From contig MU005957.1 of NCBI GenBank assembly GCA_010093745.1, forward strand, positions 372,001-436,000: 64,000 nucleotides of DNA, written 5' to 3'. Shown here piece after piece: positions 1-64,000 of this stretch (its first letter is position 1; each line of letters opens with the position of its first letter). The notes beneath the pieces are model-generated. The model saw only the letters and a program-made list of their open reading frames with translations. It did not search any database and was not told the DNA's origin. The translations under genes were made by a program, and so were the position numbers. The DNA is from Piedraia hortae CBS 480.64. Lineage: Eukaryota.

Positions 1-161
1 GGGGCGGTCCGGTCCGGTCCGTTGTATATATCATGCAAGAGTACGAGACCCGAATGAAAGAAGCATCACATTTGCAGTTGGGCAGCTGCACATTAAGCAT
101 CGAGCTTCTACTATTGTCTAGCTAAGCTGCCTTTTTTTTTTTTTTTTTCTTTTTTTCCAAT

Positions 162-653
162 TCAGTCGTTCCAAATATCCTTGACATAGCCCTCCGTCAA
201 CTCGGCGTCCTCTCCATATCTGCCAATGTCAGTCGAATTTCCTTACTGGCGCCTGACAACTCACATTTCTTGCCACTTTGTAAACCCTCCGTCGAGAAGA
301 TAGACCTTTTGGGCAGCCCGCACATCTGCTCCGTCGCTTCTTTTGCCCACCTTACCATTCTCAACCATGCAATCCCGTTCCCTTAGATATCTCAACGCGC
401 TAGCCGGTCCCCGTTGCTGTGAGAGCGAGCAGTGGAAGACGACGGTATCGTCATCTTTCAAGGTGCGAACAAGCTCCGGAATGCGATAGTCGTGGGTGTT
501 TACAGGAACGTTCCTGCACCCGACGATATGACCGCCAATGTAGTCGCTATCGCGCACATCTATGATTGCCAGGCCCGGCTTCTTGGCGCGCACCAGCTGA
601 GCCAGAGCCTCGCGAGAAATTCGAGGAAGAGTGGCGATGCTACAAGCGGACAT
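162..653 (-). CDS. IBP1: Cdc25-family rhodanese-fold phosphatase/arsenate reductase (Ibp1/Ych1-like); exons 653-265 and 219-162
   Basis: Motifs IIDVRDSDYIGGHI, FHCSLSQQRGP (HC-X5-R) and YLLDGGFTKWQ. A 45-nt intron at 264-220 (GTGAG...CTGAC...CAG) restores the typical C-terminus YGEDAELTEGYVKDIW*. Confidence 0.88.
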
Positions 654-672
654 GTTGTAGACAAAGACAGAC

Positions 673-2934
673 ATGAAGTCATACCCCCCATATACGACCT
701 TTTTGCTCGTCTTCATCACCGCCAGCCTGGCTCTTTTCCAGCTTTCACGGGCGTTTTCTCCCAGACTCTTCTCTGTTAGACAGTTGACTCTCGGTTCAAT
801 GGCTCCAAAGGCATACAGGCAGCCGCCCCAGGCCCCGCCGCTCTTCACGCACACGCCTCGGAGCCTCCTCGCGACGACGGACGCGCTCATTGACAGAAGC
901 CAGAAGCTGCAGGACCGCATCGTCGACGAGGTCAAGGCCGGAAAGGCGACGTTTGACAACGTTCTCGTCCCGTTTTCCAGAGAAGACAACCAGATGACGC
1001 TGGAGAGCCACATCATCGGCTTCTACCAGGCCGTCTCGACCGACTCCAAGCTGCGCGATGCTTCGACGGAGGCGGAAAAGAAGATGGAGGACTTTGCCAT
1101 CGAATCCAGCATGCGTGAGGACATCTTCAAGCTTGTGAAGGAGGTGTACGAGAAGCAAAAGGATGACGAGAAGCTGTCCCCTGAAAGTCGTAGGCTGCTC
1201 GAGAAAGACTACAAGGGATACATCCGCATGGGTCTGGATATTCCGGCCGGCGAGAAACGGGACCGGTTCAAGACGATCCAGAAGCGTCTTTCCGAGATTT
1301 CCATTACCTTTCAGAAGAACCTGAACGAAGAACAGGGCGGGCTCTGGCTGACTCCCGAAGAGCTGGAAGGCGTGCCGTCGGACGTCACCTCTAATCTCAA
1401 GAAAGGCGACGACGGAAAGCTCTGGTTGACTTTCAAATACCCAGACCTATTCCCGACGCAAAAGTACTGCAGGAATGCAGACACGCGGAAGAAGGTCGCC
1501 ATCGCCAACGAGAACAAGTGCAATGAAAACGTCGACCTGTTCAAAGAGGCCGTGGTCCTGCGTGATGAAGCGGCAAGGCTGCTGGGATACCCCAACCACG
1601 CTGCGTTCAGAATTGAAGATAAAATGGCCAAGACGCCCAAGACGGTGGACGATTTCCTAGCTGACCTTCGCAAACGTCTCTCTCCAGGCGGTGACAAGGA
1701 GCTCGAGAAGCTGAAGCAGCTGAAAAAGGGCGAAACTGGCGAAGCGGACAGGTATTTCCTCTGGGACCACCGCTACTATGATACCCTCATGCTGGAGAGA
1801 GACTACCAGCTTGATCAGAACCGCATTGCCGAGTACTTTCCCCTTGAGTCTACCATCAACGGCATGCTGGAGATCTTTGAGCATCTCTTTGGCATGGAGT
1901 TTGTCAAGCTAACGGGCGAAGATTTGGACAAGATATCTGAAAGCGGCAAGGGGAAGGATATCGTCTGGCACGAGGATGTGCAGGTATTTTCGGTGTGGGA
2001 TTCCAAGGACCAAGGGGAAGGCTTCGTCGGTTATCTCTATCTCGACCTCTTCCCGCGCGATGGGAAATACGGCCATGCAGCCAACTTCAACCTGCAGCCA
2101 GGCTTTATCAAGGAGAACGGAACCCGCCGCTACCCTGCCACGGCCTTGGTATGCAATTTCAGCAAACTAACCCCCAAGAAGCCGAGTCTGCTCAAACACG
2201 ACGAAGTCGTAACCCTCTTCCACGAGCTCGGCCACGGCATTCACGACCTCGTCGCACGCACGGAATACTCTCGCTTCCACGGAACCAGCACCGTTCGCGA
2301 CTTTGTCGAAGCCCCCAGCCAAATGTTAGAGAACTGGTGCTGGACACCCTCGCAAATCAAATCCCTGTCCAAGCACTGGTCGTACCTCAGCCCCGAGTAC
2401 GAAAAAGCATGGAAAGAAGTCTCAAACGAAACCACCAAACCCGAAGAAACCATGCCGGACAAACTAATCGATTCGATCGTTAAAACCCGCCACGTCAACG
2501 ACGCCCTCTTCAACCTCCGTCAGCTCCACTTTGGAATTTTCGACATGGCCATGCACGAAGTCGAGTCTCACAAGGCTGCCGAGGACATCGACACTACTGC
2601 ATCCTTCAACGAGCTCCGTCATGACATCGTCAAACTCGACGGGCCAGAGGCCCTGGGCGAGGGATACAAATGGGGCCACGGCCAGGCTACGTTTGGCCAC
2701 CTCATCGGTGGCTACGACGCGGGATACTACGGTTATCTGTTCAGCCAAGTGTACAGTGCTGATATGTTTTACTCCGTGTTTAAGAAGGATCCGATGAATC
2801 AGAAGGAGGGACGGAGGTACCGTCACACCGTGCTTGAGAAGGGCGGGTCTCGGGATGAAATGGTCAGTTTGGAGGAGTTCCTCGGACGGAAGCCTTCGTC
2901 TGAGGCGTTTTATAAGGAACTCGGACTGGCCTAG
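673..2934 (+). CDS. mepB: M3 metallopeptidase (thimet oligopeptidase / MepB / saccharolysin-like); conserved core starts at ATG 799
   Basis: HELGH zinc motif, RDFVEAPSQMLENW, YLDLFPRDGKYGHAA, GYDAGYYGY; intronless 753-aa ORF. Confidence 0.95.
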   Translation: MKSYPPYTTFLLVFITASLALFQLSRAFSPRLFSVRQLTLGSMAPKAYRQPPQAPPLFTHTPRSLLATTDALIDRSQKLQDRIVDEVKAGKATFDNVLVPFSREDNQMTLESHIIGFYQAVSTDSKLRDASTEAEKKMEDFAIESSMREDIFKLVKEVYEKQKDDEKLSPESRRLLEKDYKGYIRMGLDIPAGEKRDRFKTIQKRLSEISITFQKNLNEEQGGLWLTPEELEGVPSDVTSNLKKGDDGKLWLTFKYPDLFPTQKYCRNADTRKKVAIANENKCNENVDLFKEAVVLRDEAARLLGYPNHAAFRIEDKMAKTPKTVDDFLADLRKRLSPGGDKELEKLKQLKKGETGEADRYFLWDHRYYDTLMLERDYQLDQNRIAEYFPLESTINGMLEIFEHLFGMEFVKLTGEDLDKISESGKGKDIVWHEDVQVFSVWDSKDQGEGFVGYLYLDLFPRDGKYGHAANFNLQPGFIKENGTRRYPATALVCNFSKLTPKKPSLLKHDEVVTLFHELGHGIHDLVARTEYSRFHGTSTVRDFVEAPSQMLENWCWTPSQIKSLSKHWSYLSPEYEKAWKEVSNETTKPEETMPDKLIDSIVKTRHVNDALFNLRQLHFGIFDMAMHEVESHKAAEDIDTTASFNELRHDIVKLDGPEALGEGYKWGHGQATFGHLIGGYDAGYYGYLFSQVYSADMFYSVFKKDPMNQKEGRRYRHTVLEKGGSRDEMVSLEEFLGRKPSSEAFYKELGLA

Positions 2935-3017
2935 ACAGTATTTATGGGCATTGCAGGCGTTCAAGAGTACTACAGACGTTGATGAGCATTACCGAACCTT
3001 GGACTGTCATGTGTATG

Positions 3018-3926
3018 CTAAACGCTCATCTTCATAGCCAGCCCCTTGTGGGGATCGTAGTCTTTTACGACAAAATCAGTGGGCAACCAGCCGTCGACGT
3101 CGCTGCCAGCGGGCTTCTTTAGTTCCAAAGTAGGAAACGGTCTCGGCTCGCGTTTAATCTGCTCTCGTAGGGCATCCTCGTGGTCGAGATAGACGTGGGC
3201 GTCGCCCATGGTGTGGGTAAACGTACCCGGGGTCAGATCGCACACGCGGGCAATCATGTGGGTGAGCAGGGCGTAAGAAGCAATGTTGAAGGGAACTCCA
3301 AGCCCCATATCGCACGACCGCTGGTAGAGCAGCGAGTGCAGGACACCCTTGCCTTTCCCACCTTCCGGGAAAGAAACGTAAAACTGAGCAAACATATGAC
3401 ACGGCGGGAGGGCCATTTTGGGCAGATCAGCGGGGTTCCATGCCGTCAAGATGATACGGCGGTCGTAGGGGTTCGTCTTGAGTTTGTGGATGACTTCCTT
3501 TAGTTGGTCGACGCCTTTGCCCGTGTAGTCTTCATGGCAGGAGGAATATTCAGCGCCAAAATGCCGCCATTGGAAGCCGTAGACGGGTCCTAAATCGCCC
3601 TCTTCACGGTCTGTTAAGCCGACGGAGTCTAGATAGGCGCGAGAGGCATTTCCATCCCAGATCTTGACGTCTTGGTCCTGCAGCGTCTTGGCGCTGGTAT
3701 CGCCCGACACGAACCAGAGCAGTTCGGCCACGACGGCGCGGAGGAAGACGCGTTTTGTTGTTAGTAGGGGGAGGATCAGCGTCCCGTCGTCGGCGCTGAG
3801 CCTGTAGCGGTGCTGCGGCGGGAAGGGGATGCTGCGGGTGCCGGTGCCGGTGCGATCTGGCCGCTTCTCGCCGTCAGTGAGGATTGTGCGGATCAGATCC
3901 AGGTACTGGAGTTCTTCGTGCGTCAT
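3018..3926 (-). CDS. CDC21: Thymidylate synthase
   Basis: HEELQYL, DRTGTGT, PLLTTKRV, GPVYGFQWRHFG, ALPPCH (catalytic Cys), QRSCDMGLGVPFNIASY; first ATG at 3926. Confidence 0.97.
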   Translation of the reverse strand: MTHEELQYLDLIRTILTDGEKRPDRTGTGTRSIPFPPQHRYRLSADDGTLILPLLTTKRVFLRAVVAELLWFVSGDTSAKTLQDQDVKIWDGNASRAYLDSVGLTDREEGDLGPVYGFQWRHFGAEYSSCHEDYTGKGVDQLKEVIHKLKTNPYDRRIILTAWNPADLPKMALPPCHMFAQFYVSFPEGGKGKGVLHSLLYQRSCDMGLGVPFNIASYALLTHMIARVCDLTPGTFTHTMGDAHVYLDHEDALREQIKREPRPFPTLELKKPAGSDVDGWLPTDFVVKDYDPHKGLAMKMSV

Positions 3927-3982
3927 GTCCTGAGGGTAGCTTTGGGCGTCCGTTGTCCCTAGCCATCCACCGTCTCCCAAAC

Positions 3983-5195
3983 ATGTCGAACCGCAAACTC
4001 GGCTCCTTCATCCAGCAGCTGATTCTCGCTGCTGCTGCCGTGAGTCTCTTCAGCGTTTCAGAACTATACTGATACGAACCAGCCTCTCTTGGCCTACTGC
4101 ATCGCGCGCCAACTGCTCGGTCGGCTGGATCCCGAGGCGGGCGCAAAGGCCGAAGCGCAGCAAAAGGCACTGGCCGCAACCCAGCGACTGCAAAACATCT
4201 TCAATCGTCCCCAAGACGACGACGACGACGACGACGACGAAAAACACTACGACTCCGACTCCTCGTCCACCACCTCAACCCCCATCCCTCCTCGCGCGCC
4301 TCTAAACCTCACCCCCTACGAACAAACCATCGCCCTATCGGTAATCTCCCCATCCTCCATCCCAACGGGCTTCACCTCCATCGGCGGCCTGGACTCCACG
4401 ATCCTCGAACTCCGCGAAAGCGTCATCTACCCTCTAACCCTCCCACACCTCTTCTCGCGGCACAGCAGTCTCCTAACCGCCCCCTCCGGCGTCCTCCTCT
4501 ATGGGCCTCCCGGCTGCGGCAAAACGATGCTCGCCAAAGCCCTGGCAAAGGAAAGCTCTGCGTGCTTCATAAACCTCCACATCTCAACCCTAACCGAAAA
4601 ATGGTACGGCGACAGCAACAAACTTGTCGCGGCGGTCTTCTCCCTCGCGAGGAAACTCCAACCCGCCATCGTCTTCATAGACGAAATCGACGCCGTGCTT
4701 GGGAAGCGTTCTTCGGGTGAACACGAGGCGTCGGGGATGGTTAAAGCGGAGTTCATGACGCATTGGGATGGGTTGCTTTCTTCGACTGCAGAGGGGGAGG
4801 CGCAGAGGATTGTGGTTCTTGGAGCGACGAATCGGATTCAGGAAATTGACGATGCGATCCTACGGAGGCTGCCGAAGAGGTTTCACGTTCCCCTGCCGGG
4901 GGATGCGCAGAGGAGGGAGATTTTGGAGTTGACGCTTAGGGGCACGAGGCTGGAAGAGGAGGGGGACTTCGATTGGGATGCGCTTGTAAATGCCACGAAG
5001 GGGATGTCGGGGAGTGAGATCAAGGAGATTTGTCGAGACGCCGCTATGGTTCCGGTTAGGGAGTATGTACGATCCCTCGGGGGGGATTTGAGGAAAAAAG
5101 TAAAGGCGGATGATGTCAGGGGATTGAGAATCACTGATTTTTTTGCGAAGAGGGTTGATGGGAATGAAACTGAAGAGGTGGATGAGTTTGAGTAG
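3983..5195 (+). CDS. MSP1: AAA+ membrane-protein dislocase Msp1/ATAD1; exons 3983-4039 and 4083-5195
   Basis: Walker A GPPGCGKT, Walker B IVFIDEID, LTEKWYGDSNKL, EHEASGMVKAEFMTHWDGL. A 43-nt intron at 4040-4082 (GTGAGT...CTGAT...CAG) joins the N-terminal hydrophobic anchor in frame. Confidence 0.95.
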
Positions 5196-5196
5196 A

Positions 5197-6552
5197 TTAT
5201 CGGGTTTTGTATAGACATGGTTTTAACACTTTTCTCTCTTCATCAGGGTCGACATCTCCCGTGGAAGGGAGGCCGGTTTTGATAAACTCCATCCGCACAA
5301 ACATCTTATTCCTAAGATCCACGCTGCCTTCTTTCAAAGTAAACCCCCGACGGCGGAACACGTCGATAAAAGGTCCCACGTCCGTCTCCTCGGGTGCGTC
5401 AACTCCATCGACCTCTGTGCGTAGCACCTCTTCGTCATCATCATCGTCATCATCATCCCCTTTGGTTGTCTTCCTTTTCTTACCAACACTATGCTCCACC
5501 CTCCCTCTTCCCCTCCGCGCAAAACGGGACTTGATCTCCGCAACCCACACCTCCCCCTTCATCCTCAGCACCTTATTCGCCTCCTCAACGAAACTCACCC
5601 AATTCGTCCCCATCAACGCAAGACAGAAAATACACAAATCCACGCTCCCCCCCGGCAGCGGCAGCGAGGAAATATCTGCCTGAATAACCCCCGGCGCAGA
5701 CGCAACAAGATCGTACGACAGAACCTTTACACCCTTCTTCTCCGCCATCGCAGCTGCGATCCGTGCGTCCCCGCATCCCAAATCCGCGATAACCACGTCC
5801 CTCCCACGTGGTTTTCTTAGGTTGGATAGAGTGTGGATGTAGATGTCGACGGGGTTTTCGGGCCAGAGGGCAACTTGTTGGCGGAAGCCGGTGTGGTAGT
5901 CGTTGTAGATCTGGGGGTTTGAGGTGAAAAGGGAGAGGGAGGTGGTCGAGGGGGTCGTGTAAAGGGTTTGGTTGAGGTGGCGGAAGCGGGCGGAAATGAG
6001 TTTTTGGTGCATGGATTGTTGGAGGGGGGTTAGATTTTGAACGGGAGGGAGGTTTTGGACGGTAGTTGGGGTGGTGGTGTCGTTTTTTGGGCTTTTTGGC
6101 TTCGGCTTTTGGGGGTTAATGTCCTTCTTCTTCTGGATGTTGGCTGGGATGGTATCGTCACCCTTCTGAACTCTGTCCTTTTGGTGTTTGTCACCCTTTT
6201 GCTTCTTCTTCTTCTTCTTCTTCTTCTCCTTCTTTTTCTTCAGGGCGTCGGCTGCGACGGCATCATCCTTCTTCTGAACGACATTGTCCTTTGCATCGTT
6301 CTCCTTTTGGGCTTTATCGTCCCTGTTTTTCTTTCTTTTCTTTTGTGGAGGGTCGCTCTCCACGACACCATCTTTCCCATCCCCATCCCTCCCACCCACC
6401 CTCTTCCCCTTCTTCTTCCCCCCCAAATGCTTCTCCCACAACTCCCCTACATCTCTCTCGGGTTGCGTCCTCTTCCGCTTCTTCCCCCCCTGGGTCTCAG
6501 TCTGCGGCTTCAACTTCGTCGCATCAACATTCAGTCCTTTTACCGCGAACAT
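5197..6552 (-). CDS. RRP8: 25S rRNA m1A methyltransferase Rrp8
   Basis: KLISARFRHLNQTLYT, YHTGFRQQV..WPENPVD, IADLGCGDA, IFCLALMGTNW, C-terminal LKPCLYKTR; Lys-rich N-terminal half. Confidence 0.95.
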   Translation of the reverse strand: MFAVKGLNVDATKLKPQTETQGGKKRKRTQPERDVGELWEKHLGGKKKGKRVGGRDGDGKDGVVESDPPQKKRKKNRDDKAQKENDAKDNVVQKKDDAVAADALKKKKEKKKKKKKKQKGDKHQKDRVQKGDDTIPANIQKKKDINPQKPKPKSPKNDTTTPTTVQNLPPVQNLTPLQQSMHQKLISARFRHLNQTLYTTPSTTSLSLFTSNPQIYNDYHTGFRQQVALWPENPVDIYIHTLSNLRKPRGRDVVIADLGCGDARIAAAMAEKKGVKVLSYDLVASAPGVIQADISSLPLPGGSVDLCIFCLALMGTNWVSFVEEANKVLRMKGEVWVAEIKSRFARRGRGRVEHSVGKKRKTTKGDDDDDDDDEEVLRTEVDGVDAPEETDVGPFIDVFRRRGFTLKEGSVDLRNKMFVRMEFIKTGLPSTGDVDPDEERKVLKPCLYKTR

Positions 6553-6638
6553 TGCTCTATCAAAAAGTCTGCAAAGAATGAGGAGAGAGGTGTAGTGCTG
6601 CTGAGTCAGCGTCTTGGCATTTATGAGTCCACACTCTT

Positions 6639-6650
6639 AAAATTTTTCGC
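6639..6650 (-). promoter_or_regulatory. RRPE-like motif upstream of RRP8
   Basis: GCGAAAAATTTT on the minus strand about 87 nt upstream of the RRP8 ATG resembles the fungal ribosome-biogenesis RRPE element. Confidence 0.4.
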
Positions 6651-6746
6651 GCTCGACGGAATTCCGCACTGTGAATCACACGCAGTCTGTGATCCAGGCA
6701 GGCCGAAATCGAGACGGAAAATATGAGATTAGAAAGTACGGTAAAA

Positions 6747-7898
6747 CTACCACCTCCCATTAACACGTTTAAGCGGCGAGACGCCTCTAGATTCCACACC
6801 TCTACTCCTGTGTCCGTGGGCAGTTTTTCTCAGTGGACTCGCTGCGTGGCTGAAGACGCCCATGTTTCCTCCATCGCACCGGTTGTAGTGAGACTTTATC
6901 GGCGAGGAGTGATAGTCGTATCGCTCTGAGTAAGCTGATGGCGCAGCTGACGGGATGGTCGTTTTGTTTGGTGTCTGCCCCACGAATGGATTTGGACTGA
7001 CGTGAAAGCCTCTGTTGACTATCCCTGTAGGAGTGTAGACGTCGACTTCCCGTGAATTGTATCGCCTCCCGTCGACCTGGATCCCGACGCTTCGCACCGG
7101 ACGGTTGAGCGTTGGTTTGACGTATTTCGTGTCGTACTCGTTTAGGACCTGACCGTGGACGAGAGCAATGTCCTTTGCCTGTTGGGTGAAGTTTGTATTC
7201 AGGAGGCTTAGTTGGGTTGTTAACAGCGCGCCAAAGACCATGGATGTGACGATTGTTACGCTCGGTCGGAGGTCTAGGCGTCCTGGGGGGAGGAGGGAGA
7301 AGTAAAGCAGTAGGTGGCCTGGGGAGAAGAGAGTGAAGAGGGTTAGACTGGATGGTCGTGGGTCCCAGACGCTGAGTTCCCAGACTTCATCGCTGCCGTC
7401 GGAATAGGCGCGTTCGTTGGCCGATGTAGCGCGTTCGATGGCATCCCGGAAGATGCGGAACGGAGTCGCCGTTGCAAGAGTCAGCGGTGTGCTTTCCACC
7501 TTTACTCTCCTAGCTGAAGGTGTAGCGGGAGGGACGTCCACGGGTTGTTCGAAGAGTCGGTAATGCCGTTTGCGAAAGAAAGTGTACAGCGCGTTTAGAC
7601 AGCAGAGAAGCGTTAGGAAATGGACGATGAATCTGGTCGCCCAGCTTAGCCAGCCCGAGCCGCTGGTGTCGTCGCCGAATACATCGTCCCGGATCGAGTT
7701 TGTGGCGCGGCCATCGTAACTTCTGGCGATGACGAAGGCGACGTTCAGACCGACGCCTATCCACGACGACCAGCGTTGCAGCCATTCATCGAAGCCGTCG
7801 TCGTTGAGAAGTTCCGACAGCCAGAGGAGCCAATCAAAGGGATCCAGATAAGCCCTGACGCGTTCTCGCAGAGGCGCGCGGCGGACGAGACGCGGCAT
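6747..7898 (-). CDS. NUR1: Nuclear rim protein Nur1/Mug154 family (DUF2418)
   Basis: MPRLVRRAPLRERVRAYLDPFDWLLWLSE start, several hydrophobic helices, RHYRLFE, VWELSVWDP, LFSPGH, EYDTKYVKP. Confidence 0.8.
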   Translation of the reverse strand: MPRLVRRAPLRERVRAYLDPFDWLLWLSELLNDDGFDEWLQRWSSWIGVGLNVAFVIARSYDGRATNSIRDDVFGDDTSGSGWLSWATRFIVHFLTLLCCLNALYTFFRKRHYRLFEQPVDVPPATPSARRVKVESTPLTLATATPFRIFRDAIERATSANERAYSDGSDEVWELSVWDPRPSSLTLFTLFSPGHLLLYFSLLPPGRLDLRPSVTIVTSMVFGALLTTQLSLLNTNFTQQAKDIALVHGQVLNEYDTKYVKPTLNRPVRSVGIQVDGRRYNSREVDVYTPTGIVNRGFHVSPNPFVGQTPNKTTIPSAAPSAYSERYDYHSSPIKSHYNRCDGGNMGVFSHAASPLRKTAHGHRSRGVESRGVSPLKRVNGRW

Positions 7899-8408
7899 GA
7901 TTGTCAAAGTAAATTCCACGAGTGTGCTATCTAGAGCTTTTTTTGTTCAACTTGCCATTCTACAACACGTGCTTTGTTTCGTTCATTCACACATGGCCGT
8001 GAACTGTTGTTGCGTTTACGTGCGCCTTTCCTAAACGGTCATTGACATGGGCAACCGCGATGATTGTTATCGTTAGGAGCCTGTGGACTGTTTTACTGTC
8101 AGTTAGCTATCTTTCAATGTCATCGATTCTATCTACCTTGGATCTAGCTATCTAGCTATCTCTAACTCTTCAAATGACTTTTGCAACGAATGGTAAACGG
8201 TTGCCAGTTGACAACCGGAGCGGCCCGCAACGTTGGGCCGTGACATGACATTTGACATTGACATCGTTTACGCGGCCAGTCCAAGGGTGCCACCGCCCCA
8301 GCCACAGCCAGCTTTGCATTAATCAATCCCGGGGCGCAAACGCCAGCCATCTGTTTTGCTTCTAAATCCTGGCCTCCCGCCCGACATAATTCATTTTCCC
8401 TCCCGAAT

Positions 8409-9446
8409 ATGTTTTTCAAGCGACTCAGTCGTTCCAGGAGCAACAGCCAGTCGTACGTAGACCACCAATATTCGCCGCACGACTCAAAGGCCAGTTCCGC
8501 CCATTACGACGACACAAAGTACGCCTCCGCCGGCGCAGAAACCCTCCCCCGCCAGCCCAGCGGACAGCTCCCAGCTCAGAATCCCGATCAGACAATGTAT
8601 GCGCGTTCAGGTCCCGCTGACGCCGGTGTCGGCCATTACGGCACTCCGCCCATGTCCGCCAGCGGCTCTCGCGGAATCTCCAACGGCTATGACAGCGCGC
8701 GCCCGCCGCCGCCCAAGGAAGAGCCCGCGCCCGATCTCCTGACACAAGCTTTCAACCAGGCCCTCCGGCCGCATTTAGAGCGCGTCGATGTGCTCGAAAA
8801 CGAAATCGCCGACCTGCGCGCGTATATTGACTTGCTAGAGAAACAGCGCGACGACGTGCACGCCTGGATCGATAAACGCGGGCTGCGACCAGACGTACCG
8901 GCGAGCATCGCACAGCAAATGGACGCGGCCGGACACGCAAGTAACCCGACGCACGCGGCCCAGACGCTGAACGCGCAGCTGGATCGCAAGATCACCATAG
9001 TCAACTTCGACCTCCACCGACTGCAAGACGATCTGAACGACTCGCTGCCGACGCCTTCGTTCTCGGCATGCATGCTCAAGTTCCTGCCCGATATCTCGCG
9101 TCTGGCGGCGCTGCCCGGTGGCTCGCGCCACGCCTTTGACCTGCTGCTGAAGCTTGGCGGTAACCTCAACAGCCACGGCGGCGTCGAGAGCGGTAACGAG
9201 GACGACCTGGCCGAGCGCCGTGCCTTTTATGCACGTCTTGACGATGCCATGGTTGACATCGTGCGTGGTCGCTTCCGCGAAGAGGGCAGTGGCTGGGGCG
9301 TTCCGCGCGAGATCAAACGCATCGAAAAGACTGGCGCCTACCTGCGCAACTGGGGCGTTGAGCCTTACTTCCCACAGACACTAGACGCCATGCGCTCCGG
9401 CAGCCACACCCACGAAGGTGCCATGTCGCCCAACAACTTTGGCTAG
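8409..9446 (+). CDS. Hypothetical protein: disordered N-terminus, coiled coil, helical C-terminal domain
   Basis: 345-aa ATG-initiated ORF with GC3-rich codon usage filling the gap between flanking genes; family not recognised. Confidence 0.8.
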   Translation: MFFKRLSRSRSNSQSYVDHQYSPHDSKASSAHYDDTKYASAGAETLPRQPSGQLPAQNPDQTMYARSGPADAGVGHYGTPPMSASGSRGISNGYDSARPPPPKEEPAPDLLTQAFNQALRPHLERVDVLENEIADLRAYIDLLEKQRDDVHAWIDKRGLRPDVPASIAQQMDAAGHASNPTHAAQTLNAQLDRKITIVNFDLHRLQDDLNDSLPTPSFSACMLKFLPDISRLAALPGGSRHAFDLLLKLGGNLNSHGGVESGNEDDLAERRAFYARLDDAMVDIVRGRFREEGSGWGVPREIKRIEKTGAYLRNWGVEPYFPQTLDAMRSGSHTHEGAMSPNNFG

Positions 9447-9570
9447 AGTTATCGTCTCAAAAGAAGCGTTGCGTATAGGGGTTAAAGGGGCGAGTCAGGT
9501 CCGGAGTGTTTGTGCCGAGGAACGTGTGTTTTATGACGGCGATAAGTTGATAATCATTAACGTGGGATTC

Positions 9571-9598
9571 TTCAGCCTTCAGCCTTCAGCCTTCAGCC
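9571..9598. repeat. 7-bp tandem repeat (TTCAGCC)x4 overlapping the stop codon of the TIM-like gene
   Basis: ttcagcc ttcagcc ttcagcc ttcagcc read directly. Confidence 0.9.
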
Positions 9599-10354
9599 TC
9601 CCATCTCCTGTACCACCTTTTTCAAATTGTTCTCATCATGGGCGAATCTGCCCAGGAAAAGTCCGTCCACTCCATCTTTCACACTTTCCCACGTCCCTGG
9701 CCCAGCACTTCCTCCGTAAAGAAACCCAACTCGACCCTTCCTTCCTTTAACAAGGTCCTTCAAATTCTGCCCAACCATGACAATGTGATCAGCCCCAGCG
9801 GGTTTATCAGCCCCGATGGCCCAGACCGGCTCATAGGCAAACACGACATCTTGATCATCATCGATTAGTTTCAAAGCGGCCTGAACCTGAGCCCTGCACT
9901 CTTCCACAGCCATCCCTACTGCCTGAGATAGAATACTCGACTGCGATGTCTCACCGATGCAAATCAGAGGAATCATGCCATTCCTCACCACCGCCGCAAC
10001 CTTCTTCCCGATAAGCTCGTCGGTCTCTCCAAACAGTTTCCTCCTCTCCGCATGGCCCACTTCGACGTACTCGACGCCCATTTGCGCCAGGTTTCGCGGT
10101 GAAACCTCGCCTGTGTATGCTCCAAAGTCCTGGTCGGAGCAGTTTTGCGCCCCGATCATGACTTGCGAGCCTTTGGCAGTGGCTATCACCGAGGGTAGGG
10201 AAAGAAAGTCGGGAACGAGGAGGAGATGGATGTTTTTGGGATGGAGGCTGGTAAGCGTGTTCGTGTAGTGTTTGGTTTTCTCCAGGTCAAAGTACATTTT
10301 AGTTGATACTGCGAGCAGCGGTTTGGACTTGTCTGGGGTGGGAATTGGAGCCAT
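9593..10354 (-). CDS. Triosephosphate isomerase-family paralog (non-canonical, possibly a tetrose-phosphate isomerase)
   Basis: GAYTGEVS, GHAERR, AYEPVWAIG and LYGGS are TIM motifs, but VSTKMYF replaces GNWKMN and DGLFLGRFAH replaces DGFLVGGASL. Confidence 0.9.
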   Translation of the reverse strand: MAPIPTPDKSKPLLAVSTKMYFDLEKTKHYTNTLTSLHPKNIHLLLVPDFLSLPSVIATAKGSQVMIGAQNCSDQDFGAYTGEVSPRNLAQMGVEYVEVGHAERRKLFGETDELIGKKVAAVVRNGMIPLICIGETSQSSILSQAVGMAVEECRAQVQAALKLIDDDQDVVFAYEPVWAIGADKPAGADHIVMVGQNLKDLVKGRKGRVGFLYGGSAGPGTWESVKDGVDGLFLGRFAHDENNLKKVVQEMGG

Positions 10355-10449
10355 GGGCGGTGATGAGCGAAATGGGGGCAGATGAAGACAAGATGGTGGG
10401 GGTTATAAGCAGATGACGTGAGCGGGGCATCCCCCAACTTTGACCAGCC

Positions 10450-10854
10450 TCAGACATAATCTCCCCAAACATTTAACATCCAGCCAAGAGAAAATGTAGC
10501 CACAAAAATTGGTCCAGCAAGACCTTTTCCCCACCTCGCTGTTCCAAACCCCCACCACTCAATGATAAAGTGCAACCATGCAACGACAAAAGTCCACAAC
10601 GCAAGCTCATATACTTGCTTATTCGTAATGTGGTACGCAGCGTAGAGGCGGACAAAACTGCTTATGGCCGTCCATGTGCCAAACGTTCTTGCATTAAGTG
10701 CTGTAACGACGACTGTAGGCGAGGAGTAGACCTGTCTTGTGCCGGAAGTCGATATGTAAGCTTGTACGCTGTTGCCAATGGAGACGACAGAGATGAACAG
10801 TAGCCATAGGGGGAGATAGCCCGGATGAGGGGGAAGCAGCTTTGCTAGGTCCAT
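10450..10854 (-). CDS. ERG28: Ergosterol biosynthesis scaffold Erg28
   Basis: GYLPLWLLFISVVSIGNSVQAY, ARTFGTWT, RLYAAYHI, HFIIEW..FGTA; 134-aa membrane protein. Confidence 0.93.
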   Translation of the reverse strand: MDLAKLLPPHPGYLPLWLLFISVVSIGNSVQAYISTSGTRQVYSSPTVVVTALNARTFGTWTAISSFVRLYAAYHITNKQVYELALWTFVVAWLHFIIEWWGFGTARWGKGLAGPIFVATFSLGWMLNVWGDYV

Positions 10855-10989
10855 CTGCACAGCTCGGTTCCGTGCAGTCTTCTGTGTTTGACAGTTGACA
10901 GCGGAGCGGGCCGCCCGCTAACATCACGTTTCATCCCCCCCCCACACCCAACAAAAAAAAAAGTCCGAAATCCAGAAATATTCAACAGC

Positions 10990-12288
10990 ATGGCTAGTAA
11001 GTCAGCCCTGACCTTTGAGCTCGCAGCACAATGCACCGTACGTGGCCATCTATGATGAACGAACCACCCTGTCTAACCAGGGTTCAAGACAACGCGCGCG
11101 CGCGCAGCGACTCTCCACCTCCCACACGGCCCCGTCCAAACCCCGATATTCATGCCCGTAGCGACGCAAGCCTCCCTCAAAGGCCTCACACCAACCCAAC
11201 TCGAAGAAACCGGCTGCAGACTTTGCTTAAACAACACCTACCACCTCGGTCTAAAACCTGGCCAGCCCGTCCTCGACGCCCTCGGCGGAGCCCATAACCT
11301 CCAAGGTTGGAAACACAACCTCCTAACCGACAGCGGGGGGTACGTCCCCCTCCCCACCCCTACCCTTCCCCAGTCTAACCCCTCCTCTAGCTTCCAAATG
11401 GTCTCCCTCCTCGACCTCTCCACCGTAACGGAAGAAGGCGTCCGCTTCAGCAGTCCCCACGACGGCACTCCCATGCTCCTCACCCCCGAACACTCCATCT
11501 CCCTCCAACACAGCATCGGCTCGGACATAATAATGCAACTCGACGACGTCATCGCAACCACCTCCCCCGACCACACCCGCCTCGAAGAGGCCATGCGACG
11601 GAGCGTCCGCTGGCTAGACCGGTGCATCGCAGCCCACACAACCCCTCAAACCCAGAACCTCTTCTGCATAATCCAAGGCGGGTTGGACCCTGCCTTGCGA
11701 GAAGAATGCTGCCGCGAGATGATCGCGCGGAATACCCCCGGGATCGCCATCGGCGGGTTAAGCGGTGGAGAGGAGAAATCAGCTTACTGCAATGTCGTGG
11801 CGACGTGCACCGCCGTTCTACCGCGAGACAAGCCCCGATATGTTATGGGTGTGGGATACCCGGAGGATCTCCTGGTTTCTATCGCCCTGGGGGCGGATAT
11901 GTTCGACTGCGTGTGGCCTACGCGCACCGCGCGGTTCGGGAATGCGGTTACGGATGAGGGCGTTTTTAACCTTAAGGGGGTGAGGTTTAGTTGTGATTTT
12001 GATGTTATTGATTCGAAGTGTGGGTGTGAGGCTTGTAAGGAGGGGAAAGGTGTTTCGAGGGCTTTCATTCATCATGTTGCGGCTAAGGAGACGGTGGGGG
12101 CGCATTTGTTGAGTGTGCATAATGTGCATTATTTGTTGGGGTTGATGGGGAGGGTTAGGGAGGCGATTGCCAGTGGCACGTTTCCGGAGTTTTTGAGGAG
12201 GTGGTTTGATGTCAGATTCAAGGGCGAGCCGCCGGGTTGGGCGGTTGATGCGCTTAGAGCGGTGGGGGTTGAATTGGTACATGGGTAG
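10990..12288 (+). CDS. QTRT1: Queuine tRNA-ribosyltransferase catalytic subunit; exons 10990-11037, 11089-11339, 11391-12288
   Basis: TPIFMPVATQ, LNNTYHL, LTDSGG|FQMVSL after removing a 51-nt intron, IIQGG, IGGLSGGE, PRYVMGVG, DMFDCVWPTRTARFG, CxCxxC and HN zinc ligands. Confidence 0.95.
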
Positions 12289-12577
12289 TTAAAAGGGGAG
12301 TGGATGGATAGGTAGTCCAGGAGAGTTGGTGGATAGATGGTCAGCGGGAAACTGTCTTCCAAACGACGGACAAAATGTACGGTCACGACAGAATGGATAG
12401 ACGACAGGAACCAAATTCCAACAAACTTTTGGAGCTCGCGCTCGTGTGTCTAAAACTGCTTCTACTCTCATTCGACTGCATGTCGCTGTCGTGTCCTTCG
12501 TCACCACATCTAGACCGTCTATACCGTAGCGTCGTATATGTGAAAGAATTCCAGAACAGCCACCCAGAAGAATATAT

Positions 12578-13938
12578 TCAAGCAGAATACAAGTCGGATT
12601 CCCCGCCTGGTTCCGCCTTGACCTGAGACATGTGAGATCCCGCGTTGTGCTGGCCGTTGATGAACCCGTCCTGTCCACTCTGGCTAAAGGCGCGAGTCCA
12701 TTCCAGCTGTCCGTTGCTAACATCGTTGCTGACCTGCTGCGTATCGGAGTGGTAGCGTGCGTTAGGGTGGCTCATAAAATGCAGTGACTGATCATGGTAG
12801 CCGTTAATGCCCGGATAGACGTAGTTATCCGGGACAGAATAAGGGCCTGACGTGGCCATAACATCGGATGAACCAGGTCCAGTCGTCATCATCATTGGAT
12901 TGCGACTAAGGCTATTGGCCCGAGAAGGTCGTGAAGACATTCCGTCCGCATTATCACCACTGGCAACTTCAGGAAGGCCGGCTAATCCTATAGGGCCGTC
13001 CTGCTGGCTGATGGACAGACGGCTGCCGGCAGTGTTGGTGCGTCGATGGGTAAGATGCGTGGCGCCTGTGGGATTGCCGCGACGAAGGGAGCATTTTCCA
13101 AAGTGACGCTTGAGAATATCGCTGCGAGAAAACGTGTCTCGGCAGAGGGGACAAGCGTAGGGACGGTCGCCGGTATCTACAGGAGATTAGCTTGTGCAAA
13201 TACCTCGGGCGTTTGAAGCTTACGTCTGAGCAAATGTCTCTTCAGATGCTTTGCGTGGAGGTATCCCTTGTTACAGTGTGGACACGGAAACTTCCCTTCT
13301 TCGTTACGCTGCGGAACGGCCGCCTTTGCAGCGGCAGCGGCTCCACTGCCCCGCGGGGGCGGGTCGGGCCTGCCGGGGTCACTCGGGAGGATGCCGCGGC
13401 GGCCCTGGGATCCAACTACGTGCGACGGACCATCTTCTGGGAACTGCTGTGCAATACCCTGGCTGCTGATACTCGGCAGTCTGGGTGTGATGCCGCCGGG
13501 AGGCATGGGCCGGAGGCTAGGGAGGTTGTTGGCCTGCAACACGGCGGGAAAAGGCTGGGTGTAGCCCTGTGTGTGGGCCGACGAATCCGCCGGCGAGCCC
13601 TGACTTACGGGGGGTGCCGTGTAGGCATAGTTGAACTGTGAGTAAATGTGTCGCTGCTGCAGCGGAGCTAGTACGGGAGGCCCTTGGTTTTGGTAGTGAC
13701 TCAAGTACGACTGCTGCTGGCCATGCTGTTGCTGCTGCTGCTGCTGCTGCTGTTGTTGTTGTTGCTGCTGCTGCGACTGCGCCGCTGGTTGCGCCTGCTG
13801 TGGCTGACCCTGCTGTTGTTGCTGCGGGGGCTGGGACTGCTCCGGTGACGGTGGTCTGGGAGCCTGCGACGCCTGCGACGCCTGCGAAGGCTGTTGTGAG
13901 TGGGAGATGTAGCTTGCAAAGGGGACGTGGACATCCAT
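12578..13938 (-). CDS. rfeC: C2H2 zinc-finger transcription factor, RfeC-like; exons 13938-13224 and 13176-12578
   Basis: Gln-rich N-terminus, HVVGSQGRRGILPS, finger 1 FPCPHCNKGYLHAKHLKRHLLRH. A 47-nt intron at 13223-13177 joins TGDRPYACPLCRDTFSRSDILKRHFGKC in frame with ORF 12578-12940. The symbol is from recalled similarity to the Aspergillus factor. Confidence 0.82.
13709..13825 (-). repeat. CAG/CAA microsatellite encoding polyglutamine
   Basis: (ctg)n/(ttg)n runs on the + strand giving a Q16 tract plus shorter Q runs. Confidence 0.9.
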
Positions 13939-14619
13939 GACCGTTACTATGCGGTGGGGAGGTGGAGCTGGGTGGGGGGTGAGGGGTTTGGTGAGGGGTG
14001 AACGAATTTCTGAGTGTCGGCGGTCGGCAAAGTGACGGCCCGCATGGCCCCAGGCTTGGCAGAAATTTCCTGTGTAACACGTGGTTAGCGCACTCGGCTT
14101 ACCGTTACGGGAAAGCCGCCAGTGTCGCTGACCAATCACCGATCCCAGATGCAGTCGCTAGAGAGCGGTGAGAAGATTTTTCTACTAGCTATTTTGGACA
14201 TGCATGAACGAACCGTCCGATCGACGCCAGGTTTAGACGAACGCTCAGAACGTAGACAATTTATTGACGTGATCTGGCAGATCATCAGTTACAGGGTTAC
14301 CACATAGCCAGTCGAACTACGCTAGTAGTCACCTCAACTAGCTTTAAGCCACTTGCTCTCGGCGTTTTCACGGCCAAGCCTGACAGCAAAAGAAATTTGC
14401 TCCATCTCTGATCTTAGTGTTGAGGAAATGCTCGGCCGAGTGCTGCTCCATGACCATATTTGTATTAAAAAACTTCCTCCACTTCCCATCAACCAAGGGC
14501 CGAGACCTCATTGGCGGCGTCCCCTGTGCGTTCTCTACAGTCTATCTGCACGACAGCTAAAAAGGTAAACCGTCGTAGAATTTACTGACCCCGCCTATTA
14601 TTCCTTCATCTCCTGAACA

Positions 14620-16101
14620 ATGGCCGTAGTCGTCTCTCAAACGCTTCCATATTCCCAAGACACCCTCCAGCTTGATTCAAACGACTGCTGGAAGACCCTC
14701 TTTCCTTTGTTTCGTCCCAGTATCCGATCAGAAAACCTCCCAGGAGGCCACATAGTCTTCCTCAACGAAGACTGCAAATGTTCGGCAGTTGACATTGCTG
14801 CAGTTGCCCGCCCAGGGCATTTCTCCACTCTCCTACCGTCTCAACATCTCTCTGCAATCGTCATTGAAGGTCCCGAGCCTATAACCGCTCGGGAGATACA
14901 AAAGACTTTGTCCGGGAAGGGCCTCGTATTGTTGCGAGCAGGACTGGGCTGGCATGTCCAGACCCAAGACAACACTGCCATTGTTGTCGAGACTCCCAGC
15001 GAGCTCGAACACAACCATGTGATAAGCGTCCTGGCGCAAGCCACTGATGAGTGCCGTGAATCCATCAGCCGGATGGCGGGCCTGTTCGAACAAATTGTTC
15101 CCCAGGCGATAGCTACTCACGTCCGGTTCCACGATCAGAAGATCGATGGCAAGCCAGCCCTGACCGTATCCAAAGAAATAAAACCATACACCCAAGCCCG
15201 CGAAGCATTGGAATCGCTCATCGACATCCCATCGACAGAAGCAACAACTTACAGCGTGCACTATGCCGATATTAATGGCCTCAGCCAGCTAGAGAATTTG
15301 ATCTCCATCGACGCAATAGCGACAACCCTCGAAAAGCGCAAAATCGGGTACCGGATATCCCACTCCTCCCTCATCGACTACACCAACCATGCACGTGGAT
15401 TCTCCATTTCCATCCTCCCCTTATCCTCCCAAGATGTCAAACCCCAATCCCCACCAAACCCTGCACCAAACCCAACCCGACCCTCCACAAACCCCCACTC
15501 CCTCTCAAGCAAAGCCCAAATGACCTTCAACGACCCCACGATCCGCTCGCGGATAACCAAAGGCTGCAAAGGCGTTATCGCCGCCGAACCCACGATAACC
15601 GAGTACGACCAGATTGTCGGCGACGGGGATTGCGGGTATACCCTTCGGGACGGCGCGAAGCAGGTCCTTCAATTCATCGAGGGACGGGATCTGACGCAGT
15701 TGCCTGATGTCGTGAACGCTTTGGTCGGGGAGCTTGAGGTCAAAATGGGGGGAACTAGTGGTGCGTTGTATTGTATCTACCTGACTGCGTTGGCGGGAGC
15801 GTTGGGTTCGGCCAAGACGGTGCCTCAGGCGCTGGAGATTGCGTTGAAGCAGCTGCAGAGGTATACGCGTGCGCGGAAGGGCGATAGGACTTTGATGGAT
15901 GCTTTGATACCCTATGTGGAGACTCTGTGTGATAATGGGGACGCTCAGGCGGCGGTAGACGCTGCGCGAGAGGGAGTGGAGGGTACGAGGAAGATGGAAG
16001 CCCATCTCGGTCGTAGCACGTACTTGGATAACAAGGCCATCCAAGGCGTTCCTGACCCGGGGGCATATGGATTGTTGGTTTTGCTTGAGAACATGTCTTG
16101 A
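14620..16101 (+). CDS. Dihydroxyacetone-kinase-family protein with intact Dak2 (DhaL) domain and degenerate Dak1 (DhaK) domain
   Basis: C-terminal EYDQIVGDGDCG, MGGTSGALY, GDRTLMDAL, GRSTY and PDPGAYG are intact. The N-terminal ~270 aa keep only faint echoes (ARPGHFS, NGLSQLE, GFSISIL). Confidence 0.85.
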   Translation: MAVVVSQTLPYSQDTLQLDSNDCWKTLFPLFRPSIRSENLPGGHIVFLNEDCKCSAVDIAAVARPGHFSTLLPSQHLSAIVIEGPEPITAREIQKTLSGKGLVLLRAGLGWHVQTQDNTAIVVETPSELEHNHVISVLAQATDECRESISRMAGLFEQIVPQAIATHVRFHDQKIDGKPALTVSKEIKPYTQAREALESLIDIPSTEATTYSVHYADINGLSQLENLISIDAIATTLEKRKIGYRISHSSLIDYTNHARGFSISILPLSSQDVKPQSPPNPAPNPTRPSTNPHSLSSKAQMTFNDPTIRSRITKGCKGVIAAEPTITEYDQIVGDGDCGYTLRDGAKQVLQFIEGRDLTQLPDVVNALVGELEVKMGGTSGALYCIYLTALAGALGSAKTVPQALEIALKQLQRYTRARKGDRTLMDALIPYVETLCDNGDAQAAVDAAREGVEGTRKMEAHLGRSTYLDNKAIQGVPDPGAYGLLVLLENMS

Positions 16102-16109
16102 TTTGATAG

Positions 16110-17096
16110 CTATGTATCCTCCTCGTCGACAGTCTCCTTCTTTTTCTTTTTCTTCTTCTTCGTCTTCTTCTCGGGCTCCTCGTCTGGATCGACAAAAGCC
16201 TCTTGACGCTTCCTTTTCTTCTCCTTGATCTTTTCCTTTGTAGACTCCTCCTTGCGCTCTTTCTCCACTCGCTCCTTTTCGAATTTGGAGAGGAAGTACT
16301 CGCCGGACTCCATCTGCAAGTCGAGTTTGCTCTTTTCTCGTTCGGGCGGGAAGGGTGTATATGTTTTCTTCTTGGTTACAACATGCGGCACGCGTCTCTT
16401 GGCCATTGAGCGCTTTTTGAAGTGCGGCAGGAAACGATCCCAGCTTTCGTTCTTTAGCTGTGGATCCTTTGCGAGCTCTCTCTTGATCATCAGCTCTTTG
16501 ATGTGGTAGACGGGGTGGATGTTTGCCATGCAATCCTCAACAACCCTCCTGACTTCTTTCAGACCGCGATGGGATCCCATCACCGATACCGTGTGGCCTT
16601 GCACGAGGATATACGTTTCTGTCAACAGCTCCAGTGCTTTGAGCGTGCTCATGTTGGGACCGAGAAGTCGCTGACGTCGTTTCGCAAACCGGTCCTTGTT
16701 CCGCACCATGCCCCTGATCTTGATAATGTCGCAGTATGTCCCGTCTTCCAGCACCTTGATGGCCTGGTCTGCGGGGACGCTTCTTGCCAGCAGCTTGATC
16801 AGGTCGCGCGCGTTGAGAATGGCGGCCGGGTCGTACGTTTTGCGCGTGGTAGAGACCTTCATACTACCCTCAACGAGATCCAGAGTGCAGTCGATGCCGC
16901 GCTTGGCGAGCGCTTTGGTGATAGCCGGCCATGCGGCCTTGAGGTAGACTTCGCGGTATTTGGGGAATAAAGTCGCAAAGGTTGAAGATTCGAGAAAAGG
17001 TCCACCTGCGTTGGACTCGGCTGTAAAAGGTGCTTCGGCCCATTTGTCAATGTCCTCCGTGTCCCACGGTTTGTCCTTTTTGTGTGTCGATGGCAT
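16110..17096 (-). CDS. KRR1: 90S preribosome KH-domain protein Krr1
   Basis: [63 protein letters not shown]. Confidence 0.97.
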
Positions 17097-17150
17097 TGTG
17101 TTGGTTGGCGGAAAAAAACTGATAACTTGCGCTAGAGGTGTGGTTGTCAC

Positions 17151-17197
17151 TAGGGTTAGGATGCTCTTTCCATTTTTGTCGGCGAAAAAAAAAGTTT
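17151..17197. promoter_or_regulatory. Candidate KRR1 promoter elements (TAGGGTTAGG and RRPE-like GCGAAAAAAAAAGTTT)
   Basis: Both motifs lie in the 126-nt gap upstream of the KRR1 ATG; function inferred from ribosome-biogenesis promoters of other fungi. Confidence 0.3.
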
Positions 17198-17222
17198 GAG
17201 CTGTGCGTGGGAAGGTTGTATA

Positions 17223-19040
17223 CTACGCAATCCATTCGATGAAGTAGTCTATCCACAACTCCACATTGGACGGTCTCGGTTTCAGCTCTGGCTCTTCATC
17301 ATGAAGCTTTGCCTGCGTCTTCTCAACCGCCGTCTGCACCTCCTCATCTACATTCTGCTCCCCGTACAGTTCACACTTGTCACACGATTCGCATTTCCCC
17401 ATGCCCCTCTCTCTGAAATGTTGGCAAAAGTGCTGATACCCATCATCGATCGTCTCCCTGCAAAGATAACACATGGAATGTCCACAGGTGCATTTCATTT
17501 TGTTGCATCCAGATTCTTTAACAAACGCCAGTCCGCAAGAGAGACAAGTCCGCTTCACTACATCCGTCGCACTATCCTCGACGGCAGTGCGAAGAGACGT
17601 GAGCTTTGCTTCAAAGCAAACGTGCGGATCCCGCCATTGTGCGGAGCAGCGCAGACAGCTCGTGATGCCGCACCCAGGGGCTTGGCAATGGAACTTTAGC
17701 CCGTGCCGTTTGAGCCGAATGCGTCGAAGGGAGCTTCTCAGCATTTCAGCAGTCTTGAACTCTGTCATGCCAAGGAAAACATGCATGGCAAGGTAGAAGA
17801 AAAACCTTAGCACCGGCCAGACAGGGCTGGACGGCTCGTATTCAGCTTCGGCATAGGAGCAAAATGGACAGTTGTGTACGGCAAGACGACTTTCACGAAT
17901 CGACGCTTCCGCGCAGCGGGACGAGAATGTAGTCCAATCTGCCGCGCTGTTTGCACCAGTACTGCACAAGGCCTGGCAAACTTGATCTGCCGAGATGATT
18001 CCGTGACATTCAGACGCAGAAGGGGCGAAACACTTGACAGTCCCGTGGTTAACATCGGCAGTGCGAGCCCACCCCTGGCCGTAAACAGCCTCATGAACCG
18101 TCCTCTGTACACAAGTTGAGCAAAGCGTGTGACATTGCTCCTTTGCACTGCAAAACGTAATGTCCTCAAACGGGACAGAATCGTAGCAGCATTCGCACTC
18201 GTAAAGCGAGTCGGCAGCCGCGGCTTCAGAAGCGTTCAACAGGCGGGCATATGCCCTATCGCGAGCTTCTTGAACTCGCCTCCTCTGAGTCATTACCGGT
18301 TGAACAAAGAGGGTATATAATTCCCTATCCAAGACCGCGCTGCCTGTGCACCTTACAGCCAGATTTCCATTTGCCAAGGTGATGATATAGGGATGTGACT
18401 TGTATCTCCACCCACCCCCTTCGCTCTCACCGTTCATCTTGACATCGGCGTTGACAGTCTTGGATGACCGTAGAAACATCCATCTCGGACGCGGTGCGTC
18501 CATTTTCAGCAGCACTGGTCTTGCTCGACGGTAGGAGAGATGATTCTCTTTCAAAACCTGCCTTATATGTCGCGGTTTTAACGACTTGAACTCTGAATAA
18601 CACACAGCTTTGACAGCCTTTTGGTATTGGGGAGTTTTGAATTTCTCCTCTTCCAAAGCAATTTCCTTGTCCTTCTCGGCTTCCGCGTCCTGCTGACCTG
18701 GTGGTGTCGAGTATTTGGACAGCCCTCCTCTGAGAGCCGCGTCGGCCACAATTTCCATCCTGCTCTCGGCGGAGACGTTGCTGAGCATATCATGAAGCGC
18801 AGACGGGGTGATATCGGGAAACACGTCAGCGAGGACCTCAAGGTTCCAGTTGAGAGTTTTGGTTTCTTCATCCTCGTCCTCTTCCCGTTCGATTTCCTCC
18901 TGGGATGACCGAGGGTCGTAGAACTTCATGTCATCTTCCTTGAATGCGGTGCGGAAAGGGAACATTTTCTCCCATGTCGACGCAGACATTGACTCGCCGT
19001 GGGGGGAAAGAGTCATGACCGGACCGACACGCGACCGCAT
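17223..19040 (-). CDS. RBR-type E3 ubiquitin ligase (RNF216/TRIAD3-like) with N-terminal CUE-like domain
   Basis: LADVFPDI (CUE-like), RING1 ECECCY..C..H.LC..C, IBR CPFC...FHC...C...SCLRC...H.C, RING2 CLSCGLAFVKESGCNKMKCTCGHSMCYLC. Start codon uncertain. Confidence 0.88.
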   Translation of the reverse strand: MRSRVGPVMTLSPHGESMSASTWEKMFPFRTAFKEDDMKFYDPRSSQEEIEREEDEDEETKTLNWNLEVLADVFPDITPSALHDMLSNVSAESRMEIVADAALRGGLSKYSTPPGQQDAEAEKDKEIALEEEKFKTPQYQKAVKAVCYSEFKSLKPRHIRQVLKENHLSYRRARPVLLKMDAPRPRWMFLRSSKTVNADVKMNGESEGGGWRYKSHPYIITLANGNLAVRCTGSAVLDRELYTLFVQPVMTQRRRVQEARDRAYARLLNASEAAAADSLYECECCYDSVPFEDITFCSAKEQCHTLCSTCVQRTVHEAVYGQGWARTADVNHGTVKCFAPSASECHGIISADQVCQALCSTGANSAADWTTFSSRCAEASIRESRLAVHNCPFCSYAEAEYEPSSPVWPVLRFFFYLAMHVFLGMTEFKTAEMLRSSLRRIRLKRHGLKFHCQAPGCGITSCLRCSAQWRDPHVCFEAKLTSLRTAVEDSATDVVKRTCLSCGLAFVKESGCNKMKCTCGHSMCYLCRETIDDGYQHFCQHFRERGMGKCESCDKCELYGEQNVDEEVQTAVEKTQAKLHDEEPELKPRPSNVELWIDYFIEWIA

Positions 19041-19258
19041 CGACCGAGTTGGCGATCATGGCTCTGTTGTCTACGTAATTCTACAGTGGGAGATTGCTTC
19101 CAGGGCGCAGCAAATGCCGCGGCGCCTTGCCCGTTTGGGCGGTGGGAAACGGCCACTAAGCAGGCTTTGACTTGGGACTCCAGCCATATGCACCTAGATA
19201 GCCCTAGATAGTTGTAGATAGCCATAGATGGAGGCATGAGACGATATTTCCTACTTTT

Positions 19259-20578
19259 CTACGGCTCGTCAACTACCTGCAACGTCTTCCCGGCCGAATG
19301 AGTGTCAACAGCGACAAATCCAGCATCGGTGATGCGCACGGCCCCCGCTCGCACCAGCGCCTGCGAGAGATCGTCGAGGAGATCGTCAACATCCTCGATG
19401 CCAACGCAAAGACGGATGATATCCTCAGGCAGCGCGCGATCTTTGCGCGTAGCCGGATCGATTGAAGCATGGCTCATGCGGCACGGCATGCTGATGAGGC
19501 TGTTGACGCAGCCAAACGAGACGGAGATCGCCCACAGCTTCGTGGCATCAACGATGCGCTCCGAGATTTCGATGCTCCCTGTCTCGAAGCTTAGCACCGC
19601 CCCGGCTCCGCGCGCCTGGGACCAGTGAAGGTCGTATTGCGAATGCGACTTCAGCCCCGGATACCGCACCTTGAAGCCGTAGGCCTCCAGGAAATGGGCG
19701 ATGCGCTCGGCGTTGCTCTGCTGCTTGTCCATGCGCACGTGGAGCGTCTTGATGCCGCGCAGGAGCAGCCACGAGTCAAACGGTGACAAGCCGCAGCCGG
19801 CGCTGTTGATCATGAAGAAGAAGCGGTCGCCCAGTTCTTCGTTGTTGACCCCGATGACTCCTGCCATGACGTCGTGGTGGCCCGAAAGGTACTTGGTGCC
19901 AGACTCGTACGTCACGTCAGCTCCCGAGTCCAGCGGGTTCTGCAGCAACGGTGACATCATCGTGTTGTCGACAGCTACAATGGCGCTACTGTTGGCAGCA
20001 TGGGCGGCGGCAGAGATGCCGGCAATGTCTACAATTTTGATGAGGGGATTGGTCGGCGTTTCCAGCAGGACCATGCTTGTCTTGGCACTCAACGCCTCCT
20101 TTACGCACTCCAGACGCGTCGTATCAACATGCTTGACCACCAGTCTGCCGTAGGTAGTGAGGTACGTCAACAGACGATTAGTGCCGCCGTACAAGTCGTC
20201 GCCCGTCACCACCTCGTCACCCGGCTTCAGTACGCGTAGGATCACATCGGTGGCCGTCATTCCCGAGCTTACAGCCAGCGCACGCTTCGCGTTCATTACC
20301 TTGGCCAGATGGCGTTCAAGGTGGCTTCGTGTCGGGTTGCCGCTGCGCGTGTAGTCGTACTCCTGGCCTGGCCCGCCCTTGAATGTCGCCGATTGGTAAA
20401 TGGGCACGCTTGACGCATTGTATTGATCGCCGCATTCGGTAAACACCAGCTCCGTCGCCATGGCGTACCGCCGTCCGTTGCTGGGAGAAGACGGCGCCGG
20501 CGATGGCGGGGCCTCTTGTCCGCCCAAATCAAGACGCTTCATCGCCTTCGCAATTCTTCCCGAGTCGCTGGATGCCAT
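19259..20578 (-). CDS. STR3: Cystathionine beta-lyase (PLP-dependent)
   Basis: PIYQSATFK, YDYTRSGNPTR, DDLYGGT, LETPTNP, VDNTMMSP, ESGTKYLSGHHD (PLP Lys), ISVSFGCVNSLISMPCRMSHASI. Confidence 0.93.
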   Translation of the reverse strand: MASSDSGRIAKAMKRLDLGGQEAPPSPAPSSPSNGRRYAMATELVFTECGDQYNASSVPIYQSATFKGGPGQEYDYTRSGNPTRSHLERHLAKVMNAKRALAVSSGMTATDVILRVLKPGDEVVTGDDLYGGTNRLLTYLTTYGRLVVKHVDTTRLECVKEALSAKTSMVLLETPTNPLIKIVDIAGISAAAHAANSSAIVAVDNTMMSPLLQNPLDSGADVTYESGTKYLSGHHDVMAGVIGVNNEELGDRFFFMINSAGCGLSPFDSWLLLRGIKTLHVRMDKQQSNAERIAHFLEAYGFKVRYPGLKSHSQYDLHWSQARGAGAVLSFETGSIEISERIVDATKLWAISVSFGCVNSLISMPCRMSHASIDPATRKDRALPEDIIRLCVGIEDVDDLLDDLSQALVRAGAVRITDAGFVAVDTHSAGKTLQVVDEP

Positions 20579-20822
20579 CTTGGTAGTTTTTTAGACAGGG
20601 CTAGAGACCTGTGTGTTGTGCGTGCTTGGTTGGCGTTCGGTCCTTGGCGACCATAAAATGGGTTTCATACGAGTCGTGCTACGACGGGCCGATCCCGCGC
20701 GCCACAGCCTTACCCGTGCAGCTCACTGCGGGGTAGCGGGGTCAATAGACGTGTTGGTGATTGCGGCGTGGGGAAACCTACCATTTCCACGTAAGCCCAT
20801 ATCCTTCCTAGCTTTCTGCACG

Positions 20823-21930
20823 ATGGCACGGTACAAAGATGACAAGGTTGATCAACTCACAAATTTCATCATCAAACAGATCGGAAAACATCAACAGCAT
20901 AGAGCCCGGCTCGGGTGGCCTCCCAAACCCTTCATCATTGGCGTAAATGGAGTTCAAGGTGCGGGAAAATCAACGCTGGTATGTGATGTGTAATTTGCAT
21001 GGTCTTCGAGTGCCCGTTTTCTGCACAATGTTGTCGCATTCGCTAAGCAGAAATGTAGGTTAGCAAACTCGCCCATACTCTAGACACTCGTTACCGATAT
21101 TCCACCCTCGTGCTCTCCATTGATGATCTATATCTGCCTCACGACGCTCAAGTGGAACTTGCAAAAGCACATCCTCACAACACCCTTCTGCAGCATCGGG
21201 GTCAGCCTGGCACCCACGACGTTGCTCTTGGCGCTCGCATACTCGATGCCATTGAGAGACGAGAACGAAACGTCAAAATACCTCGATATGATAAGTCAGC
21301 CTTTGGCGGCGCCGGCGACAGGCTACCGGAGAGCAGGTGGGAAACTGTCAACGACCATGACACTCGTCTTGTGGACGTTGTTTTTCTCGAGGGATGGTGT
21401 GTTGGCTTTCGAGCTCTATGCGAAGTCGATCTCGAGGCAAAGTGGCTGGAGGCCAGGAAAGAGTTTGCGGAACAAGGAATCACATACAATGGTCAGCTTG
21501 GCCGCGTAGATCTGAACAGTTTGCTGCAGATCAATCGCTACTTAGCCAAGTACGATGTCCTTACTGACCGCCTGAAAACATTTATACATCTGTGCGATCC
21601 AACATCACTGGATTTGCCCCACCATGCTAACGCTCTCAGTGATGCTCGGGATACTCAATATGTTTATGCGTGGCGCAAGGAGCAGGAGGCGAGTCTTCGT
21701 TTAACCACGGGGTCCGGCATGACCGATAATCAAGTGGTCCAATTCGTAAACGGATGTACGTTATGAACTGCCTTTCGTCCTACTCCAAGAAGCTGACAAA
21801 GTTAGATTATCCGGCCTACGAATTGTATCTTGACAATCTACGTCAGGGCGGTGTCGTTCGTGGCTGCAGGAATCAAATCACGTTTACACTGGGAGCTGAT
21901 CGTAAAGCTCAACATGTCAGATTAATTTGA
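20823..21930 (+). CDS. TDA10: Tda10/YGR205W-like P-loop kinase (D-glycerate 3-kinase family); introns 20979-21058, 21592-21639, 21756-21805
   Basis: IIGVNGVQGAGKSTL, LSIDDLYL, LLQHRGQPGTHDV, IPRYDKSAFGGAGDR, FLEGWCVGF, YVYAWRKEQE, GMTDNQV..FVNGYYPAYELYL after splicing. Confidence 0.88.
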
Positions 21931-22050
21931 AAACATACAGATCTTTTCTCTTCGGATCGGATCGTGAAACAGTTTTAACATGTTTAAAAGCAAAGAAAGT
22001 GTAACCATTAAGCTTGACATGAACACAGCGCATAGATTCTCAAAATCTTC

Positions 22051-24876
22051 CTAGAGCTTTGGCTTGGCTCCATCCACCAACTCCGCACCGGCGCCTGCGA
22101 TGCACGGCTTTCCCGTCTCTTTCACCTTAGTCTGGAAGATTACCACGTTGCCCTCTTTCCACATCTCTGTCACCAGCGTCTGGCCTGGCAACACAACGCC
22201 GGCAAAGCGCACTTTGATGTTCTTGAACAGACCAAAAGTCCGCACGACCGCCTTACCTGCGATGCCGAAGAAGCAAAGTCCGTGTAGAATGGGCGTCTTG
22301 AAACCGCCGACTTTGCTAAATTCTGGATCAATGTGAAGAGGGTTGCGGTCGCCAGACAATCGGTAAAGGGCTGCTTGGTCTTGGCTCGTTGCCTCCTCCA
22401 CTACGGCATCAGGTGCACGCTTGGGAGGCTTGTAGACGCGAGTAGCCGCGCCCCGGTCCGAGCCTTTGGTAGGGCCTCCAAACCCTCCTGAGCCGCGAAT
22501 GAAGACCGTCGACTCGTTGTAGAAGAGGTCTTTGCCCGTAGCCTTGTCCTTGGTCGTGCTTCCCGTGACAACCAACCCGGCATTGCCCTTATCGATGACC
22601 TCCACCAGTTTCGGATAGCTCAGGGTCACGGCCTCGGTCGGAATGGGATACGAGCGAATTTCGAGATACTGTTCTCCATGGAGCAGCATCATAGGATTGA
22701 AATTCGGAACCAAGTCACCTAAATTAAAGGGCGCAACAGCGTTGAACGTGGGAATGACCCCAAAGGTTGGAAGCACTTGGAAGTCCTGGTCGTTCTCGAA
22801 CACGAGTGGTAGATCAGTGCGCTTAGCACCCACTCCCAGATCTAAAACTGTGAGTGAGAGGCCCAAGGAAAATTGCTGAGAACACTTACTGTAAAGAATC
22901 ACCTCCTTGTCATCATAGCGGTACTCTGAGCCCTCGGCCTTGGCGTTCTTGGCCTCTTCGATGTTGGAAAGGATTTCCTGGTTGCCTCCCGAGCCAGAAG
23001 AGCCAGAGGAGCCTTTGCTCTTGTTCTCCATATTGGCCATGATCTTCTCTAGACCTGAACTAGGATCACTTGGATGATCTGCTCGTCCATCATCAAAGTT
23101 CTGGATCTTACTGAGATTCTTCAGAACTGTCTCCGGCGTAAGCTTGACATCGACAGGAAAGCCGACGCCACCGGTGCGCTGCCAGCGTGTTTCGCCTACC
23201 CAACCGCTACCGCTTTCAAACAATCGACCGGTCGCAGGCTGTGGCATCTTGTCGGAGCAGAGCAAGAGAACAAGGGGGGCGACATAATCGGGCTTGAAAG
23301 CCTGCACCATCTCTTCTGGCATGATGGTCCTCGTCATCGAAGTGCCAGCATTAGGGGCAATGGTATTCACGTAGATGTTGTACTTATGACCTTCCCTTGC
23401 CAGGGCACGAGAGAAACCGAGGATACCACACTTGGCCGCGGCGTAATTGGCCTGACCAAAGTTTCCATAAATGCCCGACGTGGAGGTCGTGTTCACGATG
23501 CGCCCATACTTTTGCTTGAGGAAATAGGGCCAAGCCGCCTTTGTGACCTTGTAGGTTCCGCGCAGGTGCACGTCAAGGACCTGCTGGAACATCTTATCAT
23601 CCATATTGGTAAAGGCCTTGTCACGCAGAATGCCGGCATTGTTCACGATAATATCGACGCGGCCGTAGGCATCGATCGCGGCCTTGACAACCTTCTCGCC
23701 GTCTTCAGCACTTGCTTTGACTCCAACGGCTTCGCCGCCCGATTTCCGGATCTCATTGACGACATCATCGGGATTCACGAGATCGTTGACGACAACCTTG
23801 GCACCGTATTTGGCAAATTGGAGGCAGTAGATGCGACCAAGGCCGGCACCTCCACCAGTAACCAGAGCCACGCGGTCGTTGAACTCGACTTTGTCAGCAG
23901 GCGGGTTAGGGGGTAGCTTCTGCGCTTCCTCAAGCAAAGTCATAAAGTCATTGGCGCCGGTAGGGTAGCTGGGCTGGGAAAAGTCGGATACGTCCTTCCA
24001 CTTCTTCAACAAAGCACCGGCAGTGAAGGATTCATCTGCCCGCAAAAGTGCTCCCTTGGATCGTTCCCACCTTAGCTTCGCCACGTGGCCACCTCCGACC
24101 TCGTATATGGCACCGGTCTCTGTCTGGTTGGAGGAGTGGGTTAGTACGGCAACCAAAGGAACGACCCACTCGGGCTTCAAGTTCTCCAGCACGTCAGGCG
24201 GCATGACAGTCGCAGTCATGCGGCTGGCGGCAATGGGTGCGATGACATTGCAAAGGATGTTGTACTTGAGGCCTTCCTTTGCTAGAGTCTCAGTGAAGCC
24301 AACCTGGCTCAGTTTGGCAGCGCTATAATTGCACTGGCCGAAGCTGCCGAACAGGCCGGCCGCGCTTGCCGTGCTGATAACACGTCCGTACTTTTGCTTG
24401 CGGAAGTACGGCCAGGCCGCACGAGCACACTTGTAGGCGCCTACGACGTGGACCTTCATGATAAGGTCCCAATCTTGGTCCTTCATGTTCTTAAAAGAAA
24501 CATCGCGCAAAATACCAGCGTTGTTGATGAGCACATCAACGCGACCAAAGCTCTGGATGGCAGTCTGGATGATGGCATCGCCATTCTCAACACTGTCGTA
24601 GTTTGCAACTGCCTTGCCCCCAGCCGATTGGATCTCGGATACAACTTGGTCAGCGGCCTAGTGGCTTTGTAAGTACTCGAACAGCAGCTTTTGGTGCGAC
24701 GAGCTGGGCCTTACCGAGCTGTTGCCCCCTTCGCCCTTGGTGCTTCCACCAAGATCGTTTACCACAACACTAGCTCCCCGTGATGCGAAGAAGGTCGCAT
24801 ATGCCTTTCCAAGGCCACCGCCTGCACCGGTGACAACAACGACCTGGCCATCGTAGCGGAGTTCTTCACCTGCCAT
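22051..24876 (-). CDS. FOX2: Peroxisomal multifunctional beta-oxidation enzyme (two SDR domains + MaoC hydratase); introns 24714-24658 and 22889-22842
   Basis: [10 protein letters not shown] and [18 protein letters not shown] twice, [34 protein letters not shown]-terminal PTS1-like PKL. Confidence 0.97.
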
Positions 24877-24979
24877 GCTGGATAGCAAACCGATAGATTA
24901 AGAAAGGTTTCAAAATGAATCAGGCGCGAGTAGTGTTATTTGAAGGGAGGTGGAAGCTCATATCCATGTGAGCCTGTTG

Positions 24980-24985
24980 CCGAGG
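24980..24985. promoter_or_regulatory. FarA/FarB-type CCGAGG site upstream of FOX2
   Basis: CCGAGG (reverse complement CCTCGG) about 104 nt upstream of the FOX2 ATG; the established core site of fatty-acid-responsive Far regulators in Pezizomycotina. Confidence 0.55.
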
Positions 24986-27956
24986 TCAGGATGAAGCCGA
25001 GCTCCCGCACCTGGCAGGGTCAAAGCCGACAACAGTGTGCGAATAAAGCAATCCAGAACCGTCATCCATTGATTTTGCAGCATTCGGCTATAATTCGAGT
25101 GCGTGATGGATTTAGCATGATTTCCCGATTGCACTTCTGCTTTAGTCACGCTCACTTACGAGACATCACAGTGGGTCTCTTGCCGGCCGTACGATGAATA
25201 CGGCTTATGGGAAAAACAATGGGTCAATTACGTTATCATTTCTCGCCAAGCATTCGGTGTCGAGCATGAACAGGATGAGTTCCAGTATATGGTTGACCGC
25301 TCATCTTGCCGGGTAGTGCACAAGTCTTATTCGAGTTCTAAGTTTGCAGATAGACTTAACACAAAGTACAAACGCACGAGGCTTTCTGTTCCCTGTCATA
25401 GGACTTGAGCGATCTACATAATGTTTAGAATCGTATTGCCTTGCAGGCTTGAGAATAGGTATGCTAATAGAATCGGCTTCGGTGAATCGGGTTGAGGACG
25501 ATAGATGTATCCATCGATAATCCACAAAATAAACCTTGGTGGGCATGCTCCTCATTTACGCATCACGGCAACACATTGTATGAAGCTTAAAGCACGCACC
25601 ATCCACCGAAGCACGTGGATTAAAAGGGTCGGCGAGCAGTTGGCGTCAAAATGGGGCTGAGTTCGATTGAGAGACCTAGTTTGTAGTGACCCGGAAGGTT
25701 CGAACTGTAGAGTCACAAGGCACGACAGTGCTGTGCGATGACAGTGTCGATTCCTATTCCTGCTTGATGGGAAAAATACAGAAAATGTGCCAAAATTGCA
25801 GCCTCATTCGTAAGCACAGATTGCAGCATTACCTTATATCCCAAGAAAAGACTTGCAATCACGCTCTGCGGTTTTTGGTCTTCACTTTCACCCCGATAAT
25901 CATTTACAACAGAAGCTTTGTTTGTGTCTTGCAGTCTGATACATCACTGCTCGTGCGAAAAAAAACTTCTCTGAAGATTGATATTCTATCCCCCATAGGA
26001 TTATTTAAATAATTGTCGAGGTGCATCAACCAGTGAGGGCAATGCTTCTGGAACTTGGCATCCTTCTATACGATGGCAAGTCACTGAAACGCTAGCCAGC
26101 CAGTTTAGTATTCGCCGAGGCAGAACCAAAGGCGACAACAAAGCCTCGACTAGTGTCATTATTGCAAAGCAAACCCTCCACATCGTAACTAGTGCTGTAA
26201 CTGCTGGTATCACGTGACAGACCCAGACCAGCCATTCTAGAAAGACTAACGGCGAATATGAGGCCCACGAAATCGGTGAAAGAGGCTCGCTTTCGCAGAA
26301 CAAAGAGCATGGATAAGGTGGAGGCATTTCTTGAGTGGCAGTGGTTGTTGGGGCAGTGGCAGGAGCTAGCTCAGGTGGAACAAGGTAGACTGGGGGTAAC
26401 AGCTCTGTAGTCAAGCTGCTGCTGGCGCAGCCGGTGGCGTTGCAAAATCAATCGGACGTTTTTTGGAGGTGAGGCGGGGAATGTGACGTGAGCGGTCCGA
26501 ACCGCAACCTAGCGTGTCCGTTGCGGGCTGGAAAGGCTGAAAAGTGGAGGCCGCGCTAGAATTGTCCAGACCAGGGTTGCCCAAAGTACGAAACCCAGAA
26601 GCAGCACGATCACTGCACCATGCAAGGGCAACTGGCGGGCAGCGACTTTCGGAGTTTTCTCTGCCGGCAGCAAATCGCCCAGAAGAACGGTAAGACTGGG
26701 GCTCGCGCATGTGAAGAATACGATCTTCATCGGGTACAACGGCACGAGCCGTCCCGCCGAAACTGGCATTACCTCGCCGCCGATGAGGAAAGTGCATCTG
26801 CGCTCAGAGAATGCAAGAGCGATGCAAGTGATCACACTGAGGTAAACCTTACAATACTGAGCAGAAATATAAACTAGCTCTCGCTGGGATGGGGTGACGA
26901 GGCAACTGTTCAACATCACGAACAGAGGTGCTCTGCGTCCAACTTCGTCGGCTCGGTGCGAATTGACACTTCTAGAAGTTCCAAAGGCCAAGCATCACGT
27001 CAACAAGACACATGAGAAAAAGGAATGTAATGTGTCAAAACCATTTAGTTACGTTAATGGGGATAAGCCGTTAACTGTCGCGGGCAATCCGGTGGTCAAA
27101 AGGAGACTGCGCGAAACATAATCAAGCCACGTGATTTGCCGAGATATCCCCCACAAGAGTTGCTTATTGGCTTGATGGTCGCTCATTGGATTGAATGTTT
27201 GAGTAACGTTTGACATGGAAGAATTGCCATGATACAGCGCCGCTCATTGCCGGAATCATTTGCCGCGTCGTCAACGGCAGGTGGTGGTCACGGAGTGACT
27301 AACACAGGAGTCTCCAACGGTCAATTTCGAGTTGACGGAGTGAGCGCTCCTTCGGATGCAGGTTCCCGTGCTGGCTAGTGCAGACGACCGCACGGGTGAT
27401 TTTTGGCGCCGAGATTCGGCCGACGTTCCAGGATGTCCGAGCAGCAACCGTCAAATCAAGGGAGTGTATGCGAACAATAGTGTAGACGCGGTTGTAAGTG
27501 GCTATTGTATATTCCAATTGTTAAAATTTCCTACTTTTACTGCTGTTCTAGTTCCGCTTTGAGCTGCAGCCTTTAAAACGGGTACCGCTTTCAGCATCGC
27601 CTCTGTTGATTGGTTGCCGATACCGGCCACACAGATTTCGCACCGCTGTCATAGCTGACAGCCAATTAGAAGTTGATTAGCCCGCGGTGAAGCCCCTCTC
27701 CAGCCCGTGCACCGGCCCGTTTGGTTGACCGAGTCCGTCTCGTCGTCGTGCTGACATTTGCCCGTGTGCGGGACCGTGTGTACGCGGGCGCCAAGACGGA
27801 TCTTCCCGCTTTCCCAGCACGCCAGTTAAATCCCTCCCAGCTTCGCTCCCGTTGTTACCTTTTTCCCCTCTCCCCTCACCCACCCCCAGCTTCATCACTT
27901 TCGCCTTACCCCCCGGCCATCAATAACTCCCCAGCGGCCAGCTTCCTCTCCAACGT

Positions 27957-30900
27957 ATGGCCGCGCCCCGTGTAAGCTTCTCTTCACCCGACAAAGAAAT
28001 GGAGACCTCGGAGCCCGCACCCGATCGGGCGCGCAAGTGGTCTCAGGCGCCTGGTGCCATTGAAGATCTTGGTAAGTTAGCTGATGGTAGACGCGTAAAG
28101 TACATGTGCTGATGCTCTAAAGATGAATACACGGCGCTCCAAAAGTACATTTCCACGTACAAGGACCCCAAGGCCGCGGAAGCGGAAGATGCTCAGGGCC
28201 AGAATGCCCAGGACGCTGGCAAAGGCAAGAAATGGTGGCAGGTATGCATTGTAGTGCCTTTGTGAGCAAGGTGCGCTGCTAACCTGCTCCAGTTCTGGCG
28301 CTCCGGCAGCTCTGCAGCCGCAACGGACAAGGATGCCGGCAACGTGCCCGACGAGTTTCTCGAAACCAGCATTAGCGATGGCCTTGGCGCCGAAGAGGTT
28401 GAAAAACGTCGCCGGCGGTATGGGTGGAACGAAATTACGACGGAGAAGGAGAATCTGTTCATCAAGTTCCTCACGTTCTTTACCGGTCCTATCCTCTATG
28501 GTACGTGTGCTCTCGCCTTGTGGCCGTCGTCCGCTAACAGCAATGTCAGTAATGGAACTTGCTGTCCTCCTCGCTGCTGGCCTGCGCGACTGGGTCGATC
28601 TCGGAGTCATCGTCGGTATCCTTTTGCTTAACGCTCTTGTTGGCTGGTACCAGGAGAAACAAGCTGCCGATGTCGTGGCCTCTCTCAAGGGAGACATTGC
28701 TATGCGAGCTGTTGTCATTCGCGGCGGTCAGGAGGCGGAAATTAAGGCGCGCGAATTGGTTCCCGGCGATATCGTTATCATCGAAGAAGGCCAGAGTGTC
28801 CCGGCAGACGCCCGCCTTATCTGTGACTACGAGCATCCCGAGGACTTTGAGCGCTACAAGGAACTCCGCGAACAGCACTCGTTCAGCCCCGAAGAAGACC
28901 CCGCTGGCAAGGAGGATGGCGAGGGCGAGGGTGAAGAAGGCGCCGGAATCCCGCACCAAGGTCATGCTATTGTTGCTTGCGATCAATCAGCCATCACGGG
29001 TGAATCTCTTGCCGTCGACAAATTCATGGGCGACATGGTCTACTATACGACGGGCTGCAAGCGCGGCCGCGCCTACGCCGTCTGTGTTGCATCAGCCAAG
29101 TACTCTTTCGTCGGTCGCACAGCAACGCTTGTGCAAGGCGCCAAGGATCAGGGCCATTTCAAAGCCATCATGAACAACATTGGCACCTCGCTTCTGGTTC
29201 TCGTCATGTTCTGGATTCTCGCCGCCTGGATCGGTGGTTTCTTCCGTCATCTCCATCTGGCCACACCCGAGAAGTCGTACAACAGCCTCCTCTATTACGT
29301 TCTTATTCTCTTCATCATCGGCGTGCCCGTCGGTCTGCCCGTCGTCACCACAACGACTCTGGCTGTCGGTGCTGCTTACCTCGCTAAGGACAAGGCCATT
29401 GTGCAGAAACTCACTGCCATCGAGTCGCTTGCTGGTGTCGATGTTCTCTGCTCCGATAAGACTGGAACCCTGACGGCCAATCAGCTCTCTATCCGCGAGC
29501 CTTATGTTGCCGAGGGCCAGGATGTAAATTGGATGATGGCGTGTGCCGCTCTTGCTTCGTCGCACAACGTCAAGTCTCTCGATCCTATTGACAAGGTCAC
29601 CATCCTCACACTCAAGCGCTATCCCAAGGCCCGTGACATTCTTAAGGACGACTGGAAGACCGAGAAGTTCACTCCCTTTGATCCCGTTTCCAAGCGCATT
29701 ACCACCATCTGCACTCTTCGCGGCGACCGCTTCACTTGTGCCAAGGGTGCTCCCAAGGCCGTTCTCAATCTGACCGACTGTACCAAGGAGCAGGCCGACT
29801 TGTTCAAGGAGAAGGCTGCTGAATTCGCCCGCCGTGGTTTCCGCTCTCTCGGTGTCGCCTACCAGAAGAACAACGGTCCCTGGGTTCTCCTTGGCATGCT
29901 TTCCATGTTCGATCCCCCTCGTGAAGACACGGCTCAAACTATTGTGGAGGCCCAGCAGCTCGGTGTGCCGGTCAAGATGTTGACTGGTGATGCCATCGCC
30001 ATCGCCAAGGAAACGTGCAAGATGTTGGCTCTCGGTACCAAAGTCTACAACTCCACCAAGCTCATTCACGGCGGACTCAGCGGCACAATGCAGCACGATT
30101 TGGTCGAGCGCGCAGACGGTTTCGCCGAAGTGTTCCCTGAACACAAGTACCAAGTCGTCGAAATGCTCCAACAACGCGGCCATTTGACTGCTATGACTGG
30201 TGACGGTGTCAACGACGCTCCATCGCTCAAGAAGGCTGATTGCGGTATCGCTGTCGAAGGCTCCTCGGAAGCCGCTCAGGCCGCTGCCGACATTGTTTTC
30301 CTTGCTCCCGGCCTTTCGACAATCGTATTGGCCATCAAGATCGCCCGCCAGATTTTCCAGCGCATGAAGGCGTACATCCAGTACCGCATCGCGCTCTGTC
30401 TGCATCTCGAAATCTATCTCGTCACCTCCATGATCATCCTCAACGAAACCATCTCGGCCGAGCTTATCGTCTTCATTGCTCTCTTTGCTGATCTGGCCAC
30501 TGTTGCTGTCGCTTACGACAACGCCTTTTCTGATCAACGGCCCGTCGAATGGCAGCTTCCAAAGATCTGGGTCATCTCTGTTGTCCTCGGTGTCGAGCTT
30601 GCAATTGCTACCTGGATCATCCGCGGAACACTCTTCCTGCGGAGCGGTGGTGTTGTGCAGAACTACGGCAACATTCAGGAGATCCTCTTCCTTGAAATCG
30701 CTTTGACTGAGAATTGGCTCATCTTCGTCACCCGTGGTGGTGCCACTTTCCCCTCGTGGCAGCTCATCGGCGCCATCCTCGTGGTCGACGCCATTGCGAC
30801 TCTGTTCTGTATCTTCGGTTGGCTCGCTCCCGAGTATGATACGAAGCCTCTTCCGGACCCGATGGGTGCCTTTTACCACCGTCAAGATCCTCACAAGCGA

Positions 30901-31155
30901 ACCGATGTCGTCACAGTCGTCACCATTTGGGCATACTCCATTGGTGTCATTATCATTATCGCCATCACCTACTTCATGCTCAACCGCATCCCTGGGCTTG
31001 CCGATCTCGGCCGTCAAAAACGCAATATGCATGATACCCAAATGGAGAACATTATTGCGCATCTCAGCAAGCTGGTTGTACGGAAGGAACATGATAAAAC
31101 AGGCGAGGAGAAGTGGGCATTGGCTGCTAAGGCAGAAGACGACGACGAGGAGTAA
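27957..31155 (+). CDS. PMA1: Plasma-membrane H+-ATPase; introns 28072-28122, 28242-28292, 28501-28549
   Basis: DQSAITGES, CSDKTGTLT, KGAP, FDPPRED, MTGDGVNDAPSLKKAD, LTENWLIF. The spliced N-terminus reads MAAPRVSF...DEYTALQKYISTY...KKWWQFW. Confidence 0.97.
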
Positions 31156-32299
31156 TATAGAGGTTAATACTGTATGTTTTCCTTGTCTTCTTGTATATGC
31201 TTTTCTGATCCACTTCATGTCTCCTGTGCTGTGTTTTTCCTTCATTTTAGTATGCAAGTGCGAAACTAACACTAGATTTGACGTCTGATTTTTTCGGATG
31301 TACCCAATCGTCTCGTACTTGGTGGTACCTTTTTGGAACCAACTCGGACTGGTGTAATATCAATCCATCGAACTACGTACAAAGCCTTTGAACTCGGTTA
31401 ACATGCTTCGCACTGAGCTTAATTGGCTTGTGAGTCAACCCTGTGCTGCTGGCAAGGCATCTTCAAGGACAGGTCTTGCTCAATCCGATATATGTTTCAC
31501 ACACCCATTACGAAGCTATCGATACCGACGTACAGATTGGATTATGTAAGAATATTAGAACCTGTGCATGGCTCAGGGATTCGGTGTTTTCAGCAGAGTT
31601 GACCTACTTGATCACTTGATAGGGTTCATATTAAAAACGCAATGAGGGCTGTTGTGAGCGTCTCGGGTAATGATTGCTAACCATTGCGATGACTGGATTG
31701 TCTTGATCTGGCTACAAACTCTGGCCAACTTTGAGACGGCAATCACAACAATCCACAATGTCTTGGCGTTCAATGGCCAGAACGCAATGCTCATCCACCA
31801 AAGAATGATGATTAAAGGGTAAAGGCTGAAGGATATGATGTCGATATTCACGTAAGAAGAAATGCCATCGCTCGTCGAGCTGCTTCCCTCGGTTCGTCAG
31901 GACAGCGTTCAAGGCACAGTCCGAATCAACCCCCGAAGCTTTGCCAATCATTGTGACAAGGAATTTTGACCGACATGCTTGTCACAAATTTCTGAAAGAG
32001 CTCATACTGGATGCAAAGACTACTTGATGTGCCAAGTTCATCAAACAGGGGTGTTGTACCTTGATAAGGACAACACTCAAATCATCAAATAAAGCCGCTA
32101 TATACCAAGCTGAAAGGTGCTTTGTACCAACGAAATCAAAAATGTAACCTCAGACAAAGGCACATGATAAAGACACGGTGCACTTATTCCAGAATTGCGC
32201 TGTACCTTGTAAGCAACATCTTGCCCCAATCTGCCAAAACTGTAACCTACATTCGGAAAGAATACTGCACACCGACTACGATCCAACACACCTTTGAAC

Positions 32300-33391
32300 A
32301 TGAGCAACCAACAGCAATCTCTCAACTGTCGTAGAGGCAATGCCTCGGGCAGACAATCAACACCAAACACCTCGGGCCGTCCCCAACGCAGCGCTGGTTC
32401 GCTGTCCCCGGAGTCCGATGCGACTCGCGCAACCGAAAAACGCAAGAGGTCTGGTTCTACTGATGCAACTAAGTCTCCTAAAAAGAAACTGAAAATGGAT
32501 TCTGAAAGTGCTGAAAACGTCTCACACGCTATGGCACGCAGCGAATTTATGGCTCGAATCAAACATGAATTGTGCGATGACCCAAAATTGCTGGAACAAT
32601 TCGGAGAAAGATGCGAAGCCCATCTGGCGGGCAAAGCCGATGTCAGTATGGTGCCAACTTCCGTGAGAGACATTGCTGCCACAACCGACAACCCGGTCGT
32701 AGACTGGTTCGAAGAATTCGCCGCTTTAGTGCGCCAAGAACCGGATTTGGAAATGAACAGAGACAATATCAGCTATTCTCCCTATGTCAAGAGGAAACGC
32801 GAAAAACAAAACCGCCGCCAACGTTTTCCCGCGTCAGTGCTCGAAAACTACTGGTATTGTTGGAAGTTCAAATTGGAGCGCGGAACGGGGGATATATTGA
32901 AAAACGCGTATGAGTCCTATTTGATCGACATTCAAGAATCACATTATTGGACAAAGCACTTAATCGCGTCATGCTTCACCACAAAGCACCTCCTAGAACA
33001 ATTCAAGGAACGCCTTGAGATGTTGGGTGATCGTGAGCAACGTAATTTCACCTTGCCGCGGTTTTTGGGCCAATCAAATGAAATGAAGTACATGTTCACC
33101 CTGAGGAAAATCTATGGCACCGAACGAGCCAAGGAGATTGCCAAGCGGCTCTTCGAAACCCCATATCTGGTTGTTATCCCCCTTTACAATCAATTGACGA
33201 AGGAATATGAAAAATTGGAGGCAGAACGGTTGAAGCTCCTACCTAGATGGATGCAGGAGTATGGAGAGTATGCTCCGAAGGCTTTGGATTACCAGCTTTT
33301 CAAGCCAGCTGTACGATATACTTTTGTTTCTGAGAAAAAGGTAGTGGGACAGGAGGAGGGACAAAAGGAGGACGAGGAGGAGGATGAATAA
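32300..33391 (+). CDS. Divergent truncated Sin3-like protein (basic NLS-like region, PAH3-like helices, HDAC-interaction domain, acidic tail)
   Basis: Colinear with the fungal Sin3 HID as recalled: SY..KRKREK, SVLENYW, KNAYESYL.IQE, NFTLPRFLGQSNE..Y...RKIYGTERAKE...LFETPYLVV, W...KALDYQ. 363-aa uninterrupted ORF. Confidence 0.8.
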   Translation: MSNQQQSLNCRRGNASGRQSTPNTSGRPQRSAGSLSPESDATRATEKRKRSGSTDATKSPKKKLKMDSESAENVSHAMARSEFMARIKHELCDDPKLLEQFGERCEAHLAGKADVSMVPTSVRDIAATTDNPVVDWFEEFAALVRQEPDLEMNRDNISYSPYVKRKREKQNRRQRFPASVLENYWYCWKFKLERGTGDILKNAYESYLIDIQESHYWTKHLIASCFTTKHLLEQFKERLEMLGDREQRNFTLPRFLGQSNEMKYMFTLRKIYGTERAKEIAKRLFETPYLVVIPLYNQLTKEYEKLEAERLKLLPRWMQEYGEYAPKALDYQLFKPAVRYTFVSEKKVVGQEEGQKEDEEEDE

Positions 33392-33775
33392 TAAACAAGA
33401 TGCCACGATGATTGAATGCAAGATTAGACGGAGAATGCAGCCATCTTCGCAAGGTTCTTGTCCGATGACTTAATGTAGAATCTAAGTAGTGTGGACCTTA
33501 CCAGGTGGGAATTACACCGTCAATTCTAGACTCTCAAATAGTTACCGACATGGGTTATTGGCAGCCAGTGGCACTGTTTCAAGATCGTGAGTGGTACCAA
33601 TGCCTACTCCCGCCTCAAATCTTGTGGCTACCTGCTGAGGTGCCTTGCCGAGGGGATTGTCCGTCATATCCGCTACTTGAAAACGGGTCTGGAACACGCG
33701 AGGGCTGGTCCGGAAAGTAGCTGCTATACCATCGAAACTTGTGCAAGCTTCTTCAGGGGGGGCCGGCTAAACGAT

Positions 33776-33868
33776 ATTCTGGGGTGACCCCACCAAAACC
33801 CCGCGATCCCGCGACACAACATAACACAACACCAACCAAGCTCGCTTGTCGTCGCGGGTTTGGCGTTC
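33776..33868 (+). repeat. Left arm of an inverted repeat pair (partner 38481-38602)
   Basis: 33787-33817 ACCCCACCAAAACCCCGCGATCCCGCGACAC is the exact reverse complement of 38561-38591; flanks also align with mismatches. Confidence 0.9.
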
Positions 33869-34676
33869 CATACGGCAGATTTGTTTCTGAATCTTGATTT
33901 GGCCATGTAGCATCGCTTGCTTCTTCACGTTGCAGTGCAGCGCAGAGCAGCGGAGCTTCTTATGATGCCTCGTGTAACCACCGAGCCTCTTGTATCATAC
34001 TCCTCTAATGGACATGCTAAGTCAAAGCTTTAGTCGTTACGATATCAATTTAGCGTTGGCGGTTTAGATAAAGCACGCTTTTGCGCAAGACTTTCAATGC
34101 GAATAGCGCCACGTACGAGTATCCGACATAGTTATAAGCCAGTGTTTTCGAGGACGAAAGCTCTGGTGATTCATATGGTGTCTCTTTCGATTGTTCGTAG
34201 ACCTATCTGCCGCCATTACGGCGCGATTCGTGCAGAACCCGCGCTCTCGCAGGCCTTACGCCCATTCATCGCCAAACCACAGATTTAGAGTACCACCCCA
34301 CGATCATTATAATCTTCAAGATGTCGTTTTTTAACCGCACGTTGTTTTGGGCATGCATAAAGTTGTGTCGTTCTGTTCTCTTCGGTTAAAGTAGGCGGGT
34401 CGGATCTATGACGGCATCATTGACGCGCAGGATTGTCGCAAAGTCTTTTGAGTGGTCGTTCTGTAACGTTCCTCGCGTCTCAAGTGTTGCGCAGAAGCAT
34501 TCACGCAGTGTGGATGTGCAGAAGACTTCCAAGGAGCTACGCTTGACGTACCGTCCTACTTCACGAAATATATCGAAGTGACAGACCAGAAAAGCGCTGG
34601 TGAACTGAGCTGAACCAATTGGATCGCCGTCACAAACATGCTCACGAAACATTTTATGGTAAAAATTCAGCGTGGA

Positions 34677-35514
34677 TCATAAGATCTCAAAAATTATATA
34701 GTACAGGAACTGTTCAAAATCATTGCCTAACGCCGCACCAAGCCATCCCTCTTCTTCCGTCGATTCGTCGAAAGGCGCCTGATAATCCACAAGAGCTTGC
34801 CATTGACGGCCACCATATGTTTTCGGCGTCTCCCCCAGAGGTGGTTCCCGCAGCTCCAACTCGTGCGTGGTGATGGCTTGTAGCAAGGAATCATAGGCCA
34901 GCTTATGGTCCCGGTTGTTTCCTAGAGTCGCTTGTCCATCAATATTTCCATGGATCCAGAAACTCACCGTAGTTCGCGGTGAAGTGCTCTAAGCCCCGGT
35001 TCTTCGGGGGGCGGGGGAGATACTCGTCCATATCAAACCCCTCGAGGTAATAAACGAAAGTTTGCAGAAGCCCCGGATCTACAATGCTCCCTTGCTCCAC
35101 CCCGCCGCTAAAATCTGGCCTCTGGTAGAGCACAAATGGGATCCCAGGGGCGGTGTGCGGCCGGTTTTTTTGCTTGCGAATTATGTGACAATTCTAATGG
35201 AAGGCAAAGTCGGTTGCCTCGGTGCGGATGATCGGCAGATAAACAGCCAGGAAGGCTATCCTGTGGGTATAGAGGTCCTGGTTGTACTGGTTGGTAGAGG
35301 TCAGCTCTTGTAAGTACAGTCGCCAGGTGAGAAGCGCTGACTTAGAGCATTGGGCCCACCAAGATTCGATTCACTGGTTGGCCTTACGTGTGCCATACCG
35401 GAAGCAGCTCTCACACGCTAGCTCTCCCATACTCTGTTGGCGGATTTGGCCACTGGGCCTGTGATGGCAATAGCCTACCAGTGTTGTCTCAGCGCCTCGA
35501 TCTGACCGAAGCCA
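34677..35514 (-). mobile_element. Decayed DDE integrase-core transposase (IS3EU-like), 3' half only
   Basis: One frame reads LRSDRGAET...CFRYGTRKANQ*IESWWAQ...WRLYLQEL...HRIAFLAVYLPIIRTE..FH*NCHIIRKQKNRPHTAPGIPFVLY...DMDEYLP, with stops at 35371-35373 and 35194-35196 and a frameshift near 34950. Confidence 0.8.
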
Positions 35515-35520
35515 GAGAGC

Positions 35521-36187
35521 CCAGGTTTGATTTTCTCCTCTCCTCCGACGAGGTGGCCAGGGCTGGCTCTCTCCTAGGCTGGCTGATCCGGACTTCGAGG
35601 GACACCCGCCTTATTCACCAGCTAGCGGTCATCCTGGAGCTCAACCGGCCTTTCTTCTTGAACGTCGGGAACGGCGACGTGCCGGAGGAGATAACGCCGC
35701 CCCTGGACACCTCCGGGTTGACTAGCATGTTCGCGTGCTGGCTGCCGAAAGGCGGCAAGTATCAAATTGAAATAGGCTTCCCTAGGGAGGTGGAGGATGA
35801 GAGATCGTCGCTGCTTGGGTCTCCTACCCCTTCTCCGAGCCCGCCCAGAGAGGTAAGCATATGAAGAATAACATTTCCGATCAGCTAACGTGAAGTTAGA
35901 CTCATGAGCGTCGTCGTGGCCCGCCCCTACCATCGGTGGAAAAGATGCTGGACCTCCATCCCTCGCCCAGTCCACGTGACGAGGTAGGCTTTGAAAAAAA
36001 GGCTATTGAGTCAGCGCCAACCAAAGTGTAGCTTCGCGCCGCGCCACCGCCGCCCACTGTGGAGAATATGGAAGAGGACATGGTGGAGGAAGAGCCAGTA
36101 GCCTCGCGCAGCCAAGGCAAGAGGCGAATCGCAGAGGCCGAGCCCGTGGAGAAGAGAATGAGCAAGCGTCTGAGGAGTAAGGCGTAA
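35521..36187 (+). pseudogene. 3' remnant of a spliced gene abutting the transposase fragment in divergent orientation (possible second ORF of the element)
   Basis: Open frame FDFLLSSDEV...SPSPPRE, clean intron 35853-35899 (GTAAGC...CTAAC...TAG), possible intron 35984-36031, then an acidic/basic tail EKRMSKRLRSKA*. No start codon of its own. Confidence 0.5.
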
Positions 36188-38480
36188 TTGTATTCATTGC
36201 TTTCGCTTGGTAGATAGTCGATAGTTGACGGGCTAATTCATGTGGAAGCTTGGGCAAGCTGTGTGTGCGCAGCTTGATGTCGTTTTCTCAATAGCCTCAG
36301 AGAGCATGAGCCTACCTCGGTGCGTCCACGGTTGTGCGAGACCCTCTAGATGCAAGTAGCATCACGCATAATTACCCTATATTGTATTCCGTGCCACTTG
36401 ATCTATGTTTTACATGGGATGCTTTTCGGACATCCACGGTTCTTTTGCGGCGGGTATGTCGCGCAATGTATGCCACTATCCATCAGGTACAGCTTGGGTG
36501 CAGAACGGGAGGGCAACCAGTGCGTCGAAAACTCGATAGCCATGATCCCTGGCGTATTGACCTTCCAGAACAGTCTGTTTGAAGCACGTGTGAGGGCTGT
36601 GCGATGTGTCATGTTACTTCAGAGTAGAGGAAATACTCTTGCTACGACTTCATCAGTTTCGAATTGACACAACATAGCTCATAGCTGAAACAGATGGCAT
36701 GTACGAGTGAGAACGGCAGACGGAGAGTAGAGATGTGTGCACAAGTGAATTCAAGTGTATCTACCAGAGAACATCAGAGAATATATTCTGGGCCGGTGGG
36801 CCAGTGCGTAGACTCATATGAAGAGTCATCAATCGTATGACCGCAAGCAAGTGGTCATACATGCAGAAAGACCGTCAGTATACGGACTTACTCCATAACT
36901 CACCTCAAACAGTAGCAGGGCGCATTCACCATGTCGCTTGCGATATGACACTGAAGGAAACCTTTGTCAGGATAAACCTAGTGTGCAGCTGTTGGTGTAA
37001 GAGGTGTTGCGCAGTGGCGTCGTACACTCATGGCAACGAGACTCCATGCCACCAATAGCCGTCACAACCAATTGAGAGTAGCTTCATGTGAGAGCTAATG
37101 TTGTCCAGATGCGAATTGTGATGATACAAAGAAGTAATAAGCCGCTTGCCGGGTGATTTAGTTCTGCTGGCCTTGCCTTAAATGGTTATCGGAACTTTCT
37201 CAAAAATGGACCATACAAGCGCGATCGCAAACGTGAAGAACATTGAAATATAATCTGTGAAGCGATGTCTTTCACGCAAACTGATCGGGAACCTCATAAG
37301 ACGTATACGTGGCGCGCTATTCTCTCGTTTGGAATCTATTCACTTCGAGCGATTTGCGCCGATTTGGGTGTTGAATCCGAAAGGTTGTTGGACCTGAAGA
37401 AAGAATATGCCACTGAAGTTGTATCTGGGTAGGGGTCCCTGCGGGATTCCCTAAGATTATGGCCAATTTCTGGTGAGCCTCAAGCACCATGTAAAGCAAG
37501 ACCAGTTGAAGGATGTGCCACGTGATGACCATGAACAACGTCCCCTCATGTACGTAGTTTATATAACTATACAATTATTCACGTCTTAGTGTACTCACAC
37601 TATCACTTCGTTCCCTTCAACTAGACCAAAAACGGACAAAAGCGTAGGGTCTTGGACACATTAATACCTTTTATTGTACATCCTTACATTTTTCCATGCT
37701 GCGACCTCTCATTTGAAACCACTCTTTAAGTTTTTGCGGCAATCCCGCGTTGTGTTTTGCTGAATCAAAGCTAATCAGGCTGTCGCACATCTGGCTCGCC
37801 ATATTTAACCGGACAAAGCGCAGCACTCAAACCTGGCGCCTAAACCAAAGTGCAATCGAAGAACAACACTTTGAAAATATAAAAACTGGGGCTTGATACG
37901 CTAAAGCTGTGATCAGGTGGCATATTGGCCTCATGTCTGCTAGAGCGCGGTTTAGCAGCACTCCCGACGAATGCGTGGCAAATGGAGTTTTGAAAAATTC
38001 GAACGAGTGCCATATAGGTCGTCAGAGTATTTGTCTTCAGATAAGCTAGTTTTTGGGTTATGTAAGATAAGATAATGTGGCCCCTTATTGGCGTGTAAAT
38101 CGTTGCGCCAACTCGTGTACGTGGTGGAGAAGATACCTACATTGAAAGTATATATGTGGGGCGACATATTACTGTTACGAAAGAAGCATAGACTCATATA
38201 TCCTCCATGCAGCGAAACAATGCAGCGATCAGAGGTACTATGTTCCAAACTCGTTAGACGTCGGCCACTGGCTTATTCTACTATTTACGCAGTTGGATAT
38301 TGGTGCACTTTTCATCGCGTGGTGGCATTAAAACTGTGTGGAAGACGCATCATCCTATCATTACCATTAAAGTGTAATTTTGCCAGAGCAGCGCGTGGAG
38401 ATTCATCCTCTTCATCGCGATGTGTAAGGAGGGCAATGCGACATGACGAAATGGTGAGCCTGATACTTGCATGGTCAATG

Positions 38481-38602
38481 AAGCGACAAACGCGCGAGGA
38501 CAGGCGAGTTTGGTTGGTGCGACGTTGTCTCGTGTTGTGTCGCGGAGTTGCGGTTGTGAGGTGTCGCGGGATCGCGGGGTTTTGGTGGGGTTATCCCAAA
38601 AT
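38481..38602 (-). repeat. Right arm of the inverted repeat pair (partner 33776-33868)
   Basis: Reverse complement matches the left arm; carries an extra internal segment with a second GTGTCGCGG. Confidence 0.9.
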
Positions 38603-39246
38603 GGCCATGATTGCAAAGGCGTTCTTATTTCAAGCTGAAGAGCTTCTGGAAATGGATGCCTATTCTTGGATAAGGCTGGTGGCAGTATGGAACTCGAACG
38701 GGTTCGAGATTATAGTACGCAGTGATTGATATATTTGCACTGGCATGCTGAAACATCCATTGAAAGCTTAATCTGCAGCCGTTTACTCATCAGGCAGCCT
38801 GTATTGGCCTAGCGGCAGGTTGAGTCCAACAATAGTTCTCTGACTAACCTTATGATCCTTTGATATAGCACAGCCTTGTTGCTCACAACTGCACGACACC
38901 TATATTCTTGATTTGTAGGCTAACCTACAATGTTGATTGGACCATTCAATGCTGGACATTGCAGGAGAAAATACTTATGCGGGCTTCATAATTGCCGGAC
39001 GATACGGCCAAGTTCTTGGCTGAGCGAACCATAGCCTATGATACGTGGAATGGCTCAGCGATTGAAAGATCGCGGTTGCTTGGAAGCCTACTAATACCGT
39101 CATGTCCGGGTGCATGCAACAGCTGAGATGCGGAAGTTCACTTCGGCTAAGTGCGTGCACCTCAAAACCTGAAAACGCGCTACTTCCACTTGTGACCGCA
39201 CACTCCACTTTTCCAATTTCACCGACACTGGCACACAACCGCAATC

Positions 39247-40513
39247 ATGGACATGAGGTCCATCATCACGCTGGTGCTCGCCGCCATCACGCTCGTTGCG
39301 GGCCAGAGTTGCTATAACCCCGACGGATCTCCTGCCCTCGACAGCTTTCCATGCTCCTCCGAAGGCGGCACATGTTGTCCACTTAACTGGGTGTGCCTGA
39401 GCAATGGCATGTGTTATTACCCGCCGGACGACTTTTATGGTATGTCGTTGTGTCCGACTTCTATATGACCGTAAGCTGATATTCAACTGTAGGTCGCTAC
39501 AGCTGCACCAGTGCTGACTGGAGCGGATGTCAGACCACATGCACTTCAAACCTGACGGATGTTGGCAATCAAGCTATTCTAAAGTGCTCAGACTCTAACG
39601 ATTCGTGGTGCTGTAAGTAAATTGCTTCCTACCAGACCTGTCTAACTAGTCAGGCGACCACAATCGTGATGCTAGCAAGCCTTGCTGCAATGACCACGGC
39701 GTGTCCTTCTTCTCACTCGCTCCCGGTCGTGCTGTGACCACAATCCACTCAGGGGCGACTGTATCAGTGCCAGCCTCTACGACCCCCAGCTCAGGAACGA
39801 ATGACCCTTCAACAGAAGGCTCTGCAATGAACGACCCGTCGACTACAAATCAGGCCACTAGTGCATCGCCAACAGCCGCATCAGGTGGGTCAACAACTCT
39901 TGCAACACCGGCTGATAGTTCGCCTGCACCGACGACGTTTCAGACGACCACCCAACGTCGGACTACCATCGATGGAAGCCCCACCACAGTGTCTGTACCT
40001 GTGACGATAATAGTCAACTCTGGAATGGGGAATATCAAGGGATCCACGTCTGTGTCTACGTCTGCATCCGCGTCTACGACCACTGGGACGTCTGGCGGAT
40101 CAAATTCCTCTACCTCTTCGTCGACCATTCTCGGCCTCGCAATCGGCATAACCTTCGCCTTGGTCGTTGTCGGTTTATTAATATACTGCCTCTGGCGCCG
40201 GCGCAAGGCCAAGGCTGGCCGCGGTAACTTCTTGCACTTTGGCAAACACAAAAAGGACAAACTCTTAGAAGAAAAATCAGACGGATATCAAGTGGGGCAT
40301 GTTGCCCCGGAGGGTCGAGCGCCAGAACTTGACAGCACTCCCGTGGCCAAGACGATCAATGCAAATAAGTGTGAGCTTGAAGGCAGTACGCTCAGCACTC
40401 CTGCCATGTCCGCTACCCTTGCAGCCACATTCCAGCAACCGCGCGTTCCTGAGACGCCTGACGATATGTGGACGGAGAGATTTCCACTCAACCATGAGCG
40501 CAAGGTTTCTTAA
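39247..40513 (+). CDS. Type I cell-surface protein (signal peptide, Cys-rich domain, Ser/Thr stalk, one TM, cytoplasmic tail; Mid2-like architecture); introns 39440-39492 and 39613-39653
   Basis: MRSIITLVLAAITLVAG signal, CYNPDG...CCPLNWVCLSNGMC, RYSCTSADW, SWCC; TM ILGLAIGITFALVVVGLLIYCLW followed by RRRK; tail with ELD/ELE motifs. Confidence 0.85.
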
Positions 40514-42071
40514 TGAGCCAATAACACAGGTAGATGCATTTTTCTGTCGTTTGTAATTCTGATACCCATGTATGATAGAGGAAATGTATCCGCTCCTTTG
40601 AAGACGAAGAATGAAGAAGATCAAGCACTACCGCTGACACGTACATAGCATGGCAGGAGGTATATATCTTTTTAAAAGCGGATAAACTACTCCGACTCAT
40701 GCAAGCCTACTGTTACAGAATGAATTTTCTTAGATTGATTATCGGACGTTTCTGGTTTTGCACTGGCCGTTCTGATGTTACCTTCTGGAAATGTATGCAT
40801 AATGACGCTGCGTAGCCTTGCCGTTGTTAAACCTGCTGCGATGGACAGCCTTGTCCCGTATTCGCCAAGAGAAGCTGGGGTGTGCAGCTGCGTAGAGGGG
40901 ATATGATAAGGTTGCTTTATTAACTACTGAGAAGTACTGAATGTGGGGAAAGTAATTTGGACGAGGGAGCAGTGAATGACTATTCTCGTTGAGAGGAGTC
41001 GATTTTCGGCCCTGGGGAATATTTCTACGCGTGAGGCATGACGGTGGCGGTGTTGCCCAGATTCCTTCGAAGAGAGCGGACCAAACAGAAGGAAAGTCGC
41101 CACAATCAAACCTGGATGGCGGGTTTTCCTCCATAGAGAACTGTCAACGGACGCGAATTAATTTCCACATTTTCTGGCCAGCACGAAGATATTGCCATAG
41201 AATTACGAACCTAGCTCTCACACAGCACGGATTTCCCCTTTGTTTACTTAAACAAATCCGCCATAGACTTACGAACCCTGCTCCCGAATTTTCACCCGAT
41301 GAATCTGCTTGAACCAATCTCCACACGAAATAAGCCAAAAGCAAATTACCCACAATACCACCACCCCACCAATCCATCAAAATGCTATATCATAGCCACG
41401 ATAAGCAACCACAAAAACGACATCAAACACCGATTGACAAAGCAACTCCACTAAGTTCTACATTTCATTCCAACAACAAACACCGAAAACTGGGTCGTTC
41501 CTGGCAAATACCGGGGTATCCCTTTTGTAGCGATATCCAAATGAACAACAGGTAGGAACATCGCCGCCTCGCTAATGATGGTGTGTGGATGGGAGAGACC
41601 TCGTATAGGGTCTAAAACTCGAGGAGGTGAATGGAAGGTCCTCGGTCGAAATCCCGTTAGGGGAGGGTAAGCTAGAGTGTGTAGCAGTTCTGGAACGATT
41701 TCAAGAGCTGAGGAATTTTAGATTTATTGGATTGGGAGAATCCTCGCTTGTTCTTGAAAACTTTTGCGCCGGTGTTAGAAGGTAAAATCTGATTAAACCC
41801 CTTTTCTCAAGTTAAAGGAACGAGAAGGGGAAGGTTTTACACCTGGTTCCTTTCCGTGATGAAGAAGGCTCGCCGGTAATTGCAGAACTCGATATGCTGG
41901 AGTGTGAAGAAACGTACTCGGATGGTTATATACAGTCATCAATAGCTTAGTCTGACAGCTACTCGGCTTGGAATGACACAGTTGGAAAGAGTTGTGGATG
42001 GCCATGAAAGAATTCGTTTCCTCATACACTATGGATAGAAAGGTATCTGCGACGCCTGCTCTAGGCTAGTA

Positions 42072-44705
42072 CTAGCTCGCCTCCGGCTTTTCCCCCGCTG
42101 TAGCATCGTCTGCGCTAATGGATCCCACGCGCGGAGTTGCACTTGCATTTGCACTCAGCGGCGGCGGTGGAGATGTGTCTCGCCCCTTGGCTTTGCGACG
42201 AGTGTAATCCGACAAGGTCAGCTTCTTGGTGACTGGGCTCTGGGCCACAGGCGTGCTGCTGTTGGGTGACAGAGCCGGAATAGTCCCAAGAGCACCACTG
42301 CTGCTGGGAGAAGCGAGTGTCGGCAGGCCGATGTTGACACCGTTCCGCGCTTCGGTCATGAGTTTCAACTTTTTGGCTGGGGGTGGCATATCATTGGGTG
42401 CACTCTCTTTTTTCTGTAGATCTGCACTTGGGTCCGGAGGCCTGTCCGTTGCAGGATCATTGGGTCCGGTGCTGTCTTTTGAGCTCTCTGTGGGAGTGAC
42501 TACTGAACTATCCTTGTGGCCGCCTTCCTTCTGTCCGCCAACGGAGGTTTCTTTGAGCTCTTTATTCTGATTATTGACAGACCCGTTCAGAGGGCTGCCG
42601 GCTGAATTGTCCACAGAGCGTGGCACAGATCGATTCGCCAAGGCCACACCAAGGCCAGTTAGCCATTCTGGTATACCTTCTTCAGCAGCCGAAATCACGG
42701 CAGGAACGTCAGGAGCAGAGACAGGGTGCTCAGGCTGCGACAAGGGCCCATCCGGGCCGAATTTAACGCCATGCACGGTGATCATATGGTCCGGCGCAGA
42801 TACTCCTTTCTTGGTATAGTACCTGGCATTGAATTGCGCCTGACGAGCCTCGGGTCTTAGACGGAGCGGAAGCAAATGACGCGTGCCTAAAAGCTTCTTT
42901 GATATGCTTTCCGCTTCTACCAGGTCCATATCGGCCTGTACTCCGCTATGAATACGACCCGGTGCTTCATTTCGTCTGGAGACGGCCGAATCTCGTGCAG
43001 ATTTAGCAAGCTTGGGCATATATTGTTTATTTTCCGAAAGTCTTGGCGGGCGGTCAATTGTAGGAGTACCCGAAGTGGAGCCGACACTATGCCGTTTTTT
43101 CCTGTGCCTTCCTTCTTCGGCCTCTTGGCGGCGGAACAATTCCTCGGCCTTGGCAACTTTTCGTAGATCACGACTGGAGATTCCATTGGTATGGGGCGTT
43201 AGATCGCGGCTTGTGGAACCTCGTCCAGCCGAAGGAGAGCTTGACTGGGACTCAGCATATTCTTCAGTTCCTTCTTTGCGCGCCTCGACAGCATGCGGCA
43301 TTGCCGTGTTCAGTGGCGAGATCTGACGACTCTTCTTTGCACGCCTTTTTGGCGCTGGCTTTGCAGGCGCAATCGATGCCCTGCGATCAAAGCGCGACAT
43401 GGAACACTGATCAGGCGGGAGGTGACAAGCGCAGGGACCGCAGTTGGAGAGAACAGTGGACACACGCACGTGTAGCTCAAGCATCTCTTCTGGGGACAGC
43501 GACATCGGCTTGCTGGGCGACAAGAAGCCAGCTGTATCCCAAGCCAATGCCACTTCGGTGCCGGGCTCAATGGGCTGCTTGGCCATGATGCAGAAGCGAT
43601 AGTGCGTGTTGTCCGTTACCAGGATCTTTAACTCTGCATTCGGGACACAGCTACGGCGCACGTACCGCAGCTCAGTACCGTCCTGTCGCGTGTCAATATA
43701 GATGGGGAGACGATGATGGAAGAAGACAAAGGGCTCTGGATGGCGGAGGAGATGCCACCGGTTCTTGGGGTCGGCAATATAATCATCTTTCCAGCCCACT
43801 GCGCCCTTCAATTCGCCGACAAAGCCGCCGGTTGGCACTGGCTCCGAGCGGATGATGACCCGCTTCCACCTTGGGTGGCCAACATGGTCAATCGTGACGC
43901 TTGGGTCCTGTTCTTCCTCCAGGACATAGTCGGCCTTGCCCGGCATATTCTCTAGTACCCCGTCGTAGCGCATCAGCACGCTAGACTTCTCGAAGCCAAG
44001 CTCGGCGCGAAAATCCTCGTCGGGCGCCTGGAGCCAGGAGAAGAGCTTGCTGCTGACGTCAATGGTGAAGATGTTGCATTCAGTAAGCTTCCATGAGTCG
44101 TTGGCGCAGTTACGCAGAAACTCGGCCGAGTAGCGCTCAAACGGCGCGTCCGACGACTTTGGAAGCACATTGGTCAACGTGCGCTTGCGGGAATGGCCCT
44201 TTGCGCCGTGTCCGTCGCCGACCGAACCGCGATGACTGGTTTTGGGTCGCTTGGTGGGTGGCGGCTGGTCGCGGCCGCCGACGTTATTGGCCACTGGCCA
44301 CCCATTGGCCGCCGATTCCTTGGTGCGTTTCTTCTGGCCCTTGGACGCTTGGCGCCGTGTACCATTGGCTGCCGAGTCCTGCTGTTCGCGCCGTGCCCAC
44401 TGACGGGCATGAGCGGCGGCGTGGTCCAACTCCCGTGGCGTGCACTCGATGCAAAAGTGCTGCAGATCCTCAGGCAGGTCCTGGCCGTCATACTCTGGGT
44501 AATAGCAGAGAGTATGGTTCCACTTGTTGCACTTGTCACAGGCGACCGTGTGGCCGTCGTCATCAGCAAAGCCGCAGAAGCAACTAATTTGGCCATCATC
44601 ATCTGGCGGCTCGCGCGCAGGCAGGGCATAGCGGGGCGTCTCTGGAAAAGCGGCGTGCGTCAGCGGTAGACCAGGGTAGCTTCTGGCCGGAAAGCCGTCT
44701 GTCAT
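42072..44705 (-). CDS. SET3: PHD + SET domain protein (Set3/Set4 family)
   Basis: PHD ISCFCGFADDDGHTVACDKCNKWNHTLCY...FCIEC; SET region LRHPEPFVFFH, IDTRQDGT..RYVRRSCVPNA; C-terminal KKLTLSDY. Start assumed at ATG 44705. Confidence 0.88.
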   Translation of the reverse strand: MTDGFPARSYPGLPLTHAAFPETPRYALPAREPPDDDGQISCFCGFADDDGHTVACDKCNKWNHTLCYYPEYDGQDLPEDLQHFCIECTPRELDHAAAHARQWARREQQDSAANGTRRQASKGQKKRTKESAANGWPVANNVGGRDQPPPTKRPKTSHRGSVGDGHGAKGHSRKRTLTNVLPKSSDAPFERYSAEFLRNCANDSWKLTECNIFTIDVSSKLFSWLQAPDEDFRAELGFEKSSVLMRYDGVLENMPGKADYVLEEEQDPSVTIDHVGHPRWKRVIIRSEPVPTGGFVGELKGAVGWKDDYIADPKNRWHLLRHPEPFVFFHHRLPIYIDTRQDGTELRYVRRSCVPNAELKILVTDNTHYRFCIMAKQPIEPGTEVALAWDTAGFLSPSKPMSLSPEEMLELHVRVSTVLSNCGPCACHLPPDQCSMSRFDRRASIAPAKPAPKRRAKKSRQISPLNTAMPHAVEARKEGTEEYAESQSSSPSAGRGSTSRDLTPHTNGISSRDLRKVAKAEELFRRQEAEEGRHRKKRHSVGSTSGTPTIDRPPRLSENKQYMPKLAKSARDSAVSRRNEAPGRIHSGVQADMDLVEAESISKKLLGTRHLLPLRLRPEARQAQFNARYYTKKGVSAPDHMITVHGVKFGPDGPLSQPEHPVSAPDVPAVISAAEEGIPEWLTGLGVALANRSVPRSVDNSAGSPLNGSVNNQNKELKETSVGGQKEGGHKDSSVVTPTESSKDSTGPNDPATDRPPDPSADLQKKESAPNDMPPPAKKLKLMTEARNGVNIGLPTLASPSSSGALGTIPALSPNSSTPVAQSPVTKKLTLSDYTRRKAKGRDTSPPPPLSANASATPRVGSISADDATAGEKPEAS

Positions 44706-45713
44706 GCTCTCGCAAACCGAAAGCTCAATGGTTGCAGTCAGATTGGGGTCGCCGCGTCTGTCCAGCGTCGCATGACTGGACGACAACGACAGAAGCGCGA
44801 CGGCCGTCTTGGAAGTTCGCCGTGCGCTCCAGCAGCGGATCAACTGCCTTATCTGGCTGGGGACGGGGCAGCTGTCGGGTTCGCGTCAAGACGATGGAGG
44901 CCCGATTGAACAAGACTGCCGAACACTCTGAGCTACTGCGACCAGGAGCAAGGCCGTCTGCGTGACCGCCAAATGAATTCAACCTGCTGCGGAAGCGGCC
45001 GAATTAGGGAATTCGCACGCACGTTCAGGAAGGAGACCGAAGCAGACTGTACAATGTCGGGAAGATATCGAGAACACTGTCCGAAAGGGCCAACAAGAGG
45101 TTAATTCGACAGATGTGTGAAGGGTGAGTCGCGACGGGCGAAGCCTTTGCGAGTGGTCCGTGCTGGCGTCAAGAATGACAGTAAAACTCCACAGGCACTA
45201 ACCGTCGCTAGTGTCTTGGCGGAGCTTACGTCCCTTGGCAGATGCCAGCAGCCATTAAAGATTGGTGGGATAAATCATCATCAGCTACGGAACAAAAGCA
45301 AAGGTCTGAGATTTCACATTACTAGCCATGTATAACGAGTCGCCGTCACCGTCCTCACACCCACAACCCACATGCCTGGTCAATTACGCGCTCGGAGAAT
45401 TAATCTGGATGCACGTGGATCTCCCAAACCAACCCAATGTTGTGTCGCCTATGCGGCCAGGACACTGCATGAAATGCAGCGCACATTCGAAAATCAGGCT
45501 TCCAGGCGATCGTATCTGTCTTCGCTGATGGAGTTGAAGAGCATTCTTCCTTTGACAAAAGGCCTTGAGCGGGAGACCTTAATCCCCAAAACGGCCCGCT
45601 GCATACGTGCATCGGAGGGGTTCTTCCGGGGAGCCGACGCTAACACCTAAAGCGACAAGTACACCCCACTTTGATAAGCCGTCGCCAGGCGAGTCCATCA
45701 AGGAGCTGCCACC

Positions 45714-48700
45714 TTACACGGGGTCGACAACAACCACGTTCGTTCCCGGTCGCGGGGCAACCTCCTGCGCCAGAACAATTGTCTCGGTAGTCTCCTGGAG
45801 TACGTTGTCGCCATGAGGCAGCTGCTCAATGTCCACCTCCTTCCCCAGTAAAACGTTCAAGATGACCCCTGCACCAGCTTTACACATGACTTCGTTCCGC
45901 TCTTTGCACCGTTCCGAGCAGCAACACTCCAAACAGCCCTGCAAGCAATGACAGTGCTCTATCCTGTCACATGCTTGCTTCAGCAATCTGTCCATATGAT
46001 CAAATGCCTTGGCCGCAATGCCTGATCCCTGAGCTCCACCTTTAGCATCGTAGAACGTTAACCGAGCCGGTCGCTTGCGTGAACTTTGTCGCTTGGCAAA
46101 TTCTTTCTGAGCGACTTTACATTCTGTGCGCACATCGCCTGGAAGGGAGATGACAAAATTCGGCATCAAAGACAGCACTGCATGCTCCGCTGCATGTATC
46201 GACCCGGCGAGATTGATACCTCGCGAGATTAGAATGTCCATGGCGATTTTGGGCACATCGACCCACACTCCTTTGCTGTAGAGCGTTATGGGCGGGTTGT
46301 CGACCTCGACGGCATCAAGGATGCGACGCTTTGCATCTTGCTTGAAGTATCCAAACACCGTCTGCACAATGCGGATTGTCCCGAAAAAGGATTTGCTCTT
46401 TGATCCACGCAGGCCGCGTATGGCTTCTGTTTCTATTGGGTCAATATCTGTGAAATCCCTCTGCTGTGTCGTCCAATCGACTCTGGTATAATGCACTTTT
46501 GCTAATTTGCGTTCAATGGACATTTCCTGGACCAAGTACTTATGTCCCTGGTGTAGGAAGATCCCGCCTTCGTATATTGTGAAAAACGCCCGACTGGCCT
46601 CGAGCTCTTCTAACACGCAGTTTTTGCCGTTTGTCACATCGATGATGGCGAAATGGTCATCTTCTGTGTCACGAATGGCGACATTTCGCGAGGGCTGCGG
46701 CATGAATTGTTGCCCTGTGTGATAGAAGCCCATGTCGTCCTTACGGAGGCGATCAGAGCATACTTCTGCGAGTTGAGAACCAAAGTAAGAAGCATCCTCG
46801 ATTGGACGGATGGGCATTTCGTAGGCGGCACATTGGATGTGTCCTTCCAACACCAACATGTTTGTAAGGTCAACCTGGAGCTTACAGTTTGGCTTAGTGA
46901 ATATTTCATCTGGGTTTTGCATATAATGCTGGTCAGTCGGGAAGCTGTCACCGATAAGCACACTGAGGCTGTCTTTGTTTCGTCGTCCAGCTCGACCGGA
47001 TTGCTGACGAAGATTGGATATGGTGTAAGGGAAGCCAACGGAAATGACGGCATCCAGCGTCCCAATATCCACGCCAAGTTCCAGTGCATTGGTGCCGATG
47101 ATGCCAACCAGTTTGCCTTCGAACATGTCCTTCTCAATCTGTCGTCTGTCCTGTGGCGTGTAGCCACCACGGTAGGCCATGACGCGGTTCATAACCTCTA
47201 CATGATCCAACTTATCCAATTCGGCCTTGACTGCCGTTGTCAAGACCTCACATATCTTCCGAATCCTGCAAAAGGCAATTACCCTCACTCCTCTCAGTAT
47301 CAGCTGACAAAAAAGTCTGGCCGTTTCTGCAAACACATCACCCCTCCCACTTGATGGGTCTCTTGGATCTTTATATGGCGTGTTCCAGCACAGAAACTCT
47401 TTGCCTCCGCTCGGACTACCGTCAATATCCACCAGGGTGACGTCTTCGATTCCAAAGATGGTCTGCATATGTTCAAGCGGATTCGCAACAGTTGCAGAGC
47501 AGGAAATAAATTGAACCGTTGAGTTTCCAACCGCGGCGCAGATTCTTCTCAGACGTCTCATTATCAGTGCCATGTGTGCGCCGAACAACCCGTTGTAAAC
47601 GTGTAATTCGTCTACAACGACATACTTTAGCCTTTGTAGATAGTGCCTCCAGCGCTCTTCTTGTGGGAGTATGGTTAGATGTAGCATGTCTGGATTTGTA
47701 AAGATGATTCGTGCTTCTTCGCGTATGAGATTGCGGCATTCCTTGGCGGTATCGCCGTCGAAAGTCTCGCACATGACATCCTCTAAGCCAGTCAATCCAT
47801 GAAGTAGAGCTTTGAGACTACGTCGCTGGTCCTGGGCCAGAGCTTTGGTTGGAAATATGTAGATTGCTCTAGTCTGCCGATCTTGTTCCAGTGCATATAG
47901 AACGGGAAGCTGATAGATGAGAGATTTACCAGAAGACGTGGAGGTGGAGATTATTACGCTCTTGCCATTGTGCACGGCGTTGATAGCCTGCGCTTGATGA
48001 CTGTAAAACTGTACAATGTTGCATGAGTTGTACAGAGTATTGACCAAATTCTGGCTGAGGGCGAATTCGAGTTCGCCATATACCGCTTCCTGGGGGGAAA
48101 ATACCCTGTAGCCACCAGGCACTATTTGACCGGTATACCATTCCGAATCCTTAAGCTCTTGCACAATCTCTGCTATACTCTTTCTCTCAGTAGGAATAAG
48201 CTCGGGCAAGGTCTGTCGTCCAGTCACAGCCGCTGCAGTGACACTTTTGCTTCTTGACTGCACAGGTAAATGCACCGTGTACTCGTCTTCTAGCTTTTGC
48301 GCTGCATCTTCACCCTTTGACTCGCAGTCATTGAGCCACTCATTGACTGCGGATGTGAATTTTGCATTCCTCTTCTCTATTAGCTTCATCATTTGGGCTT
48401 GGCTGTAGACTGGCAATTTCAAAGACTCTTCACGTAACTTCCTAGTCGCCTTGGTTGGTTCACCGGTCTTAGGATGTTGTACCTGCCGCTTGAGATCGCC
48501 ATCGATGAATTCAAACAGCAGAACCTCTCCATTCACGTTTCCTGACGGCATTTCTGCAGCTTCGGGAACGTTGCGGTTATTCCGCAAGCCTTTACCATCT
48601 ACCAATGCCATCTCCAAGATGGCATCGTCGACGTACTCAAACCTAATGGCATGCGGGACCAATGCCTTGACCTTGGCAACATCTTCAATAAGTAGCTCTC

Positions 48701-49094
48701 GCTTAATATTGGCCTCAACTGCGCTTTTGATGGCATCGAATGTGGTAACAAAGTGCTTGCGAGTGCAGCAAAATGTGTAGATCAGGTTCAGCGCTTTGTG
48801 CACTTGTTCCAGCTTTGTTAGGGCCGTTGACCAAGGAATCTTGCTATCGACAGATGTATATGAATTGGCCCGCTCATGACGCGGTTGCGACGCAGCTCCT
48901 TTACGTCTGGGTTTCTTGCCCCCGTCATGCTCCTTAGTTGGGATAGATGTTGACACGGAGACAGGAACATTCTCAACGCATTTCGAAGCATTTCTGGCAT
49001 CGTCATCTTCCCCTCCCGTGTCTTCAGTTTTTCTCTTCCGTTTTCTCTTGTTAGCTGGCGGGGGAATGGTTGCAGAGGCCGGCGGATTCGCCAT
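45714..49094 (-). CDS. HRQ1: RecQ4-like DEAH-box helicase Hrq1 with C-terminal DUF1998 zinc domain
   Basis: FYSHQAQA, TSTSSGKSL, FPTKALAQDQ, VVDELH, SCSATVANP, TNALELGVDIG, QQSGRAGRR, HAAEHA, C.C..GCLEC. Confidence 0.95.
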   Translation of the reverse strand: MANPPASATIPPPANKRKRKRKTEDTGGEDDDARNASKCVENVPVSVSTSIPTKEHDGGKKPRRKGAASQPRHERANSYTSVDSKIPWSTALTKLEQVHKALNLIYTFCCTRKHFVTTFDAIKSAVEANIKRELLIEDVAKVKALVPHAIRFEYVDDAILEMALVDGKGLRNNRNVPEAAEMPSGNVNGEVLLFEFIDGDLKRQVQHPKTGEPTKATRKLREESLKLPVYSQAQMMKLIEKRNAKFTSAVNEWLNDCESKGEDAAQKLEDEYTVHLPVQSRSKSVTAAAVTGRQTLPELIPTERKSIAEIVQELKDSEWYTGQIVPGGYRVFSPQEAVYGELEFALSQNLVNTLYNSCNIVQFYSHQAQAINAVHNGKSVIISTSTSSGKSLIYQLPVLYALEQDRQTRAIYIFPTKALAQDQRRSLKALLHGLTGLEDVMCETFDGDTAKECRNLIREEARIIFTNPDMLHLTILPQEERWRHYLQRLKYVVVDELHVYNGLFGAHMALIMRRLRRICAAVGNSTVQFISCSATVANPLEHMQTIFGIEDVTLVDIDGSPSGGKEFLCWNTPYKDPRDPSSGRGDVFAETARLFCQLILRGVRVIAFCRIRKICEVLTTAVKAELDKLDHVEVMNRVMAYRGGYTPQDRRQIEKDMFEGKLVGIIGTNALELGVDIGTLDAVISVGFPYTISNLRQQSGRAGRRNKDSLSVLIGDSFPTDQHYMQNPDEIFTKPNCKLQVDLTNMLVLEGHIQCAAYEMPIRPIEDASYFGSQLAEVCSDRLRKDDMGFYHTGQQFMPQPSRNVAIRDTEDDHFAIIDVTNGKNCVLEELEASRAFFTIYEGGIFLHQGHKYLVQEMSIERKLAKVHYTRVDWTTQQRDFTDIDPIETEAIRGLRGSKSKSFFGTIRIVQTVFGYFKQDAKRRILDAVEVDNPPITLYSKGVWVDVPKIAMDILISRGINLAGSIHAAEHAVLSLMPNFVISLPGDVRTECKVAQKEFAKRQSSRKRPARLTFYDAKGGAQGSGIAAKAFDHMDRLLKQACDRIEHCHCLQGCLECCCSERCKERNEVMCKAGAGVILNVLLGKEVDIEQLPHGDNVLQETTETIVLAQEVAPRPGTNVVVVDPV

Positions 49095-49492
49095 CTGGAC
49101 GAAATTGACGTTTGAGAGAACGCTTCAATTTTCTCACACTAATGGTGTCCGACTTTCAATTCAATCTGATCAATCTCCGTCTGTTTCGCTCATCACGTTA
49201 CAGGCTGCCTTTTCAGGAACCAAATCAACCGCACTGTTTCGTAGTCGTATGAAGATCTTTCTGCAATATTCACTCTCATGAATAACATGATCTAGTAGCG
49301 CTCGATGTAGTCTACGACGGACATTGTGTGCACGTCTACATCGCCTATGATTTGCCAATCACAATAATAGGGCGGGATGAGGTGTCACCGGGACGGGCCG
49401 AAGGCTATCATTTTAGCTCACTAAACGCACTGGGAGAACATTTGAACAGGAGTTATCACTTTTGACAAAACAACGCTTACAGGCACGAGAGG

Positions 49493-50074
49493 ATGTCTGC
49501 TAACGATCCCATTTGGGTAGACCCAGGGGAAATAATTATCCTCTTTGATAGAAGATCAGCGGGTCCGCACCCGGAATTCAACGCACCAGAACTACCCTGG
49601 CGAACAGCGTATTACCTGTCCACATTGCAAAAACTCGGCTGGCCATCCTTCACAACGCCAGATTTGGAAAGGGGCAAGATACGCTTGGTATGGTACACAC
49701 ACGCCGGCACCGAAGGTCATAGGGACTACTTTCTGCATCAAGCTTATACGGTCCTGGAAATGCTCGATTCTCTGAGCGACGGGGGTTTCAGGCCAATGAT
49801 ACTGGGCTGGAGTGGTGAGAACCCATATCCCATGCTGGGAGGCACCGAACCGCCACGCCCTCCACCGAATGCAAGAGATATAGATCCTCTGACCGGCCAG
49901 AAGAAGAAGGTGGCTACAAGTGCGAGTTTGAGATTTAGCGGTCATGGTGGCAAGCCGGGGCAGACCCCGATGGATAGGATCAACAAGATCTTTGAGGCAC
50001 AGGATGAGCAGGAGGCCGGGGAGAGAAAGGAGCAAGTTGAGACTGCTAACAAGGCTGGCCAATTGGCTGTATAA
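49493..50074 (+). CDS. Hypothetical protein, 193 aa
   Basis: ATG-initiated ORF divergent from HRQ1 with a globular-looking N-terminal ~115 aa; family not recognised. Confidence 0.65.
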   Translation: MSANDPIWVDPGEIIILFDRRSAGPHPEFNAPELPWRTAYYLSTLQKLGWPSFTTPDLERGKIRLVWYTHAGTEGHRDYFLHQAYTVLEMLDSLSDGGFRPMILGWSGENPYPMLGGTEPPRPPPNARDIDPLTGQKKKVATSASLRFSGHGGKPGQTPMDRINKIFEAQDEQEAGERKEQVETANKAGQLAV

Positions 50075-52242
50075 TTGTGTATGAAGATGGAGGAACCAGT
50101 CTAAATTCATCATAAGCACTAAGACATTTATTTGTCAGTAAGTCGCAGGGCTCATGTCGCAGTAGGCAGTTGCTGCGCCCTTAAAGTACGATATCAGCAA
50201 GGTTTGAATGACTCACAGACGGCATGCGCTTGCAGTAGCTGGAGAAAGAAAATGTCAAGCTGTGCAGGACACTGTGCTAATTGTAATAGGAGAATGGGGA
50301 AAATCTTGAGATAAAGGTCGACCCCGCATGGGCCTCTGCATCTTGGTTTAAAGCCCTTGCTGGACAAACAAACAATCATGGCTTCGGTTGCATTTCCATT
50401 TCAGCATCCCTGATAGCATCCGACGTTAGACTCGCTGGGAGATATGTATCAAGAATACGCCATATGCGTGCGCGGTCAGCATTTAGTTCCACGTGGTGCT
50501 ACGTTTGCGATAGAAGTATGATAGAAAGGAAGAAAGAAGGAGCAAAAAGAGCAATAAGCTCATGGCCACGTGCGTGTGATCAGGTTTTCGGGGTCAAACC
50601 TAAGCTGTCATCCATAGGCAGACACAGACTAGTCCGCCAAACGTGTTGACGTAATCGTTTCGTACATATTGAACGTCGACTGCATCTGGGCCTTGATTGG
50701 GGAAGCCCCACCACCGTCGAGTTGGGCGTTTTCTACCTTCAAGGGCCCAACAGTTGGATGGTGTTACGAAATGCATCTGACTTTTGGCAGGATTCTATTG
50801 TCCAGACATTATCAAAAGCTTTGTTCGCTGCGTCTGATGCATGAGGGTGGTCAGCTGGCTGCATCTACTCTCGCTCGCACGGCTGGACCTAGCGGCGCTA
50901 ATAAAGGTGGATGCAAGCCCTAAGCCACCAATGCCCGTACCGTTAGGCAGGGATTGTGCGGGGCGGTACCGATTGGACGGACAGAGAATAAGCCTGGCAG
51001 TTGCTGACGGCCAGAGAGAGGGTTATCGGAACAGGCGCAGAGCGCAATGCAGGTGTTGCGCAGCCGACGGGGGAGTGCAGGCGGCCGATTCTCTCTGGCC
51101 TTAAATGCTGCATTTATGGCTCGTGCATGTTACTTTTGGTACACGTGCTCCCCTAAATTAAAACCGGCCCCTATGAGCATAACATCCATGAACGATTTGG
51201 CTCACGCGTGCTCTATATTGTGGATGTTCCTGAGCAATTAGGACGAATGTTCATGTGCTGCCGATACCAGCCACACAAAGATTCAGTCCTTTGCCAAGGC
51301 CCATCTCCGCGCGGTATTCTCCCGTGGGGCCTGTCTCACCCCCTATCACCGGGCGCAGACGTGTTTTTTTTTTGTGCTCGAATTGACATTCAACAGACGA
51401 GTCCTTGCTTGGAAAAGCGTGGGCAAGCTATCCCCTTCCAGAGGCCAGCATTGCCCAAACGGGCAATCACCCAGATCGCAATTCCGCTAATCCCCGAGGT
51501 ACGCTAGCCCCAATTAAACTAGCGACTCACCGGAGCCTGGCGCGACGGGCGTCGGTCATTGTTGTATCCTGTCACATCTTCCCTCCCCCTCCACCACCGC
51601 TGCCTCATCTAAACACCGCCCATCGGTGTCAGAGACGTGCAGCCGCACACTCATCCGAGTGCACCGCCGCCCACTGCCCTCTTTCCCCGCCGACTCACCC
51701 CGTCAACCCCCGAAACACATCCCCACCCCCCCAAATTCCAATTTTGACGCTGTCCCGAATCAGCGCCCCGACACTCGCTTGCGCCTCTTTCTCCTATTCT
51801 TACCACTGGCCTTTGGCCTTGGACTCTGTTGTCTACCAGTCACTCCTTTTTCTGCTGTTGCTTGAAACCGTCTGCGCGCGCAGCAACGACTGTGCGATCT
51901 CTTGTCGACGACTCCTTCATTGTTCGCCGTTGGCCTTGGGTCTGAGCGATTGGTCAAAGGGCGCCGGTCTTTGAGTCGCCCATTGACACGCGCAGAGTCC
52001 GTTCCCTTGTCCGCCAGCCTCTCTATCCTGCGACGGCAGATTCGGCATCCGACGCTCTCGCTCGCGCACCTCACCCATCGACACTCTTTCCGCGACGGCA
52101 GGAGAGGAACATGCCTTGAAGCCATTACCTTTGTCAGCAATCCAGTTTTACCAGCATCCGATCAGCGCTTCTAAAAACCTCGATTTCTATCAACCACACT
52201 CGTTTACGCCGAACTTGACGTCGGTCACGGAGAATATCCACC

Positions 52243-55200
52243 ATGCGCACAACAAGCACAGTCTGGGCGGCGGCACTGGTGGCTCTGTCCCTCAGCAGGC
52301 CGTTGACGAGGGCGGAGGCAGCTCCCACACATCAACAGCTGGACGCTGAGCAGCCAGGATATCATTTTCCGCGGCTTTTCCGACGACAATATGGGAATAC
52401 CACCAGCACATCGTCTGAGATAACCCCGTCAACGACAACTTCAGTGCTGCCTACTTCCTTGGCCGATACATCCGCATACTCCGCCCCAGTTTCATCCACA
52501 GAATATCCCAGCTCTGCACCCTCATTGAGCGACTACTCGACTATATCGGCATCGAGTGCAGCTTCAAGCAGCCCCAGCTCTTACTCATCCTCCCAGCTGA
52601 GCACATTGAGTGTTGCACCCAGCAGCAGCGATGCACCAACATCATACGGCTCTAGCTCTTCTTCCTATCTGCCAAGCACGTCGAGTGGCGTAGCCAGTAG
52701 CACCATGGACTCGAGCAGCAGCCTGTCGGCCTCCTCCAGCCCGAGCTCAGTCTCCTCCTACGTGCCGGGGACGTCGAGTCAAGCAAGCGGCAGCAGCAGC
52801 GACTCCGTGCTTACATCTTCCGACTTCAGCTCCACCTCGTCATATACGCCAGAGACCTCTAGCAATGCTGGCAGCAGCAGCGTGGAGTCGAGCTCTGGCT
52901 CTAGTCTCGCTCCACATTCTCCAAGCACATCGAGTATTGTTGGCAGTAGCAGTAGCACGGGTCCGAGCAGCTCAGCATCATCAACTGAGTCCTACAGTCC
53001 ATCATCTGCCTTGTCTTACTCATCGAGCACATCCAGTGATGCGGCTAGCGGAACTTTTGGATCGAGCAGTGCACCATTCTCGGCTTTCTCCAGCCTCAGT
53101 TCGGTGTCCTCGTTCTTCCCAAGCTCGTCCAACAGTGCAAGCTCTTACAGTCCCACGTCCTACCCTTCGGATACGTCAAGCAGCTTTCTTTCGAGCAGTG
53201 CTTCGGCGTCTTCTTCCAGTCCCAACTCTGCATCGTCGTATTCGCCTGCAACGTCTAGTGTAAGTAGCAGCGTGTCGGACTCAAGCACTGGCTCTGCCTC
53301 GACCTCTTCATACGGTCCAAGCTCGTCATACACAGAAGGAACGTCTAGCAGCGGCTCTACATCGGGCTCTTCCACCAGTGTCAGCTCTTATGCACCCGTT
53401 TCTACAAGCAGTTCGAGCAGCGGTAGTGCGAGCTCAACTACCAACTCTGCTTCAGGTTTCCCCTTTGGTCCCAGCTCTTATACGCCGGGGTCATCGAGCA
53501 GTTTGAGCAGCGGTAGAGCGAGTTCAACCACCGGCTTTGCATCGGGACCTTCTTCCAGCCCTAGCTCCTACATGCCTGGATCGACGAACAGTTTGAGCAG
53601 CAGTAGCACGAGCTCTGCAACCAGCTCTGTTTCTGGTTCCTCTAGTGACAGCTCCTACATGCCGGGTTCTTCGAGCAGCTTGAGCAGTGGTCGTGCGAGC
53701 TCGACTATTGCTTCTGCCTCAAGTTCATCCATCACTCCCAGTTCCTACATTCCAGGCAGCACCAGCGGTGATTTTAGCACTAGCTCCTACACTCCGGGGA
53801 GTACTAGCAGTGGGATCAGCACCAGCTCCTACACTCCAGGCAGCACTGGCAGTACAGGCTCTACCAAATCAGCATCAGCACCTACTTCACCATTCAACTC
53901 TGCCTCATCAAGCAGCAGCTCTGCATCGGTGTCGTCTTTTAATCCTGGCTCTGTTTCTTCGTACTCAGCAGGCACATCAAGTAGCAACTCTGCTTCGGGA
54001 TCACTAAGCTCGAGTACTTCTTCGCCAGGAACGTCAAGCAGTTCGAGCACCGGCAGTTTGGGGTCTAGCGTTTCCTGGAGCTCAATTTCTTCATTCAGCT
54101 CCAGCCTGGCGCCGTCTTACACGACGACGTCACCCACTACTGGCTCTGCATTGAGTGGCTCATCTGGATTGAGCTCGACCTCTTTGTTCACCCCCACTTC
54201 GAGCGCACCCAGCAGCAGCGGTTTGAGTTCTGCCACGACGTCTGCATCAGCACCGTCATCTAGCACCAGCTCCTACATTCCAGGTACGTCAAGCAGCGCT
54301 TCGTCGTCGCACTCAATTCAATCGAGCTCTTATGCTCCGGGCATGTCGCGCAGTACAGACAGTATCTCTCTCTCCGCGTCTAGTGGGTCATCAAGTGCCA
54401 GTTCCTTTGCACCAAGTACACTCAGCAGTGTTTCTGCTTCCTCCAGCTCGAGCACCTATGTACCAGGTACGATGAGCAGTACGAGTGGAAACGCTTTAAG
54501 CACAAGCTCCGGCTCTGTTACGCTCTCTTCGCAGAGCTCATACATGCCGGGAACCCCGAGCAGCCTTTCCAGCACAGGCAGTATGAGTTCTCACAGCGCA
54601 TCCCCGCAATCTTCGCTCAGAGGAAGCTCTACCGCCTCAGAGCCCCTTACCACACCGATGGTAGGAACGACCAGTGGTAGCCTTGGCCCGAGCAGCGATA
54701 CTGTTTTCTCGAAGTCTTCCAGCTTGAGTTCCACTGCCTCAGAACGGTCTGGCTCATCAAGCGGCAGCCAGTCTGTTAGCAGCGACACAGCTTCTGAGTC
54801 ATCCTCCCGTCCAGTTGGCACCTCATCTGGACCTGCATCTACCAGCACTTCCAGCCTGAGCATAAGCAGCGGTGTTCCAGCAAGCTTGTCATCCAGCGGC
54901 AGCCAGTATGGCACCAGTAGTGGTACTGCCTCCGCTTCGTCATCCCGTTCGGCTGGCACCTCGTCTGGGTCTGCATCTGTCGGCACTTCAAGTCTGAGCA
55001 CAAGCACAGGTGTCCCAGCAAGCTCTTCATTCAGTCTCAGCACTGTCTCCTCTGGAACTTCAGCCTCTGGAACTACAGAAGCATCGTTCGGTCCAAGTAG
55101 CTCGCGTCCGACCAACTCTTATACAAGCGCTAGTTCTCGGGGCGCTTCCAGTGCAATAAGCGGTAGTGGTTCTTTGAGCTCATCTGGTGTGTCTGTCGTC

Positions 55201-58200
55201 CCCACCTATTCCAGCAATACTGGCACTGGTAGTGACTCGTCGGCACCTGTATTGACTGGATCATCTGCCAGCTCATCCTCGCCAGGGGTCTCCAGTGGTA
55301 CAGCGGGCACATCGTCCAGATCAGGCACGCTCACTGGGGTTCCACATTCATCGTCTTCATACTCAGCATCGACTGGGAGTGCAGCATCCTTAACCAGCTC
55401 TGGCTCTGGTTCTGGAAGCGCATCTCCAAGCCCGTCTCCGTACAACTCGGCTACTGGTACTTCTGGGTTGACCTCTACGGAAACATCATCTGGGTCAGCT
55501 AGCTTCACGCCTTCGTCAATATCTTCTGGGGCAGCTACTTATACGACGCCTATCATATCCTCCAGATCTGCAAGCTCCCCCATCGTTTCTTCTAGGTCCG
55601 CGAGCTCGCTATCCAGCACCTATATTCCTGGCACGGCAAGCCTCTCTGCGCCTTCTACGGGCTCAGCAACATGGAGCGGGGGATTCAGTACAACAGAATC
55701 GTCGGGTACTGTTTCGACTGTGTATCCCGGAACTTCGTCCGCGTCGCAATCCACTGGTGTTGTCCCCTCAGCTGGCAGCAGCTCCTTTGGCACTGAACCT
55801 GGATCTGCTTCGTCGTCTGAATGGTCCAGCGCTTCCAGTGCTGTGCCTGAAACCACTCGACCTAGCCAATCGCCCAGCGCAACCTCGAGTACTGCAGGCA
55901 CTACTGTTGTTCCTGTTCCTATCAGTACCGGATCAAGCTATCATCCAAGTGGCCAAACAGAATCGTCTAGTGAGCCTGGCTCAACGCACACTGAATCTAG
56001 CCATGGCCCGAGCATTTCGACTGCATCAAGCGGAGTCAGCCCTGCTCCTGAGAGCACTGAGCCCAGCCATTCAAGCAGCCCGAGTCCTGACACGGCATCT
56101 TCTGGGACCACGATTGTGCCGGAACCAGTGCCTGTGCCTACCAGCCTGTCCCATACAAGCGGCTTCCACACTACGACGGCTAGTGCTGCTCCTGATACAA
56201 CAGAGCCTAGTGTGTCAAGCAGGCCGGGTCCTCAGAGTGAATCTACAAGTGGCATTGCCCCTTTGTCGTCAAGCTCCGGCGTCACAAGCAGGCCAGGCAC
56301 ATCGGGTTCCATTGGTGCCAGTCCTCTCCCTGAAAGCACTGGATCAAGCCATTCTAGCCAGCCAAGTCCAACAACCCACTCCTCTGGTAAAACAATCGTT
56401 CCTGCACCCGTGCCTACAAGCCCTGGCCTGAATAGCCCTGCTGTGTCACCGTCACCAACCGGTGCAAGCCCAGTTCCCGAGAGCACAACGCATGAGTCGT
56501 CGAGCAGGCCCGGCCATTCTGCACATTCTTCTGACACCACTATTGTGCCCGTCCCTGTACCCTCGAGCCCTGGCACGGTACCCGGCACAAGCCATGGTAC
56601 GAGCCCCAGTGTAAGCAGTCCTGCCGCGTCCTCGCCGTCTGGTGCCAGCCCGCTTCCAGAGAGCACCACTACAGGCCATACAAGCGAGCCAAGTCCTACC
56701 ACAGAGTCATCTAGCTCTCGCATTGTTCCCGTTCCGGTGCCAACAAGCCCACATGCTAGCAGCCCGGTTGAATCCACCGGGCAGTCGACACACGTTACTC
56801 CCATCCCGGAGACAACTGCACCGGGCGAGTCTTCTGGTAGGCCGAGCTCTTCTCCAATATCGTCTGGCCCAACAATTGTTCCTGTACCTGCATCCTCACC
56901 TTCGCAGGCCAGCAGCCCGGGCGAGTCTACAAGGTCGTCGACCCATGCTACACCCATTCCAGAAACAACCGAGCCCACGAGCAGACCGAGCCCCGAGTCT
57001 GAGTCATCTGGGACTACGGTCGTCCCTGTACCGGTGCCAACAGGCCCTCAGGCTAGCAGTCCGGCTGAGCCCACAAAGCCGTCGACGCATGTTACTCCCG
57101 TTCCAGAAACAACAGCGCCTGAGTACTCTAGTAGGCCGAGCCCGACAGTCGAGTCATCTGAGACGCCAGTTGTGCCCGTGCCCGTACCTGCGCCAACAAG
57201 CTCTCAGGCTAGCATCCCGGCTGAGCCTACGGGGCCATCGTCGCATGTCACCCCAATTCCTGAAACAGCGGCAACTGAGCACTCAAGCAAGCCGAGTCCA
57301 TCTGTTGAGTCTTCTGAGACACCTGTTGTACCTGTTCCTGTTCCAACCAGCCCTGGGCAGGCCACCAGTCCTCGGGCTAGCAGTCCCTATGGCTCTCCTA
57401 CCGCTGCTAGTCCTGCCCCTGAGGTTACAACAGCTCATCCCGGCCAACCGAGTCCTTCGACTGAGTCTTCTGATGCAAGTGTCGTTCCGTTGCCGGTGCC
57501 AGCGACCCCTAGCCCAGCTCCGGAATACACGACGCCTGGCCAGCCCAGTCCGTCTGCCAAGTCTACCGATGCATCTGTTGTTCCTGCACCTGTTCCAGAG
57601 AGCCCTGCGCCAAGCCATGTCAGCAGCCCATTCTCAGCACCGCCAGGATCCACGACTCCCGAGCCGGAAACTACTGAGCCTACGCTTGCAAGTGCTTACA
57701 CCCCAAGTCCTGAATCTTCGAGTACCACTGTGATCCCAGTGCCGATCCCAGCGGGCACTTCGCCGGGTCGCCCATCGCCTTCGGGAGCCGAGTCTACTCC
57801 CACTGCCCCGGCTCCTGAAACGCAGCCACAGGGAGGCCATTCTAGTGATGCCACTCAGCATCCTAGCCCGGCCTCATCACCAGAACCAAAGCCTGAAGGC
57901 TCTACAGGCAAGGCATCGACTCCAAACTATACGCCTACTTCGCTCCCTCATGAGCCTTCGGAGGCGCCTCCAGCATCGCCAGCTTCCACAGCCAAGACGC
58001 CGGGCGTAGCGCCGGCACCTTTGCCATCGTCACCCAAATCTTCTCCCACTCCACCCCCACCCGCTGAATCCCCAAGGACGTCCCAAGTAGCGTCTCCTCA
58101 ACCTCATCCATCTCTTTCACCAGCCTCGATTGTTTCGATTGCTGCAACTGGCACCGACAGCGCGACCTCATTGTATGTGCCAACCAGCCTAATGCATCAG

Positions 58201-59061
58201 ACTAGCTCGACAGTTCCCGCATCCAGCAGCCATCTCACAACTGCCAGTGGAACTATGTCGTCAACTGGAATTCCTTCGAACATGCCCGCAATGGTCCTGC
58301 CTCCTGGCGGTATGCCGGAGGTGGGTCCAAACAAGACTCTGATTCAAATCGGGTTCAACTACGAATTGAATTATCCGTTTGTCATCGGAGCCGATCTTGC
58401 GACCAATCAAATCTTTACTTACCTGCCGCGAGGAGTGGCTTATGGTCTTGAAATCCCGGATGGAGATGTTCAGATGAAGGGCCTATTACCTTATGATACA
58501 CGTGCCTCCCTTCACTACATTACGACGCTAGCCCAGGCGTACATTCCTACTGATCGCCTTACCATGTTGCAGCAAGACCTCTGCAAAACGACAAGCAAAT
58601 TTTACCACCATCCTAATTCGACTGTCAGAGAACTGATGTTGATGATCAATTGCTCCATCTCTGTCAACCCGGGCAGCTCCGTTGCAGGTGCGCAGTCTTC
58701 GAACCCGGCAGCTACAGCATCGTCGCCAGCGGGAGAAGGCGCTCCAATCGGTGCAGACTCGGGCAAATCAATGCCCATCAAAGGCACTTCGGTCGGCATC
58801 AGCGTTGGTGCAATCGCAGGCGCAGCGGTATACGCGGCAACAATGTTTTATGTTGCCAGACGATACAGACAAAGGAGGCAACGACATGGACGGGCAGACT
58901 CCATGCCGGAGATGAGTCATACGGAAGGAATGGGAATGTATGGGGCTGGTGCCGGTCAGGAACGCGGCAGCCGGCAAAGTGGAAGCACGAACGGGCGCAG
59001 TGTACGAGAACAGGGAATTTCTCATCCCATTCAGGCGGGGAACAGTCTTGGGTGGGACTGA
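52243..59061 (+). CDS. MSB2: Signalling mucin Msb2 (2272 aa)
   Basis: Signal peptide, very long Ser/Thr/Pro region, HMH domain LIQIGFNYELNYPFV...QIFTYLP...YITTLAQAYIP, TM VGISVGAIAGAAVYAATMFYVARRY, conserved end ISHPIQAGNSLGWD. Confidence 0.93.
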   Translation: MRTTSTVWAAALVALSLSRPLTRAEAAPTHQQLDAEQPGYHFPRLFRRQYGNTTSTSSEITPSTTTSVLPTSLADTSAYSAPVSSTEYPSSAPSLSDYSTISASSAASSSPSSYSSSQLSTLSVAPSSSDAPTSYGSSSSSYLPSTSSGVASSTMDSSSSLSASSSPSSVSSYVPGTSSQASGSSSDSVLTSSDFSSTSSYTPETSSNAGSSSVESSSGSSLAPHSPSTSSIVGSSSSTGPSSSASSTESYSPSSALSYSSSTSSDAASGTFGSSSAPFSAFSSLSSVSSFFPSSSNSASSYSPTSYPSDTSSSFLSSSASASSSSPNSASSYSPATSSVSSSVSDSSTGSASTSSYGPSSSYTEGTSSSGSTSGSSTSVSSYAPVSTSSSSSGSASSTTNSASGFPFGPSSYTPGSSSSLSSGRASSTTGFASGPSSSPSSYMPGSTNSLSSSSTSSATSSVSGSSSDSSYMPGSSSSLSSGRASSTIASASSSSITPSSYIPGSTSGDFSTSSYTPGSTSSGISTSSYTPGSTGSTGSTKSASAPTSPFNSASSSSSSASVSSFNPGSVSSYSAGTSSSNSASGSLSSSTSSPGTSSSSSTGSLGSSVSWSSISSFSSSLAPSYTTTSPTTGSALSGSSGLSSTSLFTPTSSAPSSSGLSSATTSASAPSSSTSSYIPGTSSSASSSHSIQSSSYAPGMSRSTDSISLSASSGSSSASSFAPSTLSSVSASSSSSTYVPGTMSSTSGNALSTSSGSVTLSSQSSYMPGTPSSLSSTGSMSSHSASPQSSLRGSSTASEPLTTPMVGTTSGSLGPSSDTVFSKSSSLSSTASERSGSSSGSQSVSSDTASESSSRPVGTSSGPASTSTSSLSISSGVPASLSSSGSQYGTSSGTASASSSRSAGTSSGSASVGTSSLSTSTGVPASSSFSLSTVSSGTSASGTTEASFGPSSSRPTNSYTSASSRGASSAISGSGSLSSSGVSVVPTYSSNTGTGSDSSAPVLTGSSASSSSPGVSSGTAGTSSRSGTLTGVPHSSSSYSASTGSAASLTSSGSGSGSASPSPSPYNSATGTSGLTSTETSSGSASFTPSSISSGAATYTTPIISSRSASSPIVSSRSASSLSSTYIPGTASLSAPSTGSATWSGGFSTTESSGTVSTVYPGTSSASQSTGVVPSAGSSSFGTEPGSASSSEWSSASSAVPETTRPSQSPSATSSTAGTTVVPVPISTGSSYHPSGQTESSSEPGSTHTESSHGPSISTASSGVSPAPESTEPSHSSSPSPDTASSGTTIVPEPVPVPTSLSHTSGFHTTTASAAPDTTEPSVSSRPGPQSESTSGIAPLSSSSGVTSRPGTSGSIGASPLPESTGSSHSSQPSPTTHSSGKTIVPAPVPTSPGLNSPAVSPSPTGASPVPESTTHESSSRPGHSAHSSDTTIVPVPVPSSPGTVPGTSHGTSPSVSSPAASSPSGASPLPESTTTGHTSEPSPTTESSSSRIVPVPVPTSPHASSPVESTGQSTHVTPIPETTAPGESSGRPSSSPISSGPTIVPVPASSPSQASSPGESTRSSTHATPIPETTEPTSRPSPESESSGTTVVPVPVPTGPQASSPAEPTKPSTHVTPVPETTAPEYSSRPSPTVESSETPVVPVPVPAPTSSQASIPAEPTGPSSHVTPIPETAATEHSSKPSPSVESSETPVVPVPVPTSPGQATSPRASSPYGSPTAASPAPEVTTAHPGQPSPSTESSDASVVPLPVPATPSPAPEYTTPGQPSPSAKSTDASVVPAPVPESPAPSHVSSPFSAPPGSTTPEPETTEPTLASAYTPSPESSSTTVIPVPIPAGTSPGRPSPSGAESTPTAPAPETQPQGGHSSDATQHPSPASSPEPKPEGSTGKASTPNYTPTSLPHEPSEAPPASPASTAKTPGVAPAPLPSSPKSSPTPPPPAESPRTSQVASPQPHPSLSPASIVSIAATGTDSATSLYVPTSLMHQTSSTVPASSSHLTTASGTMSSTGIPSNMPAMVLPPGGMPEVGPNKTLIQIGFNYELNYPFVIGADLATNQIFTYLPRGVAYGLEIPDGDVQMKGLLPYDTRASLHYITTLAQAYIPTDRLTMLQQDLCKTTSKFYHHPNSTVRELMLMINCSISVNPGSSVAGAQSSNPAATASSPAGEGAPIGADSGKSMPIKGTSVGISVGAIAGAAVYAATMFYVARRYRQRRQRHGRADSMPEMSHTEGMGMYGAGAGQERGSRQSGSTNGRSVREQGISHPIQAGNSLGWD

Positions 59062-59489
59062 TGTTTTTCTTTGACGGAGCAATAAGATATACCATGAGCG
59101 GCGTTGTGTAGTTTTTGTTCTTTTATTCATTTCTGTTGAAGGTGTAGATAATAATATTGTATGTTATACCGCTACAGTTCCCCTCCAACAACCCGCTTTC
59201 TGCTGTGAACCCCCGGAGTAGCGCAATTTGGGAACCGTGTCAAATATCAGATATTTCCATCCCATCCGTGCACAGGCTCACAAACGGCTTCATCCTTTGA
59301 TACAGGGGAAAACAGACCATGTTGGTATTTTTAACTTTCCCGAATGACCAACAGAAGAAGCATGTCATTTCTCTCTTTCCTCTTGTAGAAATCTAAAAAA
59401 CGTTTGTCATACCAAAAAACACACTTCGGGCTGGATCTGAAGTCGACAACACGATCATAATCACACTCCCATAAAGAAAACCAAGTAAA

Positions 59490-60108
59490 ATGCTCGACCC
59501 AACCACCTCCCCCGCCAGCGAACCGCACCGTGTGTCCTGGAACGAAATCAAACGAGTCTTCCACATGCCGCGATCATCAATCTCATCGACCACCTCATCG
59601 TCAAGAGATGTTTCACCGAAAAAGGGATCCTCTCCAATGAGGAATGCCTCGCGCTCGTTACGGAGTAGAACCTCGCGGGCGAATGTCCTGCAGAGTGAGG
59701 GCCAGAGTGCAAGAAAATCTAGTTTTGCGTCGTTGAGGCTGTTTACTGCGTTTCAGGAACGGAGGGCTGAGAGTGGGGATGAGAGTGGAAATGCGAAAGG
59801 AGGAGGGTTTGGGGGTGAGGAGGGTTTGAATGAGGAGGAGGGGGGGGAGGTTGGTATCCCTACTGTGGAGAAGGTGGAGAATTTACTTCCCATGGCTCCT
59901 CCAACGAAGATTCCGGATTTTAGACCACAGGGTCTGAATTGTCAAAAGTGTTATTATTTCACAAGGGAGGATTGTAAAGGGTATATCATCGGGGGACAGC
60001 CGGGTGATGTTTGTGAGCCGTGTTTGGTGGGTTGTTATTTGGCTGTTTGTGGGGTTGTCGGCTAACTTTATACAGGATGCGGGAAGGTTTGGTGATGGGT
60101 TTGATTGA
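59490..60108 (+). CDS. Small hypothetical protein with C-terminal Cys cluster; probable intron 60027-60075
   Basis: Ser/Arg-rich N-terminus then CQKCYYF..EDCKGYIIGG..GDVCEPCL. The GTGGGT...CTAAC...CAG intron gives the ending DAGRFGDGFD*. Confidence 0.65.
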
Positions 60109-60823
60109 TTCGAGTTTGGATTTGACGGAGTGTGGGTTGTACAGTACTAAGTTTATTATGTAGGATTTTTTTTGAGGACGTTGTGGCGGTGTGAAAGACC
60201 TGATCAGATTGCGCCTTGGACAAACATCCTTCTGCTGATATCTGTACAACTAAATCACTCCCACCGGGAACGCTGCGTTGGGAGAGACCGGCAAAGGGTA
60301 TGACTCTCCCTGGCGTATGTAGTACCTACATGCATAGCAAAGTTTATGCTCAGTTCCACATGACGTCGAAGGAGGCAAATATATTACGATCGCTGGCTGC
60401 AAGGATCAATCCAATGGCTGGTAATATTATCATTCACTTAGTTTACAAAAGTGAGCGACCTAATTGAGCTGTTATACCAAGGAGATGATAATCGGGACCC
60501 TGTCGAACGATGAGTTTTTTTGCCACTCAAGCTATTCCCATTCGCACGGCACCGTCGCAGAGACGAATATGGCTGATTGCAATGCTCAATTCTCTCATTC
60601 ACCTGACTCGGCAGATCGTGAGTATGAGAGGACGATCAGTAAATTGACAGCTAGAAGTCTTACCGATCTGATCACATCAGATCTGCCTCCATTATCAAAG
60701 GTTGGACCACCTATTATGCTGATGCAAAACTTTGTTCCAACTCAATCCAGTTCTATTCTGAAATGGTGTTGCCCGCATTAATGATTAATGATAACAACTT
60801 ATTGGTCGCTGGTGCACCGTTTC

Positions 60824-61756
60824 TCAATATATTATTACCTCGTCCTCCCCATGTCCATCGATGACATGGTCGTCATAATCGTTGTCCTGTCTTGTATTGC
60901 CCTGCTTGTCGGTATTGTCATTGTCCGTCCTTTGTGATTCCTGCGAACCTTGTTTATGGTCTTGAGATGACGGGGTAACTACAGCAGGGTGCAGACTGTC
61001 TTTTTCTCCCTCTTCTTTCGGCGAGCTTTTCGTCTTATTATCATCACTAGCCTCTGGCATGGTATTCTGCTTGGCACCTTCACTTTCATGGCCTTGATCA
61101 TTTTCATTCTCCTGAACTTCGACTGCCGGGGAGTGAGGTTCCTCCTCGTCTTTTCCTCCCTGATGTTGTTCCCATTCAGCAAGCTCCTCTCCAACTCTCT
61201 CCTCCGCCCTCTTAATTTGCTCTTCAATGATATCCTCATCACAGTCTCTGAGCTCCCATGGCCTATAAAACAGCCGTGGTTCGGTCTTGGTTTGCAAGAA
61301 ATTTGCCTCCTCAAGTAATTGTTTATGTCTACTCTTCATGATCTCTTCATCCAACCGTTTCTGTAAATTTTCCCGCTCCTCGAGCGACTTCAATTTCCTC
61401 CGCCCTAGCTGCTCTTCATTTTGTTGTAGCATCTCTGCTTTCTTCCGTTCGACAATTTCTTCACGCCGTCTGAGTGCCTGGTTCGATAAGGAAGATGGCG
61501 AGGGAGTGGTGCTGGCCTTGAGATGTCCTAGCATCGCACCAAAGATACGTCTCCCTCGTGCTTTTTCGTCAATCAGGGCGCGTCGCGGTCGCTTGTTAGA
61601 TGCGCCTTCGGCCTCCGCTGCTTTTGCGCCATGTGCTGGGCTGTTTCCTTCGTGCGAACGCTTGTTATTGTTATTGTTCTTGCCTGGCTCCTGGTCCGGA
61701 TCCTGGTCCAGGGGCCGAGCCGCTTTGCTGGGTGACTCGGGTGTTGGAACTGACAT
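60824..61756 (-). CDS. Pinin/SDK/memA-domain protein
   Basis: DEKARGRRIFGAMLGHL, RRREEI, ANFLQTKTEPRLFYRPWEL, acidic tail ending EDEVIIY. Confidence 0.88.
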   Translation of the reverse strand: MSVPTPESPSKAARPLDQDPDQEPGKNNNNNKRSHEGNSPAHGAKAAEAEGASNKRPRRALIDEKARGRRIFGAMLGHLKASTTPSPSSLSNQALRRREEIVERKKAEMLQQNEEQLGRRKLKSLEERENLQKRLDEEIMKSRHKQLLEEANFLQTKTEPRLFYRPWELRDCDEDIIEEQIKRAEERVGEELAEWEQHQGGKDEEEPHSPAVEVQENENDQGHESEGAKQNTMPEASDDNKTKSSPKEEGEKDSLHPAVVTPSSQDHKQGSQESQRTDNDNTDKQGNTRQDNDYDDHVIDGHGEDEVIIY

Positions 61757-63051
61757 TGAGAGGTATGATGTATATGTGTCCAGATTACTTGAGATGGGGA
61801 TTTGCGCATCGGTTCATTGCAAGTGAATGCCTCGTCGTCGTGCGGATCGGCCCGAGTCGCTTGGCGCATTCACATTGAACTCGGAAATCATCCGGGCCAT
61901 CTGCGCTCCTGGCTAAGCTGCCTTTGGACTAGCTCGCAATGAAAATTCATTCGGTTGGAGAGACAGACGGTAAGGCGGTATAAATTGTAAATTCTGCAAG
62001 CTGGGTGGAGGGCCAAGTCAGACCTCAACGCCACTATGACATCCGGGAGTCAGCGGGCGGTTCAAGCGGGCCGCTCCGCATAGCCGTTGAATAGATCACA
62101 CCCAACTCACTGGGAAGACATAGATCCAGAAAGCATATGACTTAGACAGAGACAATGACGTATCATGTTTTGTCCAGAACATTCTTCATATGCCATACGT
62201 GAATGCCAGATCTAATTCTGTGGATTATACCCGAAAATTTCCAACGGACTTGGTCGCGCATTGTCCATGCCGTAGACAATCGTAGAAAGTGAATCTCTCA
62301 TCCCGGAGGAAATTCTCACGCACGCACAGTCTTTGTTCGCATTTCGCGAACATACAAGTCCTGTGCCGCTTGCCCACCTTAAAAATACTCAAAACATACC
62401 CTAGTCCGTAATCGGCAAACCTTGATATGCAACTCCCTATGGGCCGAGTTAGCCTTCGCACGTGACCCACGTAATTTCGAGCGTCCACATCGGTTCATGG
62501 CACGTACACAGGTGTGAGTAAACATTGCAGATTGTACGTTAATGTACGCCCACATTTTGGTACTGGTATTTAAAACGCTCTTGGTGTGAGGATACAGACG
62601 GGGGTTGCAGCTGGCTCTGGGTGGGACTCTCATGGTGGATGAGACACGTTTTTCACAAAGATCTACTTTCACTTGAGACTCTGATCACAGAAAGGGGTAA
62701 TTTGGGTTGCTTATCATGTCATGTATCTGCGATATAATGCCTCCAGTGACTGACCACTCACTGCTTCATTCGTCATGCAGAATCATGTCGGACAAATCAG
62801 CAATCATATGCTTGCAAAAGGCAAAGGCCACGGCGGAAGAACCTCCGTAGTTGGGCCTTCCATGATGCCAATCGATTTTGTACACATTTATACACTCAAA
62901 GAGGCATCCCGCTGAATACCAGCATTACGATGAAACCCAGAATGTACAGTAGGGTATATGTGCAAGTTCACATGAGATGCTATGCCGCGTTCCATCATGT
63001 AATGCAAAGGTAAAGCATGGCTTCCTGTGAGAAGAAGGGGAGGGAAAACAA

Positions 63052-64000
63052 CTAAGAGGGAAGAGGGCGTGGAAGGTCTTGTTGTGCCAGCTTAAGACCG
63101 AGCTTTTCGAGAAAATCATCGGCCTGTTTACGCACACGCTTTCTTTGTTTCTTGGCACGAGCAGATTCCAGCTTACTATTGCGTGCTTGCACCCGTGGAT
63201 CATTCTCTGAGTGAATGATATTTTCATGGGGAATCATCTCAAACGGACTGCTTTCAGGCTGAGCAGCTGCAGCTCGAATTCGTTCAGTCTCTTCGCGCTG
63301 TTTTTGAAGACTCTCCATCTGCGCTTTCCTTTCGTTCTCATCGGCACTGAACTGGAAGAAGCCAGTGCCCTTGCTGCGAACCTCATGTTTGCTTTCGTAG
63401 TGCTCATCCGCAAGGGGCGTCGGCGAACGATCGCGTTTGCTAGCCAAATCCTCCATTGCAGCTGGCGCTTCGAACGCCGCGTGCTGGACGGTATCGCCAA
63501 CAATGATCTGTGCTGGTGCACTCGGCCGAGCAGTGAAGCGGTCTTCGCGATCACGATCCGCCGCATTGGCGGCTTCCAGAGCAGTTCCTTTGCGTGTACG
63601 TCCAAACTCGTCGACGTATTCAACATTTGCAGCATCGTCTTCCTGCTCGGAGTCGGGTTCTCCCGGAGGCCGTTCAGCCCATTTGCGGTCAAAATCGACC
63701 GCATATCGCTCGTCTTTGTCTTCAATATCGCCACGTTTCATGGCTGCATAAAGGCGAGACTTCTCTTCCAGCTTTGCCCGGCTGCGTTCCAAGTCCCGAA
63801 GCTCAGCCTGTTCAGCTTCCCTCATTGCTTGGCTCTCAGCCATTTGGCGTACGCGTGCATGGTACGCCAGCTTTTTGCGCTGCTTGTTGCTCATCTGCCC
63901 ATTGGCCGGGGGAGCCTGGCCCGGCTTGTAAACCTTGTGCTGCTTCTGCTTCTGTAGTGCAGGCGGCAACGGCTTATTCGGTATTTGCGCATGATCTGGC
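63052..64000 (-). CDS. CCDC174-like (DUF4078) protein, 5'-truncated by the window edge
   Basis: LEEKSRLYAAMKRGD, VDFDRKW, VEYVDEFGRTRKG, HYESKHEVRSKGTGFFQFSADE; frame stays open to position 64000. Confidence 0.82.
   Translation of the reverse strand, partial: PDHAQIPNKPLPPALQKQKQHKVYKPGQAPPANGQMSNKQRKKLAYHARVRQMAESQAMREAEQAELRDLERSRAKLEEKSRLYAAMKRGDIEDKDERYAVDFDRKWAERPPGEPDSEQEDDAANVEYVDEFGRTRKGTALEAANAADRDREDRFTARPSAPAQIIVGDTVQHAAFEAPAAMEDLASKRDRSPTPLADEHYESKHEVRSKGTGFFQFSADENERKAQMESLQKQREETERIRAAAAQPESSPFEMIPHENIIHSENDPRVQARNSKLESARAKKQRKRVRKQADDFLEKLGLKLAQQDLPRPLPS

Follow-up and report, generated by a model that had tools for sequence, protein, structure and literature searches.

The window analysed here, a 64-kb stretch of DNA, is a housekeeping region whose genes encode a peptidase M3, thymidylate synthase, a proteasomal AAA ATPase, TIM, TGT and Krr1, along with a cystathionine-type PLP enzyme and MFE-2. 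Between a PMA1-type ATPase situated just upstream and a SET+PHD protein and an Hrq1 helicase downstream lies a complete, intronless ORF on the forward strand (32300..33391, stop included) encoding a protein of 363 residues (P0001). Direct reading revealed no break in the 363 codons from the ATG at 32300 to the TAA at 33389-33391, in agreement with the initial annotation of this DNA, which had described an uninterrupted, intronless frame at this position. A second TAA (33392-33394) stands directly 3' of the first, the nearest in-frame stop 5' of the ATG occurs 18 codons away (32243-32245), and the start context has A at -3. The open frame exceeds chance expectation: when its 1146 bases were simulated 20000 times under a first-order Markov model, open lengths had a median of 91 and a maximum of 270 codons, and no simulation attained the 381 open codons of the actual sequence. 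G+C contents at the three codon positions (GC1/2/3 = 0.519/0.387/0.527) display a coding-like periodicity, as in neighbouring genes such as that of the Hrq1-type helicase. An antisense frame of 224 codons (32098-32772, reverse strand) matched no family and was regarded as incidental to the coding strand.

The encoded protein is homologous to the middle portion of Sin3 and to no other part of it. Its parts occur in the order of a disordered N-terminus with a stretch resembling a nuclear localization signal (NLS), a bundle resembling the third PAH repeat (PAH3), a degenerate counterpart of the N-terminal part of the HDAC-interaction domain (HID-N), and a well-kept four-helix finger (FHF) of the same domain. 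Every peptide block that had been singled out initially is present in the translation: KRKRSGSTDATKSPKKKLK at residues 47-65, SYSPYVKRKREK at 158-169, SVLENYW at 179-185, KNAYESYLIDIQE at 201-213, NFTLPRFLGQSNEMKY at 249-264, RKIYGTERAKEIAKRLFETPYLVV at 269-292, KALDYQ at 327-332, and the acidic tail GQEEGQKEDEEEDE at 350-363 (33347..33388), all on the forward strand. Residues 1-67 (32300..32500, forward strand) are predicted to be disordered (pLDDT 38-46) and are without a homologue; no phmmer match covers residues 1-128. Within this N-terminus, residues 47-65 (32438..32494, forward strand) read directly as KRKR, ten residues and KKKLK, an arrangement that fits the textbook bipartite NLS pattern, as had been noted before. 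This stretch suggests a nuclear location, and the ORF product is probably nuclear.

Homology to Sin3 is clearest in the segment spanning residues ~150-335, which is genuinely, though very distantly, homologous to the Sin3 HID. Among chains in the PDB, phmmer retrieved Pst2 of S. pombe (8i02_A; E 6e-9, query residues 172-333), Sin3 of S. cerevisiae (7yi0_A; E 3.7e-8, query 200-330 on chain 799-929), Pst1 (E 4e-6), human SIN3B (E 2.3e-5) and an mSin3A HID fragment (2n2h_B; E 3.4e-4). Comparison of the query with 14 Sin3 PAH3+HID sequences by hhalign returned a probability of 98.6 and an E-value of 6.7e-16 over residues 77-334. An HID profile of 192 positions that we built with the query left out gave 73.5 bits (E 3.9e-23) over residues 150-335, compared with 183-328 bits for 70 canonical Sin3 proteins. 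These three results bear out the likeness to the Sin3 HID that the initial annotation had drawn from the order of the blocks. Profile support came from hhalign and from our own HID profile, but the Pfam models stayed behind: Sin3_corepress (PF08295) matched residues 159-241 with 17.3 bits (E 0.0049), below its gathering score of 25 bits, and the same scan of the ORF returned neither PAH nor Sin3a_C (PF16879). The degenerate HID-N counterpart, corresponding to most of Pfam Sin3_corepress, occupies residues 150-199 (32747..32896), and the well-kept FHF residues 200-335 (32897..33304), both on the forward strand.

Exhaustive interrogation of 1.84 billion cluster representatives with phmmer yielded 71 proteins at E <= 1e-3, comprising the query and 70 non-self matches, all confined to query residues 129-363; the best of these had an E-value of 9e-11 and 31% identity, and below 1e-30 the query stood alone. 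Sin3_corepress exceeded its threshold in all 31 of the non-self matches that were scanned with Pfam (26-148 bits), and the long proteins among these additionally carry three PAH repeats and Sin3a_C.

The predicted structure is consistent with this assignment. An AlphaFold2 model (mean pLDDT 70.2) was computed from a 33-row alignment of Sin3 proteins, so that some of its resemblance to Sin3 stems from the input; confidence is below 50 at residues 149-189 and mostly 85-98 in residues 200-335 (up to residue 330). Foldseek gave 18 matches at E <= 1e-3, every one a Sin3 chain, and the top 20 rows returned by VIA (Z 12.0-16.8) are likewise Sin3 chains, with residues 74-331 of the model lying on yeast Sin3 659-929. 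The mSin3A HID determined in complex with Sds3 (2n2h_B) is matched by residues 198-330 with Z 12.8 and rmsd 4.8 over 125 aligned positions, and Sin3 clusters also come first for an alignment-free Atlas model (pLDDT 0.55).

The PAH3-like portion is the least certain part of the assignment, and the case for it comes mainly from position, hhalign and a predicted bundle. Residues 68-146 (32501..32737, forward strand) are modelled as four helices (68-90, 95-109, 115-125 and 132-145; pLDDT 68-83), and the model contains only one bundle of PAH size. VIA places residues 71-146 on PAH1 of mSin3A (Z 8.7, rmsd 3.1, 71 aligned) and on PAH2 of yeast Sin3 (Z 8.4, rmsd 2.1, 69 aligned), Z values of 8.4-8.7 being inside the range flagged by the tool as common for helical bundles. 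The hhalign path enters at residue 77 and crosses the PAH3 columns. A clean PAH3-only profile gave 4.2 bits with an alignment out of register, a score matched by 2 of 2000 shuffles, and a broader PAH3 profile gave 2.3 bits, matched by 62 of 2000. For the PAH3-like region proposed in the initial annotation, position, hhalign path and predicted four-helix fold speak in favour, but Pfam PAH is silent and the clean PAH3-only profile reached just those 4.2 bits.

Other parts of Sin3 were sought throughout the window. In tblastn searches with ten Sin3 proteins, nine matched at 32690/32771-33295 with E-values of 2e-15 to 3e-11, and one (P0008) had no match at 32690-33295; elsewhere in the 64 kb only matches at E >= 0.11 were obtained. 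Among the latter, a recurring match to the start of Sin3_corepress at 17153-17311 (E 0.11-6.4) had no Pfam support and was treated as chance. Neither the ORF nor the rest of the window contains PAH1, PAH2 or Sin3a_C/HID-C, and the absence of PAH1, PAH2 and the C-terminal domain that had been asserted earlier is upheld by Pfam for the ORF and by tblastn for the 64 kb.

Evidence for a transcript was drawn from two public sequencing runs, both in the form of contigs, that we compared over 27000-42000, one consisting of DNA (X1), from which the window itself may come, and the other presumed to be RNA (X2). Seven joints in X2 are absent from X1, and six of these are GT..AG joints of 41-53 bases; the GT..AG joints indicate that spliced RNA is present in X2. 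A single X2 contig, 1611 nt long, is colinear with 32206-33816, displaying neither a difference nor a joint, and is compatible with an unspliced transcript across the entire ORF, given that level, ends and strand are not readable from such contigs and that DNA carry-over or pervasive low transcription could contribute. Its mean depth figure of 18 resembles that of neighbouring gene-free stretches. The X2 pieces end at 32126 and restart at 32206, a gap that carries no weight as evidence.

We next consider which features of the deacetylase-facing surface are kept. Excerpts of PMC10432269 redefine the yeast Sin3 HID as residues 749-1322, describe HID-C as also wrapping Rpd3, and have Glu811 and Glu812 of an FHF helix enter the inositol-phosphate pocket of Rpd3; those of PMC10115800 give Arg615, Leu618, Ile622, Leu623, Asp625, Glu657 and Tyr755 of Pst1 as contacts with Clr6. 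In the ungapped phmmer alignment the two Glu fingers described in the former excerpts correspond to Q212 and E213 of the query, one of the two being kept. The Pst1 residues R615, L618, I622, L623 and D625, as listed in the latter, correspond to R173, F176, V180, L181 and N183, a mapping based on the conserved R-x2-L-x3-(I/V)-L-x-D spacing and on the phmmer range, which sets query 180 on Pst1 622. Thirty-one HID columns are conserved to at least 90% across 69 canonical HIDs; 14 of them are unchanged in the query and 17 differ. These near-invariant columns are retained at 3 of 12 positions in HID-N, where both conserved Cys residues are gone, and at 11 of 19 in the FHF. The protein stops 28 residues past the FHF, and HID-C/Sin3a_C is entirely missing. 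The protein thus retains roughly one third of the region that wraps Rpd3, its FHF being well and its HID-N badly preserved. Of the Rpd3-binding surface named in the initial annotation only a part is present, with HID-N degenerate and HID-C missing.

Of the 70 HIDs compared, that of the query has diverged furthest by a wide margin. A maximum-likelihood tree was computed from 70 HID segments (the query and 69 canonical; P0051, with fewer than 150 profile positions matched, was left out). In it, the end branch of the query measures 4.1 changes per site, about 20 times the family median of 0.21, and because of this branch its position in the tree is not fixed. Eleven of its 12 best phmmer matches lie in a single 28-row Sin3 clade (SH-aLRT 98), which hints that the ORF may derive from an ordinary Sin3 of that lineage. 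The combination of high divergence and an intact frame, remarked upon earlier, is thus expressed in a branch of 4.1 against 0.21 alongside 381 stop-free codons. A search of 5.8 billion clusters for proteins of near length returned the query alone, a search among longer proteins found no orthologue, and a metagenome scan for relatives gave 133 pattern matches, none of them confirmed; relatives closer than about 31% identity were found in none of the searchable protein or metagenome collections. RIP was rejected as a cause of the divergence, with TpA/ApT at 0.54 and (CpA+TpG)/(ApC+GpT) at 1.32 in the ORF; indices of the flanks resemble those of the ORF and are normal throughout.

Downstream of the ORF, at 33.4-39 kb, extends a repeat-bearing stretch without a recognisable protein family. 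Within it, inverted 50-nt arms that are 88% complementary (33776-33825 and 38553-38602) bound a 4.8-kb segment that begins 385 bases downstream of the ORF stop and leaves the ORF outside. The DNA contigs break off at the ends of this segment, and high-copy repeats occur inside it at about 36744-37040 and 37504-37622. Transposase, reverse transcriptase and integrase domains were detected in none of 31 flanking frames at E <= 0.1. The visibly decayed DNA that the initial annotation had placed beside the gene is recognisable in this repeat-bearing, family-less stretch, but without a RIP signature. Its suggestion of a transposon-linked anti-silencing factor found no support, with the ORF outside the inverted-repeat segment and no transposase-like domains in those flanking frames.

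An open frame after some 4 changes per site, a preserved hydrophobic pattern and a confidently predicted FHF fold together argue that selection has acted through most of the history of the sequence. On these arguments the best reading is a retained, lineage-restricted partial paralogue, and the earlier proposal of a retained partial duplicate fits both the extreme divergence and the intact frame. The host's own SIN3 would have been partly duplicated, and the copy kept under selection amid very fast change. In Sin3, the FHF covers the basic pocket of Rpd3 that takes up inositol phosphate and holds a helix of an Sds3-type partner; through its own FHF, with or without the PAH3-like bundle, the ORF product might dock on components of an Rpd3/RpdA complex. 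It would do so without PAH1/PAH2, which recruit transcription factors, and without the C-terminal region that binds Ume1/Prw1; lacking these, it cannot be a full scaffold, and it could compete with canonical Sin3 complexes or modulate them. Taken as a whole, that is, a lineage-restricted partial SIN3 duplicate, selected and fast-evolving, that may dock on partners of the Rpd3 complex as a competitor or modulator, we give this account an even chance of being correct. On the other side of the balance are the facts that no orthologue or paralogue was found, that 17 of 31 near-invariant HID columns are changed with HID-C missing, that Sin3_corepress is sub-threshold, that RNA is represented by contigs only, and that the nuclear location and binding steps are inferred.

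Several other explanations can be weighed against this one. It is possible, if on the unlikely side, that the fold has been neofunctionalised, the PAH-like bundle and FHF persisting as a helical scaffold that has lost contact with Rpd3 and acquired new partners, such as an Sds3-like coiled coil only, or something apart from deacetylation. That HID-N, the portion contacting Rpd3, is the worst kept (3 of 12 near-invariant columns, pLDDT < 50), that HID-C is absent and one Glu finger lost (Q212), and that the best-kept part is the one matching the Sin3A segment solved with Sds3 (2n2h_B) would all be in keeping with such a change, with which the very long branch is also compatible. However, R173, F176, V180, L181 and E213 are kept or conservatively replaced with respect to contacts described in excerpts of PMC10115800 and PMC10432269, and no result indicates another partner.

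We regard as unlikely an origin in the same partial duplication but without a present role, in which a functionless remnant heading for loss would still display an open frame and low transcription. The standing of the ORF as a singleton without relatives, the loss of more than half of its near-invariant HID residues, the adjoining repeat-bearing and gene-poor stretch, and RNA evidence amounting to one contig would suit a remnant; yet neutral sequence at ~4 changes per site would be expected to lose its 381 open codons (0 of 20000 simulations reached such a length), the FHF retains its hydrophobic pattern and a pLDDT of 85-98, and the GC periodicity of the ORF is of the coding type.

Capture or movement by a mobile element, or retrocopying of a partial SIN3 mRNA, with a role tied to the element, is very improbable. 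The ORF is intronless, and it is continuous where six fragmentary Sin3 models break with 'Q-V', as if many fungi had an intron at that point; the inverted 50-nt arms and high-copy repeats also lie just downstream. Nonetheless the ORF is 385 bases outside the segment that they mark, mobile-element domains occur in 0 of 31 flanking frames, no variants with other letters were present over the ORF at 85% likeness among the rows listed for the DNA run, and neither a poly(A) nor a target-site trace can be made out. Scarcely credible is the view that the ORF belongs to a larger gene as one of its exons, or that it is the sole SIN3 of the organism, misread as stand-alone: the search for Sin3 did cover the 64-kb window only, but an in-frame stop lies 18 codons 5' of the ATG, the frame closes with two stops in a row, PAH1, PAH2 and Sin3a_C match nowhere in the 64 kb, and the X2 contig is jointless over 32206-33816 in a run that contains six GT..AG joints elsewhere.

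A more specific and tentative proposal, which we hold to be doubtful, is that a natural, separately encoded derivative of Sin3 consisting of PAH3 and the HID finger provides the cell with its own competitor or modulator of Rpd3/RpdA complexes. Such a protein would occupy the basic pocket of the deacetylase, or partner helices of the Sds3/Rco1 type, while supplying neither recruitment nor a Ume1-binding C-terminus, and Sin3-dependent repression could in this manner be tuned or locally relieved in one fungal lineage. No natural stand-alone PAH3+HID derivative of Sin3 was found in the literature searched. Sin3/Rpd3 complexes are central repressors, and excerpts of PMC7010864 describe the RpdA deacetylase of filamentous fungi as essential and regarded as a drug target. 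A natural fragment keeping the deacetylase-facing finger alone would serve directly as a probe for the part of the HID that suffices for binding, and the ORF could exemplify regulation by a truncated paralogue. Should it prove only a fast-evolving orphan, it would still be a clear example of an essential scaffold whose partial duplicate has come through extreme divergence with its frame open.

Among known systems, the closest counterpart is the Sin3 scaffold itself (S. cerevisiae Sin3; S. pombe Pst1, Pst2 and Pst3; human SIN3A and SIN3B), to which the ORF is homologous over the PAH3-like, HID-N and FHF parts at about 20-28% identity, retaining several of the Rpd3/Clr6 contact positions published in the excerpts cited above. 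It differs from that scaffold in length (363 residues against 1150-1730 in full-length matches) and in missing PAH1, PAH2 and HID-C/Sin3a_C (HCR).

Short database proteins that appear to carry Sin3_corepress only (187-500 aa; Atlas clusters of 297-429 aa) resemble the ORF in length and in their apparent PAH3+HID make-up. Unlike it, they reach 71-148 bits with Sin3_corepress, and their positions in the tree are interspersed with those of full-length Sin3. In six of them (P0018, P0041, P0047, P0038, P0024 and P0040) the alignment leaves the consensus with 'Q-V' at one common position, as would be expected of models that run into an unspliced intron. With canonical-like scores and this nesting, such proteins were rejected as a mini-Sin3 family and taken to be fragments of ordinary SIN3 models.

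A natural truncated product that likewise falls short of the complete scaffold, and the nearest one in the literature searched, is the short form of SIN3B, which comprises the N-terminal PAH portion but not the HID and is a splice isoform of a normal gene. It represents the opposite half of the protein, whereas the ORF is an HID part without PAH1/2 and a separate, diverged gene. Long and short forms of mammalian SIN3B are mentioned in PMC3786298.

Finally, the 125-residue mSin3A HID fragment bound to the SID of Sds3 (PDB 2n2h) superposes on the best-kept part of the ORF product, residues 198-330. That fragment is a laboratory construct made from a full-length protein, whereas the ORF is a natural stand-alone gene; it demonstrates that a segment of the HID can exist as an independently folded, partner-binding unit.

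In alignment with the mini-Sin3 ORF, an intronless and diverged homologue of the Sin3 PAH3-like and HID regions, six short Sin3 models from the database (P0018, P0041, P0047, P0038, P0024 and P0040) depart from the consensus with 'Q-V' immediately past the EEWKxxQ motif, as though their prediction had run through a conserved intron at that site. The mini-Sin3 ORF is itself unbroken at this point, around residues 310-311, a continuity that, judged from the alignment, would fit either loss of the intron or a cDNA-derived origin. A further chromatin protein is encoded 9 kb downstream, where Pfam identifies a PHD finger and a SET domain in a 937-codon frame on the reverse strand (42072-44885).

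The 4.8-kb segment that begins 385 bases downstream of the mini-Sin3 stop is bounded by inverted 50-nt arms (33776-33825 and 38553-38602, with 33801-33830 and 38524-38553) that are 88% complementary. Because contigs of the DNA run break at both arms, the genome probably holds further copies of the arm sequence. The arms may mark the termini of a non-autonomous DNA element, or they may be two small inverted repeats; a family search of open frames within the segment revealed none resembling a transposase. In both runs, two short stretches, at about 36744-37040 and 37504-37622, have summed contig depths in the hundreds to thousands, compared with about 13 for their flanks in the DNA run, and they carry many variant letters; they look like high-copy dispersed repeats.

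RNA-derived contigs define two spliced transcripts on the forward strand, one at 35351-36254 with a GT..AG joint at 35850-35898, and the other at 38562-40567 with such joints at 39438-39492 and 39612-39654. No Pfam family was assigned to the frames of either; a 287-codon frame in the second, bearing one transmembrane-like segment, gave a faint match to Psg1 (E 0.023). In the PMA1-type H+-ATPase gene, contigs of the same origin reveal three GT..AG introns of 49-51 bases each at the 5' end (28070-28122, 28238-28290 and 28499-28549), which puts the real start of the gene upstream of the long-ORF ATG at 28333.

Three long frames in the window's housekeeping portion, of 610 codons (17223-19055, -), 394 codons (8262-9446, +) and 326 codons (13177-14157, -), retrieved no Pfam family at E <= 0.01. 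Nor was a Pfam match obtained for a giant open frame of 2280 codons (52219-59061, +), whose second codon positions have a GC fraction of 0.744. Its putative product is 32% Ser, with Thr, Pro, Ala and Gly abundant, and has a signal-peptide-like start and, near the C-terminus, one lone hydrophobic segment with a basic stretch after it. It looks like a giant Ser/Thr-rich membrane protein of mucin type, and may resemble the Msb2-type signalling mucins.
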